Below are positions 1 through 64,000 of a stretch of 64,000 bases of DNA, one piece after another. The notes under the pieces were generated by a model. The model was not told where the DNA came from, did not search any database, and worked only from the letters and a program-made list of their open reading frames with translations. Each line of letters starts with the position of its first letter. The stretch's first letter is position 1. Source of the DNA: Escherichia phage Eps7. Location of the stretch: sequence record NC_010583.1; one strand, given 5' to 3'. Both the position numbers and the translations under genes were made by a program.

Positions 1-33
1 CATAATTATGTCCTTTATTGTTGTAGAAAACTA

Positions 34-246
34 TTAAAGAGCTGTCTCTTTAATAGACTCCCACTGTTTGGGGTCTTTCAGAGGAAGTTCCTCTTCTTCA
101 AACAGGTCTGTTCCATTTTCACTAACATCCCAGTTTTCTTCCATGATTTCTTCTAGAAGCTCATGTTTAGAAAGACGAGTGTAGTCTCTAGCAGACTTGT
201 GAGTGCTAGCACGGTTAAAATCATTCTTTGCAACGAAGTTACGCAT
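34..246 (-). CDS. hypothetical protein (70 aa, acidic)
   Basis: ORF followed by a GC hairpin; RBS-like GGAGAAACT upstream of the ATG on the minus strand. Confidence 0.4.
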   Translation of the reverse strand: MRNFVAKNDFNRASTHKSARDYTRLSKHELLEEIMEENWDVSENGTDLFEEEELPLKDPKQWESIKETAL

Positions 247-261
247 AGTTTCTCCAAATAA

Positions 262-279
262 GAGGGGCTTTCGCCCCCT
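262..279 (-). terminator. GGGGC-TTTC-GCCCC hairpin (GAAA tetraloop on the minus-strand RNA) followed by a T-rich tract
   Basis: perfect 5-bp GC stem with tetraloop; the transcript continues UCUUAUUUGG. Confidence 0.5.
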
Positions 280-287
280 GATTTAAA

Positions 288-503
288 TTACTTGCCCAGC
301 AGTTTAAGGATATTTTCCTTAATAGTTTGAGCAGATTTTTCACTCTTATTGGTTTCAGCCAGTTTCAGAGCGAGTTCTTCCTGCTGTTTCTGAATATCAG
401 CAGCAGTTTTCTGGTCAGCTTCAATACGAGCTTGAAGTTCATCAGTAATAGTGGTAAAGGAAGCAACGATTTCAGTAACGGAACGTGGTTTCTTAGAGAA
501 CAT
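288..503 (-). CDS. hypothetical protein (71 aa, coiled-coil-like)
   Basis: ORF with AAGGA RBS upstream; terminator hairpin immediately downstream. Confidence 0.45.
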   Translation of the reverse strand: MFSKKPRSVTEIVASFTTITDELQARIEADQKTAADIQKQQEELALKLAETNKSEKSAQTIKENILKLLGK

Positions 504-540
504 AAAAATATCCTTAATTAGTCAGAGAAAGAGTTAGTAT

Positions 541-557
541 ATGGGGCTTTCGCCCCA
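541..557 (-). terminator. second copy of the GGGGC-TTTC-GCCCC hairpin
   Basis: ATGGGGCTTTCGCCCCAT lies directly 3' of the 565..1080 gene on the minus strand. Confidence 0.4.
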
Positions 558-564
558 TCAATCA

Positions 565-1080
565 TTACTTCGCTTTACGCTTACGAGTAGGTTTAGCGGA
601 TTTACGATCAGAAGCACCAGTAAACTTAATACCGATACCGTAGCACAGAGCGCGAACGTTGTCACGGCTATACTCTACACCGAAAATATTCGGTTTAACG
701 GAGCCAAACTGTCCACGGGATTCACGCATTACGTCAGCCATTGGCTTACGCTTCTGATTGACTGCTTTTTCGTAGTCTTTCAGAGCCATACCGTTGCGGG
801 CGAACATCTCAGCACCGCCGTTAAAGCTCAGAGTTACCGGTACAGACTTATGACCTTCACCCTTGATGAACACAACCTGCTTAGCAGTTGCGCGAGTAGA
901 GTTCTTGGCCTTCGGCTTCTGGCGAACCGGAGCCGCAGACTTCAGGGCAGTCTGAGCCTGAGCATCAGTAGGATGCTTACGCAGATGACGTTCCAGACGA
1001 GCCTTACGATTGGCTTCGGTCTGAGCGAAAGTTTTAACTGCCGGAGCTGCCTGAGTTTTTGCGTTTTTCTGCTTAGCCAT
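565..1080 (-). CDS. basic (Lys/Arg/Ala-rich) protein, probably highly expressed; function unknown, possibly nucleic-acid binding
   Basis: 171-aa ORF with E. coli-optimal codons (CTG, CGT, GGT) and higher GC than neighbours; strong T5-type promoter just upstream. Confidence 0.6.
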   Translation of the reverse strand: MAKQKNAKTQAAPAVKTFAQTEANRKARLERHLRKHPTDAQAQTALKSAAPVRQKPKAKNSTRATAKQVVFIKGEGHKSVPVTLSFNGGAEMFARNGMALKDYEKAVNQKRKPMADVMRESRGQFGSVKPNIFGVEYSRDNVRALCYGIGIKFTGASDRKSAKPTRKRKAK

Positions 1081-1118
1081 TATTTGTTTTCCTTTTTGTT
1101 GATCAATTTATGAGATAT

Positions 1119-1147
1119 ATTATACGAAATTTTGAAGCGTTTAGCAA
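1119..1147 (-). promoter_or_regulatory. sigma70-type promoter (TTGCTA-17-TATAAT) with the T5-like downstream box ATATCTCATAAATTGA
   Basis: read on the minus strand; -35 complement at 1142-1147, -10 complement at 1119-1124. Confidence 0.6.
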
Positions 1148-1163
1148 ATGAATTTTTTAAAAA

Positions 1164-1442
1164 TTATCTGCCGATCATCTTAGCTTGTTCCTCACTGGAA
1201 ACGTACTGATAACCACCCTTATTGTATGCAGGAGCAGTACACAGTTTCTTACGCTCAATTTCTTCTTGAGCCTTGCGTTCCCTTTCGGCTAACTCTTCAT
1301 CTAGGTAAATTAGACGTTGCTCCGGAGGTGGTGGAAGCCTAGTTTCTGGCTCACCAATATTTGCCTTTCTGATCTGACGCGGAGATTGTGCGCGTTTTCT
1401 CAAAGGTTTAAATCCTAATGAATTTGAGTTGTAAATTCGCAT
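1164..1442 (-). CDS. hypothetical protein (92 aa)
   Basis: ORF with GAGGAGGG RBS; promoter TTGCTT-17-TATAAT upstream. Confidence 0.5.
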   Translation of the reverse strand: MRIYNSNSLGFKPLRKRAQSPRQIRKANIGEPETRLPPPPEQRLIYLDEELAERERKAQEEIERKKLCTAPAYNKGGYQYVSSEEQAKMIGR

Positions 1443-1467
1443 AAAGCCCTCCTCACTTTCAATACGA

Positions 1468-1496
1468 ATATTATACTAAATTAGAGGGCTTTAAGC
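1468..1496 (-). promoter_or_regulatory. sigma70-type promoter TTGCTT-17-TATAAT
   Basis: minus strand reads ACTTGCTTAAAGCCCTCTAATTTAGTATAATATTCG. Confidence 0.55.
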
Positions 1497-1518
1497 AAGT
1501 GAATTTTTAATTTATTTA

Positions 1519-2007
1519 TTACATCTCAGCAAGTTCTTGCTCAGTAATTACAGTATTGCATAGAGCATCAACTTCTTCATTACCACGAATACCTGAGTGA
1601 CCTTTAACCTTAACAAAGGTTGGATTGGTATCATGGAAGTTAATATACTGTTGAGTTAGTTTAAATGCTTCTTGCCAGAGTTCTAGATTAAGAGGAGTTT
1701 CACCATCTCCCTTCTTCCAGCCTTTCTTCTGCCAAGACCACATCCAGCTTTCCATACCATTTTTGCAGTAAGCAGAATCAGTGTAGATAATTACTGGACG
1801 ATTATCTTTCTTAGTAGACCAACGAAGAACTTCTACAATTGCAGTAAGTTCCATTTCGTTATTAGTAGTTTTAGGGCTGAAGCCAGATTTAGAGCCAATA
1901 CGATCATCATTATCATTATAGACAACGAATCCCCACGCACCTAAACCAGGATTGCCTTTACATGCACCATCTGTATATATGTGGAAAACCGACATTATTT
2001 GCTCCAA
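1519..2007 (-). CDS. rnh: ribonuclease H (RNase HI family)
   Basis: N-terminal YTDGACKGNPG motif, TNNEMEL, and C-terminal KGHSG..GNE..D motif; 162 aa. Confidence 0.9.
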   Translation of the reverse strand: MEQIMSVFHIYTDGACKGNPGLGAWGFVVYNDNDDRIGSKSGFSPKTTNNEMELTAIVEVLRWSTKKDNRPVIIYTDSAYCKNGMESWMWSWQKKGWKKGDGETPLNLELWQEAFKLTQQYINFHDTNPTFVKVKGHSGIRGNEEVDALCNTVITEQELAEM

Positions 2008-2264
2008 TCAATTTCAAGCCAAAAACCTTCACGCTGTTCATACTTAGCTTCTACAACATAACCTAGTTTGCTAAGTTTTTGCATGACGCTATTTCTAGCG
2101 TTTTCTGAGTATTCAGTTAATCCCTGGATGTGACAGTTAAATTCTTTATCTTTAATAGCTTTGTCAATCTCTACGGCAATAAGTGATTCTAGGTCAATTA
2201 CTTCCTTTTTAATGCTAGCAATAGTATTTTGTTTTGCTTCTAAAGCAGATAAAAGAATAGACAT
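1995..2264 (-). CDS. hypothetical protein (89 aa)
   Basis: ORF overlapping the rnh start by 13 nt (translational coupling). Confidence 0.45.
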   Translation of the reverse strand: MSILLSALEAKQNTIASIKKEVIDLESLIAVEIDKAIKDKEFNCHIQGLTEYSENARNSVMQKLSKLGYVVEAKYEQREGFWLEIDWSK

Positions 2265-2266
2265 AT

Positions 2267-2845
2267 TTATTCTCCAATTACTAAAACATCATGTTGGGAA
2301 GATACACCACACATATAATCTGCACAATGCGTAAAAGCCAGATCAATGATTTCAAATATATCATCTACATCTAAATCTGTGGCTCGACAATCCGCAATAG
2401 CTAAACCTGTACGAATACTGGAAAGTACATCTTCTCCTCCACAGCCTACACCGGCATATTCAACTTCTAGAATAGAAGCATTAGATTGGAAAATAAAGAT
2501 TCTTCCTTTGTAGAGCATAATAAATTGTCCCAGATTAGGTTCAGCATATTTTTCATTTTTCTTTTCGCCAAAATCTTTCTGGTTAAACATATCACGTAAT
2601 TTAGGTACTATTTCCGTATATAAATATTTATCATCGGAAATATCTGCTAAACGTGGTGGTACAGTAAAGCTATGCTCTAGTAATTGTCCCATGTAGAAGG
2701 AACTAGTGTATCCGAAGTACAAATCATCAGAGATTTTGAATACTTTCGGATTTTTAACCAGCAGTTTCGTATAGCCATTAGAACCCATACGATCACCAGC
2801 TAAGTATACTTTATCTTTATATTTAAATGCTACTATGGCTGTCAT
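2267..2845 (-). CDS. HslV/proteasome beta-like Ntn-hydrolase peptidase
   Basis: MTAIVAF..VYLAGDRMGS N-terminus (Thr2 nucleophile, AGD) and GVGCGGED matching the HslV GSGG region; 192 aa. Confidence 0.7.
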   Translation of the reverse strand: MTAIVAFKYKDKVYLAGDRMGSNGYTKLLVKNPKVFKISDDLYFGYTSSFYMGQLLEHSFTVPPRLADISDDKYLYTEIVPKLRDMFNQKDFGEKKNEKYAEPNLGQFIMLYKGRIFIFQSNASILEVEYAGVGCGGEDVLSSIRTGLAIADCRATDLDVDDIFEIIDLAFTHCADYMCGVSSQHDVLVIGE

Positions 2846-2875
2846 TATTAAATCCTTCTGTCAAATTAGAAGTAT

Positions 2876-2904
2876 ATTATATTTGAATTTCACTCAGTAA
2901 GCAA
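2876..2904 (-). promoter_or_regulatory. sigma70-type promoter TTGCTT-17-TATAAT
   Basis: minus strand reads CATTTGCTTACTGAGTGAAATTCAAATATAAT, upstream of an AAGGAT RBS. Confidence 0.55.
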
Positions 2905-2920
2905 ATGAAATTTAAATATA

Positions 2921-2938
2921 ATAGCCCCGAAGGGCTAT
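2921..2938 (-). terminator. hairpin with UUCG tetraloop, followed by a T-rich tract
   Basis: ATAGCCCCGAAGGGCTAT; minus-strand RNA forms C(UUCG)G stem-loop then UUAUAUUU. Confidence 0.5.
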
Positions 2939-2943
2939 TTGAA

Positions 2944-3297
2944 TTAGATTATAATCAAGATTATTAGGGCGTATGTCAGATAATGCAGTAACTGATCAAA
3001 TCCTAAAGCTATCCAAAACTTAGCATCGCTTATAGCATATTTACAGCGTTGTGCTTTCCAATAATCTATAATAAAGTGTAGAATTAATTCCATAATAGCT
3101 AAAGCTATAGACATTCCTGGTGATGTGAATAGGATTAGAATTGCAAATGTTAATCCAGCATGTACTAGCGAATGGGTTAATAATGGAAGTTTCCACCCTA
3201 TTTTATGCGTCTTTCTTAGCATATATGGTGTTTGGAGTGGATAATCGGCCATAAAATGTTTTAGAAAGAATATGACAAATAATAGTATAATTAACAT
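2944..3297 (-). CDS. hypothetical multi-pass membrane protein (His-rich)
   Basis: 117-aa ORF with three or four hydrophobic segments. Confidence 0.5.
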   Translation of the reverse strand: MLIILLFVIFFLKHFMADYPLQTPYMLRKTHKIGWKLPLLTHSLVHAGLTFAILILFTSPGMSIALAIMELILHFIIDYWKAQRCKYAISDAKFWIALGFDQLLHYLTYALIILIII

Positions 3298-3300
3298 ATG

Positions 3301-4155
3301 TTACACCGTAAATGGATATGCAATAGCAGGATGGTGTTCATAGCCACGAACAGTAAAATCATCCTTACTTACCCACGTTAATACATCATCCAAAGTTCTA
3401 ATATTTGGATTGATTTCTAAAGTAGGAGGTGCAAAAGGTTCACGATCGAATTGCTTGTGCTCCATCAGAACATTATACTGATCTTCATAGATATGAAGAT
3501 TAATAATCTTTTGACGAGCAATACCTGGCTTAAGACCTGTAATCTGTGCCATAATAGCTAGAAGTGCATAGCATTGCACCATATTAAATACTTGGCCCAG
3601 CAAGAAATCATTAGACCTCTGGAAAGAGTTTAGGTATAGTGTATCACCTAAAATAGAGAATTGATGGGTATGCATACACGGACGTAGGCATCCTTTACGA
3701 AATTCCCCACGGGTTCCAAAAGTTAAAATTTCTCCACGATCGTCAATCCCTCTTTTCAAATTATGATAGACTTTGGCTAACTGATCAAATACCATACCAT
3801 CAGAATTAGTCCAATGACGTCCTTGAACACCATAGACTCGTCCCATATCATCCTCGCCTTTACGGAATGGATTACCTAGCCAGGCAATATTTTCATTTGC
3901 ATTAGCATTCCATGTATTAACACCAATAGCGCGGAATTGTGCTGCTGAGTCGTACCCACGGAGATATCCGATCATTTCCATTATTGCTTGTTTAGCAAAT
4001 GCTTTACGAGTAGTTACTAGCGGCAGTTCTCCTGCTCCTACGTTAAAGGTAAAGTCTGCATCAATAATGGTTAGGCAACGAACCCCTGTTCTAGGATTCG
4101 TTACCCATACACCCTCTTCAAGAATACGTTTTCCAGTTTCAATATATTGCTTCAT
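3301..4155 (-). CDS. thyA: thymidylate synthase
   Basis: active-site region [10 protein letters not shown] (Cys nucleophile) and overall ThyA-like layout; 284 aa. Confidence 0.95.
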
Positions 4156-4680
4156 TTAAATATCACCAATTCTTGTAAGAATGAAAGCGTTTTATCTGCA
4201 TTCTGTCCTGCCACATAGTCCATTCTAGTTGCCATTGAATTATAAGTAATATGATGATGCAGATGTACATCAGCAGATAATGGTGTGGCTGAAGTAATAG
4301 TAGAGATATACGCCATATCTAGATGATTTTTTGACATACATTTCAAGAAGCAGAGTTGCTCCCCCTAATACTACAGTTACCTCTTCCTTGAGAAAATCAG
4401 GCAGACGGTATCCAATGTTGCTTATGCGTGTAGCTGATCTTATAGAGTTCGGTAGTGGTCTATTTGCATAAATAAATAGGTCAGAATCTCCTAGTATTCT
4501 TTTTTGCAGAGTCTCAGGGAATGCTAACCAAGTTCCTGCTCCTACAATAATATTGTCAGGTGCCAGAGAATCCAATGTAGCATAGAAGATATCTAGTTCT
4601 TCTTTGAAAGAACCCCAGGGGAGCTTACCATTGAGGCCGAACTCCCCATTCGGCCCAGTTGCATAGATTGCTGCTATCAT
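4152..4680 (-). CDS. frd: dihydrofolate reductase, interrupted by a frameshift in a homopolymer
   Basis: N-terminal [22 protein letters not shown] and GGATLL motifs; frame is lost at T6 (4327-4332) and a DHFR-like C-terminus resumes in the overlapping 64-aa ORF; total ~166 aa. Confidence 0.8.
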
Positions 4681-5825
4681 TAGAACATATCCTCAAATTC
4701 GTTGCCAAGATCTTTCAGAGTATCAGCAGATGTTTCTGTTACTTGACCTACACGATACGCTGCGCCAATCTGAATCTCTTGCGGAGCAGGTTGTAAAGAT
4801 GTAGTATCCAACCAGTTCATAATCCACGGAATAGGGTTCTTAGTAATTACAGGTAAGTGGCTTGGCCATTCTACACCAATGTGCATAAATGCGTTACGTC
4901 CTACAAAGTAAAGGTATTCTTCAAGCAGTTCTGCGTTCAAACCAATCAGACTGCGGCCTTTAAAGATAAAGTGGCCCCATTCAATCTCAGTTTTCAGAGT
5001 TTTTAGGAGTTGTGTTGGTGCTTTAGCTAATGCTTCATCTACCAGATCTTTATCAAATTGCTGGAACATAATCTGGATGATAGCTTTAGACATTTGAGTA
5101 TGTAGAGCTTCATCTTTAGCGATTAATTGCAGGTTCTTAGCAATACCTTGCAGAATATCGTTCTCTGCTAGAGCAAAGGTACATGCAAAGGATGCGTAGA
5201 ACTGCATTGCTTCCAGACCGTAGATTGCAAAGTAAGCATCTAACAGCTTAGCCTGAGTTTCACGTTTAACTTCAGGGAACTCAGTTTCTGGATAAGTATT
5301 ATCACCACGATGATCACGTACTGCAAGGAAATACTGACCTAACAGATACAATTCATCAAACAGTTCAACAGAATCTGCGATACGTGCAAATGCTTCTTGG
5401 TTTTTAGTTACAGAATCAATAAATTCTGCTGGATCAGTCAGAACGTTACGAATAATATTACTATACGCACGGCTGTGCAGATCTTCGAAGTAGCTCCACT
5501 GCTTGAGCATACCCTCCAATTCAGGACGGCTTACAAGCGGCATAATAGCTGCTTCAGGAGCACGGCTAATGAAAGAATCTGTTTGGGTCTGCCATGCTAA
5601 GTTCAGGAGAGTAATTTCCTGAATATCACGCGGAAGGTTTGGCCATTGTTTCTTATCGGCTTCCAGACTGATTTCAGTTTCAGTCCAAAATTGAGAACGT
5701 TGCAGAAGTGCTAGACGCTCAAGTTCAGGATGTGCTACACGAACGTAATCTGCGATACCAAGAGAATCGCCCAGGAAAAGGTCAGCGTTAGTATGATCCC
5801 AATTCAGGTTTAGTAAAGTAGTCAT
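4680..5825 (-). CDS. nrdB: ribonucleotide reductase class Ia beta subunit
   Basis: collinear with E. coli NrdB (EDLHSRAYS, FYASFA, AKDEALH iron-ligand regions); 381 aa. Confidence 0.95.
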   Translation of the reverse strand: MTTLLNLNWDHTNADLFLGDSLGIADYVRVAHPELERLALLQRSQFWTETEISLEADKKQWPNLPRDIQEITLLNLAWQTQTDSFISRAPEAAIMPLVSRPELEGMLKQWSYFEDLHSRAYSNIIRNVLTDPAEFIDSVTKNQEAFARIADSVELFDELYLLGQYFLAVRDHRGDNTYPETEFPEVKRETQAKLLDAYFAIYGLEAMQFYASFACTFALAENDILQGIAKNLQLIAKDEALHTQMSKAIIQIMFQQFDKDLVDEALAKAPTQLLKTLKTEIEWGHFIFKGRSLIGLNAELLEEYLYFVGRNAFMHIGVEWPSHLPVITKNPIPWIMNWLDTTSLQPAPQEIQIGAAYRVGQVTETSADTLKDLGNEFEDMF

Positions 5826-5856
5826 TGATTTTCCTCTTTCTCACTATTTCAGGAAT

Positions 5857-5885
5857 ATTATAGCAAATCTGGTAGCGATTAGCAA
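5857..5885 (-). promoter_or_regulatory. sigma70-type promoter TTGCTA-17-TATAAT upstream of nrdB
   Basis: minus strand reads ACTTGCTAATCGCTACCAGATTTGCTATAAT. Confidence 0.55.
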
Positions 5886-5891
5886 GTAAAA

Positions 5892-6374
5892 TTATAAACT
5901 ATCAAGCTCCAATAGTTTAGCATCGCGCCATTCTATAGCATCCTCTAATTCTTTAAATGTTTTAGTATGTTTTACACCTTTCCTAGCTATTTGGACTTGA
6001 TAAGATCCACTTGCTTTTTGGTGTATATTTTTAATACCTAACTTATTGTCCTTATGTGCTCCAACGTTCTTTCCATTACTAAATCTGTTAGAGGCTAGTA
6101 AATTAATTGCTCTATTATCATGACGTATTCTATTATCATGATCTACTTCTTTTGGGATGTACCCATGCGTAATATAGAATGCTAGGATATGTGCGTAGTA
6201 TTTTGTACCTCTTACCTGCATTACTATGTATCCTGAGCATTTTTCCAAAGAGCCTGCCTCTTTGCCTGCAAACTTAGTATTAAATGATTTATCTTCTCTA
6301 GGTTTGTGGGTAAAGATTCCGGTTTCTGGATTATAGTCAAATAACTCAGCTATTTCTTTGTATTTTTCTTCCAT
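5892..6374 (-). CDS. HNH homing endonuclease with AP2-type DNA-binding domain
   Basis: HILAFYITHGYIP..VDHDNRIRHDNRAINL (HNH) plus GVKHTKTFKELEDAIEWRD (AP2-like); sits between nrdA and nrdB. Confidence 0.8.
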   Translation of the reverse strand: MEEKYKEIAELFDYNPETGIFTHKPREDKSFNTKFAGKEAGSLEKCSGYIVMQVRGTKYYAHILAFYITHGYIPKEVDHDNRIRHDNRAINLLASNRFSNGKNVGAHKDNKLGIKNIHQKASGSYQVQIARKGVKHTKTFKELEDAIEWRDAKLLELDSL

Positions 6375-6406
6375 AATCTAAAATTACAGCCATTATAGGC
6401 CTAATA

Positions 6407-6425
6407 AAGGGGCTTTCGCCCCTTA
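6407..6425 (-). terminator. third copy of the GGGGC-TTTC-GCCCC hairpin, T-rich on both sides (possibly bidirectional)
   Basis: AAGGGGCTTTCGCCCCTT directly 3' of nrdA. Confidence 0.55.
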
Positions 6426-6429
6426 TTTA

Positions 6430-8822
6430 TTATAATTGACAACCACCAGATGCGCATCCAGCAGCAGCTTCCTCTCCTGCACCTCCACCATTTTCAGTGT
6501 TGAAGTTTGCATAATAAAAGGTTTTCCAACCGTACTTAACAGCAGTCATAAAGTCACGAACTACTACTGGGCCGGGAATGATTTCATTCTCGAACTTGGT
6601 GTAGTCATAGTACATATTCGTACTGATAGACTGGCTGAAGAATTTCTGCATGGTTGCTACCCATTTGATCCACTCGATACGATCTACATCATAAGCCAGT
6701 TTATAGCTCATTAATGTATCCCAATCAGTTGCACCTGGAGCAATTGCAATTACTTTATTAACTGCACTACCCTTGATAGATACGATCTTACGGGGCGGTT
6801 CGATAGAGTTAGTAACACCTAGCAGTACAGAGGAACTTTCACCTGGCATCTGAGCAGTCAGAACAGAGTTGCGCATACCATATTTCAGAATATCTGCACG
6901 CAGAGATTCCCAATCCATTTCTAGACCTACAGTTACCAGTTCATCAACAGTTTTCTTGTACGTGTCGATTACCAGAGTTCCTTGCGAAGGCTTAGTACGA
7001 TTAAACCAGTCACATGCACCTTGTTCTTTAGCCAGACGTACAGAGGCTTTATGTAGGAAGTAGGACAGCTTTTCAGCTTCACGGTGAATCCAGTTACGTG
7101 CTTCAACACCTTCGTAAGCCAAACCTTCTGCTGCCATTGCACCTGCTGCGTTCATCAGACCAATACCAACGTTACGACGTTTCTTAGCCGTGTACTTCCA
7201 TAGTTGGGAATGGGTAATCCTGAATCTCGATGATTGTATCAACGAATTTCAGAAGGATGTAGCAAGTTTTCTCCCATTCAGCCAGAGATTCCATGCGGCC
7301 TAGTACAACACCACCTAAGTTACACAGAGATACTTCACCAATATCTTCTGGACGCATATCGTCTAACTGATCTTGGGTTTTATACAGTTCCGTAACGTGA
7401 TGGAATGGACGGGTGGCTGAGTAATTCAACACAAAAGGGTTGGTCATACGAATCGGGTCAAGGAAGTTACCATGACGGTTAGATTCACCAATGTGATGAG
7501 CATACATACGCCCTGTTTCCATACGGATACGTAACCAAGTATCTAGGATTTCTTTTGCAGAGATTCTAGGAGCTGCTGGAATTGTTTTTCCTTCGTGGTC
7601 GATCTTTGTAAGAGAAGCCACACGTTTCTCCGCTGCCACGTAGATTTCTTCAAACTTAGCCTCATCTTCACCATAAAACGCTTCATGAACTTCTGGTGCG
7701 TAGAAGTAGGACATTAGCGTAATATCTTCGTTTTTCAGGTAACGTTTTAACAGAAGGTTGTTAAAGCTCAGAGAATAATCCATCTTATCGATTTTATTCT
7801 CGTCTGTAGCACGTTGCTGCTTAACCTGCATCAACTGAATGATTTCAGGATCGAAGTATGGATAAGACACAGTAGCAGAACCGCCACGGGTTTGCTGAGT
7901 GTTAGCTTTTACTGATCGGTCAATGTGTCGATAATATGGCAGTTTTCCGGAATGCGGGAATGCCCCATTTCGCACCGGATCAGCAATTGATCGGCTTTCA
8001 AGATGATACCCGATTCCCGCTCTGGCTGCGACCATTTTGAAGACGATGTGCTCGGCTGTGTCGATTGAATCCAGCGTGTCAGTGGAATCCACGAGACAGC
8101 AACTAGCAAATCCACGGTCACTAGAGCGCAGGCCAACCAGTGGCGGCGTAGGAACGTTGATTTTGTGGAGCGACATTGCATTGTAGAGGTCGATTGCATC
8201 TAGGATTGTCCAGTTAGGTTGAGATAACATCGCCATTGCCATACCCATGTAGGCAAACTGCGGGGTTTCATAAATTTCACCAGTTGCAATATTACGACGA
8301 GAATACTTGTCGAAGAACTGTTTCAGTCCACCACTGGTGAATAAACGATCGCGATCATGATCAATAACTTGGTTCAGAGCGTCAAACTGATCATCGCTAA
8401 TCCATGCACTCATGTCTTCCCAGCGCCAACACGAACCATATGATCGTGGAAGAAACGCAGAGAAGGGGTTCAAAGGAATCATATAGGCGTTTACGCATCT
8501 GCGCAAGACGTAATTCCTTTGCTACAGTATCATATGCTGGGTTGTCTTTGATAAGACCTTCAGCGGCTTTAATTAACACATCTTGGAGGGTATCGGAATC
8601 TACAACACCTTTTGGTAGATTTTTCTGGGCAGACATAACGACGGCAGACCAACTTACGTCAGTTGCTTTACATGCCCATGCAGCCCAATCATTGAGTTTT
8701 TCAGGAGCAAAGTCCTGAACAGTACCGTCACGTTTAATTACTTTTTCAATACTATGGCTCATTGGGGTTTCCTTTTTGTAGTTATCAGGATTTAGGAAAT
8801 ATTCTACTTTGTTTTGGGTCAT
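6430..8822 (-). CDS. nrdA: ribonucleotide reductase class Ia alpha subunit, split over three frames by single-base indels
   Basis: ATP-cone N-terminus (8397..8822), catalytic core (7184..8506) and C-terminus GIGLMN..CASGGCQL (6430..7242) are collinear with E. coli NrdA; frame breaks at G4 (8465-8468), CCC (8419-8421) and about 7181-7190. Confidence 0.9.
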
Positions 8823-8885
8823 TATGCAAGTACAATTTTACAGATAAAAAGAGCCCGGATATTTTCATACCCAGGCTCGTCTGTC

Positions 8886-9128
8886 TTACCATTTAAGTTT
8901 ATCGGTTATATCAATTAGCTTCTGTTGTATTTCTCGGTTGAAGAGAATATCTACAGAAGTACTTAGTTCATTATAGTTGAAAGGCCGATTTGGATTAGAG
9001 GCTACAATTTTCCACGCTAGGGTAGTCTTAGGACTTTCTTCCCCTTCCTTACGTGTAATCATGTTAGCAGCACTCAGTGAAGTACGGTGGATCTTAGTTT
9101 TGCGGTGCAGATGTACGACGTTTCCCAT
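8886..9128 (-). CDS. hypothetical protein (80 aa)
   Basis: start overlaps the stop of the upstream PhoH-like ORF (TAATG coupling). Confidence 0.45.
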   Translation of the reverse strand: MGNVVHLHRKTKIHRTSLSAANMITRKEGEESPKTTLAWKIVASNPNRPFNYNELSTSVDILFNREIQQKLIDITDKLKW

Positions 9129-9129
9129 A

Positions 9130-9429
9130 TTACACCTTCCCCATATCCTTAAAGATATCGTAGAATGCTTTAGACTCCGGTGAGCGAACGTTGTCGATCA
9201 GTTCGATCATAGAGAAAGGAGAGTTTTCGTACTTCTCATAGACTTCCATAAGAAGTGCTAGACCTGAATCACCCTTGATGTCTTTCTGAGCTATATCCCC
9301 ACAGATAATTAAACGACAATCTTGTCCTACACGAGTCAGGAGACAGATCATTGCTTCAACGGAGATATTCTGAGCTTCATCGACAATTACATAGGAGTTG
9401 TTGAATGTTGCCACGCTTTCTTGAACCAT
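9130..9429 (-). CDS. PhoH-like ATPase, C-terminal half only (Walker B onward)
   Basis: VIVDEAQN, LTRVG, GDIAQKD, SGL and VRS motifs; no Walker A upstream; an out-of-frame ATG with AGGAG RBS lies at about 9463. Confidence 0.65.
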   Translation of the reverse strand: MVQESVATFNNSYVIVDEAQNISVEAMICLLTRVGQDCRLIICGDIAQKDIKGDSGLALLMEVYEKYENSPFSMIELIDNVRSPESKAFYDIFKDMGKV

Positions 9430-9536
9430 TGCGGTTCTCTCTTTTTTGACGTGCTTTTCCCATAAATAACACTCCTATAGTGTACTTCGCTAACAGAGGA
9501 TCAACAAAAAGATCTTGTTTATCAACTTACAAATAT

Positions 9537-9565
9537 ATTATACCAATATATGCGGGAGAAAGCAA
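9537..9565 (-). promoter_or_regulatory. sigma70-type promoter TTGCTT-17-TATAAT with downstream ATATTTGTAAGTTGATAAAC box
   Basis: minus-strand reading of the divergent intergenic region. Confidence 0.55.
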
Positions 9566-9756
9566 CTACAATTTTAAATAAGCCTATGATATTGCATTTA
9601 AATAAAAAATTTGCTTGCTTTTATTGGGAGATGTATGGTACTAGATAATCATTTTATATCGCGTACACGGGCGCGTGATTATACTATTTTTAATAGAGGT
9701 TGGCAAATAAAATTTTTTGACCCAGATCAATTTACAGAATGTTATAGTAAAATATT

Positions 9757-9786
9757 GTTGACATCCGCCTTCGAATGAGTTATAAT
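9757..9786 (+). promoter_or_regulatory. sigma70 promoter TTGACA-18-TATAAT for nrdD
   Basis: TTGACATCCGCCTTCGAATGAGTTATAAT, then GAGAAGGAGGG RBS. Confidence 0.6.
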
Positions 9787-9815
9787 AGTAGTCTTAGTTA
9801 GAGAAGGAGGGTATA

Positions 9816-11690
9816 ATGAATCGCAATGAAGAACTAAAATATAAAGGAATGCAGTCCTTAATTCGAAACTGCAAAGAAATTATCGAAGGTTCAGCAGATG
9901 AAGAGCTGCTGTTTAATAATGCCAATAAACCCTCAGAACGTTTCCCTACACAAAGGGATATGCTTGCAGGGGAATTGAGTAAATATCTGATTCTGGAAGA
10001 AATGCCAATACAGATTCGAAATGCTCACATGATTGGTGATATTCACTTCCATGATGCTGATTACGCTGCGTTAGGTATGACTAACTGTTGCCTGGTTGCT
10101 TTGGAAGATATGTTGAAGAATGGTATGAAGGTTGGTAATGCTGAAATCAGTACACCAAACTCTATTACTACTGCGGCTGCTATTACAGCTCAGATTATCA
10201 CTCAAGTTAGCTCCCATCAGTATGGTGGTACTTCTGTAGACCGATTAGATGAAGTATTGGCTCCTTATGTTCGTAAGTCTTACGATAAGAATCATGCGTT
10301 TGCAAAGCGTTGGACTAAGGATGAAGCCAAAGCATCTGTAATGGCTACGGAAATGACTGAGAAAGAAGTGTACGATGCCTGTCAAGGTCTAGAATATGAA
10401 ATCAATACGATGTTCAACTCTAATGGTCAGAGTCCATTTATTACCTTTGGGTTTGGTCTAGGAACTTCTTGGGAAGCACGTCTTGTACAGAAAGCAATCC
10501 TAGAAGTGCGTATGGATGGTTTGGGTATCAATAAACGTACTGCTATCTTCCCTAAACTGGTATTTGTTCTGCGAGATGGCGTAAACATGAAGCCTGGAGA
10601 TGTCAACTACGATATCAAGAAGTTGGCTATGAAGTGTACTGCCGAACGTATGTATCCTGACTATATCAGCTATGATAAGGTTGTAGAAGTTACGGGAGAC
10701 TACAAAGTCTCTATGGGCTGTCGTTCATTCCTGGCTGCTGCGGAAGATGGTGAAACTTCTGGTCGTAACAACTTAGGCGTTGTTTCCGTAAACCTTCCTC
10801 GAATCGCTATCGAAGCGGAAGGAAATATTGATCTATTCTTCGATCTGCTTGAGCTGCGTGTGGATACCGCGTTAAAAGCATTGGAGTGGAGAGTTGATCG
10901 CTTAAAATACATTCAAGCTAACGCTGCGCCCATCCTCTATATGTCAGGAGCCTTTGGATTACGTCTGGGGCCAGATGAATATGTATTTGATCATTTCTAC
11001 AAGCGTGCTTCTGTATCCCTAGGATATATTGGCTGCCACGAAATGTTGCAGCTCATGTTTGGTAAAGATGTTGATACAATGTCTGAGTCTTGTATCAAGT
11101 TCGTTCAACGTGTGTTACAATACATGCGTGATCGTGCTGATCAGAAGAAGGAAGAGACTCAATTAGGGTATAGTCTGTATGCTACACCATCTGAATCTCT
11201 ATGTGATCGCTTCTGTCGTCTAGATCGTGAGTATTTCCCAGAGCATGAAGATATTCTGGCTAAAGGATATTACACTAACTCTCATCACCTTGATGTGGAG
11301 CGTAAGGTTGCTCCAAATGTGAAGTTTGATTATGAGTCTAACTTTACTCCTATTGCTTCTGGTGGGTGCATTTCCTATGTGGAATTACCCGATATGAAAC
11401 GATTCCCAGATGCGCTGGAATGGGTTATTAACTATGCTGCAAGTAAGGTTCATTACTTCGGTATTAATACTCCAGTAGACTCCTGTGGGGAATGTGGGTT
11501 CTTGGGTGAGACTATAGCTTCTGAGGATGGTTTCAAATGCCCTATTTGTGGCAACCATGACCCTGAGACTCTTGAGGTAACTCGTCGAGTTTGTGGATAT
11601 CTTGGAAATCCAGGTGCTCGTCCGTTTAACCCAGGCAAACAGCATGAGGTAATGGGTCGAGTGAAACATCAGGACATTCGCGCTAAATAA
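9816..11690 (+). CDS. nrdD: anaerobic ribonucleoside-triphosphate reductase (class III, glycyl-radical enzyme)
   Basis: C-terminal Zn ribbon CGECGF..CPICG and glycyl-radical motif RVCGYLGNP; 624 aa. Confidence 0.95.
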   Translation: MNRNEELKYKGMQSLIRNCKEIIEGSADEELLFNNANKPSERFPTQRDMLAGELSKYLILEEMPIQIRNAHMIGDIHFHDADYAALGMTNCCLVALEDMLKNGMKVGNAEISTPNSITTAAAITAQIITQVSSHQYGGTSVDRLDEVLAPYVRKSYDKNHAFAKRWTKDEAKASVMATEMTEKEVYDACQGLEYEINTMFNSNGQSPFITFGFGLGTSWEARLVQKAILEVRMDGLGINKRTAIFPKLVFVLRDGVNMKPGDVNYDIKKLAMKCTAERMYPDYISYDKVVEVTGDYKVSMGCRSFLAAAEDGETSGRNNLGVVSVNLPRIAIEAEGNIDLFFDLLELRVDTALKALEWRVDRLKYIQANAAPILYMSGAFGLRLGPDEYVFDHFYKRASVSLGYIGCHEMLQLMFGKDVDTMSESCIKFVQRVLQYMRDRADQKKEETQLGYSLYATPSESLCDRFCRLDREYFPEHEDILAKGYYTNSHHLDVERKVAPNVKFDYESNFTPIASGGCISYVELPDMKRFPDALEWVINYAASKVHYFGINTPVDSCGECGFLGETIASEDGFKCPICGNHDPETLEVTRRVCGYLGNPGARPFNPGKQHEVMGRVKHQDIRAK

Positions 11691-11695
11691 TGAAT

Positions 11696-11729
11696 CAGCC
11701 AGATCGCTAGTCGATCTGGCTTTTATTTT
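11696..11729 (+). terminator. rho-independent terminator
   Basis: GCCAGATCG-CTAG-TCGATCTGGC followed by TTTTATTTT. Confidence 0.7.
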
Positions 11730-11731
11730 AT

Positions 11732-11760
11732 TTGCTTTCGAGCTAAAACTTATGTATAAT
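11732..11760 (+). promoter_or_regulatory. T5-type promoter TTGCTT-17-TATAAT with downstream TGATTTATAAATTTGAGAGGAG box
   Basis: sequence match to the promoter family recurring on this strand. Confidence 0.65.
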
Positions 11761-11789
11761 TGATTTATAAATTTGAGAGGAGAAAGACT

Positions 11790-12071
11790 ATGAGCAAATT
11801 GCTTCCGAAAGTAGATGTTTCCCATCTTGGAGAGCCTAGTGAAGAACGTAAGGCTCTTGATTGGCTAGGTGGATTTGATTATCGTCGTGTTGTTGCAACA
11901 TGGAATACTGGTAAGGTTAAAAAATTTCGTGTGCATTATGTTGGCAAAGATAAGTGGCTCTGGATCGATTATGAAGAATCGAAGGGATCTACTAAGGCTG
12001 TAAAAGTCTATCGTATGAATGGGTATTATTATGCTCATTGTGATAAGAATGAATTTACAGTACAGAACTAA
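11790..12071 (+). CDS. hypothetical protein (93 aa from ATG 11790)
   Basis: GAGAGGAGAAAGACT-ATG RBS; the track ORF extends to 11760. Confidence 0.5.
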   Translation: MSKLLPKVDVSHLGEPSEERKALDWLGGFDYRRVVATWNTGKVKKFRVHYVGKDKWLWIDYEESKGSTKAVKVYRMNGYYYAHCDKNEFTVQN

Positions 12072-12080
12072 GGAACAAGA

Positions 12081-12284
12081 ATGAAGAACGTAAGACATCT
12101 TAAATATCGCTTAATTTACAACGGACGTATGGAAACAGAAGATCTAGCTCAGCTAGCGATCAATTCAGATGAAGTTACGGTTCGTGCTTTATCTATTGAG
12201 AAGCTGCGTGCTTCTTACGAAAATCGTATTATGGAACTGGAGGAGAAACTGTATGGACTTCTTGAATCAGAATCTAAAAAATAA
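12081..12284 (+). CDS. hypothetical protein (67 aa)
   Basis: AAGGAACAAGA-ATG RBS. Confidence 0.45.
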   Translation: MKNVRHLKYRLIYNGRMETEDLAQLAINSDEVTVRALSIEKLRASYENRIMELEEKLYGLLESESKK

Positions 12285-12447
12285 TCTAGAAAACATGCTT
12301 ATGGAGCAGTGGAACTCTGGGTATAATGCTGGGGTGGCTACTTGTATTGCGGGGTTGGATATGCTTATTAAGCAAGAAAAGGTACGTCCAGAAGAAGCAA
12401 TTCTACTCCAAAATATCATCGAAGGATTCAAGCAAGGAATCGTATAA
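12253..12447 (+). CDS. hypothetical protein (64 aa)
   Basis: GGAGGAG RBS 7 nt upstream of ATG 12253; overlaps previous ORF. Confidence 0.4.
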   Translation: MDFLNQNLKNNLENMLMEQWNSGYNAGVATCIAGLDMLIKQEKVRPEEAILLQNIIEGFKQGIV

Positions 12448-13261
12448 TGCGTAGACTAATCGTTGTTAGTGGTGCAGGTTTGAGTGTAGATAGTGGTGTT
12501 CGTGCTTTCCGTACTGATACTGCTAGTGGTAAAGCGTTGTGGGATGATTATGACCTAGAAGAGGTATGTAATATTCATGCCTTTCGTGGTAATTTTACCA
12601 TAAAACTCATATGTTTTACAACAAACGTCGTGAAGAGTTACAAACTGTTGAACCTAACCTAGCTCATTTGCGTATTGGTGAATGGTATAAACGGTATCCA
12701 AATCAAGTGGTAAACCTTACTACCAATGTTGATGATCTAATCGAACGTGCTGGAGTGCCGAGAGAAGATATACTCCATATTCATGGATATCTGAAAGAAA
12801 TTATTGTAGAGCATGCGTTCGACCAGACACGTGATGTTATTGATATTGGGTATAGTTCTATTGATCCAGATGACTTTGATTGGGTTAAACCTAACGTTAT
12901 CTTCTTTGGTGAGGTTGCTCCTGCCTATAAAACAATGTATGAGGTTTTTGATGGTATCACCAGTCATGATATGATCATCATTGTTGGGTGCTCTAACCAA
13001 GTAATTAACTTCTACTGGGAGCTATTTCCTGTTCTGAATCTTACTGCTGCAAAACTTATGGTAGTTAACTATTACGATAGTGCAGTAGCTATGGAACCAG
13101 GCTATCAGGGCATGACTCGTAGTGAAATGTATCAGTTAGAAGAACGTGGTATTCCTTACTGGAGTAAAGGTGCTGTGGATGCCTTTAGTGATCCCGATTT
13201 TATTGCTCGTGTGGAAGCTCATCTAGAAGGTAAACCCTATGTTCAACAAAAGCATGTGTGA
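12447..13261 (+). CDS. Sir2-family NAD-dependent deacetylase / ADP-ribosyltransferase-like protein, frameshifted
   Basis: VVSGAGLSVDSGVRAFR (GAGxS..SG..FR), TTNVDDLIERAG, HG, KPNVIFFGE, IIVGCS motifs; frame break at T4 (12594-12597). Confidence 0.8.
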
Positions 13262-13401
13262 TCTTTTAGTGTGGCCGGATGGTAGTTGGTGCTACCGTTT
13301 CGAATTTGCTACCGATGATTTCTCATGGAAGAGTGATGATTTCTGTGTTATCTATGAAGATACAGCAGAATGGAAAGAGTTCCTTATTAAGGAGGGAGAA
13401 T

Positions 13402-13587
13402 ATGGTGAAGAAGATTTTTAAGGGTATCTGGAAAGGTCTAGTATGGTTTGTCAACCTAATCGGTATGATTACCATTTATTCTCTGTTCCTATCTGTTATG
13501 TGGGGTAAAGGTGAATTGAAGGTTCCAGTTCCTTTTACTGATGAAGTTAAAGTCTGGACGTGGGATGCTACTGGTGGAAATAAGTAA
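13402..13587 (+). CDS. small membrane protein (61 aa)
   Basis: AAGGAGGGAGAAT-ATG RBS; hydrophobic segment GLVWFVNLIGMITIYSLFLSVMW. Confidence 0.4.
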   Translation: MVKKIFKGIWKGLVWFVNLIGMITIYSLFLSVMWGKGELKVPVPFTDEVKVWTWDATGGNK

Positions 13588-14080
13588 TACTCCTATAATT
13601 TTCCTGGATATTGATGGGGTGCTCAATTCGAGCATCTCTCACCATCATGCTCCAGATAGTGAAAAGCTATTCTTTGGTAGTGATTGGGTTTATAAGCCAT
13701 TACTCCAGGCTTTTCAGAACTTCCTTAAACCTTCTCCAATAATGATTGTTGGGGTATCTTCATGGTTTTCTGTACGAAACGAGATGGAGAACGTCCAGAG
13801 TATGACCGGGCTCGGTTTGATCGATCGTTTTCTTGGTACAACAGATTTTACTGGTGGCGGTTTATCTCGTGGTAATTCTGTCTTACGTTTCGTAGAAAAA
13901 CATAAGCTCAAGCATTGGTGCGTCCTAGATGATGCTGGTGCTATGATGTATCAATTTCCTACTGTTATTGTAAATGGCAGGACTGGAATAAACCTTCAAG
14001 ATTTAAATGCTATCAGCTATATGCTGGAGTTTAGTCCAGATCTTGAAATGTGTAAGGCTCTTCAGAAACTCAAGGTGTAA
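13541..14080 (+). CDS. HAD-superfamily phosphatase-like protein
   Basis: IIFLDIDGVLN (DxDG[V/T] motif I); true start may be ATG 13565. Confidence 0.6.
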   Translation: MKLKSGRGMLLVEISNTPIIFLDIDGVLNSSISHHHAPDSEKLFFGSDWVYKPLLQAFQNFLKPSPIMIVGVSSWFSVRNEMENVQSMTGLGLIDRFLGTTDFTGGGLSRGNSVLRFVEKHKLKHWCVLDDAGAMMYQFPTVIVNGRTGINLQDLNAISYMLEFSPDLEMCKALQKLKV

Positions 14081-14082
14081 AT

Positions 14083-14511
14083 ATGTTCGATAATCTTTTC
14101 ATGAAAGAGGTAAACCCTATGCTCCTCAACTTCTGGCGATCTCTCCCTGATGGTATGTATAATGAAACCATCAATCTGCTCAAGATTTGGTGTGAGAATA
14201 ACGATATCTTCTTATCCTTTAAAGGCCCACTAGAGGAAGCTCCGTGTATTGGAGTTAGCGTGGATTTAGGGGAGGGAGTAGAAGAGATTGTAGACTGGAA
14301 AGAACTAGATGAAATGGGTCTGGTTTTTGCCTTGAACCATAAGCTGTTTATGCCTGCAAATCACCGTCTTATTGTAAACTATCGCACTGGTGAAGCTCCT
14401 GCTTTCCAGGTAAATGAACGGGAGGGCTGGTCATATTCGCCCGAAGAAGTAAATGAGGGGATTCAGAAACTTCGTCGTTTCGGGTATATGATCCCAGGTT
14501 TAACTGCTTAA
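14083..14511 (+). CDS. hypothetical protein, tandem paralogue A
   Basis: shares W-EL-EMGL-ALN ... TGE-P ... R-GY-PGL pattern with the next ORF. Confidence 0.55.
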   Translation: MFDNLFMKEVNPMLLNFWRSLPDGMYNETINLLKIWCENNDIFLSFKGPLEEAPCIGVSVDLGEGVEEIVDWKELDEMGLVFALNHKLFMPANHRLIVNYRTGEAPAFQVNEREGWSYSPEEVNEGIQKLRRFGYMIPGLTA

Positions 14512-14520
14512 GGAGGCAGA

Positions 14521-14916
14521 ATGGAACAAGTATTTTGGCGTCAGATAGATCCTAGTTTGGTAGAGCGTGCTGAGGGGCTCCTTGCACGTTGGTTGGGGGT
14601 TGACAAGGTTAGTGTAACATTTCCGTTTACTTCTGTAACAGACCCTAGTGTAGGTGTCTTTGTGGACGAAGATGAAGATGATGGTTGGGAAGCTGACTGG
14701 AATGAATTGTCCAGTATGGGCTTGATTGTTGCCCTCAACTTCTCTATATTCCACCCACGTGGTTTAGCTATTACACGTGATCCCGAAACCGGTGAATCCC
14801 CTTATCTTTTGCAAGTAGAAGATGATATTTGGGAGTACACCGAAGATATTCTCGAAGAAGCTAAAGGTCAATTAAATCGCATTGGGATCTATGTTCCAGG
14901 CCTAAATGATGATTGA
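14521..14916 (+). CDS. hypothetical protein, tandem paralogue B
   Basis: paralogue of 14083..14511; AAGGAGG RBS. Confidence 0.55.
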   Translation: MEQVFWRQIDPSLVERAEGLLARWLGVDKVSVTFPFTSVTDPSVGVFVDEDEDDGWEADWNELSSMGLIVALNFSIFHPRGLAITRDPETGESPYLLQVEDDIWEYTEDILEEAKGQLNRIGIYVPGLNDD

Positions 14917-14939
14917 TTTTCATTAGTCCAATCCTGATT

Positions 14940-14967
14940 ACCGAGTCATTTTGGCTCGGTTTTCTCT
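14940..14967 (+). terminator. rho-independent terminator
   Basis: ACCGAG-TCATTTTGG-CTCGGT followed by TTTCTCT. Confidence 0.6.
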
Positions 14968-15010
14968 GTGCTCAAAGACACTGATAGCACCTTACGGAAA
15001 AATTTTACTT

Positions 15011-15038
15011 GCAGGATGGTCAAAATCTTGATATAATA
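15011..15038 (+). promoter_or_regulatory. T5-type promoter with extended -10 (TGATATAAT) and downstream ATTTATATTGAATTGAGAGAC box
   Basis: sequence match to the promoter family; no ORF follows for ~500 nt. Confidence 0.6.
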
Positions 15039-15533
15039 TTTATATTGAATTGAGAGACATTAGTAAAAATTGATTTTGCTAATTTTTCTTGTTTACAATC
15101 CGCAATACGGAACAGTTAGGCTGCCCCATTAAGGGTTGTTTTAACTATTACTAGTGTTTATACTGCATTAGTTAATTATCAATTAAGTGATCTGCGTACC
15201 CTGAATTCGGAAAGGTAAATCCAAACCGTGCATATTTAGCTCGTTATATAGGCAGAGCTTTATATGGGGGTGCGAACGAAAAGAGCAGCGAATGGTGACA
15301 CGTCCAGTAGCCACCTACCAATAGGATAGTGAGGGCAATCAGAATCGGCTTAGCGGCCAATGACCTAGGTTCTGATCTGGATAAGAGTTAAGAGAGCGCA
15401 GCACTGAGGTATGATAACTTATTCATACTGCTTGATGATGATTAATGTTTGTGTAAATGGTAGTAATAGTTGTTCTATTCTTTTGAATAGTCCTAAAGAA
15501 AGATATTCGAATAACCAACATAGGAGTATTGTT

Positions 15534-18323
15534 GTGTTCTCAATCCTACAAGGTCACGCAGGATTTTCCAGAGATAAAGCTACTGGCATCTGGAAAGAGA
15601 TCAAAGTGGAAGATTACACCTTTGCAAAGCGATTCTCTAAAGAGCATCCAGAAGGTAAACCAGCTTCCATGCCCTTCAAATTTGATGTACTTGAAGAACT
15701 TGACCCGCAAAACCTTGCTGAAATGTTACCTATCATGCGTCGTCTTACCAAAGACCCGCATATTGTAGCTATTCGTGGTAAATGTTTAGCCCCAAAAGAT
15801 AATGTGCGTCGTACCAGGGGAAACTTTAACGTATCCAATCCTAGTCATATTATTGCTATGGACGTGGATGGTATTGTAGATACTGGTGGCTATGACAAGT
15901 TTAATCTTGTTGGCATGGCACGTCATATTATTAAGATGTTGAATAGTATTAGTGAGGATATGTTTCCTCTTGATGCAGGGTTTATTGCCCATGCATCGTC
16001 TTCGGCTGGATTAAAACCAGGTATCCGAATGCACTTAATGCTAGAATCTAATGTCAAGGTAACGCAGGGACAGTTAAAGTTCTTATTTACATCTATCAAT
16101 GATAGTAGTAAGCAAAAGTACGGCTTTGATATTGCTGACTTAGCTTATTATTCTTCTGTTCAGCTTCACTATTTCGCAGATCCCTTATTTGATGATGGTA
16201 TAGTCGATCCGTTTAAAGCGGAGAATAAACCACGTCTTGTGTATGTTAAGGGTTCGAAGGTAAATCTACCTAATAACCTAGTTGACTTTGAAACAACTAG
16301 AGGTGAGTTTAAAGAAGAGTTCTACTCCTTACTTGACCAAATTAAAGGCAAGAAGGCTGCATCTGATAAAGTGGAAGAAACCATCAGCGAACTAGAAGAA
16401 GCTGAGGATGGAGTGTACCTGCGTATTATTCCAAAACTTTATCACAGAGCGTTAGAAGATGGTGTTGACTTTACGTGGTTAGAACGTGAAATTAAACCAG
16501 CTTTATCTGAGTATATTGCGACTAAAGATAATAGTCGTAATATTCAAGATTACTTTAATAACGGTCGTAAGCAGGCTCTCAAAGCCTTTGTAAATAACTC
16601 CAAACGTGAGATTCCACCAAACTTAAAAGGTGTACCATTAAAACGTCTAGACACAGATTCTCCACCAGAAGTTCCATACCTGAAAATTAACATTGTACCA
16701 CCAAAAGGACATTTAACATTTGTTAAGGCAAGTCTTGGTACGGGTAAAACTACCGCAGTAACTAAGTGGCTAGATGCAGGTGTTCTTCCAGGAAACTTTA
16801 TTGCAATCACAAATACTAGGGCACTTGTATCTTCTAACGCGAAGAAATTCGGTGCTGGCCAGTATGATAAGTCAGTTGATATGCTGAACTTCAAACGTGG
16901 TGCCATTGATCGTATGTCTTCAACTATTCACTCTATCCATAAGTTCAAGAGCTTTGTGGGTCAGATTGATACGATCTTTATTGATGAATGTGACGCAGTA
17001 ATGAATGATCTGTTATTCGCTCCGGTTGTTAAAAACCGTCGTGAATGTATTCAGGTTCTTCGTGATATCCTTATTACTGCTAAAACTGTTATCTTATCCG
17101 ATGGTGATATCAGTGCAGAAACGATTGAAGCCTATGGTTCTTTGATTGATTTTGATAAACCAGTCGCATTTTATAATCACCACCGTAAAATGCTGGCGAA
17201 AGCTCATGCTTATGAATTCCCTGATGAATCCAGTATTTGGGTTGCACTTCAAACATCTTTAGAGATGGGGGAGAAATCAATCCTAGTATCTGACTGTGGC
17301 CCGGATGAACTGAATGAGAAGGGAATGGCATTACGTCGTAATACTGGTGCGTTAGTTAAAGAAATTCACTCAAACTCTACGTCTGATGTAGATATCCGAC
17401 GTATTCTGGATTATACAACTAATGAGCTAATTGATCAACAGATTGATTGTTTATTATGTAGTCCATCTGTAACGAGTGGTGTTGACTTTAACTATTTTGA
17501 TAACGTATTCGTAATCACTAGAACCTCAAACCAAGCGCCAAACATGCGTTTTCAAGCAATCAGGCGCGACCGTGGTGCTCAGAACATTTATTATTTTATT
17601 GATAAATCTACGAGTGGATTTTCTGCGGGTTCCGAGCAATATAATATTGACGAAGGTTGGATTGAGTTAGCCCAACAACTGTACGCACGTCGTCGTGAGC
17701 TGGAATCTAGAAACTATACCAGTACTTTGCGGTATTATCTTCTCGATCAAGGTGCAACTATTGATATTTTCAGTGAAAGCTGGGGAACTATCGAAGGTGC
17801 AGGCAAAGAGTATACAGAAGAGCGAATCAAAGCTATTTTGCACTCAACTCCTGAATATTGCGCACCACGTCATGCAGACGCATATGAAGCTAAATTGCTT
17901 CTGGTTCGCTATTATCATCTGGATTCTATCAAAGATGTAACAGTGGAACATGTTGAACAGTATATCAAGGATAAACCGAATGATCGAGCTGCATTTTTCC
18001 ACAAGATGCACGACATGTTCTGGGAAGATATTAAAAAGTGTTCAAACGTAACAATCAAACCGTTTATCGAAGCTCTTAAGAATAAGAAGAAGGATTTCTT
18101 CCTTAAGACAGGTCAGAGCGCTAACCCAAAATATGCTCGTATGTATCTTGGCATGATGGGTATCGGTAAAGATCTGGATACGGAAAAGATTGTGGACTGG
18201 TACAGAACTTACTGTAAGATCGAATGTATGCCGATTCCAGTTAAGTTTATGACAGACGAAGAACGTCAGATGCACGAGGAAGCTCTTGCTGAATTGGGAG
18301 CTAGAAATGACAGTGAAGAATAA
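15534..18323 (+). CDS. replication helicase (SF2 ATPase) with an N-terminal primase-polymerase-like domain
   Basis: Walker A ASLGTGKTT, DExD box FIDECD, motif VI QAIRRDRGAQ, N-terminal AMDVDG; likely start GTG 15534 with AGGAG RBS (track ORF starts 15411). Confidence 0.75.
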   Translation: MFSILQGHAGFSRDKATGIWKEIKVEDYTFAKRFSKEHPEGKPASMPFKFDVLEELDPQNLAEMLPIMRRLTKDPHIVAIRGKCLAPKDNVRRTRGNFNVSNPSHIIAMDVDGIVDTGGYDKFNLVGMARHIIKMLNSISEDMFPLDAGFIAHASSSAGLKPGIRMHLMLESNVKVTQGQLKFLFTSINDSSKQKYGFDIADLAYYSSVQLHYFADPLFDDGIVDPFKAENKPRLVYVKGSKVNLPNNLVDFETTRGEFKEEFYSLLDQIKGKKAASDKVEETISELEEAEDGVYLRIIPKLYHRALEDGVDFTWLEREIKPALSEYIATKDNSRNIQDYFNNGRKQALKAFVNNSKREIPPNLKGVPLKRLDTDSPPEVPYLKINIVPPKGHLTFVKASLGTGKTTAVTKWLDAGVLPGNFIAITNTRALVSSNAKKFGAGQYDKSVDMLNFKRGAIDRMSSTIHSIHKFKSFVGQIDTIFIDECDAVMNDLLFAPVVKNRRECIQVLRDILITAKTVILSDGDISAETIEAYGSLIDFDKPVAFYNHHRKMLAKAHAYEFPDESSIWVALQTSLEMGEKSILVSDCGPDELNEKGMALRRNTGALVKEIHSNSTSDVDIRRILDYTTNELIDQQIDCLLCSPSVTSGVDFNYFDNVFVITRTSNQAPNMRFQAIRRDRGAQNIYYFIDKSTSGFSAGSEQYNIDEGWIELAQQLYARRRELESRNYTSTLRYYLLDQGATIDIFSESWGTIEGAGKEYTEERIKAILHSTPEYCAPRHADAYEAKLLLVRYYHLDSIKDVTVEHVEQYIKDKPNDRAAFFHKMHDMFWEDIKKCSNVTIKPFIEALKNKKKDFFLKTGQSANPKYARMYLGMMGIGKDLDTEKIVDWYRTYCKIECMPIPVKFMTDEERQMHEEALAELGARNDSEE

Positions 18324-18540
18324 AAAGTGGGAAACAAGGAAGTTTCCAGTAAAAGAACGTAAAACTTCTGTTTACGATACTGCGGAGAAACTATGTAGGG
18401 TTGTACCACCTCGTCTCGCTGGCATCCCTAATGTCTCCATATGGTTACTTAAACAACGGAAGACTCGTGTGTCTCTTCGCATTGGCTTTGAGTTAGATAA
18501 AGTCTATGCTGAACTTGCTTCTTTGCTCAAAGAATCATAA
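18307..18540 (+). CDS. hypothetical basic protein (~77 aa)
   Basis: small ORF overlapping the helicase 3' end. Confidence 0.35.
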   Translation: MTVKNKKWETRKFPVKERKTSVYDTAEKLCRVVPPRLAGIPNVSIWLLKQRKTRVSLRIGFELDKVYAELASLLKES

Positions 18541-18549
18541 AAATTTTAT

Positions 18550-18578
18550 TTGCTTTCAGGAAAAATTTTCTGTATAAT
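18550..18578 (+). promoter_or_regulatory. T5 PN25-type strong early promoter
   Basis: ATTTGCTTTCAGGAAAAATTTTCTGTATAATAGATTCATAAATTTGAGAGAGGAGTT matches the PN25 sequence as I recall it. Confidence 0.85.
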
Positions 18579-18609
18579 AGATTCATAAATTTGAGAGAGG
18601 AGTTTAAAT

Positions 18610-19314
18610 ATGGCTGGTTCTCGTAGAAAGAAACTTATCCATGAAATCCCTGATGAAACCTTTAAAAAGGTTATTGAACATCTGGAGAATGGTGGTACTA
18701 AGAAAGCAGCCTGTGAGATGCTCGGTGTTTCTTCTAACCCAACTATGGAACGAATGATCGAGGAATGGAGAGATCGTCAGGTTCAAGTTGCGGAAATGAA
18801 AAAGAAGAAGCGCGGAACACTAATTGAAGGTGTTGAGCTTGCAAACGTAATTGAACAGTATCTTTCTGGTGATTCTTTTGAAGAAATCGCAGATCGTAAC
18901 TATCGTTCTGTAGCGATGATTAAATCTGTTCTGGAACGTTATGGTGCTCTGCTTCGTTTAAACGATATTGTTGATCCATTGAATCCTCCATTGATTCCTG
19001 ATGATGCAATGGCAGAAGAATTTGAAGTTGGCGAACTTGTTTGGGTTCCCGGCTACCAGTGTATTGGTGAAATCAAGAAAGCAATGACTAACCCAGTTGG
19101 CTGCTACCGTGTTTGGTTGTTATCAGAAGGTAAACAACAGAACGTTCACTATATGCACTACGAATTAGCTTCTGTTAAACATCTGGAAAAGCTGGGAGTT
19201 GATGTTAAAGCTCTGGGCTTTAAATGGAGCCGTGAAGAAGTTATCACGTTGGTTAATGAAGCTGTTAAAGCCGCCCTGAAACTCGATAAAGAGAAAGGAA
19301 AACGTCGTGAGTAA
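18610..19314 (+). CDS. putative HTH DNA-binding protein
   Basis: N-terminal HTH-like GGTKKAACEMLGVS; 234 aa, directly downstream of the PN25-like promoter. Confidence 0.55.
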   Translation: MAGSRRKKLIHEIPDETFKKVIEHLENGGTKKAACEMLGVSSNPTMERMIEEWRDRQVQVAEMKKKKRGTLIEGVELANVIEQYLSGDSFEEIADRNYRSVAMIKSVLERYGALLRLNDIVDPLNPPLIPDDAMAEEFEVGELVWVPGYQCIGEIKKAMTNPVGCYRVWLLSEGKQQNVHYMHYELASVKHLEKLGVDVKALGFKWSREEVITLVNEAVKAALKLDKEKGKRRE

Positions 19315-19540
19315 ACTAACTGATCTGTTAAAAGCTGGAGACGTGAAATATCTCCAGCGAGATAGCTGGAAGAACACCCGAGACTTTACATTCTTGTTAA
19401 AATTTGATGTAGATAGTGACACTGTTAAGCTATATGAGTGGCCTAGTATACACTGCGTACGCCCGATAGTAACAGTAGTTAATCTTAGTCTAGAAGAAGC
19501 TCTGGCCGACGATTGGGAGATCGTTGAACTAGATGTGTAG
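19307..19540 (+). CDS. hypothetical protein (77 aa)
   Basis: overlaps the preceding stop. Confidence 0.4.
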   Translation: MSKLTDLLKAGDVKYLQRDSWKNTRDFTFLLKFDVDSDTVKLYEWPSIHCVRPIVTVVNLSLEEALADDWEIVELDV

Positions 19541-19560
19541 CAGTTACTGAAAAATTTCAG

Positions 19561-19589
19561 TTGCTTAATCCTGTAATTCTTGATATAAT
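19561..19589 (+). promoter_or_regulatory. sigma70 promoter TTGCTT-17-TATAAT
   Basis: TTGCTTAATCCTGTAATTCTTGATATAAT. Confidence 0.6.
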
Positions 19590-19647
19590 ATTCTCATAGT
19601 TTGAAAGAACTATTCTGTTTAATTCTTAATTAAGGAAATCGAAAAAT

Positions 19648-20058
19648 ATGACTACTCCAACTCAGTGGACTGATGAACTGTTCGAAAAAATGTCTTCCGA
19701 CTACGTTGCTCGTATGGAGCAATTCCCAGAAGATGAGCGTCCGGGCGTTAGCATGGAAATTGTTAGCGAAATTGCTCAGGAAAATGGTGTAACTCCGAAC
19801 GGTTTCCGTATGAAGCTGACCAAAGCAGGTCTGTATATCAAGAAAGCTGCTGGCTCTACTTCTAAATCAAGCGCATCTACTGGAGAAAAAGCTTCTGGTG
19901 GTTCTCGTACTTCCAAAGCTCAGGCGCACTCCGATCTTCGCTCTGCATTCTCTGATGCTGGCTTAGCACCGGACTTCCTGGACGACGCAATCATCGACAA
20001 GCTGACCGGTAAAGCAGCTGCTCATCTGGCAGAAGCTATCCGAGCTATCACTAAGTAA
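19648..20058 (+). CDS. hypothetical protein (136 aa), probably highly expressed
   Basis: strongly E. coli-optimal codon usage. Confidence 0.55.
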   Translation: MTTPTQWTDELFEKMSSDYVARMEQFPEDERPGVSMEIVSEIAQENGVTPNGFRMKLTKAGLYIKKAAGSTSKSSASTGEKASGGSRTSKAQAHSDLRSAFSDAGLAPDFLDDAIIDKLTGKAAAHLAEAIRAITK

Positions 20059-20094
20059 TTCTTAGATAAATCCACCAACACAAGGAATACAGTT

Positions 20095-20391
20095 ATGAAT
20101 AAAGCTGAAATTATTGCTCAATGCGAAAAATTTGGTGAGTTTTATCTTCATTACGAAAAACTTCGTCAGAAAGGAACCACGTACCTTCAGGGTACGATGG
20201 AGTTTGATCCAGCTCAGGATAAATACCTGGCTGAGCGTATTAAACGTGAGCGCATCCGTAAGCCGAAAGAAGATGAAATCCTAGTTTTCTCTCGTACTAA
20301 CGATAGCTTCCGTTTCATTCCTGTTGTGAAAGTTCGCCGTGTGACGAGCCTCCAGTCAGAGTTAGATCGTGCTTCTCCAGTAGGCCGATAA
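20095..20391 (+). CDS. hypothetical protein (98 aa)
   Basis: ORF followed by terminator. Confidence 0.5.
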   Translation: MNKAEIIAQCEKFGEFYLHYEKLRQKGTTYLQGTMEFDPAQDKYLAERIKRERIRKPKEDEILVFSRTNDSFRFIPVVKVRRVTSLQSELDRASPVGR

Positions 20392-20401
20392 GAAACCAAT
20401 T

Positions 20402-20423
20402 AGCCCCTATATGGGGCTTTTTG
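20402..20423 (+). terminator. rho-independent terminator
   Basis: GCCCC-TATAT-GGGGC followed by TTTTTG. Confidence 0.7.
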
Positions 20424-20441
20424 TGTATTTGGGATATGTAA

Positions 20442-20750
20442 ATGAGCGATCAGGTAAATCAAAACTATGAAGGACACATTGACGACCAGTCCATCATGCT
20501 TTGGGAGAAGGACGGGGAACAAGTAAGACTAACCGTATCTGAATTTCGTGGGAATCTATACATGGGAATTCGTTACTGGCTCCAAGATATTACTGGAGAG
20601 TGGTTTCCAACGAAATCCGGCTTCTCTTTTCCTTATACCCTAGAAACTACATCACAGCTATTTTACGCTTTTACGCAAATCCTCAGTGAATCCGAGGTCT
20701 TGCATGAAGTACAGAAACGAGCTGAAGAACTCAAAGCCAAGAATGCCTAG
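20442..20750 (+). CDS. hypothetical protein (102 aa)
   Basis: ORF between terminator and next promoter. Confidence 0.5.
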   Translation: MSDQVNQNYEGHIDDQSIMLWEKDGEQVRLTVSEFRGNLYMGIRYWLQDITGEWFPTKSGFSFPYTLETTSQLFYAFTQILSESEVLHEVQKRAEELKAKNA

Positions 20751-20777
20751 TTCTTGGCTTTTTCTTTATAAATGTAC

Positions 20778-20806
20778 TTGCTTTCGACTCAGTTTTGTTA
20801 TATAAT
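20778..20806 (+). promoter_or_regulatory. T5-type promoter TTGCTT-17-TATAAT with downstream ATTTATATAAATTGATGAGAGA box
   Basis: sequence match to the promoter family. Confidence 0.65.
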
Positions 20807-20837
20807 ATTTATATAAATTGATGAGAGATATAAATAA

Positions 20838-21809
20838 ATGACTAATGTAAAAGAATTTATTAAACGCTGTCAAGAAGCATATTATCAAGGTATGTCTTTA
20901 ATCTCTGACGAAGAATATGATCGTCTGATTAAAAGATTCCCACTAGAGGAAGAAATCGGACCGAAAGGTGATATTCCTCATTTGTATCGTATGTATTCTT
21001 TGCAGAAAGTCTATTACGGTCGCGGTGATAAAGCTCCATTCAATCCATTAGGTCAGGTTGAAACTGATAAGTTAGATGGTTGTGCGATTTCTCTATTATA
21101 TATTAATGGTGAATTTGTTCAAGCGTTAACTCGTGGTAACGGTATTCTAGGGAATGATGTAACGCATAATGTTAAAATGCTGAACATCCCCAAAACTATT
21201 TCCCAAAAAGTACCAACTCAAATCACTGGTGAAGTTCTCATTACTAAAGAAGTAGAGAACAAACGTAACTACGCTTCGGGTGCTATTAACCTGAAAGACA
21301 GCGATGATTTCATCCAACGTATTGGTGAAGGTGGTTTAATCTTCGTTGCATACGGTATCCAGTGTTCAGCGGAAACAGTCGGTATTACAGAAGCCTATTT
21401 AAAAGATATGCTTTGGCTAGAGAATGAGAACTTCTTGACAGTTGTTAATGTTCGTTCCTTTTTTAAATGGATTCCGACGGACGGTAAAGTTGTTCGTATT
21501 AACGACAACAATAAATTCTTCCGTGAAGGTTGGACTAATAAATTTCCTCGTGGTGCATTTGCTATTAAAGAGGATGAAGAAGGCGAAATTACCACACTTG
21601 TTAAAGTTGAATGGCAAGTAGGGGCTTCTGGTAAAGTAACTCCAGTTGGTTATTTCGAACCGGTGATTATTGATGATGCCACAATCGTTAAAGCAACTCT
21701 TAATAACGTTGATTATATTAACGCTCTCGATTTAGAGATCGGTTGCCAGATTCGAGTGATTCGTGCTGGTGGTGTAATCCCTTGTATAGTAGAGCGAGTA
21801 TACGACTAA
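20838..21809 (+). CDS. ligA: NAD-dependent DNA ligase, subunit A (adenylation domain)
   Basis: EYDRL N-terminal motif, KLDG adenylation lysine, TRGNG motif; 323 aa. Confidence 0.9.
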   Translation: MTNVKEFIKRCQEAYYQGMSLISDEEYDRLIKRFPLEEEIGPKGDIPHLYRMYSLQKVYYGRGDKAPFNPLGQVETDKLDGCAISLLYINGEFVQALTRGNGILGNDVTHNVKMLNIPKTISQKVPTQITGEVLITKEVENKRNYASGAINLKDSDDFIQRIGEGGLIFVAYGIQCSAETVGITEAYLKDMLWLENENFLTVVNVRSFFKWIPTDGKVVRINDNNKFFREGWTNKFPRGAFAIKEDEEGEITTLVKVEWQVGASGKVTPVGYFEPVIIDDATIVKATLNNVDYINALDLEIGCQIRVIRAGGVIPCIVERVYD

Positions 21810-21862
21810 TTCGTAACCCTTTGCTACCCGTTTACCATGTCGGAATTATAAAGTGGTTATTG

Positions 21863-21891
21863 ACATTTTCGCCGCTTAGGTATATACTATT
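21863..21891 (+). promoter_or_regulatory. sigma70 promoter TTGACA-17-TATACT
   Basis: in the spacer between the two ligase halves. Confidence 0.5.
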
Positions 21892-21953
21892 ATCATTCAG
21901 TTGAGGGATAGAAAGTTATGGCGAGGGTAAGCAAAGTTAGTTAAAATTGTAGT

Positions 21954-21981
21954 TGCTAAATGCTTAAATACTTGCTATAAT
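21954..21981 (+). promoter_or_regulatory. T5-type promoter with downstream ATTTATATAAATTGATAAGGAAG box
   Basis: TTGCTA-16-TATAAT. Confidence 0.6.
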
Positions 21982-22008
21982 ATTTATATAAATTGATAAG
22001 GAAGAAAT

Positions 22009-22790
22009 TTGATGAAAATCGAAATTCCAACACAATGTCCCTCTTGTGGTTCTAAGCTAGATCTTGTCAACGGGCAATTATTCTGTAGGAATAAGTCCAA
22101 CTGTCCAGCGCAATCAAGTAAGTTAATCGAGAACTTCTGCACAAAAATGAAGTTAAAGGGCTTTGGCCCGAAAACTATTGAGAAGCTGGAGCTGACTAAG
22201 ATCTCAGAACTGTTTTACCTGACCGAAGAAGATTTGGTCGGAGCTGTGGGTAGCAAGGTTGCCGCTAAATTGATTAGCGAGTTAAATACAAGGTTCGCGG
22301 AGACATTGACTTTGGTTCAGTTCTCGGTTCTTTAGGAATTCCTCTTATTGGAGAGGTTGCAGCAAAGAAACTGTCCCAAAATTGCACTAGCTTCCACGAT
22401 GTGAAGGCTGACGGCAAGGCTGGAGAAAATTACAAAACCTGGCTAAATTCCCCACAAGGCAAGGATGTTATTGAATTACCGTGGAAATTCTCAACTGGTA
22501 TCCGAGGTGCTAAAGCTGACATCATCATTACAGATGATTTAGTTGCCCAGCCAAATGGAATCACGGTCTGTATTACCGGATCTTTGCAAGATTTTGCAAA
22601 TCGAACGGATGCAACAAACTATTTAGAAAGTCTAGGGTATACGGTTAAGAAGTCCGTTACCAAAGACGTCAAATACCTAATCTGTGAGGATGAATCAAAA
22701 CGTTCTTCCTCATCTTATAAGAAAGCCGAAACGAATGGGATAGAAATCCTGTCGATTAAAGAACTATTGGAGAAAAATAATAATGTCTAA
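22009..22790 (+). CDS. ligB: NAD-dependent DNA ligase, subunit B (Zn finger, HhH, BRCT), frameshifted
   Basis: [15 protein letters not shown] Zn finger, [10 protein letters not shown] Hh[19 protein letters not shown]; frame break about 22303-22312. Confidence 0.85.
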
Positions 22791-23550
22791 ACTGAACTGG
22801 AACGTAGAAGGTGTAACCGAGTCTCTGAAAGCAAAAGCCACTGCTCTGGGTGTTGCTGTAATCTCTCAAGAACAAGTAGCTGCTATCGCTGCTGAACTGG
22901 CTACCGAGACTGGTAAAGACGTTACCGCTCGCTCTGTTGGCTCTAAGCTGCGTAAAGAAGGTTTCGAAGTACAGAAAGCTAACGAAGTACAGAAATCCCC
23001 GTGGACTCCTGAGCAGGAAGCTGAACTGGTTGATTTCCTGAACGCTCATGCGGGTCAGTATACTTACGCTGAAATCGCTGCTGCTGTAGCTGGTGGTCAG
23101 TTCGGTGCTAAGCAGGTTCAGGGTAAGATCCTGAGTCTGGAAATGACTGCTTCTGTTAAGCCAACCGAAAAAGCTGCTGCTGTTCGTTCCTTCACTCCTG
23201 ACGAAGAAACTGATTTCGTTAATCAGGTTGTTGCTGGTGCTACTATTGAAGCTATCGCTGCTCACTTCGGTCGCAATATTAAGCAGATCCGTGGTAAAGC
23301 TCTGAGTCTGCTTCGTGAAGGTCGTATCGCTGCTATGCCGGTACAGGAAACTTCAAGTGCTAAAACTCGTGAAGATCTGTTAGAAGGTCTGGATCTGGCT
23401 AACATGACTGTTGCTGAGATCGCTGAGAAAACTGGTAAGTCTGAGCGCGGTGTTAAATCTATGCTGTCTCGTCGTGGTCTGGTTGCTAAGGACTATGATG
23501 GTGCCGCTAAGCGTGCTAAACTGGATGCAAAAGCTGCGGCTGCTGAATAA
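22783..23550 (+). CDS. Ala-rich protein with four internal HTH-like repeats, putative DNA-binding protein
   Basis: repeated ..EIAA..G...V.(S/G)K..SL.. modules; optimal codon usage; 255 aa. Confidence 0.55.
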   Translation: MSKLNWNVEGVTESLKAKATALGVAVISQEQVAAIAAELATETGKDVTARSVGSKLRKEGFEVQKANEVQKSPWTPEQEAELVDFLNAHAGQYTYAEIAAAVAGGQFGAKQVQGKILSLEMTASVKPTEKAAAVRSFTPDEETDFVNQVVAGATIEAIAAHFGRNIKQIRGKALSLLREGRIAAMPVQETSSAKTREDLLEGLDLANMTVAEIAEKTGKSERGVKSMLSRRGLVAKDYDGAAKRAKLDAKAAAAE

Positions 23551-23567
23551 TCTGGTAAATTAAACCT

Positions 23568-23599
23568 AAGGGGAGGGGGCTATGCTCCTTCCCCTTTTT
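23568..23599 (+). terminator. rho-independent terminator
   Basis: AAGGGGAGG...CCTTCCCCTT followed by TTTTG. Confidence 0.7.
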
Positions 23600-23620
23600 G
23601 CATTTAGAAGGCACGAAAGC

Positions 23621-25105
23621 GTGCAAAGGAGAATGACCTTGTTTAACGTGCAAGCTGTAGTGTTGAAGATGCTTCTCGCTTCTGAACAGAAGCAAATAGC
23701 ATTGGAAACATTCTCAAAACTGCATAAAGATCATTTTAATGACGCTTTCTCCTCAATTTACCAAGCCGTCCAGAATTATTATAAGAAATATAACGCAATG
23801 CCGTCCATTGACGCACTGATGCTTGAGGCCAATAGGAACGCCCGCCTTTCTCAAGCTCTTGTCGTCTTAGCTAACACTCAAATTCCAGAAGTGAGCATGG
23901 AACAGGCGCTTGAAGTCCTAGAAGCCGAATATACACAGGATCTATTCCTGAAACTTCTAGAAACAGACGTGCTTCAAGATTTAACAATGCTGGATCAGGG
24001 AGAAATTCTCAACCGAGTTGCCTCCCTTCACTTAAAATTAGAAGAGAAAGTAACGAATACTGGAAAGGTATTCAACGCAGACACAATGCGTATTTTCCAG
24101 AGAGAAGAAGATACCAAACTGAACTTGATCGCTCTTGGTATTTGTAATGAGTTCGACGCTCAAATTGGTTTAGCTCGCACAGAAACGTTACTGCTTGGTG
24201 GTTGGCGTGGTACTGGTAAATCCATTATCTGTTCAAACATACAGGTTCAGCAATATTTGAATGGAGACATTGCTCCATATTTCTCAATTGAGATGAAGGA
24301 GCACGAAGTGTTTAGACGTAATCTGGCTATGTTAGCTGGAGTATCTGCATTAGCAATGCGTAATAACACTCTTGAAGGTGCTGCTCTGTTGAGATTAGCC
24401 AGAACTAGGGCTAGAATGTTTAATGGTGGTGAAGAGCTTTTCGATAACTTCGTTAAGCAATACACTATGGCTAAAATGAGTGACTTCTATGATATGGAAA
24501 GTAAACTCCTTGAAGGCTATGAGCTTCACACTCCTATGATCATCGTTTACGATCCTGAACTGTCTATTACGACGGTTGACGTAGAATTAAATAAACTAGT
24601 TGCTAAATATGGTGATAAGGTTACTGTAGCTCTTCTAGACTATATTAACCAAACAAGACTTCCAGATTCAAAGACCATTGACATGTATGACTGGAAAGAA
24701 CAGATGGTTGTTAGTTCATCTTTCAAATCTATCTGCCAGAAACATAACGTGGCTGGTGTTGCCCCTTACCAGATTGACCAAGATGGTAGAACGCGTATGT
24801 CTAAAGGGATTCTTGATTCCGCAGATATGGCTGCTAATCTTAACGCTGCAAAAGCTGATAATGGTCAAGGTGCTATTATGTTTGATTTCGTTAAGACTCG
24901 TTCCTCTGATAGTGTGAAGTTTATGCCTAAGATGAACTGGGAAACTCTACGAATGGATAACACTACCAACCTAGCAATGGAAGATATTGCGCAAATGGAA
25001 GCTGAGTTCGTTATTCCTATTGAAAAGGATAAACCAGCTCAACCTAAACGTGCTAAGAAAGACAAAGCTGAAAATTCAACAGGTGAACAGGCCAGCGATA
25101 TATGA
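23621..25105 (+). CDS. replicative helicase (DnaB-like / RecA-fold ATPase)
   Basis: Walker A LGGWRGTGKS and RecA-like core; start taken as GTG 23621 (track ORF starts inside the terminator). Confidence 0.75.
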   Translation: MQRRMTLFNVQAVVLKMLLASEQKQIALETFSKLHKDHFNDAFSSIYQAVQNYYKKYNAMPSIDALMLEANRNARLSQALVVLANTQIPEVSMEQALEVLEAEYTQDLFLKLLETDVLQDLTMLDQGEILNRVASLHLKLEEKVTNTGKVFNADTMRIFQREEDTKLNLIALGICNEFDAQIGLARTETLLLGGWRGTGKSIICSNIQVQQYLNGDIAPYFSIEMKEHEVFRRNLAMLAGVSALAMRNNTLEGAALLRLARTRARMFNGGEELFDNFVKQYTMAKMSDFYDMESKLLEGYELHTPMIIVYDPELSITTVDVELNKLVAKYGDKVTVALLDYINQTRLPDSKTIDMYDWKEQMVVSSSFKSICQKHNVAGVAPYQIDQDGRTRMSKGILDSADMAANLNAAKADNGQGAIMFDFVKTRSSDSVKFMPKMNWETLRMDNTTNLAMEDIAQMEAEFVIPIEKDKPAQPKRAKKDKAENSTGEQASDI

Positions 25106-25992
25106 GTAGAATAACAGAACTACTTGATCTGAAAGGCATTGAATACAAAGACACAGGTGGGGATATCCTCATCTGTTGTCTCAATCCAGATCATGATGAT
25201 AAACACCCAAGCTTGCGTATTGACCCTGAATCAGGTATTATGCATTGCTTGAGCTGTGGCTTCGGTAGAGGAATACCGAGCATTTACCATTATTTTAATG
25301 AGACTCAGTACAGACAGTCACCAAGATTGTCACAAGTACGTAAAAAGATTTCAGAGATTAGGAATGGATCTACGAATCTTGCAATTCCTGAATCTGCTTA
25401 CCTTTTCGAAGGTGATTTCCGAGGTATCAGTTCTAAGACCTTGAAGAAATATTTTGCTTTCCAACATCAAGCAGACTGGGAAGGCAGAATTGTATTCCCA
25501 ATAACAGATGCTGTTGGACGCAATATCCTATTCTTGGGACGTTCTATAAACAGTTCTGCCCCTCCTAAATACTTAGTAAAACCAAAACAAGTTTCACCAC
25601 CGATTTTCCCTGTACGATATAATACACCAGTTCTTATTCTAGTTGAAGGTATCTTTGATATGTTAAATCTAGAAGATAACGGTGTGGATTATGCTTCTTG
25701 CTGCTTTGGTACACATCAGTTTACATCTGATAACATTGCCGATAAGTTCAGTCCTTACATTATTGCTGGAGTAAGAGTAGTAGTTATCCTATTAGATAAT
25801 GATGCCTCTGGTAATAAAGCTGCGCAAGCATTGGCGAAGCTAATTCGTACAAAAACACGTTTAACACCTGTAATTGGTAACTTCCTTCTTCCAGAAGGCA
25901 AAGACCCAGGTGATTTAAATAAAGAAGAGATCGATATGTTGGCTCAACGTATTGAAATTTTAGTTGCCGAATCGCTCAAAGATTTGGTATAA
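25102..25992 (+). CDS. DNA primase (DnaG-like: zinc-binding domain plus TOPRIM)
   Basis: CLNPDHDDKHPSL..HCLSCGFG Zn motif; TOPRIM LVEGIFD and LLDNDASG. Confidence 0.85.
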   Translation: MSRITELLDLKGIEYKDTGGDILICCLNPDHDDKHPSLRIDPESGIMHCLSCGFGRGIPSIYHYFNETQYRQSPRLSQVRKKISEIRNGSTNLAIPESAYLFEGDFRGISSKTLKKYFAFQHQADWEGRIVFPITDAVGRNILFLGRSINSSAPPKYLVKPKQVSPPIFPVRYNTPVLILVEGIFDMLNLEDNGVDYASCCFGTHQFTSDNIADKFSPYIIAGVRVVVILLDNDASGNKAAQALAKLIRTKTRLTPVIGNFLLPEGKDPGDLNKEEIDMLAQRIEILVAESLKDLV

Positions 25993-25993
25993 T
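25985..25993 (+). promoter_or_regulatory. extended -10 element (TGGTATAAT) upstream of the polymerase gene
   Basis: lies inside the primase 3' end. Confidence 0.35.
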
Positions 25994-26054
25994 ATATTGG
26001 TAAGTTAGAGAAGAAACACTGAAGTTATACTTACTTACCAAAAGAAGACTAAAT

Positions 26055-28622
26055 TTGAAAATTGCAGTAGTTGATAAAGCTCTAAATAACACTCGTTATG
26101 ATAAACACTTCCAGCTTTATGGTGAGGAAGTTGATGTATTCCATATGTGTAACGAGAAGTTATCTGGCCGTTTGCTGAAAAAGCATATTACAATCGGAAC
26201 TCCAGATAACCCGTTCGATCCGAACGATTACGATTTTGTTGTACTAGTTGGTGCTGAACCTTTCCTGTATTTCGCAGGTAAGAAAGGTATCGGTGATTAT
26301 ACTGGTAAACGTGTAGAGCATGGCGGCTATGCCAATTGGATTGCAAGTATTAGTCCAGCTCAGTTACACTTTAAACCTGAAATGAAACCAGTTTTCGATG
26401 CAACTGTAGAAAGTATTCACGATATTATTAATGGTCGTGAGAAGATTGCAAAAGCTGGTGATTATCGTCCTATTACTGATCCAGATGAAGCTGAAGAATA
26501 CATCAAGATGGTATATAACATGGTTATCGGTCCTATCGCATTCGACTCCGAAACCTCAGCTTTGTACGCTCGTGATGGTTATCTGCTTGGTGTTTCTATG
26601 TCTCACCAAGAGTACCAGGGTGTTTATATTGACTCTGACAGCATCACCGAAGTAGCTGTACATTATCTCCAGAAAATTCTGGATAGCAAGAATCATCAGA
26701 TCGTTTTTCATAACTTGAAGTTTGATATGCACTTTTATTCCTATCATCTAGGACTTTCCTTTGAGAAAGCACATAAAGAGCGTAGACTTCACGATACCAT
26801 GTTACAACACTATGTTCTTGATGAACGTCGTGGTACTCACGGCCTGAAATCTCTGGCTATGAAGTATACTGACATGGGTGATTATGACTTTGAACTGGAT
26901 AAGTTCAAGGAGGATTATTGCAAAGCACATAAGATCAAGAAAGAAGATTTCAGCTATGATCTGATTCCATTTGATATTATGTGGCCTTATGCTGCAAAAG
27001 ATACCGATGCTACTCTGCGTCTGCATAACTTCTTCTTACCGAAAATTGAGAAGAATGAAAAGCTTTGCAGTCTATACTATGACGTTCTGATGCCTGGTTG
27101 TGTATTCTTGCAACGTGTTGAAGATCGTGGTGTACCAATTTCTGTTGATCGCTTGAAAGAAGCTCAGTATCAGTTAACTCACAACCTGAACAAGGCTCGT
27201 GAAAAGCTGTATACTTATCCAGAAGTCGTTCAGCTAGAGAAAGACCAGAACGAAGCATTTAACCCTAACTCTGTTAAGCAGCTCCGTGTTCTTTTATTTG
27301 ATTATGTTGGTCTGACTCCAACTGGTAAGCTGACAGATACAGGTGCAGATTCTACAAACGCAGAAGCTCTGAACGAACTGGCTACTCAGCATCCAATTGC
27401 TAAGACTCTGCTAGAGATTCGTAAGCTGACTAAGCTGATCTCTACTTATGTTGAGAAGATTCTTCTGAGCATTGATGCAGATGGTTGCATTCGTACTGGT
27501 TTCCATGAACACATGACTACTTCTGGTCGTCTGAGTTCTTCTGGTAAGCTGAACCTGCAACAGTTACCACGTGATGAATCTATTATCAAGGGTTGTGTAG
27601 TAGCTCCCCCTGGATATCGTGTAATCGCATGGGACTTAACAACTGCGGAAGTTTATTACGCTGCTGTACTGTCTGGTGACAGAAACATGCAACAAGTATT
27701 TATCAACATGAAGAATGAGCCAGATAAATATCCTGACTTCCACTCAAACATCGCACACATGGTATTTAAACTGACCTGTGAACCGCGTGATGTTAAGAAG
27801 TTGTTCCCAGCTCTGCGTCAGGCTGCTAAGGCAATTACCTTCGGTATTCTGTACGGTTCTGGCCCAGCTAAAGTAGCTCATTCTGTTAACGAAGCTCTTC
27901 TGGAACAGGCCGCTAAGACAGGCGAACCGTTTGTTGAATGTACCGTTGCAGATGCGAAGGACTATATCGAAACTTACTTCGGTCAATTCCCTCAGCTTAA
28001 GCGTTGGATTGATAAGTGCCACGATCAGATCAAGAACTTTGGATTCATCTACAGTCACTTTGGTCGTAAGCGTCGTCTGCACAATATCCATTCTGAAGAT
28101 CGTGGTGTTCAGGGTGAGGAAATCCGTTCTGGATTTAACGCAATCATTCAGTCTGCATCTTCGGATAGCCTGTTATTAGGTGCTATTGATGCTGATGAAG
28201 AAATCCTGTCCCTGGGTCTAGGAAAAGAGATGAAGATCGTCATGTTGGTTCACGACTCCGTGGTTGCCATTGTACGTGAAGATCTGATTGATCAGTATAA
28301 TGAGATTCTGATTCGTAACATCCAGAAGGATCGTGGTATTAGTATCCCTGGCTGCCCAATCGGTATTGATTCTGATTCTGAGAAAGGTGGTTCTCGTGAC
28401 TACTCTTGTGGTAAGATGAAGAAACAGCACCCATCAATCGCTTGTATTGATGATGATGAGTATACTCGTTATGTTAAAGGTGTATTACTCGATGCAGATT
28501 TCGAGTATAAGAAGTTAGCTGCAATGGATAAAGAGCATCCAGACCACAGCAAATACAAGGATGATAAGTTTATTGCTGTATGTAAAGATCTGGATAATGT
28601 GAAAAGGATTTTAGGTGCTTGA
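26055..28622 (+). CDS. DNA polymerase, family A with 3'-5' exonuclease domain (T5-type, 855 aa)
   Basis: TTG start; exo motifs IAFDSETS, Pol A motifs; length and N-terminus match T5 polymerase as I recall it. Confidence 0.97.
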   Translation: MKIAVVDKALNNTRYDKHFQLYGEEVDVFHMCNEKLSGRLLKKHITIGTPDNPFDPNDYDFVVLVGAEPFLYFAGKKGIGDYTGKRVEHGGYANWIASISPAQLHFKPEMKPVFDATVESIHDIINGREKIAKAGDYRPITDPDEAEEYIKMVYNMVIGPIAFDSETSALYARDGYLLGVSMSHQEYQGVYIDSDSITEVAVHYLQKILDSKNHQIVFHNLKFDMHFYSYHLGLSFEKAHKERRLHDTMLQHYVLDERRGTHGLKSLAMKYTDMGDYDFELDKFKEDYCKAHKIKKEDFSYDLIPFDIMWPYAAKDTDATLRLHNFFLPKIEKNEKLCSLYYDVLMPGCVFLQRVEDRGVPISVDRLKEAQYQLTHNLNKAREKLYTYPEVVQLEKDQNEAFNPNSVKQLRVLLFDYVGLTPTGKLTDTGADSTNAEALNELATQHPIAKTLLEIRKLTKLISTYVEKILLSIDADGCIRTGFHEHMTTSGRLSSSGKLNLQQLPRDESIIKGCVVAPPGYRVIAWDLTTAEVYYAAVLSGDRNMQQVFINMKNEPDKYPDFHSNIAHMVFKLTCEPRDVKKLFPALRQAAKAITFGILYGSGPAKVAHSVNEALLEQAAKTGEPFVECTVADAKDYIETYFGQFPQLKRWIDKCHDQIKNFGFIYSHFGRKRRLHNIHSEDRGVQGEEIRSGFNAIIQSASSDSLLLGAIDADEEILSLGLGKEMKIVMLVHDSVVAIVREDLIDQYNEILIRNIQKDRGISIPGCPIGIDSDSEKGGSRDYSCGKMKKQHPSIACIDDDEYTRYVKGVLLDADFEYKKLAAMDKEHPDHSKYKDDKFIAVCKDLDNVKRILGA

Positions 28623-29112
28623 TTTCAAATTGCCCGTATATGCTTTACGGGCATTTGTATCAATTGAGCAGGAAGGTGATTATTCCGTAATTACAACAAA
28701 ATATAATAAATATGTGCTAGATAACAGGAAGTTGCCCGGCACATTCTCCCAACGTAGGTTAGCCCTATTTGAGAAGCGGAAAGAATTACCGTATAAGCTC
28801 TATCCTATTCGTGGTAGAATATCAATGTTGTCCCAATTAGTAGGGTCAAAGCGTAGCCAGTTTATAGATTCTGATGGAAATCTTATTAACTGGAAGAAAA
28901 CTACGTTCTATGATGTTATCACATCTAAAGTTCTGCATTCTGCAAGAATTTATAATGGAAAGTATCAATGTTATGTGGCTAAAGTCCCATATCCATTCGT
29001 GCTATCCTATGTTCCAGCTTATATAAGCTATATTCTGGTAAATAATAGCCCTGTTATTTATCAAGTCCATCAAGAGGAGCCTGAAATTCCTAGACTTAGA
29101 ATAAAATTATGA
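28615..29112 (+). CDS. hypothetical protein (165 aa)
   Basis: ORF coupled between the polymerase and helicase genes. Confidence 0.5.
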   Translation: MLDFKLPVYALRAFVSIEQEGDYSVITTKYNKYVLDNRKLPGTFSQRRLALFEKRKELPYKLYPIRGRISMLSQLVGSKRSQFIDSDGNLINWKKTTFYDVITSKVLHSARIYNGKYQCYVAKVPYPFVLSYVPAYISYILVNNSPVIYQVHQEEPEIPRLRIKL

Positions 29113-30461
29113 AGGTTGTTATATCTAATAAAGCCTATTTCAAGCCCGATGATGAACTCTGGGATTACTGTAGTAAGCAAACCACTTATCACATCGAGAC
29201 AATGACTAGTAAATACCCTATTATGTATAAGAATAGTGGTGTTGTTGCTAAAGAGATTAAGTGGATTCCTATTACGCGTCTGGATTTACTAGATGCTAAG
29301 GGAGTAAAGTACGAATTAGTTGATAAACGTACGTTAGCTCCGGTAGAAATACCAGAACCTCAGTTCAAACTGCGTGAAGAAGATCAGCTTCCTATATATG
29401 AAGAGTGTGATGATACTTGTATTATCAATGGTAAGCCTGGGTTTGGTAAAACTATCCTAGCTCTTGCTCTTGCATATAAGTTTGGCCAGAAAACTCTGGT
29501 AATCTGCACCAACACATCCATTCGTGAAATGTGGGCTGCAGAAGTTCGTAAATGGTTTGGGTTTGAACCTGGTATTATTGGCTCTGGGAAGTATAATATT
29601 GATCCACCAATCGTGGTCAGTAATATACAAACAGTGAATAAACATGCGAATAATCTTTCTAAAGTGTTCGGTACTGTTATAGTTGATGAAGTACACCACT
29701 GTGTGGCTACAACTTTCACTAATTTCCTAGAGATCTCATGTGCTCACTATAAGATTGGTCTATCTGGTACGTTAAAGCGTAAGGATGGCCTGCAAGTTAT
29801 GTTCAAAGACTTCTTCGGATATAAGATCTTTAGTCCACCCGTTAATAATACTGTTCCACCTACAATCCATAGGTACTCCGTGCCTGTTGAGTTATCAGGT
29901 AACCAAAACGTACCCTGGGCATTACGTGCTAACGATGTGTATAATCATCCTGAATATCGAGAAACTATTATAAACCTAGCGCATTTATATGTGTCTATGG
30001 GACATAAGGTTCTCTTTGTAAGTGATAGGACGGAACTAATCCAAACAATACTAGAAGCTCTCGCACAACGTGGTGTTACAACCTATGAGATTATAGGTGC
30101 AACTCCTTTGGATGATCGATTGAGAATCCAGAAAGATGTAGCGGAGGGCGGACCTTGTGTACTTGCAGCAGCTCAGAGTATCTTCTCAGAAGGTATTTCT
30201 CTTAACGAGCTGTCTTGTTTAATAATGGGAAGTCTCATTAATAATGAATCTCTCATAGAACAGTTAGCAGGCCGCGTTCAACGTATTGTTGACGGAAAGC
30301 TAGATCCGATTGTTGTAGATTTAATTATGAAAGGAGGTACTGGTTTAAGACAGGCTTCTGGACGTATGGCCGTGTATCGCAATAATGCATGGAAAACTAT
30401 TACTATGACTCCGGAGAAAGCAGTACAATTAGCTAAAATTGCATTTGGCAACTGCTCATAA
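29109..30461 (+). CDS. ATP-dependent DNA helicase, SF2 (T5 D10-like)
   Basis: Walker A GKPGFGKT, DEVH box VIVDEVHH; 450 aa. Confidence 0.85.
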   Translation: MKVVISNKAYFKPDDELWDYCSKQTTYHIETMTSKYPIMYKNSGVVAKEIKWIPITRLDLLDAKGVKYELVDKRTLAPVEIPEPQFKLREEDQLPIYEECDDTCIINGKPGFGKTILALALAYKFGQKTLVICTNTSIREMWAAEVRKWFGFEPGIIGSGKYNIDPPIVVSNIQTVNKHANNLSKVFGTVIVDEVHHCVATTFTNFLEISCAHYKIGLSGTLKRKDGLQVMFKDFFGYKIFSPPVNNTVPPTIHRYSVPVELSGNQNVPWALRANDVYNHPEYRETIINLAHLYVSMGHKVLFVSDRTELIQTILEALAQRGVTTYEIIGATPLDDRLRIQKDVAEGGPCVLAAAQSIFSEGISLNELSCLIMGSLINNESLIEQLAGRVQRIVDGKLDPIVVDLIMKGGTGLRQASGRMAVYRNNAWKTITMTPEKAVQLAKIAFGNCS

Positions 30462-30473
30462 TTATTGTATAAT
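30445..30473 (+). promoter_or_regulatory. T5-type promoter TTGGCA-17-TATAAT with downstream ACACATAAATTTGAGAGAGAAAG box
   Basis: first of two tandem promoters. Confidence 0.6.
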
Positions 30474-30545
30474 ATACACATAAATTTGAGAGAGAAAGTT
30501 TCGGATTGATAAGAAAGTCCGAAGCAGAAAAAATAAAAATTGTAC

Positions 30546-30575
30546 TTGTCAAATCCTCCCGATTTAATGTATAAT
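30546..30575 (+). promoter_or_regulatory. T5-type promoter TTGTCA-18-TATAAT with downstream ATACATAAATTGATGAGAGAC box
   Basis: second tandem promoter. Confidence 0.6.
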
Positions 30576-30602
30576 ATATACATAAATTGATGAGAGACAA
30601 AA

Positions 30603-30965
30603 ATGAAATTCTTTGATTACGAGAGAATTTACCTCTTAGCTAGAGGAAACTCCGACCTGATTGTCAAGCTATTTAATAGAATGCTTGCAGAGCCTGATGC
30701 TCACCAGTTACTGGTCGGTTCTTCATTCATCTTGAATGAATCAACTATTGTTGATAACCCTTACAAATTGTCTAATAGACAACTGGCAGAATATCTAGGA
30801 ATTCTAAGTCTACGAAATTATGCCGAATATAAGTTTACAAACGATCCGAGTTTGGACATGCAATATGTTCCCATATGGATACCACGTTCTGTAATCGACA
30901 CTAACCCACTAATTGCAATCAATAAATCGAAGATAATCTTTAAAGAGGAAATAAAATATGGCTAA
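30603..30965 (+). CDS. hypothetical protein (120 aa)
   Basis: ORF downstream of tandem promoters. Confidence 0.5.
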   Translation: MKFFDYERIYLLARGNSDLIVKLFNRMLAEPDAHQLLVGSSFILNESTIVDNPYKLSNRQLAEYLGILSLRNYAEYKFTNDPSLDMQYVPIWIPRSVIDTNPLIAINKSKIIFKEEIKYG

Positions 30966-31731
30966 GTCTTGGGGCGAAACTACTGGCGGTTCTAACGATA
31001 AAATCGACTTCCTGAAATTCAACAACGGTGTAACTCGTGTTCGTATCGTTTCTGGTGTTCTTCCACGTTATGTCTACTGGCTGACTAACAAAGATGGTAA
31101 TGCAGCTCCGTTTGAGTGCCTGCGTTTCAACCGTACTAAAGAGAGCTTCGTTCGCGGTAAAGCTGACCCGATTCACGAAATGGGCTTCTTCGAGAAAGAG
31201 CTGGACAAAGATGGTAATCGTGTTCCGCTGAAACCGAAGAAAAACTACATCGCTTTCGTTATCGACCGTTCTGATAACAAACTGAAAGTTATGGAAGTTA
31301 AAGCTACTATCCTGAAAGGCATCCAGTCTATCATGAAGCAGCTTGAATTGGCAGATCCATTCGATATCGATATTTCTATCGAGAAGAAAGGTAAAGGCTT
31401 CGATACTGAGTACGATGTACAGCAGATCGCAGCAATGCAGTTCCAGATGAAACTGAAAGATCCTACCAGTGCTGAATCAAAACTGCACGCCGCAGATACT
31501 GATATTCTCGGTGAAGCACTGAGTGATGAAAATGGCGATTTCCTGAAGTTCGAAAAAGTTCCTTCTCTGGAAGAAACCTATCCGGTTCCGTCCTACGAAG
31601 AGCAGAAAGAAGCTATTCTCGCCTTCATGGAAGGTCGTGAGAAGCAAGACGGCGGTGACGCTAAGTCTGGTGGTGATGCTGGTTCTCAGAAAGGCATCGA
31701 CGCTGAAGCTGCTAGCGATCTGGACGACTAA
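30958..31731 (+). CDS. putative single-stranded DNA-binding protein (acidic C-terminal tail)
   Basis: optimal codon usage; acidic tail ending DLDD; function inferred only. Confidence 0.45.
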   Translation: MAKSWGETTGGSNDKIDFLKFNNGVTRVRIVSGVLPRYVYWLTNKDGNAAPFECLRFNRTKESFVRGKADPIHEMGFFEKELDKDGNRVPLKPKKNYIAFVIDRSDNKLKVMEVKATILKGIQSIMKQLELADPFDIDISIEKKGKGFDTEYDVQQIAAMQFQMKLKDPTSAESKLHAADTDILGEALSDENGDFLKFEKVPSLEETYPVPSYEEQKEAILAFMEGREKQDGGDAKSGGDAGSQKGIDAEAASDLDD

Positions 31732-31737
31732 TAAACC

Positions 31738-31765
31738 AAGGGGAGCTACGGCTCCCTTTCTTTTT
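31738..31765 (+). terminator. rho-independent terminator
   Basis: AAGGGGAGC-TAC-GGCTCCCTT followed by TCTTTTT. Confidence 0.7.
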
Positions 31766-31770
31766 AACTT

Positions 31771-32748
31771 ATGAGAATACTATTTAGTGCTGATCATCAT
31801 ATCAAACTAGGACAAGATAAAGTTCCAAAGGAATGGCAGAAGCGTCGCTTCCTGATGCTAGGAGAACGGTTAAATGACATATTCCATAATCATAACTGTG
31901 ATCTGCATATTGCTGGTGGTGATATTCTTGATGTTGCCGACCCATCGTCGGAAGAAATAGAACTTCTTGAGCAGTTCATGTCAAGACTTGATCATCCAGG
32001 CAAGATCTTCACTGGGAACCATGAAATGTTAACTAAAACTATTTCATGCCTGTATCATTATGCAGGGGTTATTAACAAAGTAACAAACGGAAATTGGGAA
32101 GTCATTACTAAACCATATCGTTCTCCTGAATTTGATATTATCCCTTACGATGAAATTCACAAACCAAAGTGGAAACCCTCTGAATCAAAATTATGTTTCA
32201 CGCATGTTCGTGGTGAAATCCCTCCACATGTAAAACCAGAGATTGATCTAACGAGGTATAACTGTTACGACACTGTAATTGCTGGCGATTTACATTCTTA
32301 TACTAATAGTCAAACTGTTGGTTCTACTAGACTTCTTTATCCAGGATCTCCATTAACTACATCGTTCCATAGAGAACGCACAAAAGGTACAAATGGTTGT
32401 TTTATCATTGATACCGACACATTAAAAGTAGAATGGATTGAACTTGGTGACTTACCACAACTGATTCGTAAAACAATCGGAGTCGGTGAGGAAATGGAGC
32501 CTAGTGACTATGACCGTGTAATTTATGAAGTCACTGGTGACGTCGTTCAGTTAAAGTCTATTAAAGATTCCGATCTCCTAGATAAAAAGATTAACCATCG
32601 AGTTACTAAAGATGCTAAGTTAAATCTTGTCGATCTTGATATGTTAGGCGAGCTTGAGCTTTACTTCCGTGAAGTTGAAAAGCTGTCTCAAGGCGACATT
32701 GATAGAATCTTAGCTAGAGCTGCTAAATATGTCAAAGATTACAATTAA
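31771..32748 (+). CDS. SbcD/Mre11-like nuclease (T5 D12-like)
   Basis: calcineurin-like phosphoesterase motifs SADHH, GGDILD, GNHE. Confidence 0.9.
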   Translation: MRILFSADHHIKLGQDKVPKEWQKRRFLMLGERLNDIFHNHNCDLHIAGGDILDVADPSSEEIELLEQFMSRLDHPGKIFTGNHEMLTKTISCLYHYAGVINKVTNGNWEVITKPYRSPEFDIIPYDEIHKPKWKPSESKLCFTHVRGEIPPHVKPEIDLTRYNCYDTVIAGDLHSYTNSQTVGSTRLLYPGSPLTTSFHRERTKGTNGCFIIDTDTLKVEWIELGDLPQLIRKTIGVGEEMEPSDYDRVIYEVTGDVVQLKSIKDSDLLDKKINHRVTKDAKLNLVDLDMLGELELYFREVEKLSQGDIDRILARAAKYVKDYN

Positions 32749-34567
32749 GACACTAAAATTCAGCAACGTTATGTCTTACGGTAAGGATATCGTAATTCAT
32801 TTCGATAAGAATCCAGTTACTCAGTTAATTGGAGGAAATGGTCTAGGGAAGTCCACTATTGCTACTGTTATTGAGGAATTGTTTTATAACAAGAACTCAC
32901 GTGGTATCAAGAAGGACGCCCTATTCTCTTGGGGTTCTCCGAAGAAAGAGTATGATATGCACGCTTACTTCTCGAAAGATGAAGATGAGTATGAATTGCA
33001 TAAAGTAGTTAAATCAACTGCTAAGGTTACGCTGATTAAGAACGGGGAAGATATCAGTGGGCACACAGCAACTCAAACGTACAAGATGATTGAAGAGATT
33101 ATGGGTGGTGACTTCCAAACATTCACTAAACTGATCTATCAATCTGTTGGTTCCAATCTAGACTTCCTCAAAGCAACTGATGCAACACGTAAAGCTTTTC
33201 TTGTTAATCTGTTCAATCAGGAACAGTATAAAGAGATGTCAGAAACTATTAAGGCTGATCGTAAAGAAGTGGCAAGTACGTTAAGTAACTTGCAAGGCCA
33301 GATGGCCGTAATTACGAAGATCCTCAATGGAAAAGGTAATCTCGGAAGTTTACAAGAACCAGTTGAAGTTCCAGAGTTTGATGAAGAACCGTTAGCACAA
33401 GAACTTACTGAATCGAAAATTAAGGCGGCATTAGCCAAGTCACAAGAGGCTAATATTACTAAACTCCGTAATTTGGACAAAGCTGTACAAGTTGCCGAAC
33501 AATCTTTCGAGCCTTTCAAAAATTTCCCTGCGCCCACTGACCAATCTGAAGAGATCTCAAGTGTTACGCGTGACCTAACGATCGTTACCTCACGTGCGGG
33601 AGAAGTCAAGAAACGTTATCAGAAGTTCAAGCAAGAGGCTTCAAATACTGAATGTCCTACTTGTGGCACTCACCTTGATACAACTGCTGCTCAAAAAGCC
33701 ATGGATATGGCTAGAACAGAATATGATCCTCTGTTTAAAGAGAAACAATCTCTTGAAGCTACATTGGAGCAGTTGAAGAAAGAACAAGTCGAGTACACTG
33801 CGTATACTAGAGCTAAGGATGCTTTGGATAAGGCAGTAGCAGCTAGAGACGAATTCAAAAATTCAATGAGTGATTCTTCTTTTGAAGAACTCAATGTGCA
33901 AATCCTACAGGTGCAAATCCGACAATTAGAACAGGAAATCGCAGATGGACGTTCTAAAGTTGCAATTGCCAAAGAACATAATGCAAATGTCGAATTAGCC
34001 AATGCAAAGTATAAAGCGAAACTAGAACAGATTGAGAAAGCTGAGGCAGAAATGTCTGAGATAACGTCCAAACTGGAAGGAGTATCAGAAGCTGTTGCTG
34101 ATCTTGATATTCTGATCGCTGCATTGAAAAATCTGGTAGGATATAAACTAGAGCATAGTGTGAAAGTATTTGAGGAATTAATTAATAAATATCTTTCTAT
34201 TATGACTGGTGGTAAGTTCGCACTTGGATTTGAACTTGATGAAACTAAATTACAAGTAGTAATCTTCAATGATGGAAATCGTACTAGTATGGAGAACTGC
34301 TCCACTGGTCAGCAAAGTAGAATTAATTTAGCAACTCTGTTAGCTATTCGAATGCTGTTAACATCTATCAGCAAAGTTAATATTAATCTTCTGTTCCTTG
34401 ACGAAGTTATTAGCTTTATTGATACGAAAGGACTTGATACTCTCGTTGAATTATTAAATGAGGAAGATAGTCTAAACTCTATCATTGTTTCTCATGGGCA
34501 TACGCATCCATTAGCCCATAAGATTACTGTCAAAAAAGATGCAGAAGGATTTTCCTACTTAGAATAA
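32729..34567 (+). CDS. SbcC/Rad50-like ATPase (T5 D13-like)
   Basis: Walker A GGNGLGKST, long coiled coil with CPTCG zinc hook, Walker B LLFLDEV. Confidence 0.9.
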   Translation: MSKITIKTLKFSNVMSYGKDIVIHFDKNPVTQLIGGNGLGKSTIATVIEELFYNKNSRGIKKDALFSWGSPKKEYDMHAYFSKDEDEYELHKVVKSTAKVTLIKNGEDISGHTATQTYKMIEEIMGGDFQTFTKLIYQSVGSNLDFLKATDATRKAFLVNLFNQEQYKEMSETIKADRKEVASTLSNLQGQMAVITKILNGKGNLGSLQEPVEVPEFDEEPLAQELTESKIKAALAKSQEANITKLRNLDKAVQVAEQSFEPFKNFPAPTDQSEEISSVTRDLTIVTSRAGEVKKRYQKFKQEASNTECPTCGTHLDTTAAQKAMDMARTEYDPLFKEKQSLEATLEQLKKEQVEYTAYTRAKDALDKAVAARDEFKNSMSDSSFEELNVQILQVQIRQLEQEIADGRSKVAIAKEHNANVELANAKYKAKLEQIEKAEAEMSEITSKLEGVSEAVADLDILIAALKNLVGYKLEHSVKVFEELINKYLSIMTGGKFALGFELDETKLQVVIFNDGNRTSMENCSTGQQSRINLATLLAIRMLLTSISKVNINLLFLDEVISFIDTKGLDTLVELLNEEDSLNSIIVSHGHTHPLAHKITVKKDAEGFSYLE

Positions 34568-34570
34568 AAC

Positions 34571-35053
34571 ATGGCCGTAGATAGTAGAGAGAAAGGTAAA
34601 CGTGGTGAATATCAGGTAAGAGATATACTGCGTGAACGTACAGGTCTTGAGTGGGAACGTGTTCCAGGCTCTGGTGCTTTTGGCCAGAGCCATGGACTGA
34701 AGGGTGACATCTACCTCCCACCACAAAGCGGACACATTAGTAAATACTGCTTCGAAGTTAAGTGGTATAAAGATGATAACATATCAAGTAATTTATTTAA
34801 CGTTGGTGAATCCACTCTAGAGAAGTGGTGGCAGCAGTGTTCCCGTGAAGGTGAACAGATGAACTCCAAACCAGCCTTAATATTCAAGAAAGACAGAGGA
34901 CAGTGGTTAATTGCTTTGGATAGCTCAGACCCGATGGTTGACAACTTAATGAGTCGTACCCATATGGTGTTAAATAAGAAAGACATGGAAATCGTAATAG
35001 GGTTATTCGAACCGTGGTTACATCACGCATCTGTTGAGGACTTAATTAAATAA
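34571..35053 (+). CDS. PD-(D/E)xK nuclease, Holliday-junction-resolvase-like (T5 D14-like)
   Basis: KGKRGEYQVRDIL, GDIY, FEVK motifs. Confidence 0.6.
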   Translation: MAVDSREKGKRGEYQVRDILRERTGLEWERVPGSGAFGQSHGLKGDIYLPPQSGHISKYCFEVKWYKDDNISSNLFNVGESTLEKWWQQCSREGEQMNSKPALIFKKDRGQWLIALDSSDPMVDNLMSRTHMVLNKKDMEIVIGLFEPWLHHASVEDLIK

Positions 35054-35928
35054 TGAGTAAATCCTGGGGAAAATTTATTGAAGAGGAAGAAGCTGAGCTG
35101 GCTTCTCGTCGCAACCTAATGATTGTTGACGGAACTAACTTAGGCTTCCGCTTTAAGCATAATAACAGTAAGAAACCTTTTGCTTCTAGTTATGTATCAA
35201 CGATTCAATCTTTAGCGAAATCTTACTCTGCTAGAACTACGATCGTCCTTGGTGATAAAGGGAAGTCTGTGTTCCGTCTTGAACATCTTCCTGATTATAA
35301 AGGCAATCGTGATGAAAAGTATGCACAACGTACAGAAGAAGAGAAAGCTCTAGATGAGCAGTTCTTTGAGTATCTTCGTGACGCTTTCGAGTTGTGTGAA
35401 ACTACATTTCCAACCTTCACTATTCGCGGTGTAGAAGCAGATGATATGGCAGCTTATATTGTTAAGCTCATTGGTCACTTATATGATCACGTTTGGCTGA
35501 TCTCTACTGATGGTGACTGGGATACTTTATTAACTGATCGAGTTTCTCGCTTCTCCTTTACCACACGTCGTGAATACCATCTTCGTGATATGTATGAACA
35601 CCATAACGTTGATGATGTTGACCAGTTTATCTCTCTGAAAGCAATCATGGGAGATCTTGGTGATAACATTCGTGGTGTTGAGGGCATTGGTGCAAAACGT
35701 GGTTATAATATTATACGTGAATTTGGTAATGTTCTGGATATTATTGATCAACTCCCGTTGCCTGGGAAACAGAAATATATACAGAATCTGAACGCATCGG
35801 AGGAGTTGCTTTTCCGAAACTTGATTCTGGTTGATTTACCGACCTATTGTGTAGATGCTATTGCTGCTGTAGGTCAAGACGTATTAGATAAGTTTACGAA
35901 AGATATTTTGGAGATCGCAGGACAATGA
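35053..35928 (+). CDS. D15: 5'-3' exonuclease / flap endonuclease (T5 D15)
   Basis: 291 aa; N-terminus MSKSWGKFIEEEEAELASRRNLMIVDGTNLGFRF matches T5 D15 as I recall it. Confidence 0.95.
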   Translation: MSKSWGKFIEEEEAELASRRNLMIVDGTNLGFRFKHNNSKKPFASSYVSTIQSLAKSYSARTTIVLGDKGKSVFRLEHLPDYKGNRDEKYAQRTEEEKALDEQFFEYLRDAFELCETTFPTFTIRGVEADDMAAYIVKLIGHLYDHVWLISTDGDWDTLLTDRVSRFSFTTRREYHLRDMYEHHNVDDVDQFISLKAIMGDLGDNIRGVEGIGAKRGYNIIREFGNVLDIIDQLPLPGKQKYIQNLNASEELLFRNLILVDLPTYCVDAIAAVGQDVLDKFTKDILEIAGQ

Positions 35929-36371
35929 TTAAAATTAAACTAACTCATCCAGATTGCATGCCGAAGATTGGTTCTGATGATGCCGCAGGTATGGATCTGC
36001 GTGCATTCTTCGGTACTAACCTTGCAGCAGATTTACGTGCTATTGCACCAGGCAAATCCCTTATGATTGACACCGGTGTCGCGGTGGAAATTCCGCGAGG
36101 TTGGTTTGGTTTGGTAGTTCCTCGCAGCTCTTTAGGTAAGCGTAAACTGATGATCGCAAACACCGCAGGAGTGATCGACTCAGACTACCGTGGTACTATT
36201 AAGATGAACCTTTATAACTACGGTTCTGAAATGCAAACTCTGGAGAATTTCGAGAGACTTTGTCAGCTAGTGGTACTACCACACTATTCAACCCATCATT
36301 TTGAAATCGTTGACGAACTAGAGGAGACTGATCGTGGAGAAGGCGGCTTTGGAAGCTCAGGAAGTAAATAA
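35925..36371 (+). CDS. dut: dUTPase
   Basis: AAGMDLRA, PRSSLG, GVIDSDYRG motifs; 148 aa. Confidence 0.95.
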   Translation: MIKIKLTHPDCMPKIGSDDAAGMDLRAFFGTNLAADLRAIAPGKSLMIDTGVAVEIPRGWFGLVVPRSSLGKRKLMIANTAGVIDSDYRGTIKMNLYNYGSEMQTLENFERLCQLVVLPHYSTHHFEIVDELEETDRGEGGFGSSGSK

Positions 36372-36600
36372 TTTTGCTGATCCTAATATGGTAGGGGTAG
36401 ATGTAGACCAACCTAATTTTTGCAAGATTGATATTAAATACGTTGAACCTGAGAAAATAGTATTGAGGGTTGATGTATCTGGTGTAGTAGAACAGTGGGA
36501 TGAAGAAGGATTTATCGCACTTTGCACTGAATCTCAAGATCATATGCTTAAAGCCATGCTAGCAGTATATAACTTAGGTAGTATTGCAGGTAGTAGATAA
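36334..36600 (+). CDS. hypothetical protein (88 aa), GTG start overlapping the dut 3' end
   Basis: GAGGAG RBS 7 nt upstream of GTG 36334. Confidence 0.4.
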   Translation: MEKAALEAQEVNNFADPNMVGVDVDQPNFCKIDIKYVEPEKIVLRVDVSGVVEQWDEEGFIALCTESQDHMLKAMLAVYNLGSIAGSR

Positions 36601-36606
36601 TAATAA

Positions 36607-36640
36607 ACCCCAGTGGACAATCCACTGGGGTTTTCTCTTA
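36607..36640 (+). terminator. rho-independent terminator closing the rightward early block
   Basis: CCCCAGTGGA-CAA-TCCACTGGGG followed by TTTTCTCTT. Confidence 0.75.
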
Positions 36641-36718
36641 TTTAGTAAGGAGTTGTTTTACTAATTCCTTTATTTTATTAATCTTTTTTTTTTTGAAAGG
36701 GTGCAAAACGAACCTCTT

Positions 36719-36748
36719 GCATTTTGCATTTTGCATTTTGCGTTTTCA
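36719..36748. repeat. tandem heptamer (GCATTTT) x4 next to a T11 tract at the convergent early/late junction
   Basis: TTGCATTTTGCATTTTGCATTTTGCGTTTTC; T11 run at about 36684-36694. Confidence 0.6.
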
Positions 36749-36882
36749 TATTGTACATAAGAACAGCCTAAGAATCAGCGAACTGTTAACATAGCAGAAC
36801 ACGCGTTGCGTTGCTAGGATAATCAATGTTCAGGCTTGTTTCGCAGCAATATTTTTCAGTGACAGATTGCACTCCACTTATA

Positions 36883-39833
36883 TTATGGTAGTTCTGTAAT
36901 TGTTGGAGCATTTCCGTTAAGCATTGATTTTACAAGGTTTTTCAGTTCATATAACTCATTGCGTAATACGTTAATTTCCTCCTGTTGATTATCAATCTTT
37001 GCTTTTTGCTCTTTGAATGCGTTAACAAGAAGTGCGACAACACCATTATAGTTAATGCCTTTGATTGCCTCGCCTTTTGGGTCTAGCTGACCATCGTTAT
37101 TCAAAGAATGAACCGCTTCCGGCAAAACCCTTTCAACATCTTGTGCGATCAATCCAGCCTCAATACTATAAACGCTGTTTTCATCTTCAATTAGATTGTT
37201 GCGCTTGTAGTAAGTATAACCAGTTAGATAATCAATTTTGTCGGATGCCGTTTCGATCTCTTTTAGATGTGCTTTTAATCTAATGTCAGACCTGCTAACC
37301 CAATTTGATGCGCTACCATTTCCAGCACTATCAAAAATAAAGTCAGCGCCCTTAACATAAAGATGTGTTTCAGCGCCGCCAGAAGTCCACGGAACAACAT
37401 CCATGCCAGCTATCCAATCTTTCCCCAATAAACAGATTTAAATATGGCAACCGCAGAATCAAATCCAATGTGCTCAACAAGCAATCCAGACGCACGACTA
37501 CGCCAGTCGGCAAATGAACCACCCTCAACTTGACCAGCAATAAGAGCGTTTGGATCACCGCGCCTAACTCCATTTACATACATACCCCTTGCGTTATCAT
37601 CAACATAAGATGATATGACCCTGTAAGTGTTTATTCCTGATGGAGTCCATGCAAATATTCTCGCTGAATCAGCAAACGCGCTTATGTGACCATCACGATC
37701 CCATTTAAGACCTGAATCATGATCCCCAATTGCTATAGAGTAATCACCAAGAGCCGATTGAGCATCCGGACTTAATAACATCAATTGCCTATCAGATCTT
37801 GCTATCCTGTACCATCCACCCCAAGAGCCAGCACTGCAAATGATACCCCATTTATTACCGTTCATTGCGGTTGCAACAATATTTCCATACTCAACATGAC
37901 CGTTTGCATTTTTACCGTGAACATGCAATTCATACATCCACCAACCAGAGGCTTCAGGTGGTTGATATGTAACAAGTTCTCCGCTTGAGTAATAACCGCT
38001 TTCTGCGTATGTTGACATAAACCCAAGAATGTTTGAATTATTAGGAATAATAATTGCTTGACCACCAACAGGAGTATTTAAGTTCTTTCTTGCTCCAACT
38101 TCAGTATTAGATCCAGTGCCGCCAGCATCAATTGAAAGAGGAATCCATCTTCCAGTTTCATCAGTCCAAACACCCCACGCCGCATCAGGTCTAATTGTGA
38201 TTCGATAAGGTGAGTTACTCCCTGGTGCATACATCATAGTTTCTGTTTCTGTTTGCTTTAAACGATCAATGCCAAAGTTTATTTTTGCGCCCTCAACGTT
38301 TTCAGCACCAGTACCGCCAGCACCAATAGAAAGCGCAGATGTGCTGTTATTGTCATTACGCGCAACGCGCCATTCCCCATTGTTAGCGATCCGTAATTCA
38401 TAAGTCCATGCAGGATTACGAAAAGAATTATAAGCGCCAGCATATTGATCTTTTACAGAATTAACAGCCTCAACTTTTAGCGCCTCCCTTGCAAGGTCTT
38501 TGTTTGCAAGATCATTAAGGTTCTGATCCTTCTTTAACGACGCTTGCATAACCTGTTCTGCTGATGCAGCCGCTGTCTCCGCTCTATCTGCTGCACTGGT
38601 GGCATTAGTAGCTTTCTCTCCTGCTATTGTAGCGCTACCAGCGGCCTCCAGGGCCTTGTCTGTTGCTGTCGTTGCAGCAGTAGTGGCGGTATTTTTAAAT
38701 ACCTCTGCTTCGTCTCTGTAGCCTTTGGTTGTGGTCATCGCTTGCGTAGCTGTATTCGCACTACCTGATGCACTTTGCTGAGCTAGCTTAGCAGCGTCTT
38801 CACTAGCTTTTGAGTTAATTTCACTAGTCTTTGTATTAGTTTCTGAGTTTTTTGCTGCTAATGCTGATGTGGAGGCTTGTGCAGCGAATGCTTCTGCTTC
38901 ATCCCTGAATCCTTTGGAGTCAGAAGCAGAGGCAGCGGAATCAGCAGCATTAGTCTCACTAGTTTTTGCTGCTGCTGCATATGCTGCTGCATTAGTCTCA
39001 CTAGTTTTTGCATTAGTCTCACTAGTTTTTGCATTAATCTCACTAGTTTTTGCTGCAGCTGATGATTCTATAGCAGTAGTTTCACTAATTTTTGCTGCAG
39101 CTGATGATTCTGCAGCTTTAGTAGCGGATGCAGCAGATTGAGAAGCAGAAATAGCAGACTGAGAAGCAGAAGCTTCAGAAGCTTCAGCAGAAATAGCAGA
39201 TTCATTCTCAGAATTCTTAGCATTAAGTTCTGAAGTCTTAGCAGCTATCTCGGAGTCTTTTGCAGTAGTAGCGTATTCTCCCGCCTCTGTAGCAGAACCA
39301 GCAGCAGCAATAGCCTGATTGGTAGACTCAGTAGCAGATGTAGCAGCATTTTGCTCAGAAGTAGCAGCAGCAGTCTTAGCAGCCTCAGCGTCCTTCTTAG
39401 CTTGTTCAGCTAATAGACGACTCTGTTCAGCATTTTGTGCAGCAAGTTCAGCAGAATCACGGAATCCTTTGGATTCCTCAGCTGACGTAGCAGAGGCATC
39501 AGCACTATCTTTAGATAAACCAGCTTGTCTCTCCGCTTCAGTAGCAGAAGCAGCAGATTGAGTTGCAGAAGTTTCTGAAGAGTTAGCGTAAATTGCAGCT
39601 AGGTTCTCCGAGTCCTTAGCATTTGTTTCAGATTCTTTTGCTGCAATTTCAGAATCTTTTGCTGCCGCAGCAGAAGCAGCAGAGGCCTCAACAGCCCCTG
39701 TTAGTTCACTAGCAGTAATAGAACTAATAGAAGTACCTAAAACTACCGTATACTTAGGATATTTACTAGCAGTAGTTGTAGTGTCATCTATGTTCAGAAT
39801 CTGCTGTACAATAATTTTAGTTTTAAGTGCCAT
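36883..39833 (-). CDS. ltf: L-shaped tail fibre (pb1-like) with C-terminal intramolecular chaperone domain, frameshifted
   Basis: Ala/Ser/Thr-rich fibrous repeats, then a Gly-rich globular domain, then chaperone motif IEAGLIAQDVERVLPEAV; frame break at C4/G4 (37423-37426). Confidence 0.8.
38947..39115. repeat. 21-bp tandem repeats inside the tail fibre gene (encoding KTSETNA heptads)
   Basis: ATTAGTCTCACTAGTTTTTGC x3 in tandem at 38990-39052 plus further partial copies. Confidence 0.7.
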
Positions 39834-40255
39834 TATTGAGTTACTCCATCGCTGATGTATACTTTACCTTCCATAATACGGAAAGAATTGACTTCAGAGC
39901 CAATTACATCACGAGTCATTAGGATATCATAATAACCAGCAAAACGTTGTCTTGGGTTATACTTATCACGTTCTTTAGATGCTTTTTCACCAATATTAGT
40001 AGTGTCTGCAATGGAAAGACTAATTGCAGCAGCACCTTGAGCAGCATCAATAACATGAGTTTTAAAATTAGCTAGAACCTCGGCGTTCTCATCTAAACTA
40101 GATTTAATAGTTCCTCTGAGTGAATACCCTGTCAAGTTAACAGGAAATTCTGTTGGCGGATATACGCTATCATCAACATCCATAAATTGCATGATAAGAC
40201 TATAAGGCACTTTCTCATCAACAACAATATCAATAACTCGGTTTTCTGTACTCAT
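39833..40255 (-). CDS. collar protein (T5 p132-like)
   Basis: 140 aa; position between pb4 and the tail fibre gene. Confidence 0.55.
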
Positions 40256-40260
40256 TATAA

Positions 40261-42319
40261 TTACCTTATATGGATATACCCACTATTTAGGTCTATCTTC
40301 ATCTTGTAGTATGCTTCAGGGTTTCCTGATAACGCAGCATTTCTATCGTAGATTATATTAACACCTATTTGTGATAAGAAGGCATTTCCTGCCACAATCT
40401 TATCAGCAGTTACAGTTCCATTAACAATCATGTTGCCATGAAGAACCATTGCAGGGTTAATCCATCCAGCCCCGTTCCATTGACGGGTAAATGCTGTTTG
40501 TGGAGCATTACTGTTAAATTGTGTTAGAACATCGTATTTAACCGGAGGTTTTCCAAAGTTATTTTGAAAGAATGCGTTAGCTTGTCCATCATCCCAACCG
40601 CCTAATCCAGGAATACCCATGGAGTACATCCCAGGACCACGCTGTCCATCATGTCCTATAGTACCTTCAGTACCACTCCATTGAACTACATCAGACCAGC
40701 TAGTACCTTCAAGAAGTTTGTTAGTAACTGGATCAAGTGTACCTGTAGTCGCATAGATATTTTGTGTCATATCTGTACGATTAGGTGGAGTTTTTGACCA
40801 ACCAGGAGGTGGATAATCTTGTTCTAACGGTTTGGCCGGTAAAGATGTTGCTAACTTATAAACAAATACTGTTTGCTTACCTTGTAAACCAGTTCCAATA
40901 TCTACGTCACCATTTGGTGTTCCAATTACTACACCACTAGAAATACGCAGAGTAGTACCATCATAACGTATCCATTGTGTAGCATTACCAATGTCTAACT
41001 TAGCTTTGGCAGAGGTATTATCCATACCCATCCAAATACCAGAGTTATTATCTCCCCAAGATTTACCTTGAGTATAAATTGCTGGATTATCTTTACCAGA
41101 TAAGTTAGTCATGATAAAGTTCGCAGCATTAATATCTCTAGTAATTACTTTACCATCGACGTTAACAACACGATTTATAGGGTCGAAAGAAATAGGTGCT
41201 TTTCCTTCTTCATCTAGCAGACCAATGTTAATAGCACCAGTAGCTGCATCAATTAAGAATGTCTGTCTCCAGATTTCTCCATCTTTCATACTACCCTTAA
41301 TAAAGGCATAGTTAACATCAATACCAGTCTCATTGACAAAACTATTATCTAGAGGAGTATCTTCATTCAATATAAATGTTACAGGAGCTGATTCTGTTAT
41401 ATCTTGCTTATTTGGTCCCCAGGCAATTGATGAAACCTTAAAGGTATGTTCAACTTTCCATGGGAATGATATAATCGTTGCAGCTCTAGCAGCACCCACG
41501 TTTATCTTTTGAGCTTTAGCCCATCCGGTTTTAGCGTATTCCTCGGAGTTTATATAAGTAACCAAGAACTCACGAACGTTAGCACCAGCACCACGTTCCC
41601 ATTCCCACTCAATTCTAACATCATATCGTTCTTTACCATCAGCAATTCGTGCAGCTTTAAAAACAATATCGATAGGTGCAGTAGGTGGAACAAAGTTATA
41701 AGCTACAGTTAGAATATTAGGAAACTCGTAGTATCCTGAAGAATCAACTGTAACACCATCAGGCATAGTTACTTGACCAGATATTCTGATCTTATAGTCT
41801 CCGATAGGAACTCCACCAAATTTAATAGTAGAACCTAAAGCCCCAATATAATATTTAGTCCAAGGACTGTCTTCAGTGGCTGTACTTTTTAACTCAATAG
41901 TACAGTAACTTGCTTCACCAGTTGTTTCCACAACAACTATCGGTGCGCCCACCCCAACATCCACAGGTTCTGACTCAGATCTTGCTGCGACAATTATTGG
42001 CTTCTCTTTTGTTTTAAAGTTAGTTTCATTAGAGAGGTTAATACCAATTTTTGCATTTAAAAGTTCTGAGTCAATAATCGAGTCATAAAAAAGCTCCCTG
42101 AACCTGATAGGTAGTTGAGGGAGTTAAATTATTGATCATAACAAAGAAAGTGTCGATTCCAGTGAAATCTCTTCTATCCACTTCTTCGCCAAGTTTAAGC
42201 CAGAATGATCTACCGATAACATCGTAGTCGGTATAGATAGAATGCTGGATATACGCCATCGTATACCCAGTCATAATACTATTTAAGACCATCTTGGCTG
42301 GTGCATTATTCGAAATCAT
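40261..42319 (-). CDS. baseplate/tail-tip protein pb4-like, frameshifted
   Basis: 78-aa and 567-aa ORFs join into ~686 aa if the A6 run (42087-42092) is read as A5. Confidence 0.7.
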
Positions 42320-45169
42320 TTAAATAGATGCCCAATCCACAGATTGCTCGCCATTATCACCTTCTGCTCTTATACGGAAGCGTAACTTCCTATTAATACC
42401 CAGAGCATCCTCATTATGAAGAGCATAGTCTGCCTTATTGTATATCAGTAGATAATCGTAGACATACTGATCTTCAATTCGTACACTTCTTAATAAACGA
42501 TCTAGGTTATCGTAGATTTCGAGAGTGTAGAAGATTCCATCAATGATATCTTCTTCTGGAATTCTATCCCAGGCCAATTTAACGTCTGGTCCTACAAACT
42601 CCGAAGCATCTCCTGAAGCTGTATTAGTAACCCTGAAGTTACTAACGACGCTTAAGTTTTTAGCAGAGTTAAGTTCTACTGATAATGTTACAGGAGAACT
42701 TCGTCTACCATTAATATCTACAGCTCTAATCTCAAAGACTGCTAAACCAGCAGGTTCTCCAATAATTTCTTGGATCATTCGTAGATTTGGATTAGTTTCT
42801 AGTTGCTGTACGATATAAGGATCAGCATGTCCAGAATGAACGATGGAGTAATAAACAACGTTATTAGTTAAGCTAGGAAGCCAAGATAGCTCACCATTCT
42901 TACCAATAGACCCTACTTGTCCACCTGGTGTTGGTGTATACATAAAGTCTCTAGGAGGCAGTACGTTATTACTAACATCAGGGATATCGTTACCACTATT
43001 ATCAACCTGCTCGGAGTTAATGAATACATCCTCACCATACTCTTGCAGTGTAATATTAATCTTACCTTCTCTAGAGTTTTCAACTTCATCAACTAGGAAG
43101 TATTTCTTATCCCAACCATAACGACCATATGTAAAAGCAACCGGATCGTTAGGCTCAATACCTATGAAATGATATGGTAATGAGAATGTGAGAGTTCGTG
43201 AGTAACGAGATTTTTTCAGTTCTCTATCTGCAAAGCTACGTGCAGTATAATAGTTAGTGATGTTTGCAAAAGAAAGCTGAAGTTTTTTATCTAATCCTTT
43301 ATCTTGTTCTTTAAATATAGAGTTAAAGAATGTAATGGAGTTAGTTTTCCAGCTTAATGCGGGATCTAGTATAGAGGCCTGTACTGAGTTGAATTTATTT
43401 CTGCCAGTAGTATCTGACAATTCCAGATCACCATAGGTATCTAAGAAGTCAATCTCCAGTGGAGTATTCGAGAACTTCTCAACAGTTATTCTATACTGAC
43501 CAGATAAGTTGTTGATAGCACCCCCATAAGACTCTATTAATCCCTGCACGTTTTTAAATACTGACTCAGAGGTATCGAGAATAGTGTTCATTTGAACTAT
43601 TTGTCTATTCTCTCCTACAGCATCAGTCCATCCAACGTATCTCCAGTAGGGTTGCCAAGAAACCTGATAGGATTCATCAATTATATCCAGAATAGCTGCT
43701 TCTTGAATAAGTTGCTGGAGAGGGAACTGATCAATAGTGATATTAGCACCATAGCGATCAGAGGTTAGGTAGTCCAGAGTTTGCCAGATACCATTTAAGC
43801 TAGTCTTATCAGCAGTTACTCTACCATCTGAATGATAGATCTTAATCTTCTTACCTTGAACTTCAGCGCTAACTTCTGGAATTTCTGTTCTGTTTTCATT
43901 AATAGTAAAGCGAACAATAGCGTAAGCAGTATCTAACAGTTTATAACGAGAGTCCCAGTATTCTGGTCCATTCTCATTCATGTTCTGTAGGTAGAAACCT
44001 TTCTCTTTTGCAATGTTAACTAGAACATCCGCAGCAGATTGGTCTGCTTTACCATGATAAGTCCAGATACGTATATCGCCATTACCATCGTTATACCTAT
44101 ATTCCTGTCCATGAACAGAGGGTTCAGAGCTTGATTGACCAGAAGCAATACGTTGCATGGTATCTCCAGCTACTTTCTTAGTACCAAAGCAAGTACGAGA
44201 CTTACTATCGTTAGGATCAATACAGATCATTGGTACATCACCAAAGTAGAAATCTAGAAATCCATCAATCTCACCCTCACAGAAGGCATATACTATATAT
44301 ACGATATTAGGGTTATGCAGCTCAGTATCCGCAAATACGGGGATTCCAGGGATTTTCTGAGTTCCATACACTACTGGAAGGAACTTAGCCGCTAAGTTAA
44401 AATCGATGTCAACTTCCTTAGTCACAGTCTCATAGTATTTCTTTAGGCTATAGCTTCTAGAAAGACCAAATAACTTTTTCTTAGACTGTAACTTGTAACG
44501 TTCTTCCTGAACCTGATACTTAGCGAGAATAGAAATACTTTTATTAGCATGGAAGAATCCGTAGTCCTCTTGATACTCAGGTCGCTTAGCACCATTAGAT
44601 GGAACTAATTGGCCAGCAACAATCTCAAGTCCCCTATGGTCAGCATCGTCTGTGAAACGTCCGTTTACTCTATCAAAGTCGTAAAACTGGTTCGAACAGT
44701 TCCATGTGATAGTGGATGTGCTAATTCCAGAAGTACCAATGTTATCCTTAATACCACCACCAGTGATTTTACCACGGAAGTAAAGTAAAGGACCATTAGT
44801 GTCTGGATCCACAGGAAGAATGTTACCTTCTTCATCAATAACCGCTTGATGGATTGAGATGGATCTATCTAGGAATGATACACCATTTTGGACTAGTTTT
44901 AATACTTCATCCTCAGCAGTACCTGTGATAGTAAAAGAAAGACTACCAATGGAAAGATCTCTATTTTGTTTATGTGTTGTTATAGACTTAACCTTACCGG
45001 ATGTATAAAGAATCCCATTATATCTTACATCTCTAAAATAATCTGTAAGATATATGTAGGCAGAACTTGATCCAGTAGAGCTTGGCAATTCAAGAGTAAT
45101 AAGGCATGCAGTTTTTATTTTATTATTAGTTCTTAAATACTCTCTTGCACTGTCAAGAATTTTCTTCAT
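42320..45169 (-). CDS. baseplate hub protein (pb3-like)
   Basis: 949 aa, immediately downstream of the distal tail protein. Confidence 0.75.
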   Translation of the reverse strand: MKKILDSAREYLRTNNKIKTACLITLELPSSTGSSSAYIYLTDYFRDVRYNGILYTSGKVKSITTHKQNRDLSIGSLSFTITGTAEDEVLKLVQNGVSFLDRSISIHQAVIDEEGNILPVDPDTNGPLLYFRGKITGGGIKDNIGTSGISTSTITWNCSNQFYDFDRVNGRFTDDADHRGLEIVAGQLVPSNGAKRPEYQEDYGFFHANKSISILAKYQVQEERYKLQSKKKLFGLSRSYSLKKYYETVTKEVDIDFNLAAKFLPVVYGTQKIPGIPVFADTELHNPNIVYIVYAFCEGEIDGFLDFYFGDVPMICIDPNDSKSRTCFGTKKVAGDTMQRIASGQSSSEPSVHGQEYRYNDGNGDIRIWTYHGKADQSAADVLVNIAKEKGFYLQNMNENGPEYWDSRYKLLDTAYAIVRFTINENRTEIPEVSAEVQGKKIKIYHSDGRVTADKTSLNGIWQTLDYLTSDRYGANITIDQFPLQQLIQEAAILDIIDESYQVSWQPYWRYVGWTDAVGENRQIVQMNTILDTSESVFKNVQGLIESYGGAINNLSGQYRITVEKFSNTPLEIDFLDTYGDLELSDTTGRNKFNSVQASILDPALSWKTNSITFFNSIFKEQDKGLDKKLQLSFANITNYYTARSFADRELKKSRYSRTLTFSLPYHFIGIEPNDPVAFTYGRYGWDKKYFLVDEVENSREGKINITLQEYGEDVFINSEQVDNSGNDIPDVSNNVLPPRDFMYTPTPGGQVGSIGKNGELSWLPSLTNNVVYYSIVHSGHADPYIVQQLETNPNLRMIQEIIGEPAGLAVFEIRAVDINGRRSSPVTLSVELNSAKNLSVVSNFRVTNTASGDASEFVGPDVKLAWDRIPEEDIIDGIFYTLEIYDNLDRLLRSVRIEDQYVYDYLLIYNKADYALHNEDALGINRKLRFRIRAEGDNGEQSVDWASI

Positions 45170-45780
45170 AGACTTTCCCTCAAGGAAAGTGAAATACCAG
45201 TATATGTACCATTGCTATTTAACGTAGAGCCGAAGCTGTCTCCATTCATTAATTTAGTTCTAAATAGAATACCATTAAATACCGGTTTCTCACTACCCGT
45301 AGTAGTAATGAATAGATCAGGATAAACACTTATATTCCAAGTATTTCCTGCTGTGTTGATAGAAGTGATTTTATACACTTTTGGATGATTGGACAACTTA
45401 AATAAATCTCCTGGTTTAGGCAGTCCACGAAGTGTACCTTTAGTGTCCATAATAACTGTTGAACCTTTTTGTCCAGCAGGAATATTTACAGCACTAGTAT
45501 CACCACGAACTCGGAAAGCCTCATATTGTGGTAATAACACATCAATATAGCTACCTGTTCTTTTATAATCTAGGATGAATGAGTCTAATTTAGCAAATTC
45601 ATCTGGGAATAATTCTGGATAAGAGATATTAATACCCCAATATTGAGCAGACACCTTAACCTCCCTAACTTTACCATTAGGTAATTCATCACGAATCATA
45701 GGGTCATTGTCTACTAAGTTAACGCTTTCAAAACCTAACCCTGATAGCTCTGGGTTCGTGTATGGGTCTGGTAGTCTCAT
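45166..45780 (-). CDS. distal tail protein (Dit, pb9-like)
   Basis: 204 aa, directly downstream of the tape measure; AGAGGAG RBS. Confidence 0.65.
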   Translation of the reverse strand: MRLPDPYTNPELSGLGFESVNLVDNDPMIRDELPNGKVREVKVSAQYWGINISYPELFPDEFAKLDSFILDYKRTGSYIDVLLPQYEAFRVRGDTSAVNIPAGQKGSTVIMDTKGTLRGLPKPGDLFKLSNHPKVYKITSINTAGNTWNISVYPDLFITTTGSEKPVFNGILFRTKLMNGDSFGSTLNSNGTYTGISLSLRESL

Positions 45781-45844
45781 AGTTAATTTCTCCTCTTAAT
45801 AACAATATTATAATAGGATTGGAAAATTTTATCAAGAAATTTTT

Positions 45845-45882
45845 ATTTTTCCATAAAGAAAGGAGGACATAAAGTCCTCCTC
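45845..45882 (-). terminator. rho-independent terminator after the tape measure gene
   Basis: AGGAGGAC-UUUA-GUCCUCCU followed by a U-rich tract on the minus strand. Confidence 0.6.
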
Positions 45883-45887
45883 CAGTA

Positions 45888-48800
45888 TTAAGAATTACCA
45901 AGTGATTTCAGGGTGGTTCCATTCTCATTAAGAGCCTGTTCCACGGCATCCCTGAAAGCAGCACTGTTACTCGAAGCAAAGTCTCGGAAGCTAGCCGCAT
46001 CCATCGTACTGATGTTCAGCACAATAGGCCTACCCGATGTACCCTTTGAAGATCCTTTGAGTTCATCAGTAGGAGTAGCCTTCATCGGAACCATAGGAGT
46101 GATTACTTCGGTACCATGCTCACCCATCTGGTAACTAACTCCAGGGTACATATTACCACCTTCTGCACGAGGTACGAAAGAGTTCGCATTACCAATCCCT
46201 TGATCTCCTCGAATATAAGAAAGTTCTCCTGCGTTAGCCGACATAGAAACGTCTACGTTCTTCTGGCGCTCTCCAAGAGACAAGTATTGAGCTGTCTCAG
46301 TACCCGAGTCTCCAATAGAAGACATACCAGATGCAGAGGATGCTTGTGCAAGAGACAATGCACCTGCAACACCTGCTGCAATCATAAGAGGGATAGACCA
46401 CGGGTAAGGAACAGCTGTTGCTGCTTGCATCACCGCTACTGCCGTCTGAATTATGATCTGCTTCTTAGCTGCGTCTTGCTGGATCTTAACCTTTTCCGCT
46501 TCCAGTTTCTTGAGCTTAGCTTTAGATGCTTCGGATTTACCGTCACGTTTTTGCTCTGCTGCAATAGCCTGGTCAATAGCTGATACTTGATTACTTACTC
46601 CCATAGCAATCATTGAAGAAACCATCTGCATACCTGCCGCCACAGTGCTAACAGTATCTAAAGATCCCTGAGAGAACTGCATCATGGCATTAGTAAGATT
46701 TCCCATACTCTGGCCAACTTCCGTTGCTTGGCTATTTAATGCTCCAAGTTTAGAAATAGCTTCGTCGTAAGAGGCCATCTGGTTCTGCATATCAGCATAC
46801 TTCTTATCATCCCCAGATAAACCAGTCGTAGGAGTATAAGTAGCTCCAACAGAAGAACCTACCTGTTGCTGCATCTGAGCATTACGTTGTGCTGTTAAAG
46901 CCGACATCTGAGCCCTTGTCTTGGCTATTTCAGCATTCCAGCGCATTTGCTCGTTAGCATTACCTTTGGTAAGTTCTTTCATCTTGGTATAAAAATCTAA
47001 CTGCATTTCCATTTTTTTGCATTTCCCCTGCCAGAGGGAACATGGAAGTTAGAGTATTTTCAAAGGCTTCTTGCCTTTTACTGGTCATTTCAGCTTGCTG
47101 GTCTTGGCGGAATTTCCAGATTTCACGCCCTATCTGTGCTTGAGCACGTCTTGATTGTTCAGCTTCTTTCTGCTTATCAGCTTGTTTTGTATACCATTCG
47201 TACTTCTCTTTTTCAATAGTCAATTCAAGATTTAACTGTGCTAGACGATACTGAGTATCTGTCATAGTACGGTTATTTAAGAGAGCTATTTCACGATCAA
47301 CACCAAGAATCTTATCCGTATAGTCCTTAACTTTCTTCTGAGCTTCCATGTCCTGGTTAGTAATTTTGATACGTTCTAACTGAACCTTAGCTATTTCATT
47401 CTCAATTGCCTTGTTACCTTTGTTAGTTTCTAGGACACGCTTAAGAGCTGCTTCCTGTTCTTCTAACTGTTGGATTTCTAGACGTCTACCCGCTTCCTGT
47501 GCTTTCTCTTTATCCTTGGTCTGGTTGTACACTTCGGCAATCTTTTGCTGAACTTCTAGCTGATTTTTAGTCTCATTACTAGTTAATTTTACATAACCAG
47601 CAAGAGCTTGTGAGGCAGTCTTCATCTCACTAAGAGTATTATACCCTAAGTTCAGACTCTTAACATACTCATCAGCATTTTTACCAGTGCCGGCAGATAG
47701 AGACTCAATAGTCTTAATCGTATCCGATAGGGATGCACTAGTTTTAGCCGCAGTATTAGTATTTTCGGCAATGTTCTGGATATCGTTAGCTAAATCACTA
47801 GCAGTTTTCTTAGCCTGATCATATGCTTTCTGCTGTTCCGTCAGTCCTTTCAGAGTTGCGGAGTTAAAGTCATAAACCGCATCAGGGTCATTCATATCCT
47901 TCTGCAGATTAATCTGCTTCTGAAATTCTGGATTAGTCTTAGCAGCCGCAGCACCAGCAGCTTGATACGCAGATTTCCAAGCATTAAGGTTTTCAGTAGA
48001 GTCATCAACTTCTTTACCTAACCTTGCTACCTGTAGTCCCATAGCTGCGGTTTCTTCTACAAACTTTTTGTTAGCTTCGGAAGAACCTATGCGCACTCCC
48101 CCTACTTCAAATCCCCCAGCAGCTAATCCAACAGGCATTCCCTCACCCACTAATCTAATAGCGGCAGCAGTACTAGCATCTGCTTGGGACATACGTTTAT
48201 CAAACTCAGTCTTTAGTTTATTACGCTTATCCAGAGACTCTTTATACATATCAAGAGCTTTATTATATCCTTCCTCGGAAGCGGAAAGACTTAAAGCTAC
48301 AGCACCAACGTTAGTTGGGTCAATCTGACGGTTAGTTTCTTCTTGTGCTCTAGCAGCAGAAGCCGAGATAGATGCTTGAGAAGTATAGAATACTGCGTTA
48401 ATAGAATCAATTACCGGCCCTAAATACTTAGCAGCAGCCTGTTGAACCTTTCTTAGTGCAGCATCAGCGTTAGCAGCAAACTGTTCCCATGGAGTTGCAC
48501 GGAGTACGTCATCCAAGTAGCCGAAACGTTTAGTAGATTCAGCAATTACTGCGTTAGCATATGCTTGTTGCTTTTGGAAAGTGGAAAGACTATTGACGTT
48601 ATATGTGATACCTGTGTTAGCAGCATTTAACTGTTTAACGTAGTCAGCGTAAGCATCATTAAGACGAATAGTAACACCAAGTTCGTCCAGAAGTTCGATT
48701 TCTTGTTTAGATACACCTTTGATTACACGGTTAAGTGCATCAGTCATATCAACACCAAGAACAGCAGCAGCACGACGGGCTACTAGACCAAATTTATTAA

Positions 48801-49599
48801 GTTGTTCAGCATCGAATCCATATGCAGAAGCAGAGGATGCCTGTCTCATTGCTTCTTCGAAGGAGATTGCATAACCAGCAGCCTCTTGTAGAGATCTAGC
48901 TAGAGTTTGTACCGGAGTACCTGTTTGAGTACCTACAATAGTACCGAACTTCTCCAGACGGTTTAACTGGTCACCCATCTTAAGTTGTTCGAATGCAGAT
49001 TGTAGAACGAACACGTTAGATGCGATAGCAGCATACATAAGAGGTAGAGAACCACCAACTTTAGCCATTGCTGCGAAGTCACGAGTAGCACCACGTGCAG
49101 AACCAGAGGTATTACCTAGAGCACGACTAGCACGACCTGCGGATGTGGTAGTATCATTGAAGCCTCTAGTAGTACCCGACAAAACACGGTTTGTATCATA
49201 TAATCTATCTTGAACTTTTTCAGTTGCAGCAGCTACATCGTTACCCATCGCCTTAACAGATTTACCAACATGTGTAAATCCAGACTCTAGCTTATCGGAT
49301 ACCTCAATCATAGCAATAGCAAGGTCATCTAACTTAGCACCAATACTATCCATAGATTTGGTGATACCCATCATACCTCTGCTAGCCTGCATTTTTGTTA
49401 GACTTTTAGCTGCTCTATCCGCCGCCCTCTCAATGGAGTAAAGAGTTTTGGGCATTTTTCCCAACTGCTCGTTAGTCAGTTCGGAAGCGGCAGCAGCATT
49501 TTCTAACGCATCGGAAACGTTCTCAATAGATTTTGCAGTACGGGTTGCCCCTTTCTGCTTTACATCTATAAGTAGTTCTCGTATTAGCTTATCAGTCAT
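45888..49599 (-). CDS. tail tape measure protein (pb2-like), frameshifted
   Basis: long coiled-coil protein; 879-aa and 374-aa ORFs join (~1236 aa) if the T7 run (47013-47019) is read as T6. Confidence 0.9.
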
Positions 49600-49610
49600 T
49601 TATTTTTCCC

Positions 49611-49645
49611 AATAAAAAAAGGCTCTGGGCAAATCACCCAGAGCC
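49611..49645 (-). terminator. rho-independent terminator immediately upstream of the tape measure start
   Basis: GGCUCUGGG-UGAUUUG-CCCAGAGCC followed by U7. Confidence 0.7.
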
Positions 49646-49680
49646 AAGCCTCATCGTGGAACGCCCATTGGAGGAAACTT

Positions 49681-50049
49681 TTACTGAGCTCGAGATCTAG
49701 CATGCGGTTTAATGTTCGGAGTACGACCATTAGGTTTACTATGCTTCTCGGCTCTCTTACGAGCTGCATCTACAGCTTTCGAATCAAATATATTGATGAT
49801 GTGTAGAACAAACTCTTTTTCTATAGGATCAGTAACCCCATAGATATCAAATAAAACACCTAGTGCACTTTTATCTTTTCCTATAAAGATAGGAAAGTCA
49901 CCTGGTATGAAACAGTCAATAAGGCTGTTATAAATATTCATACTAGTAGATACAATAGGTGGAAAATCTTCGAGTTCAACAGGCATTGCCTTAGGATCAG
50001 GTTCAATACCTAGTGAATCACAAAGCATTAAATATTGTTGTTTTGTCAT
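49681..50049 (-). CDS. putative tail assembly chaperone
   Basis: 122-aa ORF directly upstream of the tape measure. Confidence 0.45.
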   Translation of the reverse strand: MTKQQYLMLCDSLGIEPDPKAMPVELEDFPPIVSTSMNIYNSLIDCFIPGDFPIFIGKDKSALGVLFDIYGVTDPIEKEFVLHIINIFDSKAVDAARKRAEKHSKPNGRTPNIKPHARSRAQ

Positions 50050-50110
50050 TTTAGACGCTGAGGATTTAATACATTTATCTGCAAAATCGGCAACAGCATC
50101 TAGTAACTGC

Positions 50111-50515
50111 TTACGCTTTTGAGCTACGAAAAGTGTCTAAGTGGAACACTGTCTGGTTGATCCAAGAATCAAACGCAGCAGAGTTCTGCATAAGCATGAT
50201 AGCGTTATCGCGACTAAATGGAACTTCAGTAGTAGGATCAGCTTCAGTTTCGATAAGCATCAGCTTCTCAACATCTCCAATCGTCAAGCCAGTCCAGCCA
50301 GCAATTGCAGTGTCAACGAAAGCTTCAATAAACTTATCATCGTCCTGAACTTGAATCATAGTACCGTTAACCCACTCATCACGCTTAGCGGAAGAGATAA
50401 CACGCTTAGATGCAGCACGAGACATGTAGTTTAGTTGCAGCTTGAAGTTAGGCATACCTGGGTAAGCCAGCTCAATAGTACGAGTTTCAAGGGTAATATC
50501 TTTTAAATTGATCAT
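50111..50515 (-). CDS. putative tail assembly chaperone
   Basis: 134-aa acidic ORF upstream of the tape measure. Confidence 0.45.
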   Translation of the reverse strand: MINLKDITLETRTIELAYPGMPNFKLQLNYMSRAASKRVISSAKRDEWVNGTMIQVQDDDKFIEAFVDTAIAGWTGLTIGDVEKLMLIETEADPTTEVPFSRDNAIMLMQNSAAFDSWINQTVFHLDTFRSSKA

Positions 50516-51410
50516 TTCTTTATTTCTCCAAAGAAGTCGATTCTTACCGGATCAGAGTCTGCAGTAGGGATTACATCCCATTCAACTCTGTATATATCCG
50601 AGAATTGTAGGCGTTTTGTTATACGTGCTGAAGGAAAATCAATCGAAATATGTTCATTTCGGATGGTTAATGGTATGTCAGTTTCGGGTTCAATATTATA
50701 AAACATATCACCAGCAAATCGCTTGGTGTAGTAAAATGCAATTGTTGCCGAAGCATTCATCTCATTAACATAAGCTCTCTTATTATTATATATTTTGTTT
50801 ATGTCAAATACGCTTTTATCTTCTCTCCAAGAACATTGTTGCTGGAATGACATAGAAGCGGATAAAAGAGCCGGTAAAACGTTACTGTTAGTAGATACTC
50901 TAGGAGGACTATATGACATAACTTCACCCTGAATAATAGAACCAGCAGGAGTAAAAGTAGACACCTCAGAGAACTTACCAGATTCAATTCCTACGTTTAG
51001 AATAGGAACGCTTTTATCTAGAGAAAAGTCTACAGTAGATACATAGCAATTCTCAAAATACACACAGTTATTATCTTTATTAACTATGTATATATTAAAC
51101 ATTATTGGCTCAATATTTGTACTATAAAGTGGTAGTAGGAATGTGTTACCCCCTCGGTCAAAGCCCATCCATTCAAAGAAGTTAGCTTCAGTAAGGGTAT
51201 TATAAAATTTATAGCCAGCGATATTGAAGATGGAGTTTGTGCATTAATAATAGAGTCAGCATAGTTGGTTCTACGATGTATAGTCCTACGAAGAGTTTTA
51301 AATTCCTCATAGGACGTATTTATATCATAGTTTGACAGGGCATCAAAATGATAAGCCCTGCCATCGTACTCAACTATAACTTTTGACTCTCGCATTAGAG
51401 AGTAGTACAT
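50512..51410 (-). CDS. tail protein (~300 aa), frameshifted
   Basis: 102-aa and 218-aa ORFs overlap out of frame at 51102-51168; the upstream reading frame of the 218-aa ORF encodes plausible protein back to about 51235. Confidence 0.45.
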
Positions 51411-51414
51411 TTAA

Positions 51415-52824
51415 TTAGCCACCAGAAGCAGTAACTGTAATGCTCTTAGTACCTTCTACACCAGAACCATCTTTAGCTACGGCTTTTACAGTAACTGCAC
51501 CAGTCTTAGAAGCATCAGCGGTCAGTAAACCAGAAGTTGCATCAATAGTAGCAGCAGTACCAGAGGAAATAGACCAAGTTACTTCCTTATTAGTAGCTTC
51601 AGCAGGCAAAACATCTACAGTCATCTGAAGAGTTGCGCTATTCTCAACGGAAGTTGCATCACCCGCAGATTTAACAGTAATACCTGTTACCTTAACAGGA
51701 GCTGCTTTACCACCATCACCAGTTGCAATCAGATTTGCAATAGTAGTTTTAGTATACTTATTAGAGAAACCAAGATAACCTTCATCACCAGTATCCAGAT
51801 CAGTAGGAATTGCTTTGAACTCTACAGAAGTACCAAGTACATCGTCAGTCTCAATAGTTGGGATGTTTACGTGAGCTTGCTTAGCAACCAGAACAGCAGC
51901 AGGGCGCTCATCATCATATTCACCACCAAGTACTAGAGCGATTTCGAAACGGTTAACTACTTTCAGGGTCTTAATTAGATCTTTGTACAGATCCATAGAA
52001 CCTAGAGCTTTATCGTTAAGATAAGCAGTTAGAGAACCAGTTAATTCGAATGCACCAGTAAATGAACCGATTGGGATGTTAACACGGGACATGACGTTCG
52101 GAGTCAGATAGGTGATGTTGTTGTTGATTGTAAAGCTACCACCAGTGATCGGAATGTCATACGCCTTACCAGTATCCATATCCTTAATTTTGAGGATAGT
52201 CAGTTTGTTCTTGATGTAAGAACCCTGGATAGTCATGTAAGTTTCATCATCAATACCTACAGTATCAGGATCAAATGGGGCAGCATCCAGAGGGATTAGC
52301 TGGTTACCATTACCTGACCAAGTTACACGACCGATATCTTCGATATCAACGTTTACTTCAGCCTGGTTGATCTGGCAGGAATCGATGTAGCTCCATGCTT
52401 TATCAGTAAGGATGTAAATATGTAGCATTGCCAGTTCGTGGTATGCGTTATCCTTAAAGTTAACCATGAAGTTAGTTTCGTTAGTGTGTGCACCTGTATC
52501 ACCATCTAGGTTAATAGGTTTACCGCTAGAAAGAGCATGCCACAGCATGTAGTCCGGAACGATCTGCTTACTAGTAGTCTTATCTAAGTAAGGCAGGATG
52601 TAAGTAGAGAAACTCCACTCAGCTGCGTTCAGGGAGTCGTTGAAACGTTTTGAACCACGAGTTGGACGCGGACCAGCTTCGTTAACAGTAATATCGGTTG
52701 AGTTACTGTCCTGACCCCAAGAAATATCATCTTGAACTAGAATCTCTTGCGTGTTGGTCTTATCGTGACCAGTCTTAACCGTAGACACGAAGATTCGAGT
52801 ATTACGTAATAGTTGTAAAGACAT
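51415..52824 (-). CDS. major tail tube protein (pb6-like) with C-terminal Ig-like domain
   Basis: 469 aa; C-terminal Ig-like region TVKAVAKDGSG..TKSITV. Confidence 0.85.
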   Translation of the reverse strand: MSLQLLRNTRIFVSTVKTGHDKTNTQEILVQDDISWGQDSNSTDITVNEAGPRPTRGSKRFNDSLNAAEWSFSTYILPYLDKTTSKQIVPDYMLWHALSSGKPINLDGDTGAHTNETNFMVNFKDNAYHELAMLHIYILTDKAWSYIDSCQINQAEVNVDIEDIGRVTWSGNGNQLIPLDAAPFDPDTVGIDDETYMTIQGSYIKNKLTILKIKDMDTGKAYDIPITGGSFTINNNITYLTPNVMSRVNIPIGSFTGAFELTGSLTAYLNDKALGSMDLYKDLIKTLKVVNRFEIALVLGGEYDDERPAAVLVAKQAHVNIPTIETDDVLGTSVEFKAIPTDLDTGDEGYLGFSNKYTKTTIANLIATGDGGKAAPVKVTGITVKSAGDATSVENSATLQMTVDVLPAEATNKEVTWSISSGTAATIDATSGLLTADASKTGAVTVKAVAKDGSGVEGTKSITVTASGG

Positions 52825-52850
52825 TTATTTATATTCTCCTAATCTGTAAC

Positions 52851-53337
52851 TTATCTGCGAAGTGCCCTACGAGGTGGCTGATACCTCACTGTTACATTTA
52901 TTTCCGCTAAACCATATGGGGCCAGTAGACCTTCATCTGTAGCTACTGAGGTAATGCTCATATCAGTTGCCTCACATGGGAAGGTCGATCCATTAGGTTT
53001 ACTAACAGTATATTCTAAATTTCCACCTGTGTCAATGACGGTTTTTTATGTCAGCTACGAGTTTTTCAAGTTGCTCTTGAATATCTGTTTTCTCTTTGTC
53101 ATACACGAAGATTGGAAGTTCTAAAAACATCCACTGTTGGCCTGAAGGAAGATACTGCCCAGTTTCAGTTCCGATATGGACTGCCACATAAGGAAATTCT
53201 CGGATTTCCTCAAATTTATAAGTTTGACGAGAAACGTTTCCATAAAGGTTATTGAAATACTCGTCAGGTTGTGAACCATCCATTTGTGTGGCGATTCGGT
53301 CAACCACTGCTTGTGCAATACTTGTTCTGTGATCCAT
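52851..53337 (-). CDS. neck/tail-terminator protein candidate, probably frameshifted
   Basis: 101-aa ORF continues 58 codons to the pb6 RBS if the T6 run (53042-53047) is read as T5. Confidence 0.4.
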
Positions 53338-53340
53338 TTA

Positions 53341-54108
53341 TTAGGTTCCTTGATTAACCTTGATTTTATATCTAGAGTGAATCAGGTCTCTTGCAGCTTT
53401 TGCGATTGCTTCCCCAATAAGTTTTTGAGGGTTTCGAGCGCCAGGGTAAGGTCGTAGAGAAAGTCTTCGATATGTAGAAACTGCGGGGTTGAACACAGAA
53501 TAAGGACGAACCATATAATTATACGTCACATTCAGCTCTGAAGCACCTTTACTAGTTTCTGCATCACGTAGCATAACGTCTTTAATCTTTAAGGAGTTAG
53601 CAAAGCGACCAGTTCTGAACTTCAATGGTGCTCCTGCTTTTTTCATATCCTTGATTAAGTATTCCTTAGCTACTATCTCAAGAATAGCACGCATGTTACT
53701 ATTCGATACGAAACGACCGGAAGCACCTGTTACTGCACCAGAATAGCCATCTTCAGTATCTCTAGGATCTCCAAAGTTTACCTGAACTCTACCGGTAGAA
53801 CGTTTTTTACCAACAGCAGAACGTTTACCTGCGGTTGCTTGAATTAGATTCTCTAGAGCACCTAAATCACCAGAAAGATCTAAGTTAGAAGAGACGGCCT
53901 TCAATATAGATGCTGTCCTAACATTTAATAAGTCTTGAGATACTGGTTTTGAGAATTTGAAAGATACCTGTGCAACTGTACCATCTCTTGTAGGATCTTT
54001 CAAACCTGTCTCAACTGTATACACAACAGTATTCTTATTATTCTCAGATCGTCCTGCAGTATCTAGCTGCTCTTTAATAATTTGTCTAGCTAGATCAGAA
54101 AGAGCCAT
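53341..54108 (-). CDS. structural protein (255 aa), neck or tail completion candidate
   Basis: position between head and tail genes. Confidence 0.45.
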   Translation of the reverse strand: MALSDLARQIIKEQLDTAGRSENNKNTVVYTVETGLKDPTRDGTVAQVSFKFSKPVSQDLLNVRTASILKAVSSNLDLSGDLGALENLIQATAGKRSAVGKKRSTGRVQVNFGDPRDTEDGYSGAVTGASGRFVSNSNMRAILEIVAKEYLIKDMKKAGAPLKFRTGRFANSLKIKDVMLRDAETSKGASELNVTYNYMVRPYSVFNPAVSTYRRLSLRPYPGARNPQKLIGEAIAKAARDLIHSRYKIKVNQGT

Positions 54109-54620
54109 TATACTCTCCTATAGACTTCGATGATTGTACGAATATGCTCTGGAATACCAGACTTAGTATTGTTAAACGTAACTGTCTCACCACCAATAGT
54201 CTTGGCTTGACGATAATCTTGCTTATGCCAGTGATCTACTAACAGACATGCCGCCAGTTTAAGATCTTCAGGCATTGGATTGAAACCACCTTGAGTATAC
54301 TCTACATCCATGTATCCTTCAGGAGGATTAAACTTAAGGAGAATAACACCATCAGGATACAGTTTAAACTGTTCCGGGTCTATTTCATTCTCGTTAATAG
54401 TCATCTTTGTAATAGATGTGGCTGAGGGAGAACTCAGGAAATATTTCCTACGGCTAGGTTTAGTAGTGATTAATTGATCTACCGCATCCGCGTCGTCCAT
54501 ACCTAAAAGGCTAGTAATCAGCGTATTGGCAGATTTAATCATCATATCTACTTGAGTTTCAATTTCAGGACGTTTTGCGTTAGCATATAGTCTGTAATCT
54601 TCAACAGTGATGATTTGCAT
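54108..54620 (-). CDS. head completion / head-tail connector candidate (170 aa)
   Basis: immediately downstream of the capsid gene. Confidence 0.45.
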   Translation of the reverse strand: MQIITVEDYRLYANAKRPEIETQVDMMIKSANTLITSLLGMDDADAVDQLITTKPSRRKYFLSSPSATSITKMTINENEIDPEQFKLYPDGVILLKFNPPEGYMDVEYTQGGFNPMPEDLKLAACLLVDHWHKQDYRQAKTIGGETVTFNNTKSGIPEHIRTIIEVYRRV

Positions 54621-54632
54621 TTATTTTTCCCA

Positions 54633-54660
54633 ATAAAAAAGGAGAGCCGAAGCTCTCCTT
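54633..54660 (-). terminator. rho-independent terminator after the capsid gene (UUCG tetraloop)
   Basis: AAGGAGAGC-UUCG-GCUCUCCUU followed by U6. Confidence 0.7.
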
Positions 54661-54679
54661 ATCGGCTGAAAAGCCTGTA

Positions 54680-56056
54680 TTAAGCGGCAGCGTAAGCACC
54701 AGATACAACGCCGTTCTCGAAGTAACGTTGCAGGTTAACACGCTGAGTAACGTAGTATGCGTCACGCTGTTTGCCAGCTTGGCGCTCACGTTCAACAGTA
54801 ACAGCACGCTGACGCGGCATTACGAAGTTATCTTTATAAACAATAACTGCGAATTCTGCAGAAGCAGCTTTAGCTGGGAAATACTCAGAAACTACAACCG
54901 GCAGACCGTAAATACGACCAACCTGACCTTGCAGTTTAACAGCATCGTTACCAACCTGGGCAACATCCTGCCATTCTTCATCTTCCAGCAGATCGTAGTA
55001 AGCATCCATAGATACGATCAGTACCAGTTTGCTCAGTTTCAGACCATGACGGCCCAGTTTACGACGCAGCTTGGAGATAGTCTTAGCAGTTACCAGAACA
55101 GAACCGTCAGCTTTAGCTTCGGTAACAACCTTAGCACCATCATCAGCAGCCAGTTTCAGCAGACCCTTAGGCTGACCAGTACCATTACCAGACATGAAAG
55201 CTTCTTCGATAGAAACAGCGTGTGCTTCGATCAGACGCTTACGCAGCAGAGGCAGCAGGGAGAAGATTGCATCTTCTTCAGTTTCATCAGTGATGAAGGA
55301 TTTAGCAGCCAGCTTGTAAGTTTTGAAGCTGATTTCAGTCAGTTGACCTTTAACTTCGTCACCAACAGTTTCGTCAGTACCGAATTTGGAAGCATCTACC
55401 CAAGTAGCGCGACCAGCTTCTGGTTCAACGAGCATAGTAAGGATTTTGCTGGACATTGGCAGTTCATCGAACAGTGCACCAACTACCAGTTCCTTCTGCA
55501 GGTCACGAATAATACGGGTAGAGAAGATAGTTTCGTATGCTTCGCTAGACATGGAAACGGAAGAAGAACCGTTAACAGCTTTAATGTGAGCCTTACCATG
55601 TTCAGTTTCGAATACGTCTTTCTCCATCATATAAGACAGAAGAACCAGTTTCTCAACTTCATCTTCGAAAGCATCCTGAGTGCCATAAAGAGCTTTAGCT
55701 ACGCTATCACCAACGAAGGAACGACCTTCACGAGCTGCCAACAGAGACTTGATTTCGTCCTGAAGACCAACGATGGTTTCCTGTTGCTTTTCTACAGTCT
55801 GTGCAAACAGTTCTGCGCTCTTCTTAGACTTCTCATCCAGGTTCTTAACCAGATCCAGAGCTTCTTCCAGACGCTTACGGTCTTCACCAACAGCTTTAGA
55901 TACTAGGTCGTTCATACGAGCCAGTTCTTTTTCTTCCTGCTCTTCACGCAGACGCTTAGCTTCCGCAGCTTTCTGAGCAGCGGTCAGACCTTCCAGAGAT
56001 TTAGCCAGATCACCCAGACCAAGTTCTTCCTTCAGCTTATTAATATCAATAGTCAT
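54680..56056 (-). CDS. major capsid protein precursor (pb8-like, HK97 fold, with N-terminal scaffold/delta domain)
   Basis: 458 aa; coiled-coil N-terminal ~160 aa then capsid core; optimal codon usage. Confidence 0.9.
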   Translation of the reverse strand: MTIDINKLKEELGLGDLAKSLEGLTAAQKAAEAKRLREEQEEKELARMNDLVSKAVGEDRKRLEEALDLVKNLDEKSKKSAELFAQTVEKQQETIVGLQDEIKSLLAAREGRSFVGDSVAKALYGTQDAFEDEVEKLVLLSYMMEKDVFETEHGKAHIKAVNGSSSVSMSSEAYETIFSTRIIRDLQKELVVGALFDELPMSSKILTMLVEPEAGRATWVDASKFGTDETVGDEVKGQLTEISFKTYKLAAKSFITDETEEDAIFSLLPLLRKRLIEAHAVSIEEAFMSGNGTGQPKGLLKLAADDGAKVVTEAKADGSVLVTAKTISKLRRKLGRHGLKLSKLVLIVSMDAYYDLLEDEEWQDVAQVGNDAVKLQGQVGRIYGLPVVVSEYFPAKAASAEFAVIVYKDNFVMPRQRAVTVERERQAGKQRDAYYVTQRVNLQRYFENGVVSGAYAAA

Positions 56057-56073
56057 TTTTAAATAATTCTCCG

Positions 56074-56706
56074 TTATTCTTTAACGTAGCCTAAAGCTAT
56101 CGCAAGTTTTTCTAGTTCAGAAAGATTACGTTCTTGAGCTGGGACAGCCTTAGAACTTGTTGCAGTAAAAGATTTGCGCCATTCAGTGTAATCGTGGCCA
56201 TTCATACTCTTAGCGAGGTTGAACGTTGAGTCCTGATTACAGGGTACAGAAACTACCGAAACTTCGTATAGTTCTAAATCTTTAATAATAAATATGTCAG
56301 TAGCTTCATCCCATTCTGCGTCTAGGCAGCGGAATCCGATACTGAAGGTTTTCAGTACACCGTTTTTAATTAGTGAGAAGATAGCTGGATCAGAACTTTC
56401 ATAAATCTCGCATTCAATTTCGAGACCCATTTCAGTAGGGTTAAGATCAATACACTTGCCGATTGGACGACGATGGTCGTGGCCGAAAAGAATAATCGGG
56501 TTTTTCATGTAGTTAGCAAGTGCATTAGACGTTTTCCATGCCGAAGCAGGAATTACGTCACCAGCGCGATCTTTACTAATTGTATTAGCGAATCCACGGA
56601 TTTTTACAACACCCTCTTTGGATTCGCTATCAATAGACTTAATGTAAGCGTCTAAATGAACCGGTGCTGATTTTAACTTGTTATAGTCAATAGCAGCATT
56701 TGTCAT
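56074..56706 (-). CDS. prohead protease (HK97-type serine protease)
   Basis: GHDH and SIGF motifs; 210 aa. Confidence 0.8.
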   Translation of the reverse strand: MTNAAIDYNKLKSAPVHLDAYIKSIDSESKEGVVKIRGFANTISKDRAGDVIPASAWKTSNALANYMKNPIILFGHDHRRPIGKCIDLNPTEMGLEIECEIYESSDPAIFSLIKNGVLKTFSIGFRCLDAEWDEATDIFIIKDLELYEVSVVSVPCNQDSTFNLAKSMNGHDYTEWRKSFTATSSKAVPAQERNLSELEKLAIALGYVKE

Positions 56707-56709
56707 TTA

Positions 56710-57192
56710 TTAAGCCTCCGGCGCAGGGTTGATAGTTGTTACGCACTCGTTAGAAGTAATAGAAGTAGATTTACTATCCGTTACAACAACTTTGTAAGTA
56801 CCAGCATCTTCTGCAGCAGCTGTAGCTTTGTTGAAATTAGGACCAGTAACACCACTAAGTGGAGAACCGTCTTTAGTCCAAGCATAAGTATATGGTGCAG
56901 TACCACCAGTAACTGTTACGCCCAGATTAATTGCTGCACCAGTATCAACAGCTAGAGTTTTAGCCAGATTCTTCGTGAAAGCTAGAGCCGGAACAACCGG
57001 AGCAGTAACTTCGTATACTTCTTTGAACTTATTCCAAACCTTGCGGTTGGTATGTGCAGTGGTCATTCCAAACTCTTTACGTAGAGTAGCGTAGTTTGGA
57101 ACGAACTTGTGTGCTGCAACCGTAGCAAAGAAGATATGAGATTCTGGCAGCTTTTCACCAAAAATGGCCTTTAGACCATCATAATCAATCAT
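56710..57192 (-). CDS. capsid decoration protein candidate with C-terminal Ig-like domain (pb10-like)
   Basis: 160 aa; C-terminal Ig-like region GTYKVVVTDS. Confidence 0.55.
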   Translation of the reverse strand: MIDYDGLKAIFGEKLPESHIFFATVAAHKFVPNYATLRKEFGMTTAHTNRKVWNKFKEVYEVTAPVVPALAFTKNLAKTLAVDTGAAINLGVTVTGGTAPYTYAWTKDGSPLSGVTGPNFNKATAAAEDAGTYKVVVTDSKSTSITSNECVTTINPAPEA

Positions 57193-58406
57193 TCTTTATC
57201 CCCATCGGCAGTGCCTTGCGGTCTACCACCTTCTTGACCAGATACACCTGTTGCAGAACCAGCAACGTTAGCAGGAATACGAATCTTATTCATCTGCTCA
57301 TCATCTAAAGGTTCAAGGTTAAGCTCTTCACGAGCTTCGTTACCAGTCATGATACCGTTATTAACCAAAGAGGTTAAATGTTTAGCCTCAGCTTCTTTAT
57401 CTGGCGTCAGTGCAGCTACTTCCTTAGTATTAGGAGTAACCTTGTAGCCAAAGAAGAAAGTAAGAGAACTAGTCAGCTTGTTCAGCATAGGAATGATAGT
57501 CATGTAATAGAACAATTCGATGTTTGGTCGAATGTTAGCGTTATTACCACCATCAAGTAGCACTTGCGGAACACCAAAGGCAAGACAGATGGATTTATTA
57601 AATCCTTCGATATCTTCCTTGAAGTCTAGATCTTTAAAAGAGGATATTTGGGAGTACGGTTTTGCTTTCATACCACCATCTAGAATCAGGACAGTAGACT
57701 GACCCGTACTAGGATTATAATCGAGTTGTAATTCTTCTTGTTTACGCTCACGCAATTTCTTGTTCAGGATTTCATCCGTCTCAAGAATAAGACCAATCAC
57801 AGTGCCGTTATCGAGGAATTTCTCTTTAAAGTTAAGCATTTTAGAACGCTTCTCAAGAGAGTCAATAACTGTAGCAACACGAGATTGTCCAGAAATTTGG
57901 GAGTTTGTGCCACACACGTAACTGTTATCCTTTATAAAGATAATCTCATCTACGCGATAGTCTATCTGGTTATTAAATATGAATTTTTTGATAAACTTAT
58001 TGGCATCTGCCTCTACTTGCATTAGTGCAGCAGGGACATGGTAAAGTGCTGTGCCATCCCAATAGATGTATGCACAACCCTCAAAAAGTAGGTCAGTGAC
58101 TACAAGTCTACGGAATGTGCTTATATCCATGAATGGATTAGGTCGTACATTTAAGAGAGTGTCTAGAGTCTTTGCCTTGACGCCATTAGCGTACGTGACA
58201 ATATTATATTTATCTCCGACAGTATAAGAACACTCAGCCGCACTATCAATAACCATGTTAGCAGTTCGGTTGAGAATCTCAATCTTACTGTAGGCTTGTC
58301 CAGTGGTAAATGGCTTACGGTTAGTACGATGACTAACTGGTTCCATGTCTCTTATAATACGTTGACCCGGATTTAGCTTTTCAGTAATCCAGCTTTTTAA
58401 ACCCAT
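57189..58406 (-). CDS. portal protein
   Basis: 405 aa, between terminase and protease; acidic/Gly-rich C-terminus. Confidence 0.8.
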   Translation of the reverse strand: MGLKSWITEKLNPGQRIIRDMEPVSHRTNRKPFTTGQAYSKIEILNRTANMVIDSAAECSYTVGDKYNIVTYANGVKAKTLDTLLNVRPNPFMDISTFRRLVVTDLLFEGCAYIYWDGTALYHVPAALMQVEADANKFIKKFIFNNQIDYRVDEIIFIKDNSYVCGTNSQISGQSRVATVIDSLEKRSKMLNFKEKFLDNGTVIGLILETDEILNKKLRERKQEELQLDYNPSTGQSTVLILDGGMKAKPYSQISSFKDLDFKEDIEGFNKSICLAFGVPQVLLDGGNNANIRPNIELFYYMTIIPMLNKLTSSLTFFFGYKVTPNTKEVAALTPDKEAEAKHLTSLVNNGIMTGNEAREELNLEPLDDEQMNKIRIPANVAGSATGVSGQEGGRPQGTADGDKE

Positions 58407-58946
58407 TATAAGAACCTTGCGAATCCTGATTTAGTTTCAGTCTTGACTTGTGTCTTTTCTTGAGGATTCTGTAGCTTTTCCTTTTGTTTAAGAACCCATG
58501 CCTTCTGCTTATTAGCAGAGAAAAGGGGAGGTTCTTTAGTGTACACCTTATGTAATAGTTGGTGATGGTGGACACAAAGGGTAACAGTGTCATCTACTAG
58601 CTCATGCCTATATCTTTCATAGAATGCCGTCCTATTTGAGAGGACTGTTTCTTCGTCAGTGAAATCCAACTGGAGTTCTTTAGCAAATTTTTTAACTAGT
58701 AGAGACACTGTATGGTAATGATGAAGCTCTAATTCTTCACCACAACCACAGATTTCGCAGCGATCGGCTTTTTTTATATTGACTTTTTATACCGTCTCGC
58801 ATGAGTGATATAGCATCACGTTTATATTTTACATTTCCTGCCACAGTATTCTCCTCAACTGTATGAATATAGTATACATAATCATGTCGAATTTGTAAAG
58901 GGATTTTAAAATGCAGGAATGGGATACCAACTGAGTAGTATCCCAT
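58406..58946 (-). CDS. HNH endonuclease, frameshifted
   Basis: CEICGCGEELELHHYH ... LCVHHHQLLH motifs restored if the T7 run (58769-58775) is read as T6. Confidence 0.65.
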
Positions 58947-58957
58947 CCTATACTTAT

Positions 58958-60274
58958 TTATTTCCCACGGGAAATTGAGTAAATTCCATAACGCAGTGCG
59001 TCACAAAGGTGAGAGTTCGCATCATGACGTGGTTTTTCACGTGATAATTTCTCTTCGCCTTCCTGGAAGTCCCACTTGTAGTTCGCTAGGGCGTGGATCA
59101 ATGAGGTACATGAAGCATCTACGATGATCTTGCCTTGCTGGAACAGTGCTTGTAGACATGCCAAACCATCTAGGACAGATTTCTTAGCAGGTGCAGAAGC
59201 GATTTCATGTTCATATGCTAAGTCTTGACGGAACTGAGCAGCAGCGGAGTCTACAAATATACGATCAACATTATAACGATCTATGCAGTGTTGGATATAA
59301 GTAGCGTGTTGAGCTGTAGTCTTTTCAGCTTGCTGATATTCTTCCAGTACGTAATAAACATCAGTATCATAGTGATACTTGATAGTAAGAACTGCTGTAG
59401 GGTCACGATAACCAACGTCGATACCAAGTAGTGTTTCGAAAGCCTCATCATCTTTAAAGAAGTGGCGCATACCTTTGAGGTCTTTAACATGTTCGATAGC
59501 ATTGAAGGTGTCAAAGATCTGACCTTCGAATACAGAGAAGTCAGCCTCATATTCTTGACGGAAGTAGTTTTTACTAACAGTACGACGCGCTTCTTCGATA
59601 TCGTTCAGATCAGCACGTGGGTTATCACGATATGTACCATGAATAGATACCCAGTTAGGTAGAGTTTCGTTAAATCCTTTCTCATAGAACTCTTTAAACC
59701 AGTTACCACCACGAGGTGTGGAAATAAACAGAGCTTTAGAGTTTGGCTTATCTAGAGTAGGACGTAACTGAATATCGAAAGCTGCACCACCAACGTCGGA
59801 AATCGCTGCTTCGTCAAAAATGATGAAGTCATATGAACGACCAACCGCGGAGTCAGCCTGCGCCGCAGAAGCCAGCTTAAAGAGAGAACCATTCGCTAGT
59901 TCAATCTCTTTATCTTTTGCGTTCTCACGTTCAGTCTGTAATCCATACTTCTTAATAAGACCACGAATCTGTGACCAACCTATGTTAGCCAGTGAGTAGT
60001 TAGGTGCAACTACCAGCACCTTCACATTGGGTTCCAGAAGTTTTAGGAACCCAAGTGTATATGCGATGAATGACTTACCTACACGACGTGATACACATGC
60101 AGTCACGAAGCGGTGTCTTGGGTCTTCCAGCGCATTAATGATTGCAATCTGAGGGGCATTAGGTGTAATTCCCTCTTGAGCTAGAATGCTAGAGACTGGC
60201 AGACGGAAGAATCGTTTGTCAATACCAAAGTCAATAACATCTGTGGTGTTAATATAGTCTCTAGAGACTTTCAT
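58958..60274 (-). CDS. terminase large subunit
   Basis: Walker A-like RRVGKSF, Walker B FIIFDEAA, C-terminal nuclease domain; 438 aa. Confidence 0.9.
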   Translation of the reverse strand: MKVSRDYINTTDVIDFGIDKRFFRLPVSSILAQEGITPNAPQIAIINALEDPRHRFVTACVSRRVGKSFIAYTLGFLKLLEPNVKVLVVAPNYSLANIGWSQIRGLIKKYGLQTERENAKDKEIELANGSLFKLASAAQADSAVGRSYDFIIFDEAAISDVGGAAFDIQLRPTLDKPNSKALFISTPRGGNWFKEFYEKGFNETLPNWVSIHGTYRDNPRADLNDIEEARRTVSKNYFRQEYEADFSVFEGQIFDTFNAIEHVKDLKGMRHFFKDDEAFETLLGIDVGYRDPTAVLTIKYHYDTDVYYVLEEYQQAEKTTAQHATYIQHCIDRYNVDRIFVDSAAAQFRQDLAYEHEIASAPAKKSVLDGLACLQALFQQGKIIVDASCTSLIHALANYKWDFQEGEEKLSREKPRHDANSHLCDALRYGIYSISRGK

Positions 60275-60756
60275 TATCTCTTACCTCCTCCTGCTAGAGC
60301 GGTAATAAGATTCATATAGTTTTCGTCACCACTTCCAGCAATAATATTATTCTGAATATTAGTCTGGTTAGCCGGAGTACGGGCTGCTGCCTTCACTTTC
60401 TCCAGTTCTACCATCATTTTCATTTCTTCCATCTTCATCTTGTGCGCCTTCCAGAGAATATCCATGATATCCTGGTCAGAACCCATGCCAGTTTCTTCGA
60501 GTTCTTCCAACTTGCGCTTGATAACTTCATCAAGAACTCCGAATAAGCGGTCACGATTACGGAAGCCGCTTTCCATAAAGATATCGTTAAGATAGTTTTT
60601 AACTTCCCCACGATTCATTATATCACGGAATGCAATCTCGGACATCCCAAGACTACGAGCAGCGGCAGGAACATCACTACCGCACTGTAAATAGGCTTCA
60701 ATAACATCCATGCCTTCGGGAGACATGAGATCGGGAACTAATACATCATTTGCCAT
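60274..60756 (-). CDS. terminase small subunit candidate (HTH)
   Basis: 160 aa immediately upstream of TerL; HTH-like [14 protein letters not shown]. Confidence 0.55.
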
Positions 60757-60860
60757 ATATCCTCCTTTAGGTTAGGCGTTGAACTGTTACACGTAGTCTT
60801 GGCAAGAAAACAGCTGCCGCTTCTGCAGCGTGAATGATAACACCCAACTCAACGTTGCCA

Positions 60861-62548
60861 TTACCAAGGTTTTTTATTATAAATATATCCATTTCTACGA
60901 AAAGCCATCTCATCAGGTCTACTAGCCCACGTTTGGGTATAGCTATATGAAGTTGTACTGTGATATGGTACTAGATAGCCAGGTGGCAGAGTAAGAATCT
61001 GATGAAATACACCATCACCAGCTGTATAACTTTGTTGACGTCTACCTTGTACCTGCCAAGCACTACCACCGTAAGTACGTACAGGCATACCAGCAGTATT
61101 AAGATTACCCATAATAACTTCAGTAGTTAATATAACAGTAGAGTGAGCATTTGGTAATCCCAACCAAACTGTAGCCAAAGGTGTGTAGAAGTCACCAGCA
61201 CCAGGGTAGGATGGAGTTATATCATCCCCAACATAAGTACTCGCAACGTTGCCTGGGAATAATCTAAGTGGTACGGTACTAGGACTCCATACAGGGCCAT
61301 GCTCATTACCTATAGAGTTGGTATTAGTATCTACATACCACTGTTTACCAACACCAAATTTATAAAGGCTAATTTGAGAAGCAGCACCCCCATAGTTAAC
61401 AGGAGACCACAAACCCCCATTACTAGAGCCGATAAATTCACATCGTGCAGTATTATCACCAAAAACTCCGGTATACGCGGTATTATTACCAACATACTCC
61501 ATATCAGGGCGATAACCTAAGTTTCCAAAAGCATTCTGGTTAATAAATTTATAGCCTGAGTTGGGTAAGCTAACACCTTTAATAGTAAAGTTAGATGGAG
61601 ATATCAGGATATCTGAACCAGTAAATGGATTACCAGAAATCCCCATACTACCATTAGAATAGCGTAGATTTAGCACATACCAAATAACTTTAGTAGGTGT
61701 AACATTATACCAGTCTTGCACATATACCTTTCTAGCTGACTGAGCAGCCATATTAGAAGTAGAACCTCTACAAACATATATTTTTTCTGGGTATGCAGGA
61801 GATTGGTAAAGAACGTTTACGTTATCTGGTAGTACTACCTTTTTTTACCGGCAAAGCCACGAATATTGGAACTACAAACGTAAAACCAATCATGACCTCT
61901 ACCAGCAGACCCGATAGGCGCTTGCCAGTTAGGCTCCCAATAGTCTGCATTACCACCATCTATAGGAACTGTAGATACACCCGTTGGAAAGCCCATTAAT
62001 CCCCAGGCTCTAGAAATAGCTTCACCAGCAGAAACACCACCAGGTCTAAAGATCTGGAAACCGGAAGATTGTAGCAAAGTACCGCCAGTTCCTTGTCTAG
62101 CAATAGATTCCTCATGACCTAGGCTACCATTATAAATATAGGTACCATGAGCTAAACTATCACCGATTGCAAAGGCAGATGTTATTGCCAATTCAGCACC
62201 AGCACGTGGTTGGTCTTCAAAGAATGTTAAAAACTGGCCAACCTGAGATTGTGTACCATTAAGGAAACCCCTATGAGTACCGTTTATCTCAATAGCAGTT
62301 AATATAACTCTACCAGGATCATTGGATTTAATGTTTATAATATCCCAAGGCATCTGAGTAACAAAATACCCATTACCTGCATCACCTAGAGCAGCCTCGT
62401 AAGTCCCATCAACTAGGACAAATGGCATATCTGAGTGGAAGATACTATTAGTATTTGGAGAGTAGTGCTGATTTATATCACCACCATTAGCAGCGTTTAG
62501 AGATAATACAGTTTTACCATCACTAAATTTTCCTGCGAAAAAACTCAT
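60861..62548 (-). CDS. receptor-binding tail protein (functional analogue of T5 pb5/Oad), frameshifted
   Basis: 237-aa and 296-aa ORFs join (~560 aa) if the T7 run (61840-61846) is read as T8; divergent from an Llp-like lipoprotein gene. Confidence 0.6.
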
Positions 62549-62573
62549 ACAATCTCCTTCTTTAAAAATGTAT

Positions 62574-62602
62574 TTGCTTAGATCCCTCTATTTTGCTATA
62601 AT
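62574..62602 (+). promoter_or_regulatory. T5-type early promoter TTGCTT-17-TATAAT with downstream ATTTATAAATTAAACAGAGGAACG box
   Basis: sequence match to the promoter family. Confidence 0.65.
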
Positions 62603-62631
62603 ATATTTATAAATTAAACAGAGGAACGATT

Positions 62632-62901
62632 ATGAAAAAGTTACTAGCCATCGTAGTTGCAGCAGCAGTAGTGTTGACGGGTTGTGTACCAGCTCCCGAG
62701 CCATTCTGTAAGGCATACGTGAAGTCTTATGGTCATGTTGGTGAAGAACACTATGCTTTAGATATTCGAGAAGCACGTACTGTGGGCTACCGATTCCCTA
62801 AAACTCAGTTACGCACTAAGTTTGGGTGGTGGGATTTGTCACAGTTTGCTCTCAAATATGGCGATTGCAAATTTAAACTAGAACAATCTGGTCACTTGTA
62901 A
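62632..62901 (+). CDS. llp: Llp-like lipoprotein (putative receptor-blocking superinfection-exclusion protein)
   Basis: signal peptide MKKLLAIVVAAAVVLTGC with LTGC lipobox; 89 aa; divergent from the receptor-binding protein gene. Confidence 0.75.
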   Translation: MKKLLAIVVAAAVVLTGCVPAPEPFCKAYVKSYGHVGEEHYALDIREARTVGYRFPKTQLRTKFGWWDLSQFALKYGDCKFKLEQSGHL

Positions 62902-62975
62902 TTAGTATAAAGTAAAAAGATCTCGAAGTAAACAAAAATTTTTATTTCTGGGATGAGGTACAGGTAGCAAACACA

Positions 62976-63290
62976 ATGCAAGATGAAGAAAAGTCCTTTC
63001 AGGAACCTGTTAACTTTGAAATAGATCCCAGGACTAAAGCAATACATGATGCAATTAACGAAATCATTCAAGACGTCATAGAAGATACAATAGAAGACGT
63101 GATGAGAACATCCTTCTTACTAGAAGAGTCCGGCTTCGACGAAGTAATGGATCTAATCGGGACAGTCGTAATGGTTCGTGCAATTGCTAGGATATTCCAA
63201 ATACCGGGCTTACAGGAGAAGCAAAGAGATGTCAGACGACAACAGAAGAAAGAACAGACGCGGGGAAGTGTACGAAAGTTGGATAAATAG
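62976..63290 (+). CDS. hypothetical acidic protein (104 aa)
   Basis: ORF with weak RBS. Confidence 0.35.
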   Translation: MQDEEKSFQEPVNFEIDPRTKAIHDAINEIIQDVIEDTIEDVMRTSFLLEESGFDEVMDLIGTVVMVRAIARIFQIPGLQEKQRDVRRQQKKEQTRGSVRKLDK

Positions 63291-63363
63291 TTTCGGATTC
63301 GGAACTGTATTATTCTTTATCTTTGTACTCTTTTGGTTAGCAGCTATGGCGGGGTGGTTATAA
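63239..63363 (+). CDS. small membrane protein (41 aa)
   Basis: AGGAGA RBS; basic N-terminus plus C-terminal TM segment. Confidence 0.3.
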
Positions 63364-63467
63364 TGGAAGTAGTGATTATTGCTTTACTAGTTGTGGTAAT
63401 TATCGGACAGTGCATTCTAGATAACCACTTAGCTCGTATAGAATGTAAGCTGCGGGGAGATAAATAA
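63363..63467 (+). CDS. small membrane protein (34 aa)
   Basis: TAATG coupling; TM segment VVIIALLVVVIIG. Confidence 0.3.
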   Translation: MEVVIIALLVVVIIGQCILDNHLARIECKLRGDK

Positions 63468-63661
63468 TGGATTGGCTAGGACTTATTACACTTGTAGTAT
63501 GGCTTGTCTGGATTGTTGGATATATGACGTCACATCGTAATCGTATACAGCGGCTAGAGGATAAAGTCACCCAACTGAACATTAATATGGATAAGTTACT
63601 GGACTCCCAACGTAATGATCGGGCACGTATTCACCAACTTGAGAGGGAATTAGATGTTTAG
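63467..63661 (+). CDS. small membrane protein with N-terminal TM and coiled coil (64 aa)
   Basis: GGGGAGATAAATA-ATG RBS; LITLVVWLVWIVGY. Confidence 0.45.
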   Translation: MDWLGLITLVVWLVWIVGYMTSHRNRIQRLEDKVTQLNINMDKLLDSQRNDRARIHQLERELDV

Positions 63662-63881
63662 TTTTGTAGCTATCTTCATTATCGGGGTGCTTGCGGGAAT
63701 CTTCGGAACACTCGGGGCGATTAATAAGCATCGTGAATATATTGCGGGAGTATCGCGGGAGCTTTCGGAAAGGGAGCGGAAGTTTGCGGAGAAACGTGCG
63801 GAGTTTGAGCGAGAGTGGTCGGAGGGATCTCGGGCGTCGCGGCGGAGATTTCGGGCTGATTCCGTGAGTTCCCCTAAATAG
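63654..63881 (+). CDS. small membrane protein with N-terminal TM and charged C-terminus (75 aa)
   Basis: overlaps the preceding stop; FVAIFIIGVLAGIFGTLGA. Confidence 0.45.
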   Translation: MFSFVAIFIIGVLAGIFGTLGAINKHREYIAGVSRELSERERKFAEKRAEFEREWSEGSRASRRRFRADSVSSPK

Positions 63882-64000
63882 CGCTAATTTGACTTTTGCC
63901 AAATCTCATAAGATTACACATGAAGGTGTGCCCAGAGGTTCCCTAGATGAGAATGAGTCTCATTACCGCCCCGGTACTTAGCAAGCTAATAGTCACGGCA

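What the first reader, a model, noticed from the sequence alone, without database searches (positions are those of the whole stretch)
9816..12447. nrdD present without an adjacent NrdG activase
The class III reductase has an intact glycyl-radical motif, but none of the downstream small ORFs contains a CxxxCxxC radical-SAM motif. The activase may be encoded elsewhere or supplied by the host.
Basis: seen in the sequence. Interest (0 to 1): 0.35.

Follow-up and report, generated by a model that had tools for sequence, protein, structure and literature searches.

The report
T5-like phage nrdD lacking its activase
This T5-like Salmonella phage carries an intact, strongly conserved anaerobic ribonucleotide reductase gene but no gene for the enzyme that switches it on, a gene pattern already described for T5-type phages and most simply explained by use of the host's own activating enzyme.

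Summary
Window 9816-11690 (+) encodes an intact 624-aa class III ribonucleotide reductase, NrdD, with every catalytic residue conserved. It has its own consensus promoter and its own terminator. No CxxxCxxC radical-SAM motif and no NrdG-like sequence occurs in the three small downstream ORFs or anywhere else in the six-frame translation of the 64-kb window. The complete genomes of the closest relative (Salmonella phage PMBT27, about 97% identical) and of phage T5 also lack one. The same searches readily found NrdG in Vibrio-infecting members of the same phage family, which serves as a positive control.

The window is an Epseptimavirus-like member of Demerecviridae. The nrdD-only pattern holds across the Enterobacterales-infecting genera and was published for T5, EPS7 and SPC35 (Dwivedi et al. 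2013).

nrdD is under strong purifying selection (dN/dS 0.006-0.016), so it is in use. The best explanation is activation by host NrdG already present in the cell. This is inferred, not shown.

Two leads to a hidden activase were tested and rejected.

Verdict: a real feature, already known, of low interest. The untested point is whether these phages depend on host nrdG under anaerobic conditions.

The parts
9758..9786 (+). Sigma-70-type promoter of nrdD (TTGACA, 17-nt spacer, TATAAT; 12 of 12 matches)
   Evidence: T5 has an annotated promoter at the equivalent place upstream of its nrdD. A consensus match is not proof of function.
9804..9810 (+). Shine-Dalgarno sequence AAGGAGG, 5 nt upstream of the nrdD ATG
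   Evidence: Read directly from the sequence.
9816..11690 (+). nrdD: class III (anaerobic) ribonucleoside-triphosphate reductase catalytic subunit, 624 aa, without an ATP-cone
   Evidence: Pfam NRDD E 4e-172 and Gly_radical E 9e-23, with no ATP-cone hit. PHROG 487 E 6e-286. PDB sequence hits: 9d3x 1.6e-188, T4 NrdD 1h78 9e-176. 54% identical to E. coli NrdD residues 113-705. The N-terminal ~90 residues of E. coli NrdD are absent. dN/dS is 0.006 against PMBT27 and 0.016 against T5.
11484..11549 (+). Zinc-ribbon cysteines Cys557, Cys560, Cys575 and Cys578 of NrdD
   Evidence: They align with T4 C543/546/561/564 and E. coli C644/647/662/665. This domain is conjectured to contact NrdG (PMC4493059).
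11595..11597 (+). Codon of Gly594, the predicted glycyl-radical site in the motif RVCGY
   Evidence: Aligns with T4 G580 and E. coli G681.
11697..11731 (+). Intrinsic terminator directly after the nrdD stop codon (10-bp stem with 6 GC pairs, then TTTTATTTTAT); also scored on the minus strand
   Evidence: sequence. T5 has an annotated terminator at the same place. nrdD is therefore a single-gene transcription unit and not a truncated nrdDG operon.
11790..12071 (+). Small ORF 1 (93 aa, PHROG 7953, function unknown); not NrdG
   Evidence: One cysteine and no Pfam match. PHROG 7953 E 4e-63. A weak NrdG-like hit (E 0.14-0.3) was rejected by three tests. The matching motif is not conserved in the family. 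The hhalign probability is 0.18%. The AF2 model is one helix plus a 4-strand antiparallel sheet with cystatin/NTF2-like top hits.
12081..12284 (+). Small ORF 2 (67 aa, PHROG 5236, function unknown); no cysteine
12253..12447 (+). Small ORF 3 (64 aa, PHROG 5827, function unknown); one cysteine
   Evidence: The start codon is taken from the PMBT27 annotation.

Best explanation
The phage encodes only the catalytic subunit of the anaerobic ribonucleotide reductase. It depends on the host's NrdG activase, a radical-SAM [4Fe-4S] enzyme, to install the glycyl radical on Gly594.

Proposed sequence of events in an anaerobically growing Salmonella or E. coli cell:
1. The host nrdDG operon has already been expressed, so NrdG, its flavodoxin reducing system, SAM and formate are present at the time of infection.
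2. nrdD is transcribed as a single-gene unit from its own strong promoter.
3. The new NrdD dimer is activated by pre-existing host NrdG, which is no longer needed once the radical is in place.
4. The phage enzyme has no ATP-cone. It reduces NTPs to dNTPs for phage DNA synthesis after the host chromosome, and with it the host nrdD gene, has been destroyed.

Shown here: nrdD is intact and constrained, it forms a single-gene unit, and no phage activase exists. Inferred: host NrdG is the activator, and pre-existing amounts of it are enough.
For: - NrdD is intact and all catalytic residues are conserved.
- Purifying selection is strong. There are 44 synonymous against 1 non-synonymous differences from PMBT27, and 156 against 13 from T5, giving dN/dS of 0.006 and 0.016. 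The gene is therefore used, even though this lineage has no activase gene.
- No NrdG or CxxxCxxC candidate occurs in the window, in PMBT27 or in T5, and the positive control was found.
- nrdD without nrdG at the same locus is conserved across Epseptimavirus, Tequintavirus, Novosibvirus (Proteus) and Sugarlandvirus (Klebsiella).
- Record counts fit a family-wide absence. Phage records with NrdD minus those with NrdG give Salmonella 397-126=271, Escherichia 1053-931=122 and Shigella 111-107=4. The T5-like nrdD records number 266, 119 and 4.
- E. coli carries nrdDG.
- After NrdD is activated, NrdG is no longer required (PMC4009431).
- There is a precedent for a phage glycyl-radical protein that uses a host activase: T4 Y06I is activated by host PFL-AE (PMC8683613). 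T5-like genomes also encode a GrcA/Y06I-like protein with no activase.
- The C-terminal zinc-ribbon and glycine-loop domain, the conjectured activase contact, is 65% identical to E. coli NrdD, against 53% for the core. T4 NrdD, which has its own NrdG, shows the reverse: 48% against 61%. The interaction test gives z=2.76, p=0.006.
Against: - There is no direct evidence of activation by host NrdG.
- Overall, the phage NrdD is only about 52% identical to E. coli NrdD, so compatibility is not guaranteed.
- From my memory of the T4 literature, which I did not check here, T4 NrdD needs its own NrdG. That would argue for some specificity between reductase and activase.
- The C-terminal conservation argument rests on 69 positions. 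Vibrio phage NrdDs that do have their own NrdG are even more E. coli-like there (77%), so the signal does not discriminate.
- T5 shuts off host gene expression and degrades host DNA (A1 annotation). Only pre-made NrdG would be available.
- The T5 reference NrdD has a 50-aa in-frame deletion. The gene can therefore be lost without harm under laboratory (aerobic) propagation.
Confidence: 0.75

Rival explanations
1. The activase is encoded in the part of this phage genome that lies outside the 64-kb window.
For: The window covers only about 57% of a ~112-kb genome. In Vibrio Demerecviridae, nrdG lies about 3 kb from nrdD and is not adjacent to it, so a distant position is possible in this family.
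Against: The complete genomes of PMBT27 (about 97% identical to the window) and T5 have no NrdG by motif scan, tblastn or HMM. Collection-wide counts indicate that essentially all T5-like records lack NrdG. The only ORF in these genomes with a C-x3-C-x2-C string is the T5.055 family. It is 91-104 aa long, its first Cys is not conserved, and it is found only in T5-like phages.
Confidence: 0.03
2. The phage NrdD is never activated as a reductase. It is either a decaying relic or has another, non-radical role, for example binding nucleotides or sequestering host NrdG.
For: Dwivedi et al. state that it is unknown whether RNRs in phages with incomplete gene suites are functional. The T5 reference strain carries a 50-aa in-frame deletion in NrdD that removes conserved barrel sequence.
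Against: dN/dS of 0.006-0.016 rules out a decaying relic. The radical glycine, both active-site cysteines, Asn319 and all four zinc ligands are conserved in five divergent genera with 60-98% identity, which is the pattern expected of an active reductase. The gene also has a consensus promoter and a strong ribosome-binding site.
Confidence: 0.07
3. Activation comes from something other than host NrdG. Candidates are another host glycyl-radical activase such as PflA, or an unrecognised phage factor that recruits or replaces the activase (one of the small ORFs downstream of nrdD, or the T5.055-like Cys-motif protein).
For: The three small ORFs downstream of nrdD are conserved with nrdD in Epseptimavirus and Tequintavirus. 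T5-like phages also carry a GrcA-like protein with the PFL-type motif RVSGYAV, which would be a PflA client. A conserved CxCxxC protein lies next to that gene.
Against: No phage ORF has a radical-SAM motif or fold. ORF 1 is a helix plus a 4-strand sheet with no significant structural match, and its hhalign probability against NrdG is 0.18%. The downstream ORFs differ in Klebsiella and Proteus relatives that keep nrdD, so they are not obligatory partners. From general knowledge, glycyl-radical activases are largely specific for their cognate enzymes.
Confidence: 0.07

Closest known systems
nrdD of phage T5, EPS7 and SPC35 ('Enterobacteria phage cluster 4' of Dwivedi et al. 2013, PMC3653736)
   Same: The same gene (98% aa identity to T5 NrdD over 574 aligned residues). 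The neighbourhood is also the same: nrdB, nrdA and phoH on one strand, then nrdD, small ORFs, Sir2 and the replication-origin-binding protein on the other. The genomes hold nrdD plus nrdAB and no nrdG, as stated in the paper.
   Different: The T5 reference NrdD lacks 50 residues (392-441 of this protein). This window has a ~407-bp deletion in phoH and many single-base indels.
Bacteriophage T4 NrdD/NrdG
   Same: A phage class III RNR without an ATP-cone. It is 50% identical, and the catalytic Cys/Asn/Gly residues and the zinc ribbon are the same.
   Different: T4 encodes its own NrdG, downstream of nrdD with only mobC between them. The T4 NrdD C-terminal domain is less like the host's than its core, which is the opposite of the T5-like protein. 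T4 nrdD carries a group I intron; this gene does not.
E. coli / Salmonella nrdDG operon
   Same: The same enzyme family (52-54% identity) and a nearly identical glycine loop: VTRRVCGYLG.P.ARPFN.GKQ.EV..RVKH.
   Different: The host NrdD has an N-terminal ATP-cone of about 90 residues, and nrdG lies immediately downstream of nrdD. The phage gene stands alone between its own promoter and terminator.
nrdD-grx-nrdB-nrdA-nrdG cluster of Vibrio-infecting Demerecviridae (Ermolyevavirinae: VPG01, Achelous)
   Same: The same phage family, with the RNR module next to the replication-origin-binding or primase-like gene.
   Different: These phages keep a genuine NrdG: CxxxCxxC present, 58-60% identical to E. 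coli NrdG. Their NrdD is 717-724 aa with an ATP-cone and only about 53% identical to this one, roughly as distant as E. coli NrdD. Whether the enterobacterial lineage lost nrdG or acquired nrdD alone cannot be decided.
T4 Y06I / E. coli YfiD (GrcA) activated by host PFL-AE
   Same: A phage-encoded glycyl-radical protein with no phage activase that is activated by a host radical-SAM enzyme (PMC8683613). T5-like phages carry a homologue (T5.056; PMBT27 107055-107423).
   Different: It belongs to a different glycyl-radical family, serves as a PFL spare part, and uses a different activase (PflA). That gene lies outside this window.

Membership tests
Class III ribonucleotide reductase catalytic subunit (NrdD) | Full-length NRDD catalytic domain | tested here: met
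   Pfam PF13597 at E 4e-172 covers profile positions 2-562 of 562. PDB sequence hits to NrdD structures at E 1.6e-188 and 9e-176.
Class III ribonucleotide reductase catalytic subunit (NrdD) | C-terminal glycyl-radical motif RVCGY with the radical glycine | tested here: met
   Gly594 in TRRVCGYLG aligns with T4 G580 and E. coli G681. Pfam Gly_radical E 9e-23.
Class III ribonucleotide reductase catalytic subunit (NrdD) | Active-site cysteines and asparagine (T4 C79, C290, N311) | tested here: met
   Cys91, Cys302 and Asn319 are aligned and conserved in all ten sequences compared.
Class III ribonucleotide reductase catalytic subunit (NrdD) | Four-cysteine zinc ribbon before the glycine loop | tested here: met
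   Cys557/560/575/578 align with T4 C543/546/561/564.
Class III ribonucleotide reductase catalytic subunit (NrdD) | Glycyl radical formation and NTP reduction | not testable with these tools
   Requires EPR and activity assays or anaerobic infection experiments. Only indirect support is available, from purifying selection.
NrdG / glycyl-radical activating enzyme (radical SAM), applied to any ORF of the window or of close relatives' genomes | CxxxCxxC [4Fe-4S]-binding motif in a protein of about 150 aa or more | tested here: not met
   Six-frame motif scans of the window, PMBT27 and T5 found the motif only in short or antisense frames and in the 103-aa T5.055 family, whose first Cys is not conserved. 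The positive control was detected.
NrdG / glycyl-radical activating enzyme (radical SAM), applied to any ORF of the window or of close relatives' genomes | Sequence homology to NrdG | tested here: not met
   tblastn with E. coli and T4 NrdG gave a best E of 0.1-2. An NrdG HMM with filters off gave a best E of 0.14-0.3, against 1e-89 for the control. hhalign of the best candidate family against NrdG gave a probability of 0.18%.
NrdG / glycyl-radical activating enzyme (radical SAM), applied to ORF 1 (11790-12071) | Alternating beta/alpha (partial TIM-barrel) radical-SAM fold | tested here: not met
   The AF2 model (pLDDT 80-89 over residues 20-80) has one helix and a 4-strand antiparallel meander. 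Foldseek against the PDB gave a best E of 0.065, with cystatin/NTF2-like and designed beta-sheet proteins as top hits.

The most novel reading that the evidence does not exclude
A phage-encoded factor without a radical-SAM motif may adapt a host activase (NrdG or PflA) to the phage's two orphan glycyl-radical proteins. Candidates are one of the conserved small ORFs just downstream of nrdD (PHROGs 7953, 5236, 5827) or the conserved HH...CxCxxC protein next to the GrcA-like gene. In that case activation would not be a simple host-NrdG/phage-NrdD reaction.
Probability: 0.05. Interest if true: 0.6.

Novelty: already known. Interest (0 to 1): 0.15.

Why it matters
If host NrdG is the activator, T5-like phages depend on one host gene for anaerobic dNTP supply. 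These include several hundred sequenced Salmonella, E. coli, Shigella, Klebsiella and Proteus phages, some of which have been studied for pathogen control (PMC3326045). That dependence would matter in the gut, where such phages meet their hosts without oxygen, and aerobic host-factor screens would not be expected to reveal it.

It also illustrates a general rule for phage metabolic genes. The phage keeps the catalytic subunit, which is needed in large amounts, and leaves the activating enzyme to the host.

As a sequence observation it adds little. The nrdD-only pattern in T5, EPS7 and SPC35 was reported in 2013. What remains open is whether the enzyme is functional and which protein activates it.

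Tried and rejected
1. ORF 1 downstream of nrdD as a degenerate nrdG remnant.
- It was the top, non-significant, hit of both tblastn and an NrdG HMM in three phages (E 0.11-0.34; NrdG positions 56-108; 'GKDKWLWIDY' against 'GKDIWVWTGY'). It also sits exactly where nrdG would be in an nrdDG operon.
- Rejected for three reasons. The matching residues are not conserved in divergent family members. The hhalign probability is 0.18%. The AF2 fold is a helix plus a 4-strand antiparallel sheet, not a beta/alpha fold.

2. The T5.055-family protein as a minimal activase.
- It is the only ORF in T5-like genomes with C-x3-C-x2-C ('CICSCWMC'), and it lies next to the GrcA-like gene.
- Rejected for four reasons. 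It is only 91-104 aa long. The first Cys is not conserved, and the invariant set is CxCxxC plus an N-terminal HH. It has no Pfam match. It is found only in T5-like phages.

3. Reading the broken nrdA (three ORFs) and Sir2 (two ORFs) as pseudogenes that would make NrdD the phage's only RNR.
- Rejected. The window also has single-base indels that split the tape measure, tail and receptor-binding genes, which are essential. Sequencing or assembly errors are the likelier cause.

4. Deciding between loss of nrdG and acquisition of nrdD alone.
- Not resolved. The enterobacterial Demerecviridae NrdDs are about equally distant (50-54%) from Vibrio-phage, E. coli and T4 NrdD.

5. Literature searches for T5 together with nrdG, for anaerobic T5 infection, and for cross-activation of T4 or E. 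coli NrdD by foreign NrdG found nothing usable in the held library.
Full report
**What the window is.** The region of the finding matches 429 phage records. The best matches are T5-like Salmonella phages at about 96-97% identity. One of these close matches, phage bombadil, is classified Demerecviridae; Markadamsvirinae; Epseptimavirus. The window aligns colinearly with positions 13497-78161 of Salmonella phage PMBT27, a 112,708-bp genome. It therefore covers the end of the early region, the replication genes and most structural genes, about 57% of the genome.

**The observation.** The ORF at 9816-11690 (+) encodes a 624-aa protein.
- It matches Pfam NRDD at E 4e-172 over the whole profile and Gly_radical at E 9e-23. 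There is no ATP-cone hit.
- It matches solved NrdD structures by sequence at E 1.6e-188 (9d3x) and 9e-176 (T4 NrdD, 1h78).
- In an alignment with T4, E. coli and seven phage NrdDs, every residue I checked is conserved: Cys91, Cys302, Asn319, the zinc ligands Cys557/560/575/578, and Gly594 in RVCGY.
- The three downstream ORFs (11790-12071, 12081-12284, 12253-12447) have 1, 0 and 1 cysteine and no Pfam match. They belong to PHROGs of unknown function.

**Is an activase anywhere?** I scanned all six frames of the window for C-x3-C-x2-C. The motif occurs only in frames of 64 codons or fewer.

I assembled the complete genomes of PMBT27 and T5 and ran three searches on them and on the window:
- the same motif scan;
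- tblastn with E. coli NrdG (taken from the K-12 nrdDG operon) and with T4 NrdG;
- an HMM built from five NrdG sequences, run with filters off against all stop-to-stop frames of 40 codons or more.

Nothing scored better than E about 0.1. A Vibrio Demerecviridae locus included as a control scored 1e-89 with the HMM and 1e-61 to 1e-65 with tblastn. The methods therefore detect NrdG when it is present.

Counts across the collection point the same way. NrdD is found by tblastn in 2907 phage records and NrdG in 2282. By organism name, the excess of NrdD over NrdG closely tracks the number of T5-like nrdD records:

| Organism name | NrdD records minus NrdG records | T5-like nrdD records |
|---|---|---|
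| Salmonella | 271 | 266 |
| Escherichia | 122 | 119 |
| Shigella | 4 | 4 |

This compares counts and is not a record-by-record intersection.

**Anatomy.**
- nrdD has a perfect sigma-70 consensus promoter (TTGACA, 17 nt, TATAAT, at 9758-9786) and an AAGGAGG ribosome-binding site.
- Six bases after the stop codon there is a 10-bp-stem terminator followed by a T-rich tract (11697-11731).
- T5 has an annotated promoter and terminator at the same places.
- nrdD is therefore a self-contained single-gene unit and not the front half of a truncated operon.
- The locus has nrdB, nrdA and phoH on the minus strand. On the plus strand, nrdD is followed by small ORFs, Sir2 and the replication-origin-binding protein.
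- The core of this locus (nrdB, nrdA, phoH, nrdD, the origin-binding gene) is conserved without nrdG in Epseptimavirus, Tequintavirus (T5, Shivani), Novosibvirus (Proteus) and Sugarlandvirus (Klebsiella). The genes between nrdD and the origin-binding gene vary.
- The Vibrio-infecting subfamily Ermolyevavirinae instead has nrdD, a glutaredoxin-like gene, nrdB, nrdA and a genuine nrdG.
- The enterobacterial-type NrdDs are 60-98% identical to each other. They are about equally distant (50-54%) from the Vibrio-phage, E. coli and T4 proteins. Loss of nrdG cannot be told apart from acquisition of nrdD alone.

**Is nrdD in use?** Yes, judging by selection. Against PMBT27 there are 44 synonymous and 1 non-synonymous differences (dN/dS 0.006). 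Against T5 there are 156 and 13 (dN/dS 0.016). Synonymous sites are saturated against more distant genera, yet all catalytic residues are retained.

**Most likely mechanism.** A class III reductase needs a glycyl radical, which is installed by a radical-SAM activase. Once the radical is formed, NrdG is no longer required (PMC4009431; PMC3267527). The phage has no such enzyme, while the host has nrdDG. The simplest model is activation of phage NrdD by host NrdG already present in anaerobically growing cells. Pre-existing NrdG is required because T5-type phages degrade host DNA and shut off host expression (A1 annotation).

Supporting points, none of them direct:
- A phage glycyl-radical protein that relies on a host activase has a precedent, T4 Y06I with PFL-AE (PMC8683613).
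- T5-like genomes carry a second orphan glycyl-radical protein, a GrcA/Y06I homologue ending in RVSGYAVRF.
- The C-terminal zinc-ribbon and glycine-loop domain is the conjectured NrdG docking surface (PMC4493059). It is 65% identical to E. coli NrdD, against 53% for the core.
- In T4 NrdD, which travels with its own NrdG, the figures are reversed, 48% against 61% (interaction z=2.76, p=0.006).
- This last signal is weak. It rests on 69 positions, and Vibrio-phage NrdDs that have their own NrdG are even more host-like there.

Like T4 NrdD, the phage protein lacks the ATP-cone. From general knowledge of ATP-cones, this would free it from dATP feedback inhibition. That would explain why a phage carries the catalytic subunit even though the host already has one.

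**Leads tested and rejected.**
1. ORF 1, directly after nrdD, was the top but non-significant NrdG hit in three phages. The matching residues are not conserved in its own family. hhalign gives a probability of 0.18%. Its AF2 model is a helix plus a 4-strand antiparallel sheet with cystatin/NTF2-like top hits. It is not an nrdG remnant.
2. The only ORF in T5-like genomes with C-x3-C-x2-C is T5.055, next to the GrcA-like gene. It is about 100 aa long and its first Cys is not conserved, with CxCxxC plus HH as the invariant set. It is restricted to T5-like phages. It is not a radical-SAM enzyme.

**Comparison with what is known.** Dwivedi et al. 2013 (PMC3653736) state that many phages contain only nrdD along with nrdAB. 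[quoted passage not shown] They also note that it is unknown whether such incomplete suites are functional. A T5-like genome paper lists nrdD among the nucleotide-metabolism genes and no nrdG (PMC3326045). The pattern is therefore already known.

This analysis adds:
- whole-genome negative searches backed by a positive control;
- the selection estimate;
- the single-gene transcription unit;
- the contrast with the Vibrio subfamily;
- the second orphan glycyl-radical gene.

**Data quality.** Relative to PMBT27, the window has many single-base indels, several of them in homopolymer runs. These split nrdA into three ORFs and Sir2 into two. They also split the tape measure, a tail protein and the receptor-binding protein. 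A phage with those essential genes broken would not be viable. The indels are therefore most likely sequencing or assembly errors, and the nrdA and Sir2 breaks should not be read as pseudogenes. nrdD itself is free of such errors.

**Verdict.** The feature is real and correctly described, already known for this phage group, and of low interest (0.15). The host-activase explanation is probable (0.75) but untested.

Noticed in passing
window 6430-8822 (-), 12447-13261 (+), 40261-42320 (-), 45888-49599 (-), 60861-62548 (-): Single-base indels relative to PMBT27 split nrdA into three ORFs and Sir2 into two. They also split the tape measure, a tail protein and the receptor-binding protein. Because essential genes are broken too, these look like sequencing or assembly errors and not pseudogenes.
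   Followed up: partly
window about 9406-9430 (PMBT27 22917-23323 missing): About 407 bp of phoH is absent relative to PMBT27. Only the C-terminal 99 codons remain (9130-9429, minus strand). This could be a real deletion or an assembly artefact.
   Followed up: partly
L013 3961-5685 (T5 nrdD, T5.099): The T5 reference NrdD is 574 aa. It has an in-frame 50-aa deletion, residues 392-441 of the window protein, which removes the conserved 'SLGYIGCHE' segment. The enzyme may be inactive in the laboratory strain.
   Followed up: partly
L003 7055-7423 (PMBT27 107055-107423) and L010 27656-28024 (T5.056); outside the window: T5-like phages encode a 122-aa GrcA/YfiD/Y06I-like autonomous glycyl-radical protein (Pfam Gly_radical E 5e-18; C-terminus TIRVSGYAVRFNALT). 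It is a second glycyl-radical protein with no phage activase.
   Followed up: partly
L010 27263-27574 (T5.055) and PMBT27 106677-106982; outside the window: A conserved protein of about 100 aa lies directly downstream of the GrcA-like gene. It has a basic N-terminus (RRHHRQR), an invariant CxCxxC-(G/S)-P-(R/H)-K motif and an acidic tail. It has no Pfam match, belongs to PHROG 4499, and is found only in T5-like phages. Its function is unknown.
   Followed up: partly
L007 4482-10082 and L008 4524-10089 (Vibrio phages Achelous and VPG01): Vibrio-infecting Demerecviridae carry nrdD (with an ATP-cone), a glutaredoxin-like gene, nrdB, nrdA and nrdG as one cluster. In Achelous all five are annotated only as hypothetical proteins, and the VPG01 nrdG start codon appears to be annotated too far downstream.
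   Followed up: partly
L009 4764-6590 (Shivani) compared with window 9816-11690 and L013 (T5): There are two NrdD lineages within Markadamsvirinae. T5 NrdD is 98% identical to this Epseptimavirus-like protein. NrdD of Shivani, which is in the same genus as T5, is only 60% identical and is closer to the Klebsiella Sugarlandvirus protein (71%). This suggests gene replacement by recombination.
   Followed up: no
window 13541-14080, 14083-14511, 14521-14916 (+): A HAD_SAK_2 domain protein (E 3e-19) is followed by two adjacent paralogous DUF7415 proteins (E 7e-37 and 3e-28) between Sir2 and the origin-binding gene.
   Followed up: no
window 36692-36745: An intergenic TTTTGCA-type short repeat tract, and the T-run just before it, are longer here than in PMBT27. 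They lie just before a ~1.9-kb stretch (36861-38729) that does not align with PMBT27 at all.
   Followed up: no

What the first reader, a model, noticed from the sequence alone, without database searches (positions are those of the whole stretch)
12447..13261. Phage-encoded Sir2-family NAD-dependent enzyme in the early replication block
The ORF carries the Sir2 Rossmann signatures GAGxS..SG..FR, TTNVDDL..RAG and KPNVIFFGE. Sir2 domains are best known as NAD-depleting effectors of bacterial anti-phage systems, so a phage-borne copy may modify or ADP-ribosylate host or phage proteins, or interfere with NAD-based defence. There is no conserved zinc-ribbon Cys4. The gene is broken by one frameshift at a T-run.
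Basis: partly seen in the sequence, partly recalled or inferred. Interest (0 to 1): 0.7.

Follow-up and report, generated by a model that had tools for sequence, protein, structure and literature searches.

The report
Frameshifted T5-type phage sirtuin gene
This is the already-annotated Sir2-like (sirtuin) gene of T5-family phages, broken here by a one-base deletion; it resembles bacterial CobB rather than anti-phage Sir2 effectors and always sits beside RNA-end-repair genes, so it is an ordinary known gene whose true substrate is still untested.

Summary
Window 12447-13261 encodes a 271-aa Sir2-family protein. A T4 run at 12593-12596 interrupts it where relatives carry T5. Pfam SIR2 scores 81.8 bits (E 7.8e-23). 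An AlphaFold model (pLDDT 91.8) best matches E. coli CobB, then Sir2Af1 and SIRT5. The zinc-ribbon Cys4 is absent.

The window is an EPS7-like T5-family phage. This gene is annotated "Sir2-like" in hundreds of such genomes. The T4 allele is rare: PSa2 shares it by descent, an error-rich third record also has it, no IMG/VR contig does, and 30 other relatives read in frame. Nothing supports programmed frameshifting, so this copy is probably inactive. The window also carries private indels that break nrdA, DHFR, PhoH and a ligase subunit, so resequencing is needed.

The protein matches no defence-system Sir2 model. Its orthologues always lie beside RNA-end-processing genes:
- a HAD "Swiss-army-knife" phosphatase in T5-like phages (window 13541-14080);
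- RNA ligase 1, cREC, a kinase and a metallophosphoesterase in 133-150 kb phages.

This reproduces a 2022 in-silico proposal of a Tpt1/KptA-like, NAD-dependent RNA-repair role. Canonical lysine deacylation remains a strong rival. Verdict: already known, interest low to moderate.

The parts
12447..12596 (+). Sir2 gene, 5' segment: codons 1-50 in the starting frame. It contains the NAD-binding loop GAGLS (12471-12485) and F21-R22 (12507-12512).
   Evidence: Translation, alignment to intact relatives and invariant residues in the 41-sequence alignment.
12593..12596 (+). Frameshift site: a T4 run where relatives have T5 (AAT TTT TAC = N49 F50 Y51). This is a one-base deletion that shifts the reading frame by -1.
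   Evidence: 30 of 31 relatives read in frame, and only PSa2 shares T4; the T4 pattern occurs in 0 IMG/VR contigs and the T5 pattern in 16.
12597..12662 (+). Out-of-frame tail of the truncated 71-aa product. It ends at the premature TAG stop at 12660-12662.
12596..13261 (+). Sir2 gene, 3' segment: codons 51-271 plus the stop, in the -1 frame. It contains Y58..R61 (12617-12628), TTNVDD (12719-12736), the catalytic H113 (12782-12784), KPNVIFFGE (12887-12913) and G181-C-S183.
   Evidence: Translation, CobB alignment, invariant columns, AlphaFold model and Foldseek search.
13541..14080 (+). HAD-family phosphatase of the 'Swiss Army Knife' RNA-repair type (DIDGV motif). It is the conserved partner gene of the sirtuin and is intact in this window.
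   Evidence: Pfam PF18143 HAD_SAK_2, E 2.6e-19, 70.4 bits against a cut-off of 27.5. It lies next to the sirtuin in all 28 T5-like loci examined. It lies upstream of the sirtuin in three more diverged T5-like contigs.
13239..13587 (+). Two small ORFs (13239-13421 and 13402-13587) between the sirtuin and the HAD gene. Their function is unknown, and they are absent in some T5-like phages where the HAD gene directly follows the sirtuin.
   Evidence: phrog_5116 and phrog_11166, unknown function. One search shows the HAD start at about 3776-3794 in L011, L016, L021 and L022.
11697..11721 (+). Terminator-like hairpin after nrdD. It marks the upstream boundary of the transcription unit that holds the sirtuin and the HAD gene.
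   Evidence: A terminator plus promoter is annotated at the equivalent place in AKFV33.
14940..14960 (+). Terminator-like hairpin after the second DUF7415 gene. It marks the downstream boundary of the same unit.

Best explanation
Window 12447-13261 is the T5-family phage sirtuin, the orthologue of the T5 'putative Sir2-like protein' YP_006930. In this phage lineage it is inactivated by a 1-nt deletion in a T5 run. The intact protein is a stand-alone, zinc-less sirtuin of about 270 aa that derives from CobB/SIRT5-type (class III) sirtuins. It keeps every residue needed to bind NAD+ and cleave the nicotinamide-ribosyl bond. These points are shown by the sequence, the predicted structure and the comparisons with relatives. 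The proposed function is inferred from gene neighbourhood and has not been demonstrated. The enzyme would work with the co-transcribed HAD 'Swiss-army-knife' phosphatase as the NAD+-consuming step of an RNA (probably tRNA) end-healing pathway. It would transfer ADP-ribose from NAD+ onto a phosphate left on damaged RNA. This would be a 2'-phosphate or terminal phosphate, by analogy to Tpt1/KptA. The phosphate would then be removed as an ADP-ribose phosphate, which the partner phosphoesterases process further. In this window the gene yields only a 71-aa fragment (49 native residues plus F50 and a 21-residue out-of-frame tail), so the step is probably missing in this phage. Rough probabilities: Sir2 family 0.99; frameshift real in the sequence as given 0.99; frameshift biological rather than a sequencing error about 0.8; functionally tied to RNA-end processing about 0.6; acting directly on an RNA phosphate about 0.4.
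For: Family: Pfam SIR2 scores 81.8 bits. PHROG 2162 'Sir2' matches at E 1e-115. The AlphaFold model has pLDDT 91.8 and pTM 0.89. The top Foldseek hits are CobB 1s5p/6rx* (E about 1e-16, TM 0.82), then Sir2Af1 and SIRT5.

Catalytic set: GAGxS, F21-R22, Y58-x-x-R61, T93-N94-V95-D96, H113-G114, K148-P149, F153-F154-x-E156, G181-x-S183 and N208 are all invariant in 41 clade members of 54-86% identity.

Frameshift: the window has T4 where relatives have T5. PSa2 carries the same allele and is 100% identical from codon 40 to the stop.

Context: the HAD_SAK_2 neighbour is identified, and the sirtuin-HAD pair occurs in 28 of 28 T5-like loci. The pair persists with the order inverted in Erwinia phage KEY and two metagenomic T5-like contigs. 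In all 7 loci from 133-150 kb phages, the 53-66% identical orthologue sits among RNA_lig_T4_1, cREC, an AAA_33 kinase, a metallophosphoesterase and an ATP ligase. A marine relative lies in an operon with a NadR-like NMN adenylyltransferase/kinase, with HAD_SAK_2 nearby. A bacterial zinc-less relative lies next to a metallophosphoesterase. Terminator-like hairpins bracket the sirtuin-HAD unit.

Published proposal: Iyer et al. 2022 (PMC9503650, section 3.7.3) reached the same neighbourhood-based prediction, naming the T5-like phage SP15 sirtuin+HAD pair.

Substrate loop: the Gly of the FGE loop, which contacts the peptide backbone in canonical sirtuins (established knowledge), varies in 11 of 41 members, and VxP is replaced by V-I-N/D.
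Against: No biochemical data exist for any member (literature searches). The protein keeps the Y-x-x-R motif, which in SIRT5 and CobB binds the carboxylate of succinyl-lysine, along with the whole deacylase catalytic set, so ordinary protein deacylation would explain its conservation equally well. T5-like phages carry no RNA ligase, cREC or polynucleotide kinase next to the gene, and BLAST finds none in the 64-kb window, so a complete heal-and-seal pathway is not evident here. T4-type healing (phosphatase plus kinase plus Rnl1) leaves no 2'-phosphate, so the need for a Tpt1-like step is not obvious. One 127-kb phage context shows no recognisable RNA-repair neighbour apart from a ligase 2.7 kb away. 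Gene neighbourhood shows linkage, not chemistry.
Confidence: 0.45

Rival explanations
1. The protein is a canonical NAD+-dependent protein lysine deacylase (deacetylase or desuccinylase), like CobB. It would act on host or phage proteins, for example by reactivating adenylate-forming enzymes or ligases whose catalytic lysines become acylated. Its position beside RNA-repair and ligase genes would then reflect its protein targets, or simple co-expression in the early region.
For: The best sequence and structure matches are CobB, Sir2Af1 and SIRT5. The Y58-x-x-R61 motif aligns with FYNARR of CobB and is invariant, as are the catalytic His and the F-F-x-E loop. The sub-threshold NCBIfam hits are all CobB or deacylase models. 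In the 133-150 kb phages the gene lies between RNA ligase 1 and an ATP-dependent DNA ligase. An earlier in-silico paper on Vibrio phage sirtuins argued for deacetylase function despite the loss of zinc (PMC5107563).
Against: All CobB equivalog scores are far below their cut-offs: 97.7 against 243 and 85.3 against 320. The zinc module that shapes the peptide cleft has lost its Cys ligands. The FGE Gly is variable and VxP is altered. The recurring partners are phosphoesterases (HAD_SAK_2, metallophosphoesterase, cREC) rather than macro-domain or esterase genes, which would be the expected handlers of O-acyl-ADP-ribose.
Confidence: 0.3
2. The protein would be an NAD+-depleting or NAD+-modulating enzyme, or a protein ADP-ribosyltransferase, used against host NAD-based defence systems or to take over the host.
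For: Sirtuin chemistry permits NAD+ hydrolysis and ADP-ribosyl transfer (established knowledge). T5-like phages also carry a NadR-like NAD+ salvage gene (PSa2_00106), and a marine relative is operonic with a NadR-like gene. The phage therefore does manage NAD+ supply.
Against: There is no match to any PADLOC defence model or to Pfam SIR2_2. No sensor or partner domain typical of defence Sir2 systems is present. No macro-domain partner is present, as there would be in SirTM-type ADP-ribosyltransferases. Depleting NAD+ would harm a phage that depends on an NAD-dependent DNA ligase. The neighbourhood evidence points elsewhere.
Confidence: 0.08
3. The frameshift is a sequencing or assembly artefact, and the phage actually carries an intact, functional sirtuin gene.
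For: Against both PSa2 and PMBT27, the window carries about 15 private 1-2 nt indels in about 50 kb. These break DHFR, nrdA (four frame pieces), PhoH and the NAD-ligase B subunit. That pattern is typical of an error-prone record. The site is a homopolymer.
Against: Unlike the other indels, this one is shared with the independently deposited PSa2 record. PSa2 lacks the window's private indels and is annotated with the same split, SIRT5_1/SIRT5_2. A third record, MET_P1-197_41, also has T4, but that record is itself error-rich. AKFV33's annotation numbering implies two EPS7 CDSs at this position (AGC_0116/0117). A 2018 comparison lists the EPS7 Sir2-like CDS among its low-homology or missing genes (PMC5816814).
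Confidence: 0.2
4. The T-run is a programmed -1 ribosomal frameshift or transcriptional slippage site, so the full-length sirtuin is still produced at a regulated level.
For: A -1 slip of tRNA-Phe on U-UUU (12593-12596) would give exactly the native N49-F50-Y51 sequence. This follows directly from the sequence.
Against: There is no X-XXY-YYZ heptamer. The RNA downstream folds no better than shuffled sequence, z -0.11. Thirty of 31 relatives encode the protein in a single frame, and several replace the run with synonymous AAC TTC or AAC TTT. A run of four T is too short for efficient polymerase slippage (established knowledge). There is no Shine-Dalgarno-like stimulator upstream.
Confidence: 0.02

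Closest known systems
T5 'putative Sir2-like protein' (YP_006930) and its orthologues in Demerecviridae (PHROG 2162), e.g. PMBT27 XCD29495, AKFV33 orf105, PSa2 SIRT5_1/SIRT5_2
   Same: It is the same gene. It has 79-99% protein identity to these orthologues and occupies the same position between nrdD and the origin-binding protein gene. It has the same downstream HAD gene.
   Different: The window copy, like PSa2's, carries a 1-nt deletion that truncates the product to 71 aa.
E. coli CobB and class III sirtuins (SIRT5, Sir2Af1): NAD+-dependent lysine deacylases
   Same: It has the same fold (Foldseek E 1e-16, TM 0.82 to 1s5p). It shares the GAGxS, FR, xNxD, HG, FFxE and GxS motifs and the Y-x-x-R acidic-acyl motif.
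   Different: Identity is only about 25%. The zinc-binding cysteines are absent. The FGE Gly is variable and VxP is changed to V-I-N/D. Scores fall below all NCBIfam CobB cut-offs. The gene is phage-borne and linked to phosphoesterase and RNA ligase genes rather than to acetyl-CoA synthetase or cobalamin genes.
The phage 'RNA-repair sirtuin' clade proposed by Iyer, Burroughs, Anantharaman and Aravind 2022 (PMC9503650, section 3.7.3)
   Same: It matches their third neighbourhood type, sirtuin plus a Swiss-army-knife HAD phosphatase in T5-like phage SP15. Its orthologues match their second type, with T4-like RNA ligase, cREC and a kinase. Both were re-derived independently here.
   Different: There is no difference in kind. 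The proposal itself remains untested, and this copy is frameshifted.
Tpt1/KptA RNA 2'-phosphotransferase
   Same: The proposed working analogy is as follows. NAD+ is attacked at C1'' by an RNA phosphate oxygen, nicotinamide is released, and the 2''-OH then resolves the adduct. This parallels the two-step sirtuin mechanism (established chemistry applied here by inference).
   Different: The fold and family are unrelated, so this would be an analogue and not a member. The activity is not demonstrated.
Defence-associated SIR2 NADases (ThsA, DSR1/DSR2, SIR2-HerA, pAgo-associated SIR2)
   Same: They share the Sir2 superfamily Rossmann core and the use of NAD+.
   Different: There is no PADLOC or SIR2_2 profile match. 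The protein has no sensor or partner domains and belongs to a different subfamily, that of the true sirtuins.

Membership tests
Sir2/sirtuin superfamily (Pfam PF02146) | Profile match above the curated gathering threshold | tested here: met
   81.8 bits against a cut-off of 24, E 7.8e-23, covering profile positions 1-178 of 180.
Sir2/sirtuin superfamily (Pfam PF02146) | Rossmann-fold large domain plus a small domain, superimposable on solved sirtuins | tested here: met
   AlphaFold2 model with pLDDT 91.8. Foldseek gives 291 PDB hits at E<=0.001, and every hit shown is a sirtuin, with CobB at TM 0.82.
Sir2/sirtuin superfamily (Pfam PF02146) | NAD-binding and catalytic residues (GAGxS, FR, xNxD, catalytic His-Gly) | tested here: met
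   All are present and invariant in 41 clade members.
Sir2/sirtuin superfamily (Pfam PF02146) | Uninterrupted reading frame in this window (a functional gene) | tested here: not met
   A 1-nt deletion at 12593-12596 leads to a premature stop at 12660-12662.
Sir2/sirtuin superfamily (Pfam PF02146) | NAD+-dependent catalytic activity | not testable with these tools
   This needs purified protein. No published assay was found.
Class III sirtuin / CobB-type lysine deacylase | Closest sequence and structure relatives are CobB and SIRT5, with the Y-x-x-R motif present | tested here: met
   1s5p at E 2e-18 and the Foldseek top hits. FYNKRR aligns with FYNARR of CobB, and Y58 and R61 are invariant.
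Class III sirtuin / CobB-type lysine deacylase | Zinc-binding cysteines in the small domain | tested here: not met
   There are no Cys residues in aa 115-148. The count is 0 in 32 of 41 clade members and at most 2 in the rest. A more distant relative, P0152, still has CxxC...CxxC, so the loss is derived.
Class III sirtuin / CobB-type lysine deacylase | Score above the NCBIfam CobB/deacylase model cut-offs | tested here: not met
   Best scores are 97.7 bits against 243 (NF001753) and 85.3 against 320 (NF040867).
Class III sirtuin / CobB-type lysine deacylase | Conserved peptide-backbone-binding loops (FGE Gly, VxP) | tested here: inconclusive
   F153, F154 and E156 are invariant, but G155 varies in 11 of 41 members. 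VxP is replaced by V186-I187-N/D188.
Phage RNA-repair-associated sirtuin clade (Iyer et al. 2022) | Conserved neighbourhood with a Swiss-army-knife HAD phosphatase (T5-like type) | tested here: met
   PF18143 at 13541-14080. Pairing occurs in 28 of 28 T5-like loci, with inverted order in three others.
Phage RNA-repair-associated sirtuin clade (Iyer et al. 2022) | Orthologues in other phage groups lie beside RNA ligase 1, cREC, a kinase and a phosphoesterase | tested here: met
   Seen in 7 of 7 loci from 133-150 kb phages.
Phage RNA-repair-associated sirtuin clade (Iyer et al. 2022) | NAD+-dependent removal or ADP-ribosylation of an RNA phosphate | not testable with these tools
   This is a prediction only (PMC9503650).
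Defence-associated SIR2 NADase effectors | Match to defence-system SIR2 profiles, with a fused or adjacent sensor or partner (SLOG, HerA, pAgo, DSR C-terminal domain) | tested here: not met
   No PADLOC families matched and there is no SIR2_2 hit. The protein is a stand-alone 271 aa, and its neighbours are small ORFs and the HAD gene.
Tpt1/KptA 2'-phosphotransferase | Homology to the Tpt1 fold or family | tested here: not met
   Only sirtuin matches appear in Pfam and PDB. The resemblance would be functional analogy only.
Programmed -1 frameshift gene | A slippery heptamer, a downstream stimulatory structure, and conservation of the two-frame arrangement | tested here: not met
   There is no X-XXY-YYZ heptamer. 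The folding z-score is -0.11. Thirty of 31 relatives read in a single frame, with synonymous changes in the run.

The most novel reading that the evidence does not exclude
The T5-family phage sirtuin, together with its orthologues beside RNA ligase, cREC and kinase genes in larger phages, is not a protein deacylase. It would instead be a nucleic-acid-directed enzyme: a sirtuin-fold analogue of Tpt1/KptA. It would use NAD+ to remove or ADP-ribosylate a 2'-phosphate or terminal phosphate on damaged tRNA, or alternatively strip an N-acyl group from RNA or aminoacyl-tRNA. This would form a phage counter-measure to host RNA-targeting defences. The frameshifted allele in this window would then be a natural knockout of that step.
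Probability: 0.35. Interest if true: 0.7.

Novelty: already known. Interest (0 to 1): 0.27.

Why it matters
As a genome feature it adds little. The gene has been annotated as Sir2-like in T5 and hundreds of its relatives, and the RNA-repair hypothesis for this clade was published in 2022. What remains open is the biochemistry. No phage sirtuin of this clade has been assayed, and the neighbourhood evidence makes a specific claim that a simple nicotinamide-release assay could test. If the claim held, it would extend sirtuin chemistry from acyl-lysine to RNA phosphates and reveal a new NAD+-dependent arm of phage RNA repair. The frameshifted EPS7/PSa2 allele is a ready-made natural mutant for comparison with intact relatives such as PMBT27. 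In practice, the window sequence appears error-prone, so gene-level conclusions from it should be checked by resequencing.

Tried and rejected
1. Defence-type Sir2 was rejected. The PADLOC scan gave no hit, and Pfam at E<=1 gave only PF02146.

2. Programmed frameshifting was rejected. There is no slippery heptamer, the downstream RNA structure has z -0.11, and the two-frame arrangement is not conserved.

3. I looked for the rest of an RNA heal-and-seal set in the window. tblastn with the L027 RNA ligase 1, cREC, kinase, metallophosphoesterase and ATP ligase proteins found nothing. The T5-type module therefore appears to consist of the sirtuin and the HAD phosphatase only.

4. I searched for the T4 allele elsewhere. 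No IMG/VR contig carries it, against 16 with T5. Among the 40 GenBank phage rows listed (of 206 records matched), it occurs only in PSa2 and the error-rich MET_P1-197_41.

5. I tried to detect relaxed selection after the frameshift. The test is uninformative because the window and PSa2 are identical downstream of codon 40.

6. Four literature searches for experimental work on phage or T5 sirtuins found only annotations and two in-silico surveys.

7. Two search calls failed on term syntax, and one search failed for the same reason.

8. The PSa2 label 'nicotinamide mononucleotide transporter' for the 64-aa upstream ORF was checked. It has no Pfam support, and its PHROG has unknown function.
Full report
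**1. What is in the sequence**

The stretch 12447-13261 holds two overlapping ORFs on the + strand: 12447..12662 (71 aa) and 12611..13261 (216 aa).
- GAGLSVDSGVRAFR
- TTNVDDLIERAG
- KPNVIFFGE

The second ORF's frame is open from 12593. The two frames meet at a run of four T (12593-12596).

Megablast places the window in the T5 family (Demerecviridae, Epseptimavirus). The best match is Escherichia phage PSa2, species Epseptimavirus EPS7, at 98.3% identity. In total 416 phage records match.

Aligning the 5' part of the gene with PSa2, PMBT27 and AKFV33 shows the cause of the break. The intact genes read AAT TTT TAC (N49 F50 Y51). The window and PSa2 read AATTTTAC, one T short. Adding one T gives a 271-aa ORF that differs at 3 residues from the intact PMBT27 protein.

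**2. Is it a Sir2 protein?**

It is. The evidence from sequence and structure agrees:
- The repaired protein matches Pfam SIR2 (PF02146) at 81.8 bits against a cut-off of 24, E 7.8e-23, over the whole profile.
- It matches PHROG 2162 'Sir2' at E 1e-115.
- Its best PDB sequence match is E. coli CobB 1s5p at E 2e-18, followed by Sir2Af1/2 and SIRT5.
- An AlphaFold2 model built on 41 homologues is confident (pLDDT 91.8, pTM 0.89).
- Its best Foldseek matches are CobB (E about 1e-16, TM 0.82), then Sir2Af1 and SIRT5.

The following residues are invariant in the 41-sequence alignment: G9-A-G-x-S13, F21-R22, Y58 and R61, T93-N94-V95-D96, H113-G114, K148-P149, F153-F154-x-E156, G181-x-S183 and N208. 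Y58 and R61 form the Y-x-x-R motif of class III sirtuins and align with FYNARR of CobB.

The zinc ribbon is absent. The segment that forms the zinc module in other sirtuins (aa 115-148) still folds as three strands in the model. It has no Cys in this protein and never four in any clade member. A more distant relative, P0152, retains CxxC...CxxC, so the zinc-less state is derived.

**3. What kind of Sir2?**

It is not the defence kind. None of the 5027 PADLOC models matches, and there is no SIR2_2 hit. The protein stands alone, with no sensor domain.

It is closest to housekeeping class III sirtuins but is not a CobB orthologue. All NCBIfam CobB and deacylase models score far below their cut-offs, at best 97.7 bits against 243.

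A profile search of 1.84 billion representative proteins finds a tight core of about six 50%-identity clusters at 245-448 bits. Below that lies a continuum of short sirtuins; all eight sequences read from the upper part of this range (P0126-P0142) lack the zinc cysteines, whereas P0152, lower down, retains them. The 120 best close homologues (49-99% identity), where contig size is informative, lie on contigs of phage size.

**4. The frameshift**

All 30 other relatives examined encode an uninterrupted 258-278 aa protein with the peptide AFRGNFYHKTH conserved. Several write N49-F50 as AAC TTC or AAC TTT. The T-run itself is therefore not conserved.

The T4 pattern occurs in no IMG/VR contig, whereas the T5 pattern occurs in 16. 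In GenBank phages only PSa2 and MET_P1-197_41 show it. The MET_P1-197_41 record breaks the gene in several further places and looks error-rich.

The window and PSa2 are identical from codon 40 to the stop. They differ only in a patch of seven codons at positions 28-39. They therefore share one allele by descent, and the mutation is too recent to show decay.

Programmed frameshifting is not supported:
- There is no X-XXY-YYZ heptamer.
- The downstream RNA folds no better than shuffled sequence, z -0.11.
- The two-frame arrangement is confined to this lineage.
- The internal ATG at 12611 has no Shine-Dalgarno sequence, and its product would lack the GAGxS and FR elements.

The most likely reading is a null allele.

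**5. A caveat on sequence quality**

Against both PSa2 and PMBT27, the window carries about 15 private 1-2 nt indels in about 50 kb. Mapping 20 PMBT27 proteins onto the window shows five broken genes:
- DHFR is split at about 4327.
- nrdA falls in four frame pieces.
- PhoH lacks residues 20-158, a 408-nt deletion.
- The NAD-ligase B subunit changes frame at 22290.
- The sirtuin is broken at 12596.

This many broken conserved genes suggests an error-prone record. The sirtuin indel is the only one shared with the independent PSa2 record, which is why I rate it about 0.8 likely to be biological. Resequencing is still warranted.

Two further observations fit the window being EPS7 or a near-identical phage. 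AKFV33's annotation cites EPS7 genes AGC_0115 and AGC_0118 on either side of the sirtuin, which implies two EPS7 CDSs between them. A 2018 comparison lists the EPS7 Sir2-like CDS among its low-homology or missing genes (PMC5816814). The identification of the window with EPS7 is an inference.

**6. Surroundings and the best functional clue**

Terminator-like hairpins at 11697-11721 and 14940-14960 bracket a unit. It holds three small ORFs, the sirtuin, two small ORFs, a 179-aa ORF at 13541-14080 and two DUF7415 paralogues.

The 179-aa ORF is a HAD phosphatase of the 'Swiss Army Knife' RNA-repair family: PF18143, E 2.6e-19, full-length match, with a DIDGV motif.

The pairing of sirtuin and HAD gene is very stable:
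- The HAD gene follows the sirtuin in all 28 T5-like loci examined. It sometimes abuts the sirtuin directly.
- In three more diverged T5-like genomes the order is inverted, as HAD, then a small ORF, then the sirtuin.

In all seven loci from 133-150 kb phages, the 53-66% identical orthologue instead sits among other RNA-end-processing genes:
- a T4-type RNA ligase 1
- a cREC (cyclic-phosphate-processing receiver) protein
- an AAA_33 polynucleotide-kinase-like protein
- a calcineurin-like phosphoesterase
- an ATP-dependent ligase

Two further contexts are consistent with this pattern. A marine relative is operonic with a NadR-like NMN adenylyltransferase/kinase and has HAD_SAK_2 nearby. A bacterial zinc-less relative lies next to a metallophosphoesterase. 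One 127-kb phage context is uninformative.

The recurring partners are thus phosphoesterases and ligases that heal and seal RNA ends. Macro-domain genes and protein-modification genes do not recur.

**7. How it most likely works**

What is shown: the protein has an intact sirtuin NAD+ pocket and catalytic histidine, and it is genetically linked to RNA-end-processing enzymes in at least three gene arrangements.

What is inferred: the enzyme cleaves NAD+ and transfers ADP-ribose to an anionic oxygen on its substrate. Given the partners, the best candidate substrate is a phosphate on damaged RNA. The reaction would be a Tpt1/KptA-like removal of a 2'-phosphate, or ADP-ribosylation of a terminal phosphate. 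The HAD, cREC or metallophosphoesterase enzymes would act in one of two ways. They could prepare the RNA end, or they could process the ADP-ribose phosphate product.

This is the proposal of Iyer et al. 2022, who named the T5-like phage SP15 sirtuin+HAD pair explicitly (PMC9503650, section 3.7.3). I re-derived the neighbourhood evidence independently.

Two weak sequence features fit a non-peptide substrate. The Gly of the FGE loop varies in 11 of 41 members, and VxP is replaced by V-I-N/D.

Several points count against the proposal:
- The full deacylase residue set, including Y-x-x-R, is retained.
- The T5-type module lacks a ligase and a kinase.
- T4-type healing leaves no 2'-phosphate.
- No enzyme of the clade has been assayed.

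My estimates are about 0.6 that the protein is functionally tied to RNA-end processing, about 0.4 that it acts directly on an RNA phosphate, about 0.3 that it is a canonical lysine deacylase, and under 0.1 that it is an NADase or anti-defence enzyme. In this window the step is probably missing altogether.

**8. Comparison with what is known, and verdict**

The gene is the orthologue of the T5 'putative Sir2-like protein' and is annotated as such in many records. Its family, its lack of zinc (noted for Vibrio phage sirtuins in PMC5107563) and its RNA-repair neighbourhood (PMC9503650) are all in the literature. It is a member of the Sir2 superfamily. It resembles but fails the tests for CobB orthology. 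It fails the tests for defence SIR2 and for programmed frameshifting. It could only be an analogue of Tpt1, never a member.

Novelty: already known. Interest is low to moderate. The finding itself is ordinary, a known gene with a lineage-specific frameshift in a possibly error-prone record. It does, however, point to a cheap and decisive biochemical experiment on an untested prediction.

Noticed in passing
window 4158-4680, 6433-8822, 9133-9463, 22012-22787: Relative to both PSa2 and PMBT27, the window has private indels that break four conserved genes. DHFR is split at about 4327. nrdA falls in four frame pieces. PhoH has a 408-nt internal deletion that removes aa 20-158. The NAD-dependent DNA ligase B subunit changes frame at 22290. 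There are about 15 private 1-2 nt indels in about 50 kb. This suggests an error-prone record or a decayed laboratory stock.
   Followed up: partly
window 13541-14080: An intact HAD_SAK_2 'Swiss Army Knife' RNA-repair phosphatase lies 280 nt downstream of the sirtuin. It is annotated only as 'hypothetical protein' in PSa2, PMBT27 and AKFV33.
   Followed up: yes
window 14083-14511 and 14521-14916: Two tandem paralogous DUF7415 genes (31% identical to each other) follow the HAD gene in all T5-like loci. They are absent from the diverged T5-like contigs and from the large-phage contexts. Their function is unknown.
   Followed up: no
window 13541-14080; L033 (Th1) 2444-2956: phrog_18062 is labelled 'Sir2 (NAD-dependent deacetylase)', but it matches the C-terminal half of the HAD phosphatase (E 1.6e-54) and only weakly the sirtuin (E 4e-06). 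RefSeq Th1 gp093, the HAD gene, carries this apparent mislabel.
   Followed up: partly
window 12253-12447: The 64-aa ORF just upstream of the sirtuin is labelled 'nicotinamide mononucleotide transporter' in PSa2. It has no Pfam match, and its PHROG (5827) has unknown function. The label looks unfounded.
   Followed up: partly
window 12528-12563 (sirtuin codons 28-39): Seven of these twelve codons differ between the window and PSa2, while the remaining 230-odd codons of the gene are identical. This looks like a short recombination or gene-conversion patch just upstream of the frameshift.
   Followed up: no
L057 4001-5888; L058 531-4423: In a marine (TARA) phage-like contig, a zinc-less sirtuin relative overlaps the start of a 389-aa NadR-like protein (CTP_transf_like plus a kinase domain). 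A 277-aa HAD_SAK_2 protein lies 2.3 kb downstream. This links the sirtuin, NAD+ salvage and the HAD phosphatase. PSa2 also carries a nadR-like gene about 18 kb upstream of the sirtuin, outside the window.
   Followed up: partly
L059/L060 4001-5659: A bacterial chromosomal context, flanked by TRAP and ABC transporter genes, holds a zinc-less sirtuin of the wider family directly followed by a metallophosphoesterase gene. The sirtuin-phosphoesterase pairing therefore also occurs outside phages.
   Followed up: no
window 19377-19483 and 36400-36740: Two short hypervariable stretches differ from both close relatives. The second includes copy-number variation of a TTTTGCA-type 7-nt repeat (36717-36740) and a variable T-run at 36684.
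   Followed up: no
L032 (Salmonella phage MET_P1-197_41, PV785641): This 41.7-kb 'complete genome' record breaks the sirtuin into at least three ORFs, and its neighbouring genes are truncated as well. It is probably a low-accuracy assembly, so its T4 allele is weak evidence.
   Followed up: partly

What the first reader, a model, noticed from the sequence alone, without database searches (positions are those of the whole stretch)
14083..14916. Tandem pair of paralogous small genes of unknown function
Two adjacent ORFs (142 and 131 aa) share a conserved pattern (W-EL-EMGL-ALN, TGE-P, R-GY-PGL), indicating a local duplication that has been kept. Such pairs in phage early regions are often host-interaction or anti-defence factors.
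Basis: seen in the sequence. Interest (0 to 1): 0.45.

Follow-up and report, generated by a model that had tools for sequence, protein, structure and literature searches.

The report
Paired DUF7415 genes of T5-like phage
The two small genes are real, ancient tandem duplicates (orthologs of phage T5 genes T5.106 and T5.107) from a catalogued phage protein family, DUF7415, whose function is still unknown; only the second copy keeps the family's conserved motif.

Summary
ORFs 14083-14511 (142 aa, "A") and 14521-14916 (131 aa, "B") are paralogs (BLASTP 31% identity over 124 aa, E=1e-20). Both are Pfam DUF7415 and phrog_2502. The window is a T5-like phage (Epseptimavirus), and the genes are orthologs of T5.106 and T5.107.

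The duplication is old. I found eight A-then-B pairs and five single-copy loci in divergent T5-like genomes. They always lie between a Sir2-like gene (with or without a SAK-type HAD phosphatase) and the origin-binding helicase. Both copies are under purifying selection.

New here: the copies are unequal. B keeps the family's motif (HPxGLAxxRxPxTGxS; 44-71 bits on a model built from single-domain relatives). A has lost it (1-25 bits). Single-copy relatives keep it.

The family is small, almost entirely phage or prophage in the contexts I examined, uniformly acidic, and has no solved structural relative. It is mostly a ~75-aa stand-alone protein found next to, or fused with, replication, nucleotide or RNA-processing genes. 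In a published knock-down screen T5.107 is borderline "Fit".

The function is not shown. My best guess is an accessory binding module for phage nucleic-acid or nucleotide metabolism. The anti-defence idea is neither supported nor excluded. Already catalogued; modest interest.

The parts
14083..14511 (+). Gene A, 142 aa. Upstream paralog, ortholog of T5.106. DUF7415 protein whose C-terminal lobe has lost the family motif (FMPANHRLIVNYRTGEAP).
   Evidence: ORF. Pfam DUF7415 125.9 bits and phrog_2502. 73% identical to T5.106, dN/dS 0.08. Only 21.7 bits on the stand-alone-family HMM.
14521..14916 (+). Gene B, 131 aa. Downstream paralog, ortholog of T5.107. Keeps the canonical DUF7415 core (W60, S64, G67-L68, N73, H78-P79, G81-L82-A83, R86, G91, S93, D101/102, Y106).
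   Evidence: ORF. Pfam 98.2 bits and phrog_2502. 69% identical to T5.107, dN/dS 0.24. 67.5 bits on the stand-alone-family HMM. AF2 model pLDDT 93.4, pTM 0.86. T5.107 called 'Fit' in CRISPRi-ART.
14695..14838 (+). Core DUF7415 domain of B (aa 59-106). This is the part shared with ~75-aa stand-alone phage proteins.
   Evidence: Pfam best stretch 59-99. tblastn hits from T4-like, P2-like and marine phages cover residues 63-121 only. hhalign of C-halves against the stand-alone family gives E=1.8e-26.
14287..14427 (+). Degenerate core domain of A (aa ~69-115).
   Evidence: Pfam hit to the C-half alone, 56.5 bits. Weak on the stand-alone HMM. Alignment columns.
14125..14277 (+). N-terminal lobe of A (aa 15-65). 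Pfam calls it a second DUF7415 copy.
   Evidence: The N-half alone scores 73.7 bits. My independent tests are weak: hhalign of N-halves against the stand-alone family gives E=0.013, and the stand-alone HMM does not detect it.
14527..14673 (+). N-terminal lobe of B (aa 3-51). Pfam calls it a second DUF7415 copy.
   Evidence: The N-half alone scores 44.6 bits. AF2 gives helix 11-25 plus hairpin 29-33/45-50, mirroring helix 68-80 plus hairpin 82-84/96-98.
14509..14515 (+). Shine-Dalgarno sequence (AAGGAGG) for B, overlapping the stop codon of A. This suggests translational coupling.
   Evidence: Read from the sequence. In other pairs the two genes overlap by 4-23 nt.
14940..14968 (+). Intrinsic terminator that ends the operon directly after B.
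   Evidence: 9-bp stem (5 G-C pairs) followed by a T-run. RNA fold -15.7 kcal/mol, z=-4.0. T5 has an annotated terminator at the equivalent place.
13541..14080 (+). SAK-type HAD phosphatase gene, ortholog of T5.105. Its stop codon lies 2 nt before the start of A.
   Evidence: Pfam HAD_SAK_2 70.4 bits. 92% identical to T5.105.
12447..13261 (+). Sir2-like gene of the same operon, here split into two overlapping ORFs (12447-12662 and 12611-13261).
   Evidence: Pfam SIR2 and phrog_2162. The same split is annotated in phage PSa2.
11732..11760 (+). Probable early promoter of the operon (TTGCTT, 17 nt, TGtTATAAT), just after the nrdD terminator at 11697-11721.
   Evidence: Read by eye. The consensus scan did not flag it. 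T5 has an annotated promoter at the equivalent place.

Best explanation
SHOWN. The two genes are an ancient tandem duplicate of a two-lobed DUF7415 protein. They are the last two, probably translationally coupled, cistrons of an early operon of a T5-like phage. The operon runs from a promoter near 11732-11760 to the terminator at 14940-14960: small ORFs, Sir2-like gene, SAK-type HAD phosphatase, A, B. B keeps the family's nearly invariant core motif and A has lost it. Single-copy relatives keep the motif, so A degenerated after the duplication.

INFERRED. The conserved core (W, N, S, GL, IN, HP, GLA, R, G, S, D, Y) forms a binding site for a conserved protein or small nucleotide-like ligand. 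The proteins are strongly acidic, so they probably do not bind nucleic acid themselves. B carries out the ancestral job as an accessory factor of phage nucleic-acid or nucleotide metabolism, either RNA-end repair with Sir2/HAD or replication and dNTP supply. A serves as a diverged partner or scaffold, or has taken on a different target. The pair is not a virion component and probably not a fast-evolving anti-defence gene.
For: Paralogy: E=1e-20. Family membership.

Orthology and synteny with T5.106/T5.107. Eight pairs and five singles, always between SIR2 (with or without HAD_SAK_2) and the origin-binding helicase.

Purifying selection: dN/dS 0.08 and 0.24.

Asymmetry on a model built only from stand-alone members: A 1-25 bits, B 44-71 bits, singles 48-73 bits.

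The stand-alone family has 20 invariant positions, including N, S, N, H, R, S, D and Y.

All members are acidic, pI 4.0-5.0.

Fusion partners: dATP/dGTP pyrophosphohydrolase, thymidylate kinase, Rv2179c-like 3'-5' exoribonuclease, ASCH/DUF3850, DUF5405, HTH_37.

Neighbours: the replication initiator gpA is directly adjacent in 25 of 62 IMG/VR loci and within three genes in 28; also RNR, DNA methylases and T4 Rnl1. NUDIX appears in two unrelated large phages. Aeromonas phage PX29 has HAD_SAK_2, then DUF4326, denA and rnlA, then DUF7415, with a CCA-adding enzyme further on.

Literature: the Sir2 plus SAK-HAD neighbourhood of T5-like phages was predicted to act in NAD-dependent RNA-end repair (PMC9503650). 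T5.107 is one of 17 'Fit' genes in T5, listed alongside pol, D11, D15, D3 and D5, while T5.106 is 'Not Fit' (PMC11879866 supplement).

Against: Guilt by association is weak in compact early operons. The IMG/VR sample is dominated by related P2-like prophages.

HAD is present in only about half of the T5-like loci, and Sir2/HAD are absent from P2-like contexts.

The T5.107 fitness call is borderline: mean -2.90 against about -3.3 to -4.1 for neighbouring genes, statistic 0.0215.

AlphaFold on an A-linker-B fusion with a 7-row paired alignment gave pTM 0.46, so no confident A:B complex.

Eight invariant polar residues in about 50 aa would also fit a small enzyme.
Confidence: 0.4

Rival explanations
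1. Anti-defence or host-takeover inhibitor. A and B are small acidic proteins that bind and block a host protein, for example a defence nuclease or RNase. This would resemble T4 Dmd or DNA-mimic anti-restriction proteins. Duplication would have broadened the target range.
Confidence: 0.25
2. The DUF7415 core is a small enzyme or ligand sensor that acts on a nucleotide-derived molecule (dNTP, NAD/ADP-ribose derivative, or RNA 2',3'-cyclic or 2'-phosphate end). B would be the active copy and A a pseudo-enzyme-like partner.
For: There are eight invariant polar residues (N, S, N, H, R, S, D, Y) within about 50 aa. Fusions are to nucleotide enzymes: PF04447 pyrophosphohydrolase, thymidylate kinase and an exoribonuclease. 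Sir2, HAD, NUDIX and Rnl1 are neighbours. The intact-versus-degenerate paralog pattern fits.
Against: No similarity to any known catalytic fold. The domain is very small. The N-lobes of the T5-type proteins lack the residues, so a dimeric active site would be incomplete. No ligand has been predicted or tested.
Confidence: 0.15
3. Dedicated subunit of the T5 replication-initiation machinery. It would work with the origin-binding helicase encoded downstream, and with gpA in P2-like phages.
For: The pair always lies immediately upstream of the origin-binding helicase gene in T5-likes. The family is adjacent to, or fused next to, gpA in P2-likes. T5.107 is called Fit alongside replication genes.
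Against: A terminator and a gap of about 600 nt separate the pair from the helicase gene, which has its own promoter in T5. T4-like phages carry the family far from replication genes. gpA and the T5 helicase are unrelated proteins.
Confidence: 0.12
4. Virion or tail protein, or exonuclease, as some GenBank records annotate the orthologs.
For: Database labels only: 'tail tube protein', 'tail protein', 'putative exonuclease'.
Against: No Pfam, PHROG or NCBIfam hit to any tail or nuclease family. The genes lie in an early operon. No fold match. Most records say 'hypothetical protein'.
Confidence: 0.01

Closest known systems
Phage T5 genes T5.106 and T5.107 (YP_006934, YP_006935)
   Same: Orthologs: 73% and 69% identity, the same order, the same operon (Sir2 T5.102, HAD T5.105), the same terminator, and the same downstream origin-binding helicase T5.108.
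   Different: None of substance. T5 has an intact Sir2 gene, whereas the window's is split. The T5 genes have no assigned function either. T5.107 is a borderline 'Fit' gene in CRISPRi-ART.
Stand-alone DUF7415 proteins (Pfam PF24187; PHROGs 3954, 1812, 33705), for example Aeromonas phage PX29 gp182, Aeh1 ORF299c, and the gene after gpA in P2-like prophages
   Same: They share the core of about 50 aa with its nearly invariant motif. The C-lobe of B aligns at 40-50% identity. They are acidic and phage-encoded.
   Different: They are single-domain proteins of about 75 aa (probably dimers, by inference), or fusions to ASCH/DUF3850, DUF5405, HTH_37, a pyrophosphohydrolase or an exonuclease. The T5-type proteins add an N-terminal lobe and a conserved C-terminal G-x-x-[IV]-P-G-L tail, and they come as an intact plus degenerate pair.
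Sir2 plus SAK-HAD phage neighbourhood predicted as NAD-dependent RNA-end repair (Iyer, Burroughs, Anantharaman and Aravind 2022, PMC9503650)
   Same: The window carries exactly this neighbourhood, and the pair completes the same operon. Sir2 is present in all 12 informative T5-like loci.
   Different: The section of the paper I read (3.7.3) does not mention these genes. HAD is missing in about half of the loci. The family also occurs where no Sir2 or HAD is present. The RNA-repair role of the Sir2/HAD genes is itself a prediction.
Small acidic phage inhibitors such as anti-CRISPR AcrIC4 (PDB 8dfo_M) and T4 Dmd (the latter from my own knowledge)
   Different: The structural match is below significance and identity is 18%. 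There is no sequence relationship. Family conservation is far higher than is usual for such inhibitors.

Membership tests
Pfam DUF7415 (PF24187) | Whole-protein score at or above the gathering cut-off of 27 bits | tested here: met
   A scores 125.9 bits and B 98.2 bits. Each half alone also passes: 73.7, 56.5, 44.6 and 57.8 bits.
Pfam DUF7415 (PF24187) | Canonical core motif of the stand-alone family (W-N-x2-S-x2-GL-x3-IN-x3-LHP-x-GLA-x2-R-x4-G-x-S ... D-G-x-W-x-Y) | tested here: met
   Met for B, which has all positions (I to L at one) and scores 67.5 bits on a stand-alone-only HMM. Largely not met for A (H to M, GLA to NHR, S to A; 21.7 bits).
Two tandem DUF7415 repeats per protein (internal duplication) | The N-lobe is homologous to the core domain when tested independently of the Pfam model | tested here: inconclusive
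   hhalign of N-halves against the stand-alone family gives E=0.013 over 54 collinear columns, probability 3%. The stand-alone HMM finds only one domain per protein. The AF2 secondary structure of both lobes is helix plus hairpin.
PHROG phrog_2502 | Full-length profile match | tested here: met
   E=1.1e-59 (residues 11-142 on profile 2-134 of 134) and E=2.3e-58 (residues 1-130 on 4-134 of 134).
T5.106/T5.107 ortholog pair | Reciprocal similarity plus conserved gene order (HAD, A, B, terminator, origin-binding helicase) | tested here: met
Sir2/SAK-HAD RNA-repair neighbourhood (PMC9503650) | A sirtuin gene and a SAK-type HAD phosphatase in one conserved neighbourhood | tested here: met
   SIR2 at 12447-13261 and HAD_SAK_2 at 13541-14080 lie in the same operon as the pair. 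Whether the pair belongs functionally to that system has not been tested.
Sir2/SAK-HAD RNA-repair neighbourhood (PMC9503650) | Obligate co-occurrence of DUF7415 with Sir2 and HAD | tested here: not met
   Sir2 co-occurs in all 12 informative T5-like loci, but HAD in about half of them. P2-like and other contexts lack both.
Known anti-defence protein families | Homology to a characterised anti-defence protein | not testable with these tools
   No anti-defence profile library was available. Pfam, PHROGs and NCBIfam gave no such hit.
Tail tube or tail protein (label in some GenBank records) | Homology to a tail family, or a location in the late structural module | tested here: not met
   No tail-family hit. 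The genes lie in an early operon between nrdD/Sir2 and the replication genes.

The most novel reading that the evidence does not exclude
DUF7415 is a previously unrecognised small fold whose invariant polar core binds, or acts on, a nucleotide-derived ligand or a conserved nucleic-acid-metabolism protein. It would be a widespread accessory of phage RNA-repair, dNTP and replication modules. In T5-like phages it would have evolved into a fused two-lobe protein and then into an intact (B) plus degenerate (A) pair that together are needed for full phage fitness.
Probability: 0.25. Interest if true: 0.55.

Novelty: already known. Interest (0 to 1): 0.33.

Why it matters
As it stands this is a catalogued pair of hypothetical genes (T5.106/T5.107, DUF7415), so the finding itself adds nothing new. 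Three things make the family a reasonable target for experiments:
- It is conserved across T5-like, T4-like and P2-like phages with about 20 invariant residues, yet it has no structural or functional relative.
- One member, T5.107, is among only 17 genes whose knock-down measurably hurts T5.
- The intact-versus-degenerate paralog pattern gives a built-in control for mutagenesis.

If the link to the Sir2/HAD cassette holds, the family would add a component to a predicted but untested phage RNA-repair or NAD-dependent pathway.

Tried and rejected
1. Sequence search of both proteins, and of a core-domain profile, against PDB. Only chance hits (LRR repebodies E~1e-3 to a low-complexity N-terminus; Rhs E=0.5) or none.

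3. Test for an A:B heterodimer by folding A-(G4S)6-B with a 7-row genome-paired alignment. pTM was 0.46: both halves folded, but with no confident mutual placement. This does not support a complex, but it is a weak test.

4. Independent test of the internal duplication that Pfam implies. Marginal only.

A single protein returned only 2 loci. A tighter alignment, A7, worked.

6. Literature searches for DUF7415, PF24187, the PHROG ids and T5.106/T5.107 found nothing in main texts. Only the CRISPRi-ART supplements mention the genes. HIDEN-SEQ does not cover T5-like phages.

7. NCBIfam gave no family for A, B or their relatives.

8. Rfam and a repeat scan of the operon and of the 600-nt gap downstream found nothing.

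9. A third HAD_SAK_2 linkage was sought in an Enterobacter T4-like phage and not found.

10. The 'tail tube' and 'exonuclease' database labels were rejected as annotation errors.

Full report
WHAT IS THERE. The window is a T5-like phage of the genus Epseptimavirus. Region 13500-15400 is 98.6% identical to Escherichia phage PSa2 and about 98% identical to Salmonella phage S124, and 523 phage records match it. BLASTP of A against B gives 31% identity over 124 ungapped residues, E=1e-20. The quoted motifs are present. Both proteins match Pfam DUF7415 (125.9 and 98.2 bits; cut-off 27) and PHROG 2502 end to end. They are the orthologs of T5.106 and T5.107 (73% and 69% identity, same neighbours). 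B is 100% identical, and A 99.3% identical, to proteins already in GenBank.

OPERON CONTEXT. After the nrdD terminator (11697-11721) comes a promoter-like site that I read by eye: TTGCTT, 17 nt, TGtTATAAT at 11732-11760. T5 has an annotated promoter at the same relative position. The genes that follow are three small ORFs, a Sir2-like gene, two small ORFs, a SAK-type HAD phosphatase (13541-14080; HAD_SAK_2 70 bits), then A and B. The HAD stop codon lies 2 nt before the start of A. B has an AAGGAGG Shine-Dalgarno sequence overlapping the stop codon of A. A strong intrinsic terminator follows B at 14940-14960 (fold z=-4.0). After a gap of about 600 nt comes the origin-binding helicase gene. No Rfam family and no notable repeat lies in this region.

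AGE AND FATE OF THE DUPLICATION. I collected the locus from divergent T5-like genomes and contigs.
- Pairs, always in the order A then B, occur in the window, T5, a Klebsiella phage (L006) and contigs L022, L024, L025, L026 and L109.
- Single copies occur in Pectobacterium phages DU_PP_V (L007) and My1 (L111) and in contigs L020, L023 and L110.
- In every informative locus the gene or genes sit between a SIR2 gene and the origin-binding helicase. HAD_SAK_2 is present in about half of the loci.
- In most pairs the two genes overlap by 4-23 nt, which suggests coupled translation.
- Between the window and T5, dN/dS is 0.08 for A and 0.24 for B. Both copies are therefore maintained by selection.

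THE TWO COPIES ARE NOT EQUIVALENT. An exhaustive profile search of 1.84 billion cluster representatives found only 287 family members at E<=1e-3. Most are single-domain proteins of about 75 aa. These stand-alone proteins are very well conserved. Twenty positions are invariant in a 25-sequence alignment: W, N, S, L, G, L, I, N, L, H, P, G, L, A, R, G, S, D, G and Y.

I built an HMM from 108 stand-alone members only and scored the T5-type proteins with it.
- The downstream paralogs score 44-71 bits (window B 67.5).
- The upstream paralogs score 1-25 bits (window A 21.7).
- Five proteins confirmed as single-copy score 52-73 bits (P0144, P0145, P0151, P0153, P0162).
- P0152 (48 bits) and P0269 (20 bits) have unchecked genomic context. 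P0161 (51 bits) is the downstream member of the L109 pair.

In A the motif HPxGLAxxR...TGxS has become MPANHRLIVN...TGEAP. The simplest reading is that the ancestor was a single two-lobed protein with an intact core. After duplication the first copy lost the core motif while keeping the fold and the conserved C-terminal tail G-[YF]-x-[IV]-P-G-L.

CLUES TO FUNCTION.
(i) All members are acidic: A has pI 4.6 and charge -10, B has pI 4.05 and charge -20, and the stand-alone median pI is 4.9. Direct nucleic-acid binding is therefore unlikely.

(ii) Fusion partners among 76 longer members, plus IMG/VR loci, are dATP/dGTP pyrophosphohydrolase (2), DUF3850/ASCH (2, plus the P2-like locus L003), Rv2179c-like 3'-5' exoribonuclease, thymidylate kinase, DUF5405, HTH_37 and a few others. 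Most extra regions have no Pfam match.

(iii) Neighbours. In 62 IMG/VR loci with a crude ORF call, the replication initiator gpA is within three genes in 28 and directly adjacent in 25. That sample is dominated by related P2-like prophages. NCBI and Logan contigs show the same position after gpA. Two unrelated large phages have a NUDIX gene close by. In Aeromonas phage PX29 the order is td, HAD_SAK_2, DUF4326, denA, rnlA, DUF7415, with a CCA-adding enzyme further on. This is a second linkage to a SAK-type HAD, independent of the T5-like lineage.

(iv) Literature. The Sir2 plus SAK-HAD neighbourhood of T5-like phages was predicted to be an NAD-dependent RNA-end repair system (PMC9503650). The section I read does not mention these two genes. 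In the CRISPRi-ART screen of T5, T5.107 is one of 17 "Fit" genes and T5.106 is "Not Fit". The effect for T5.107 is small (mean -2.90, statistic 0.0215, five guides). The screen also misses known important genes such as T5.108, so it is insensitive (PMC11879866 supplements). That result matches the intact-versus-degenerate pattern found here.

INTERPRETATION. The following are shown: paralogy, orthology to T5.106/107, family membership, operon position, purifying selection, asymmetric loss of the core motif, acidity, and the absence of known structural relatives. The function is inferred.

I think it most likely (about 0.4) that B is an accessory binding module for phage nucleic-acid or nucleotide metabolism, linked either to the Sir2/HAD cassette or to replication and dNTP supply. 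Its invariant polar core would bind a conserved protein or a small ligand. A would be a diverged partner.

The rivals are:
- an anti-defence or host-takeover inhibitor (0.25);
- a small enzyme or ligand sensor (0.15);
- a dedicated replication-initiation subunit (0.12).

AlphaFold on an A-linker-B fusion did not give a confident complex (pTM 0.46). That is a weak negative, given the seven-row alignment.

VERDICT. This is a real, ancient, retained duplication of an already catalogued domain of unknown function. It is ordinary as a finding. The family itself is a decent candidate for experimental work because of its conservation, its lack of any known relative, the T5.107 fitness signal, and the natural intact/degenerate pair.

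Noticed in passing
window 12447-13261: The Sir2-like gene is split into two overlapping ORFs in different frames: 12447-12662 (71 aa, with the N-terminal GAGLS motif) and 12611-13261 (216 aa). The same split is annotated in the closest relative PSa2 (SIRT5_1/SIRT5_2). The gene is intact in S124 (280 aa) and T5 (272 aa). It could be a real frameshift or pseudogene, programmed frameshifting, or a shared sequencing error.
   Followed up: partly
window 11732-11760: Probable early promoter with an extended -10 element (TTGCTT, 17 nt, TGtTATAAT) directly after the nrdD terminator (11697-11721). The consensus scan missed it because the -35 hexamer is weak. T5 has an annotated promoter at the equivalent position.
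   Followed up: partly
window 14917-15530: A non-coding gap of about 600 nt lies between the operon terminator and the origin-binding helicase gene. A gap of 400-620 nt is present in all T5-like loci I examined. There is no Rfam hit and there are only trivial repeats. The 15411 start that the ORF lister gives for the helicase (970 aa) is probably too far upstream, since annotated orthologs are about 929 aa.
   Followed up: partly
GenBank records matching window 14083-14916 (hits H49, H50, H54, H56, H104, H105, H117; protein P0001): Orthologs of the pair are labelled 'tail tube protein', 'tail protein' or 'putative exonuclease' in some records. The HAD_SAK_2 gene (13541-14080) is labelled 'Sir2 (NAD-dependent deacetylase)' in RefSeq. 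None of these labels is supported by the profile searches.
   Followed up: yes
phage records MG065642.1 (Campylobacter phage A148) and OR847565.1 / OR845045.1 (Listeria and Salmonella fragments): Records named after Campylobacter and Listeria hosts match this enterobacterial T5-like phage closely in the region: 98.1% DNA identity for A148, and 85.5% protein identity over part of B for the Listeria fragment. This probably reflects contamination or mislabelled hosts.
   Followed up: no
L005 (Aeromonas phage PX29) 1643-4210: A T4-like phage carries td, HAD_SAK_2, DUF4326, denA, rnlA and a stand-alone DUF7415 gene in a row, with a CCA-adding enzyme about 2 kb further on. This is a second, independent linkage of DUF7415 with a SAK-type HAD and with RNA-repair enzymes.
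   Followed up: partly
L111 3745-4017 (phage My1) and L007 2589-2840 (phage DU_PP_V): In these single-copy T5-like phages a small protein of 83-90 aa with a glycine-rich hydrophobic N-terminus (probably membrane-associated) occupies the slot where paralog A sits in other phages. It is not a DUF7415 relative.
   Followed up: partly
L081, L069 and related IMG/VR P2-like loci: There are two recurrent fusion architectures in P2-like prophages. One is DUF5405+DUF7415 (157 aa) directly upstream of gpA. The other is a 185-aa protein with an unassigned N-terminal region plus DUF7415, directly downstream of gpA and usually followed by a DNA methyltransferase-like gene.
   Followed up: partly
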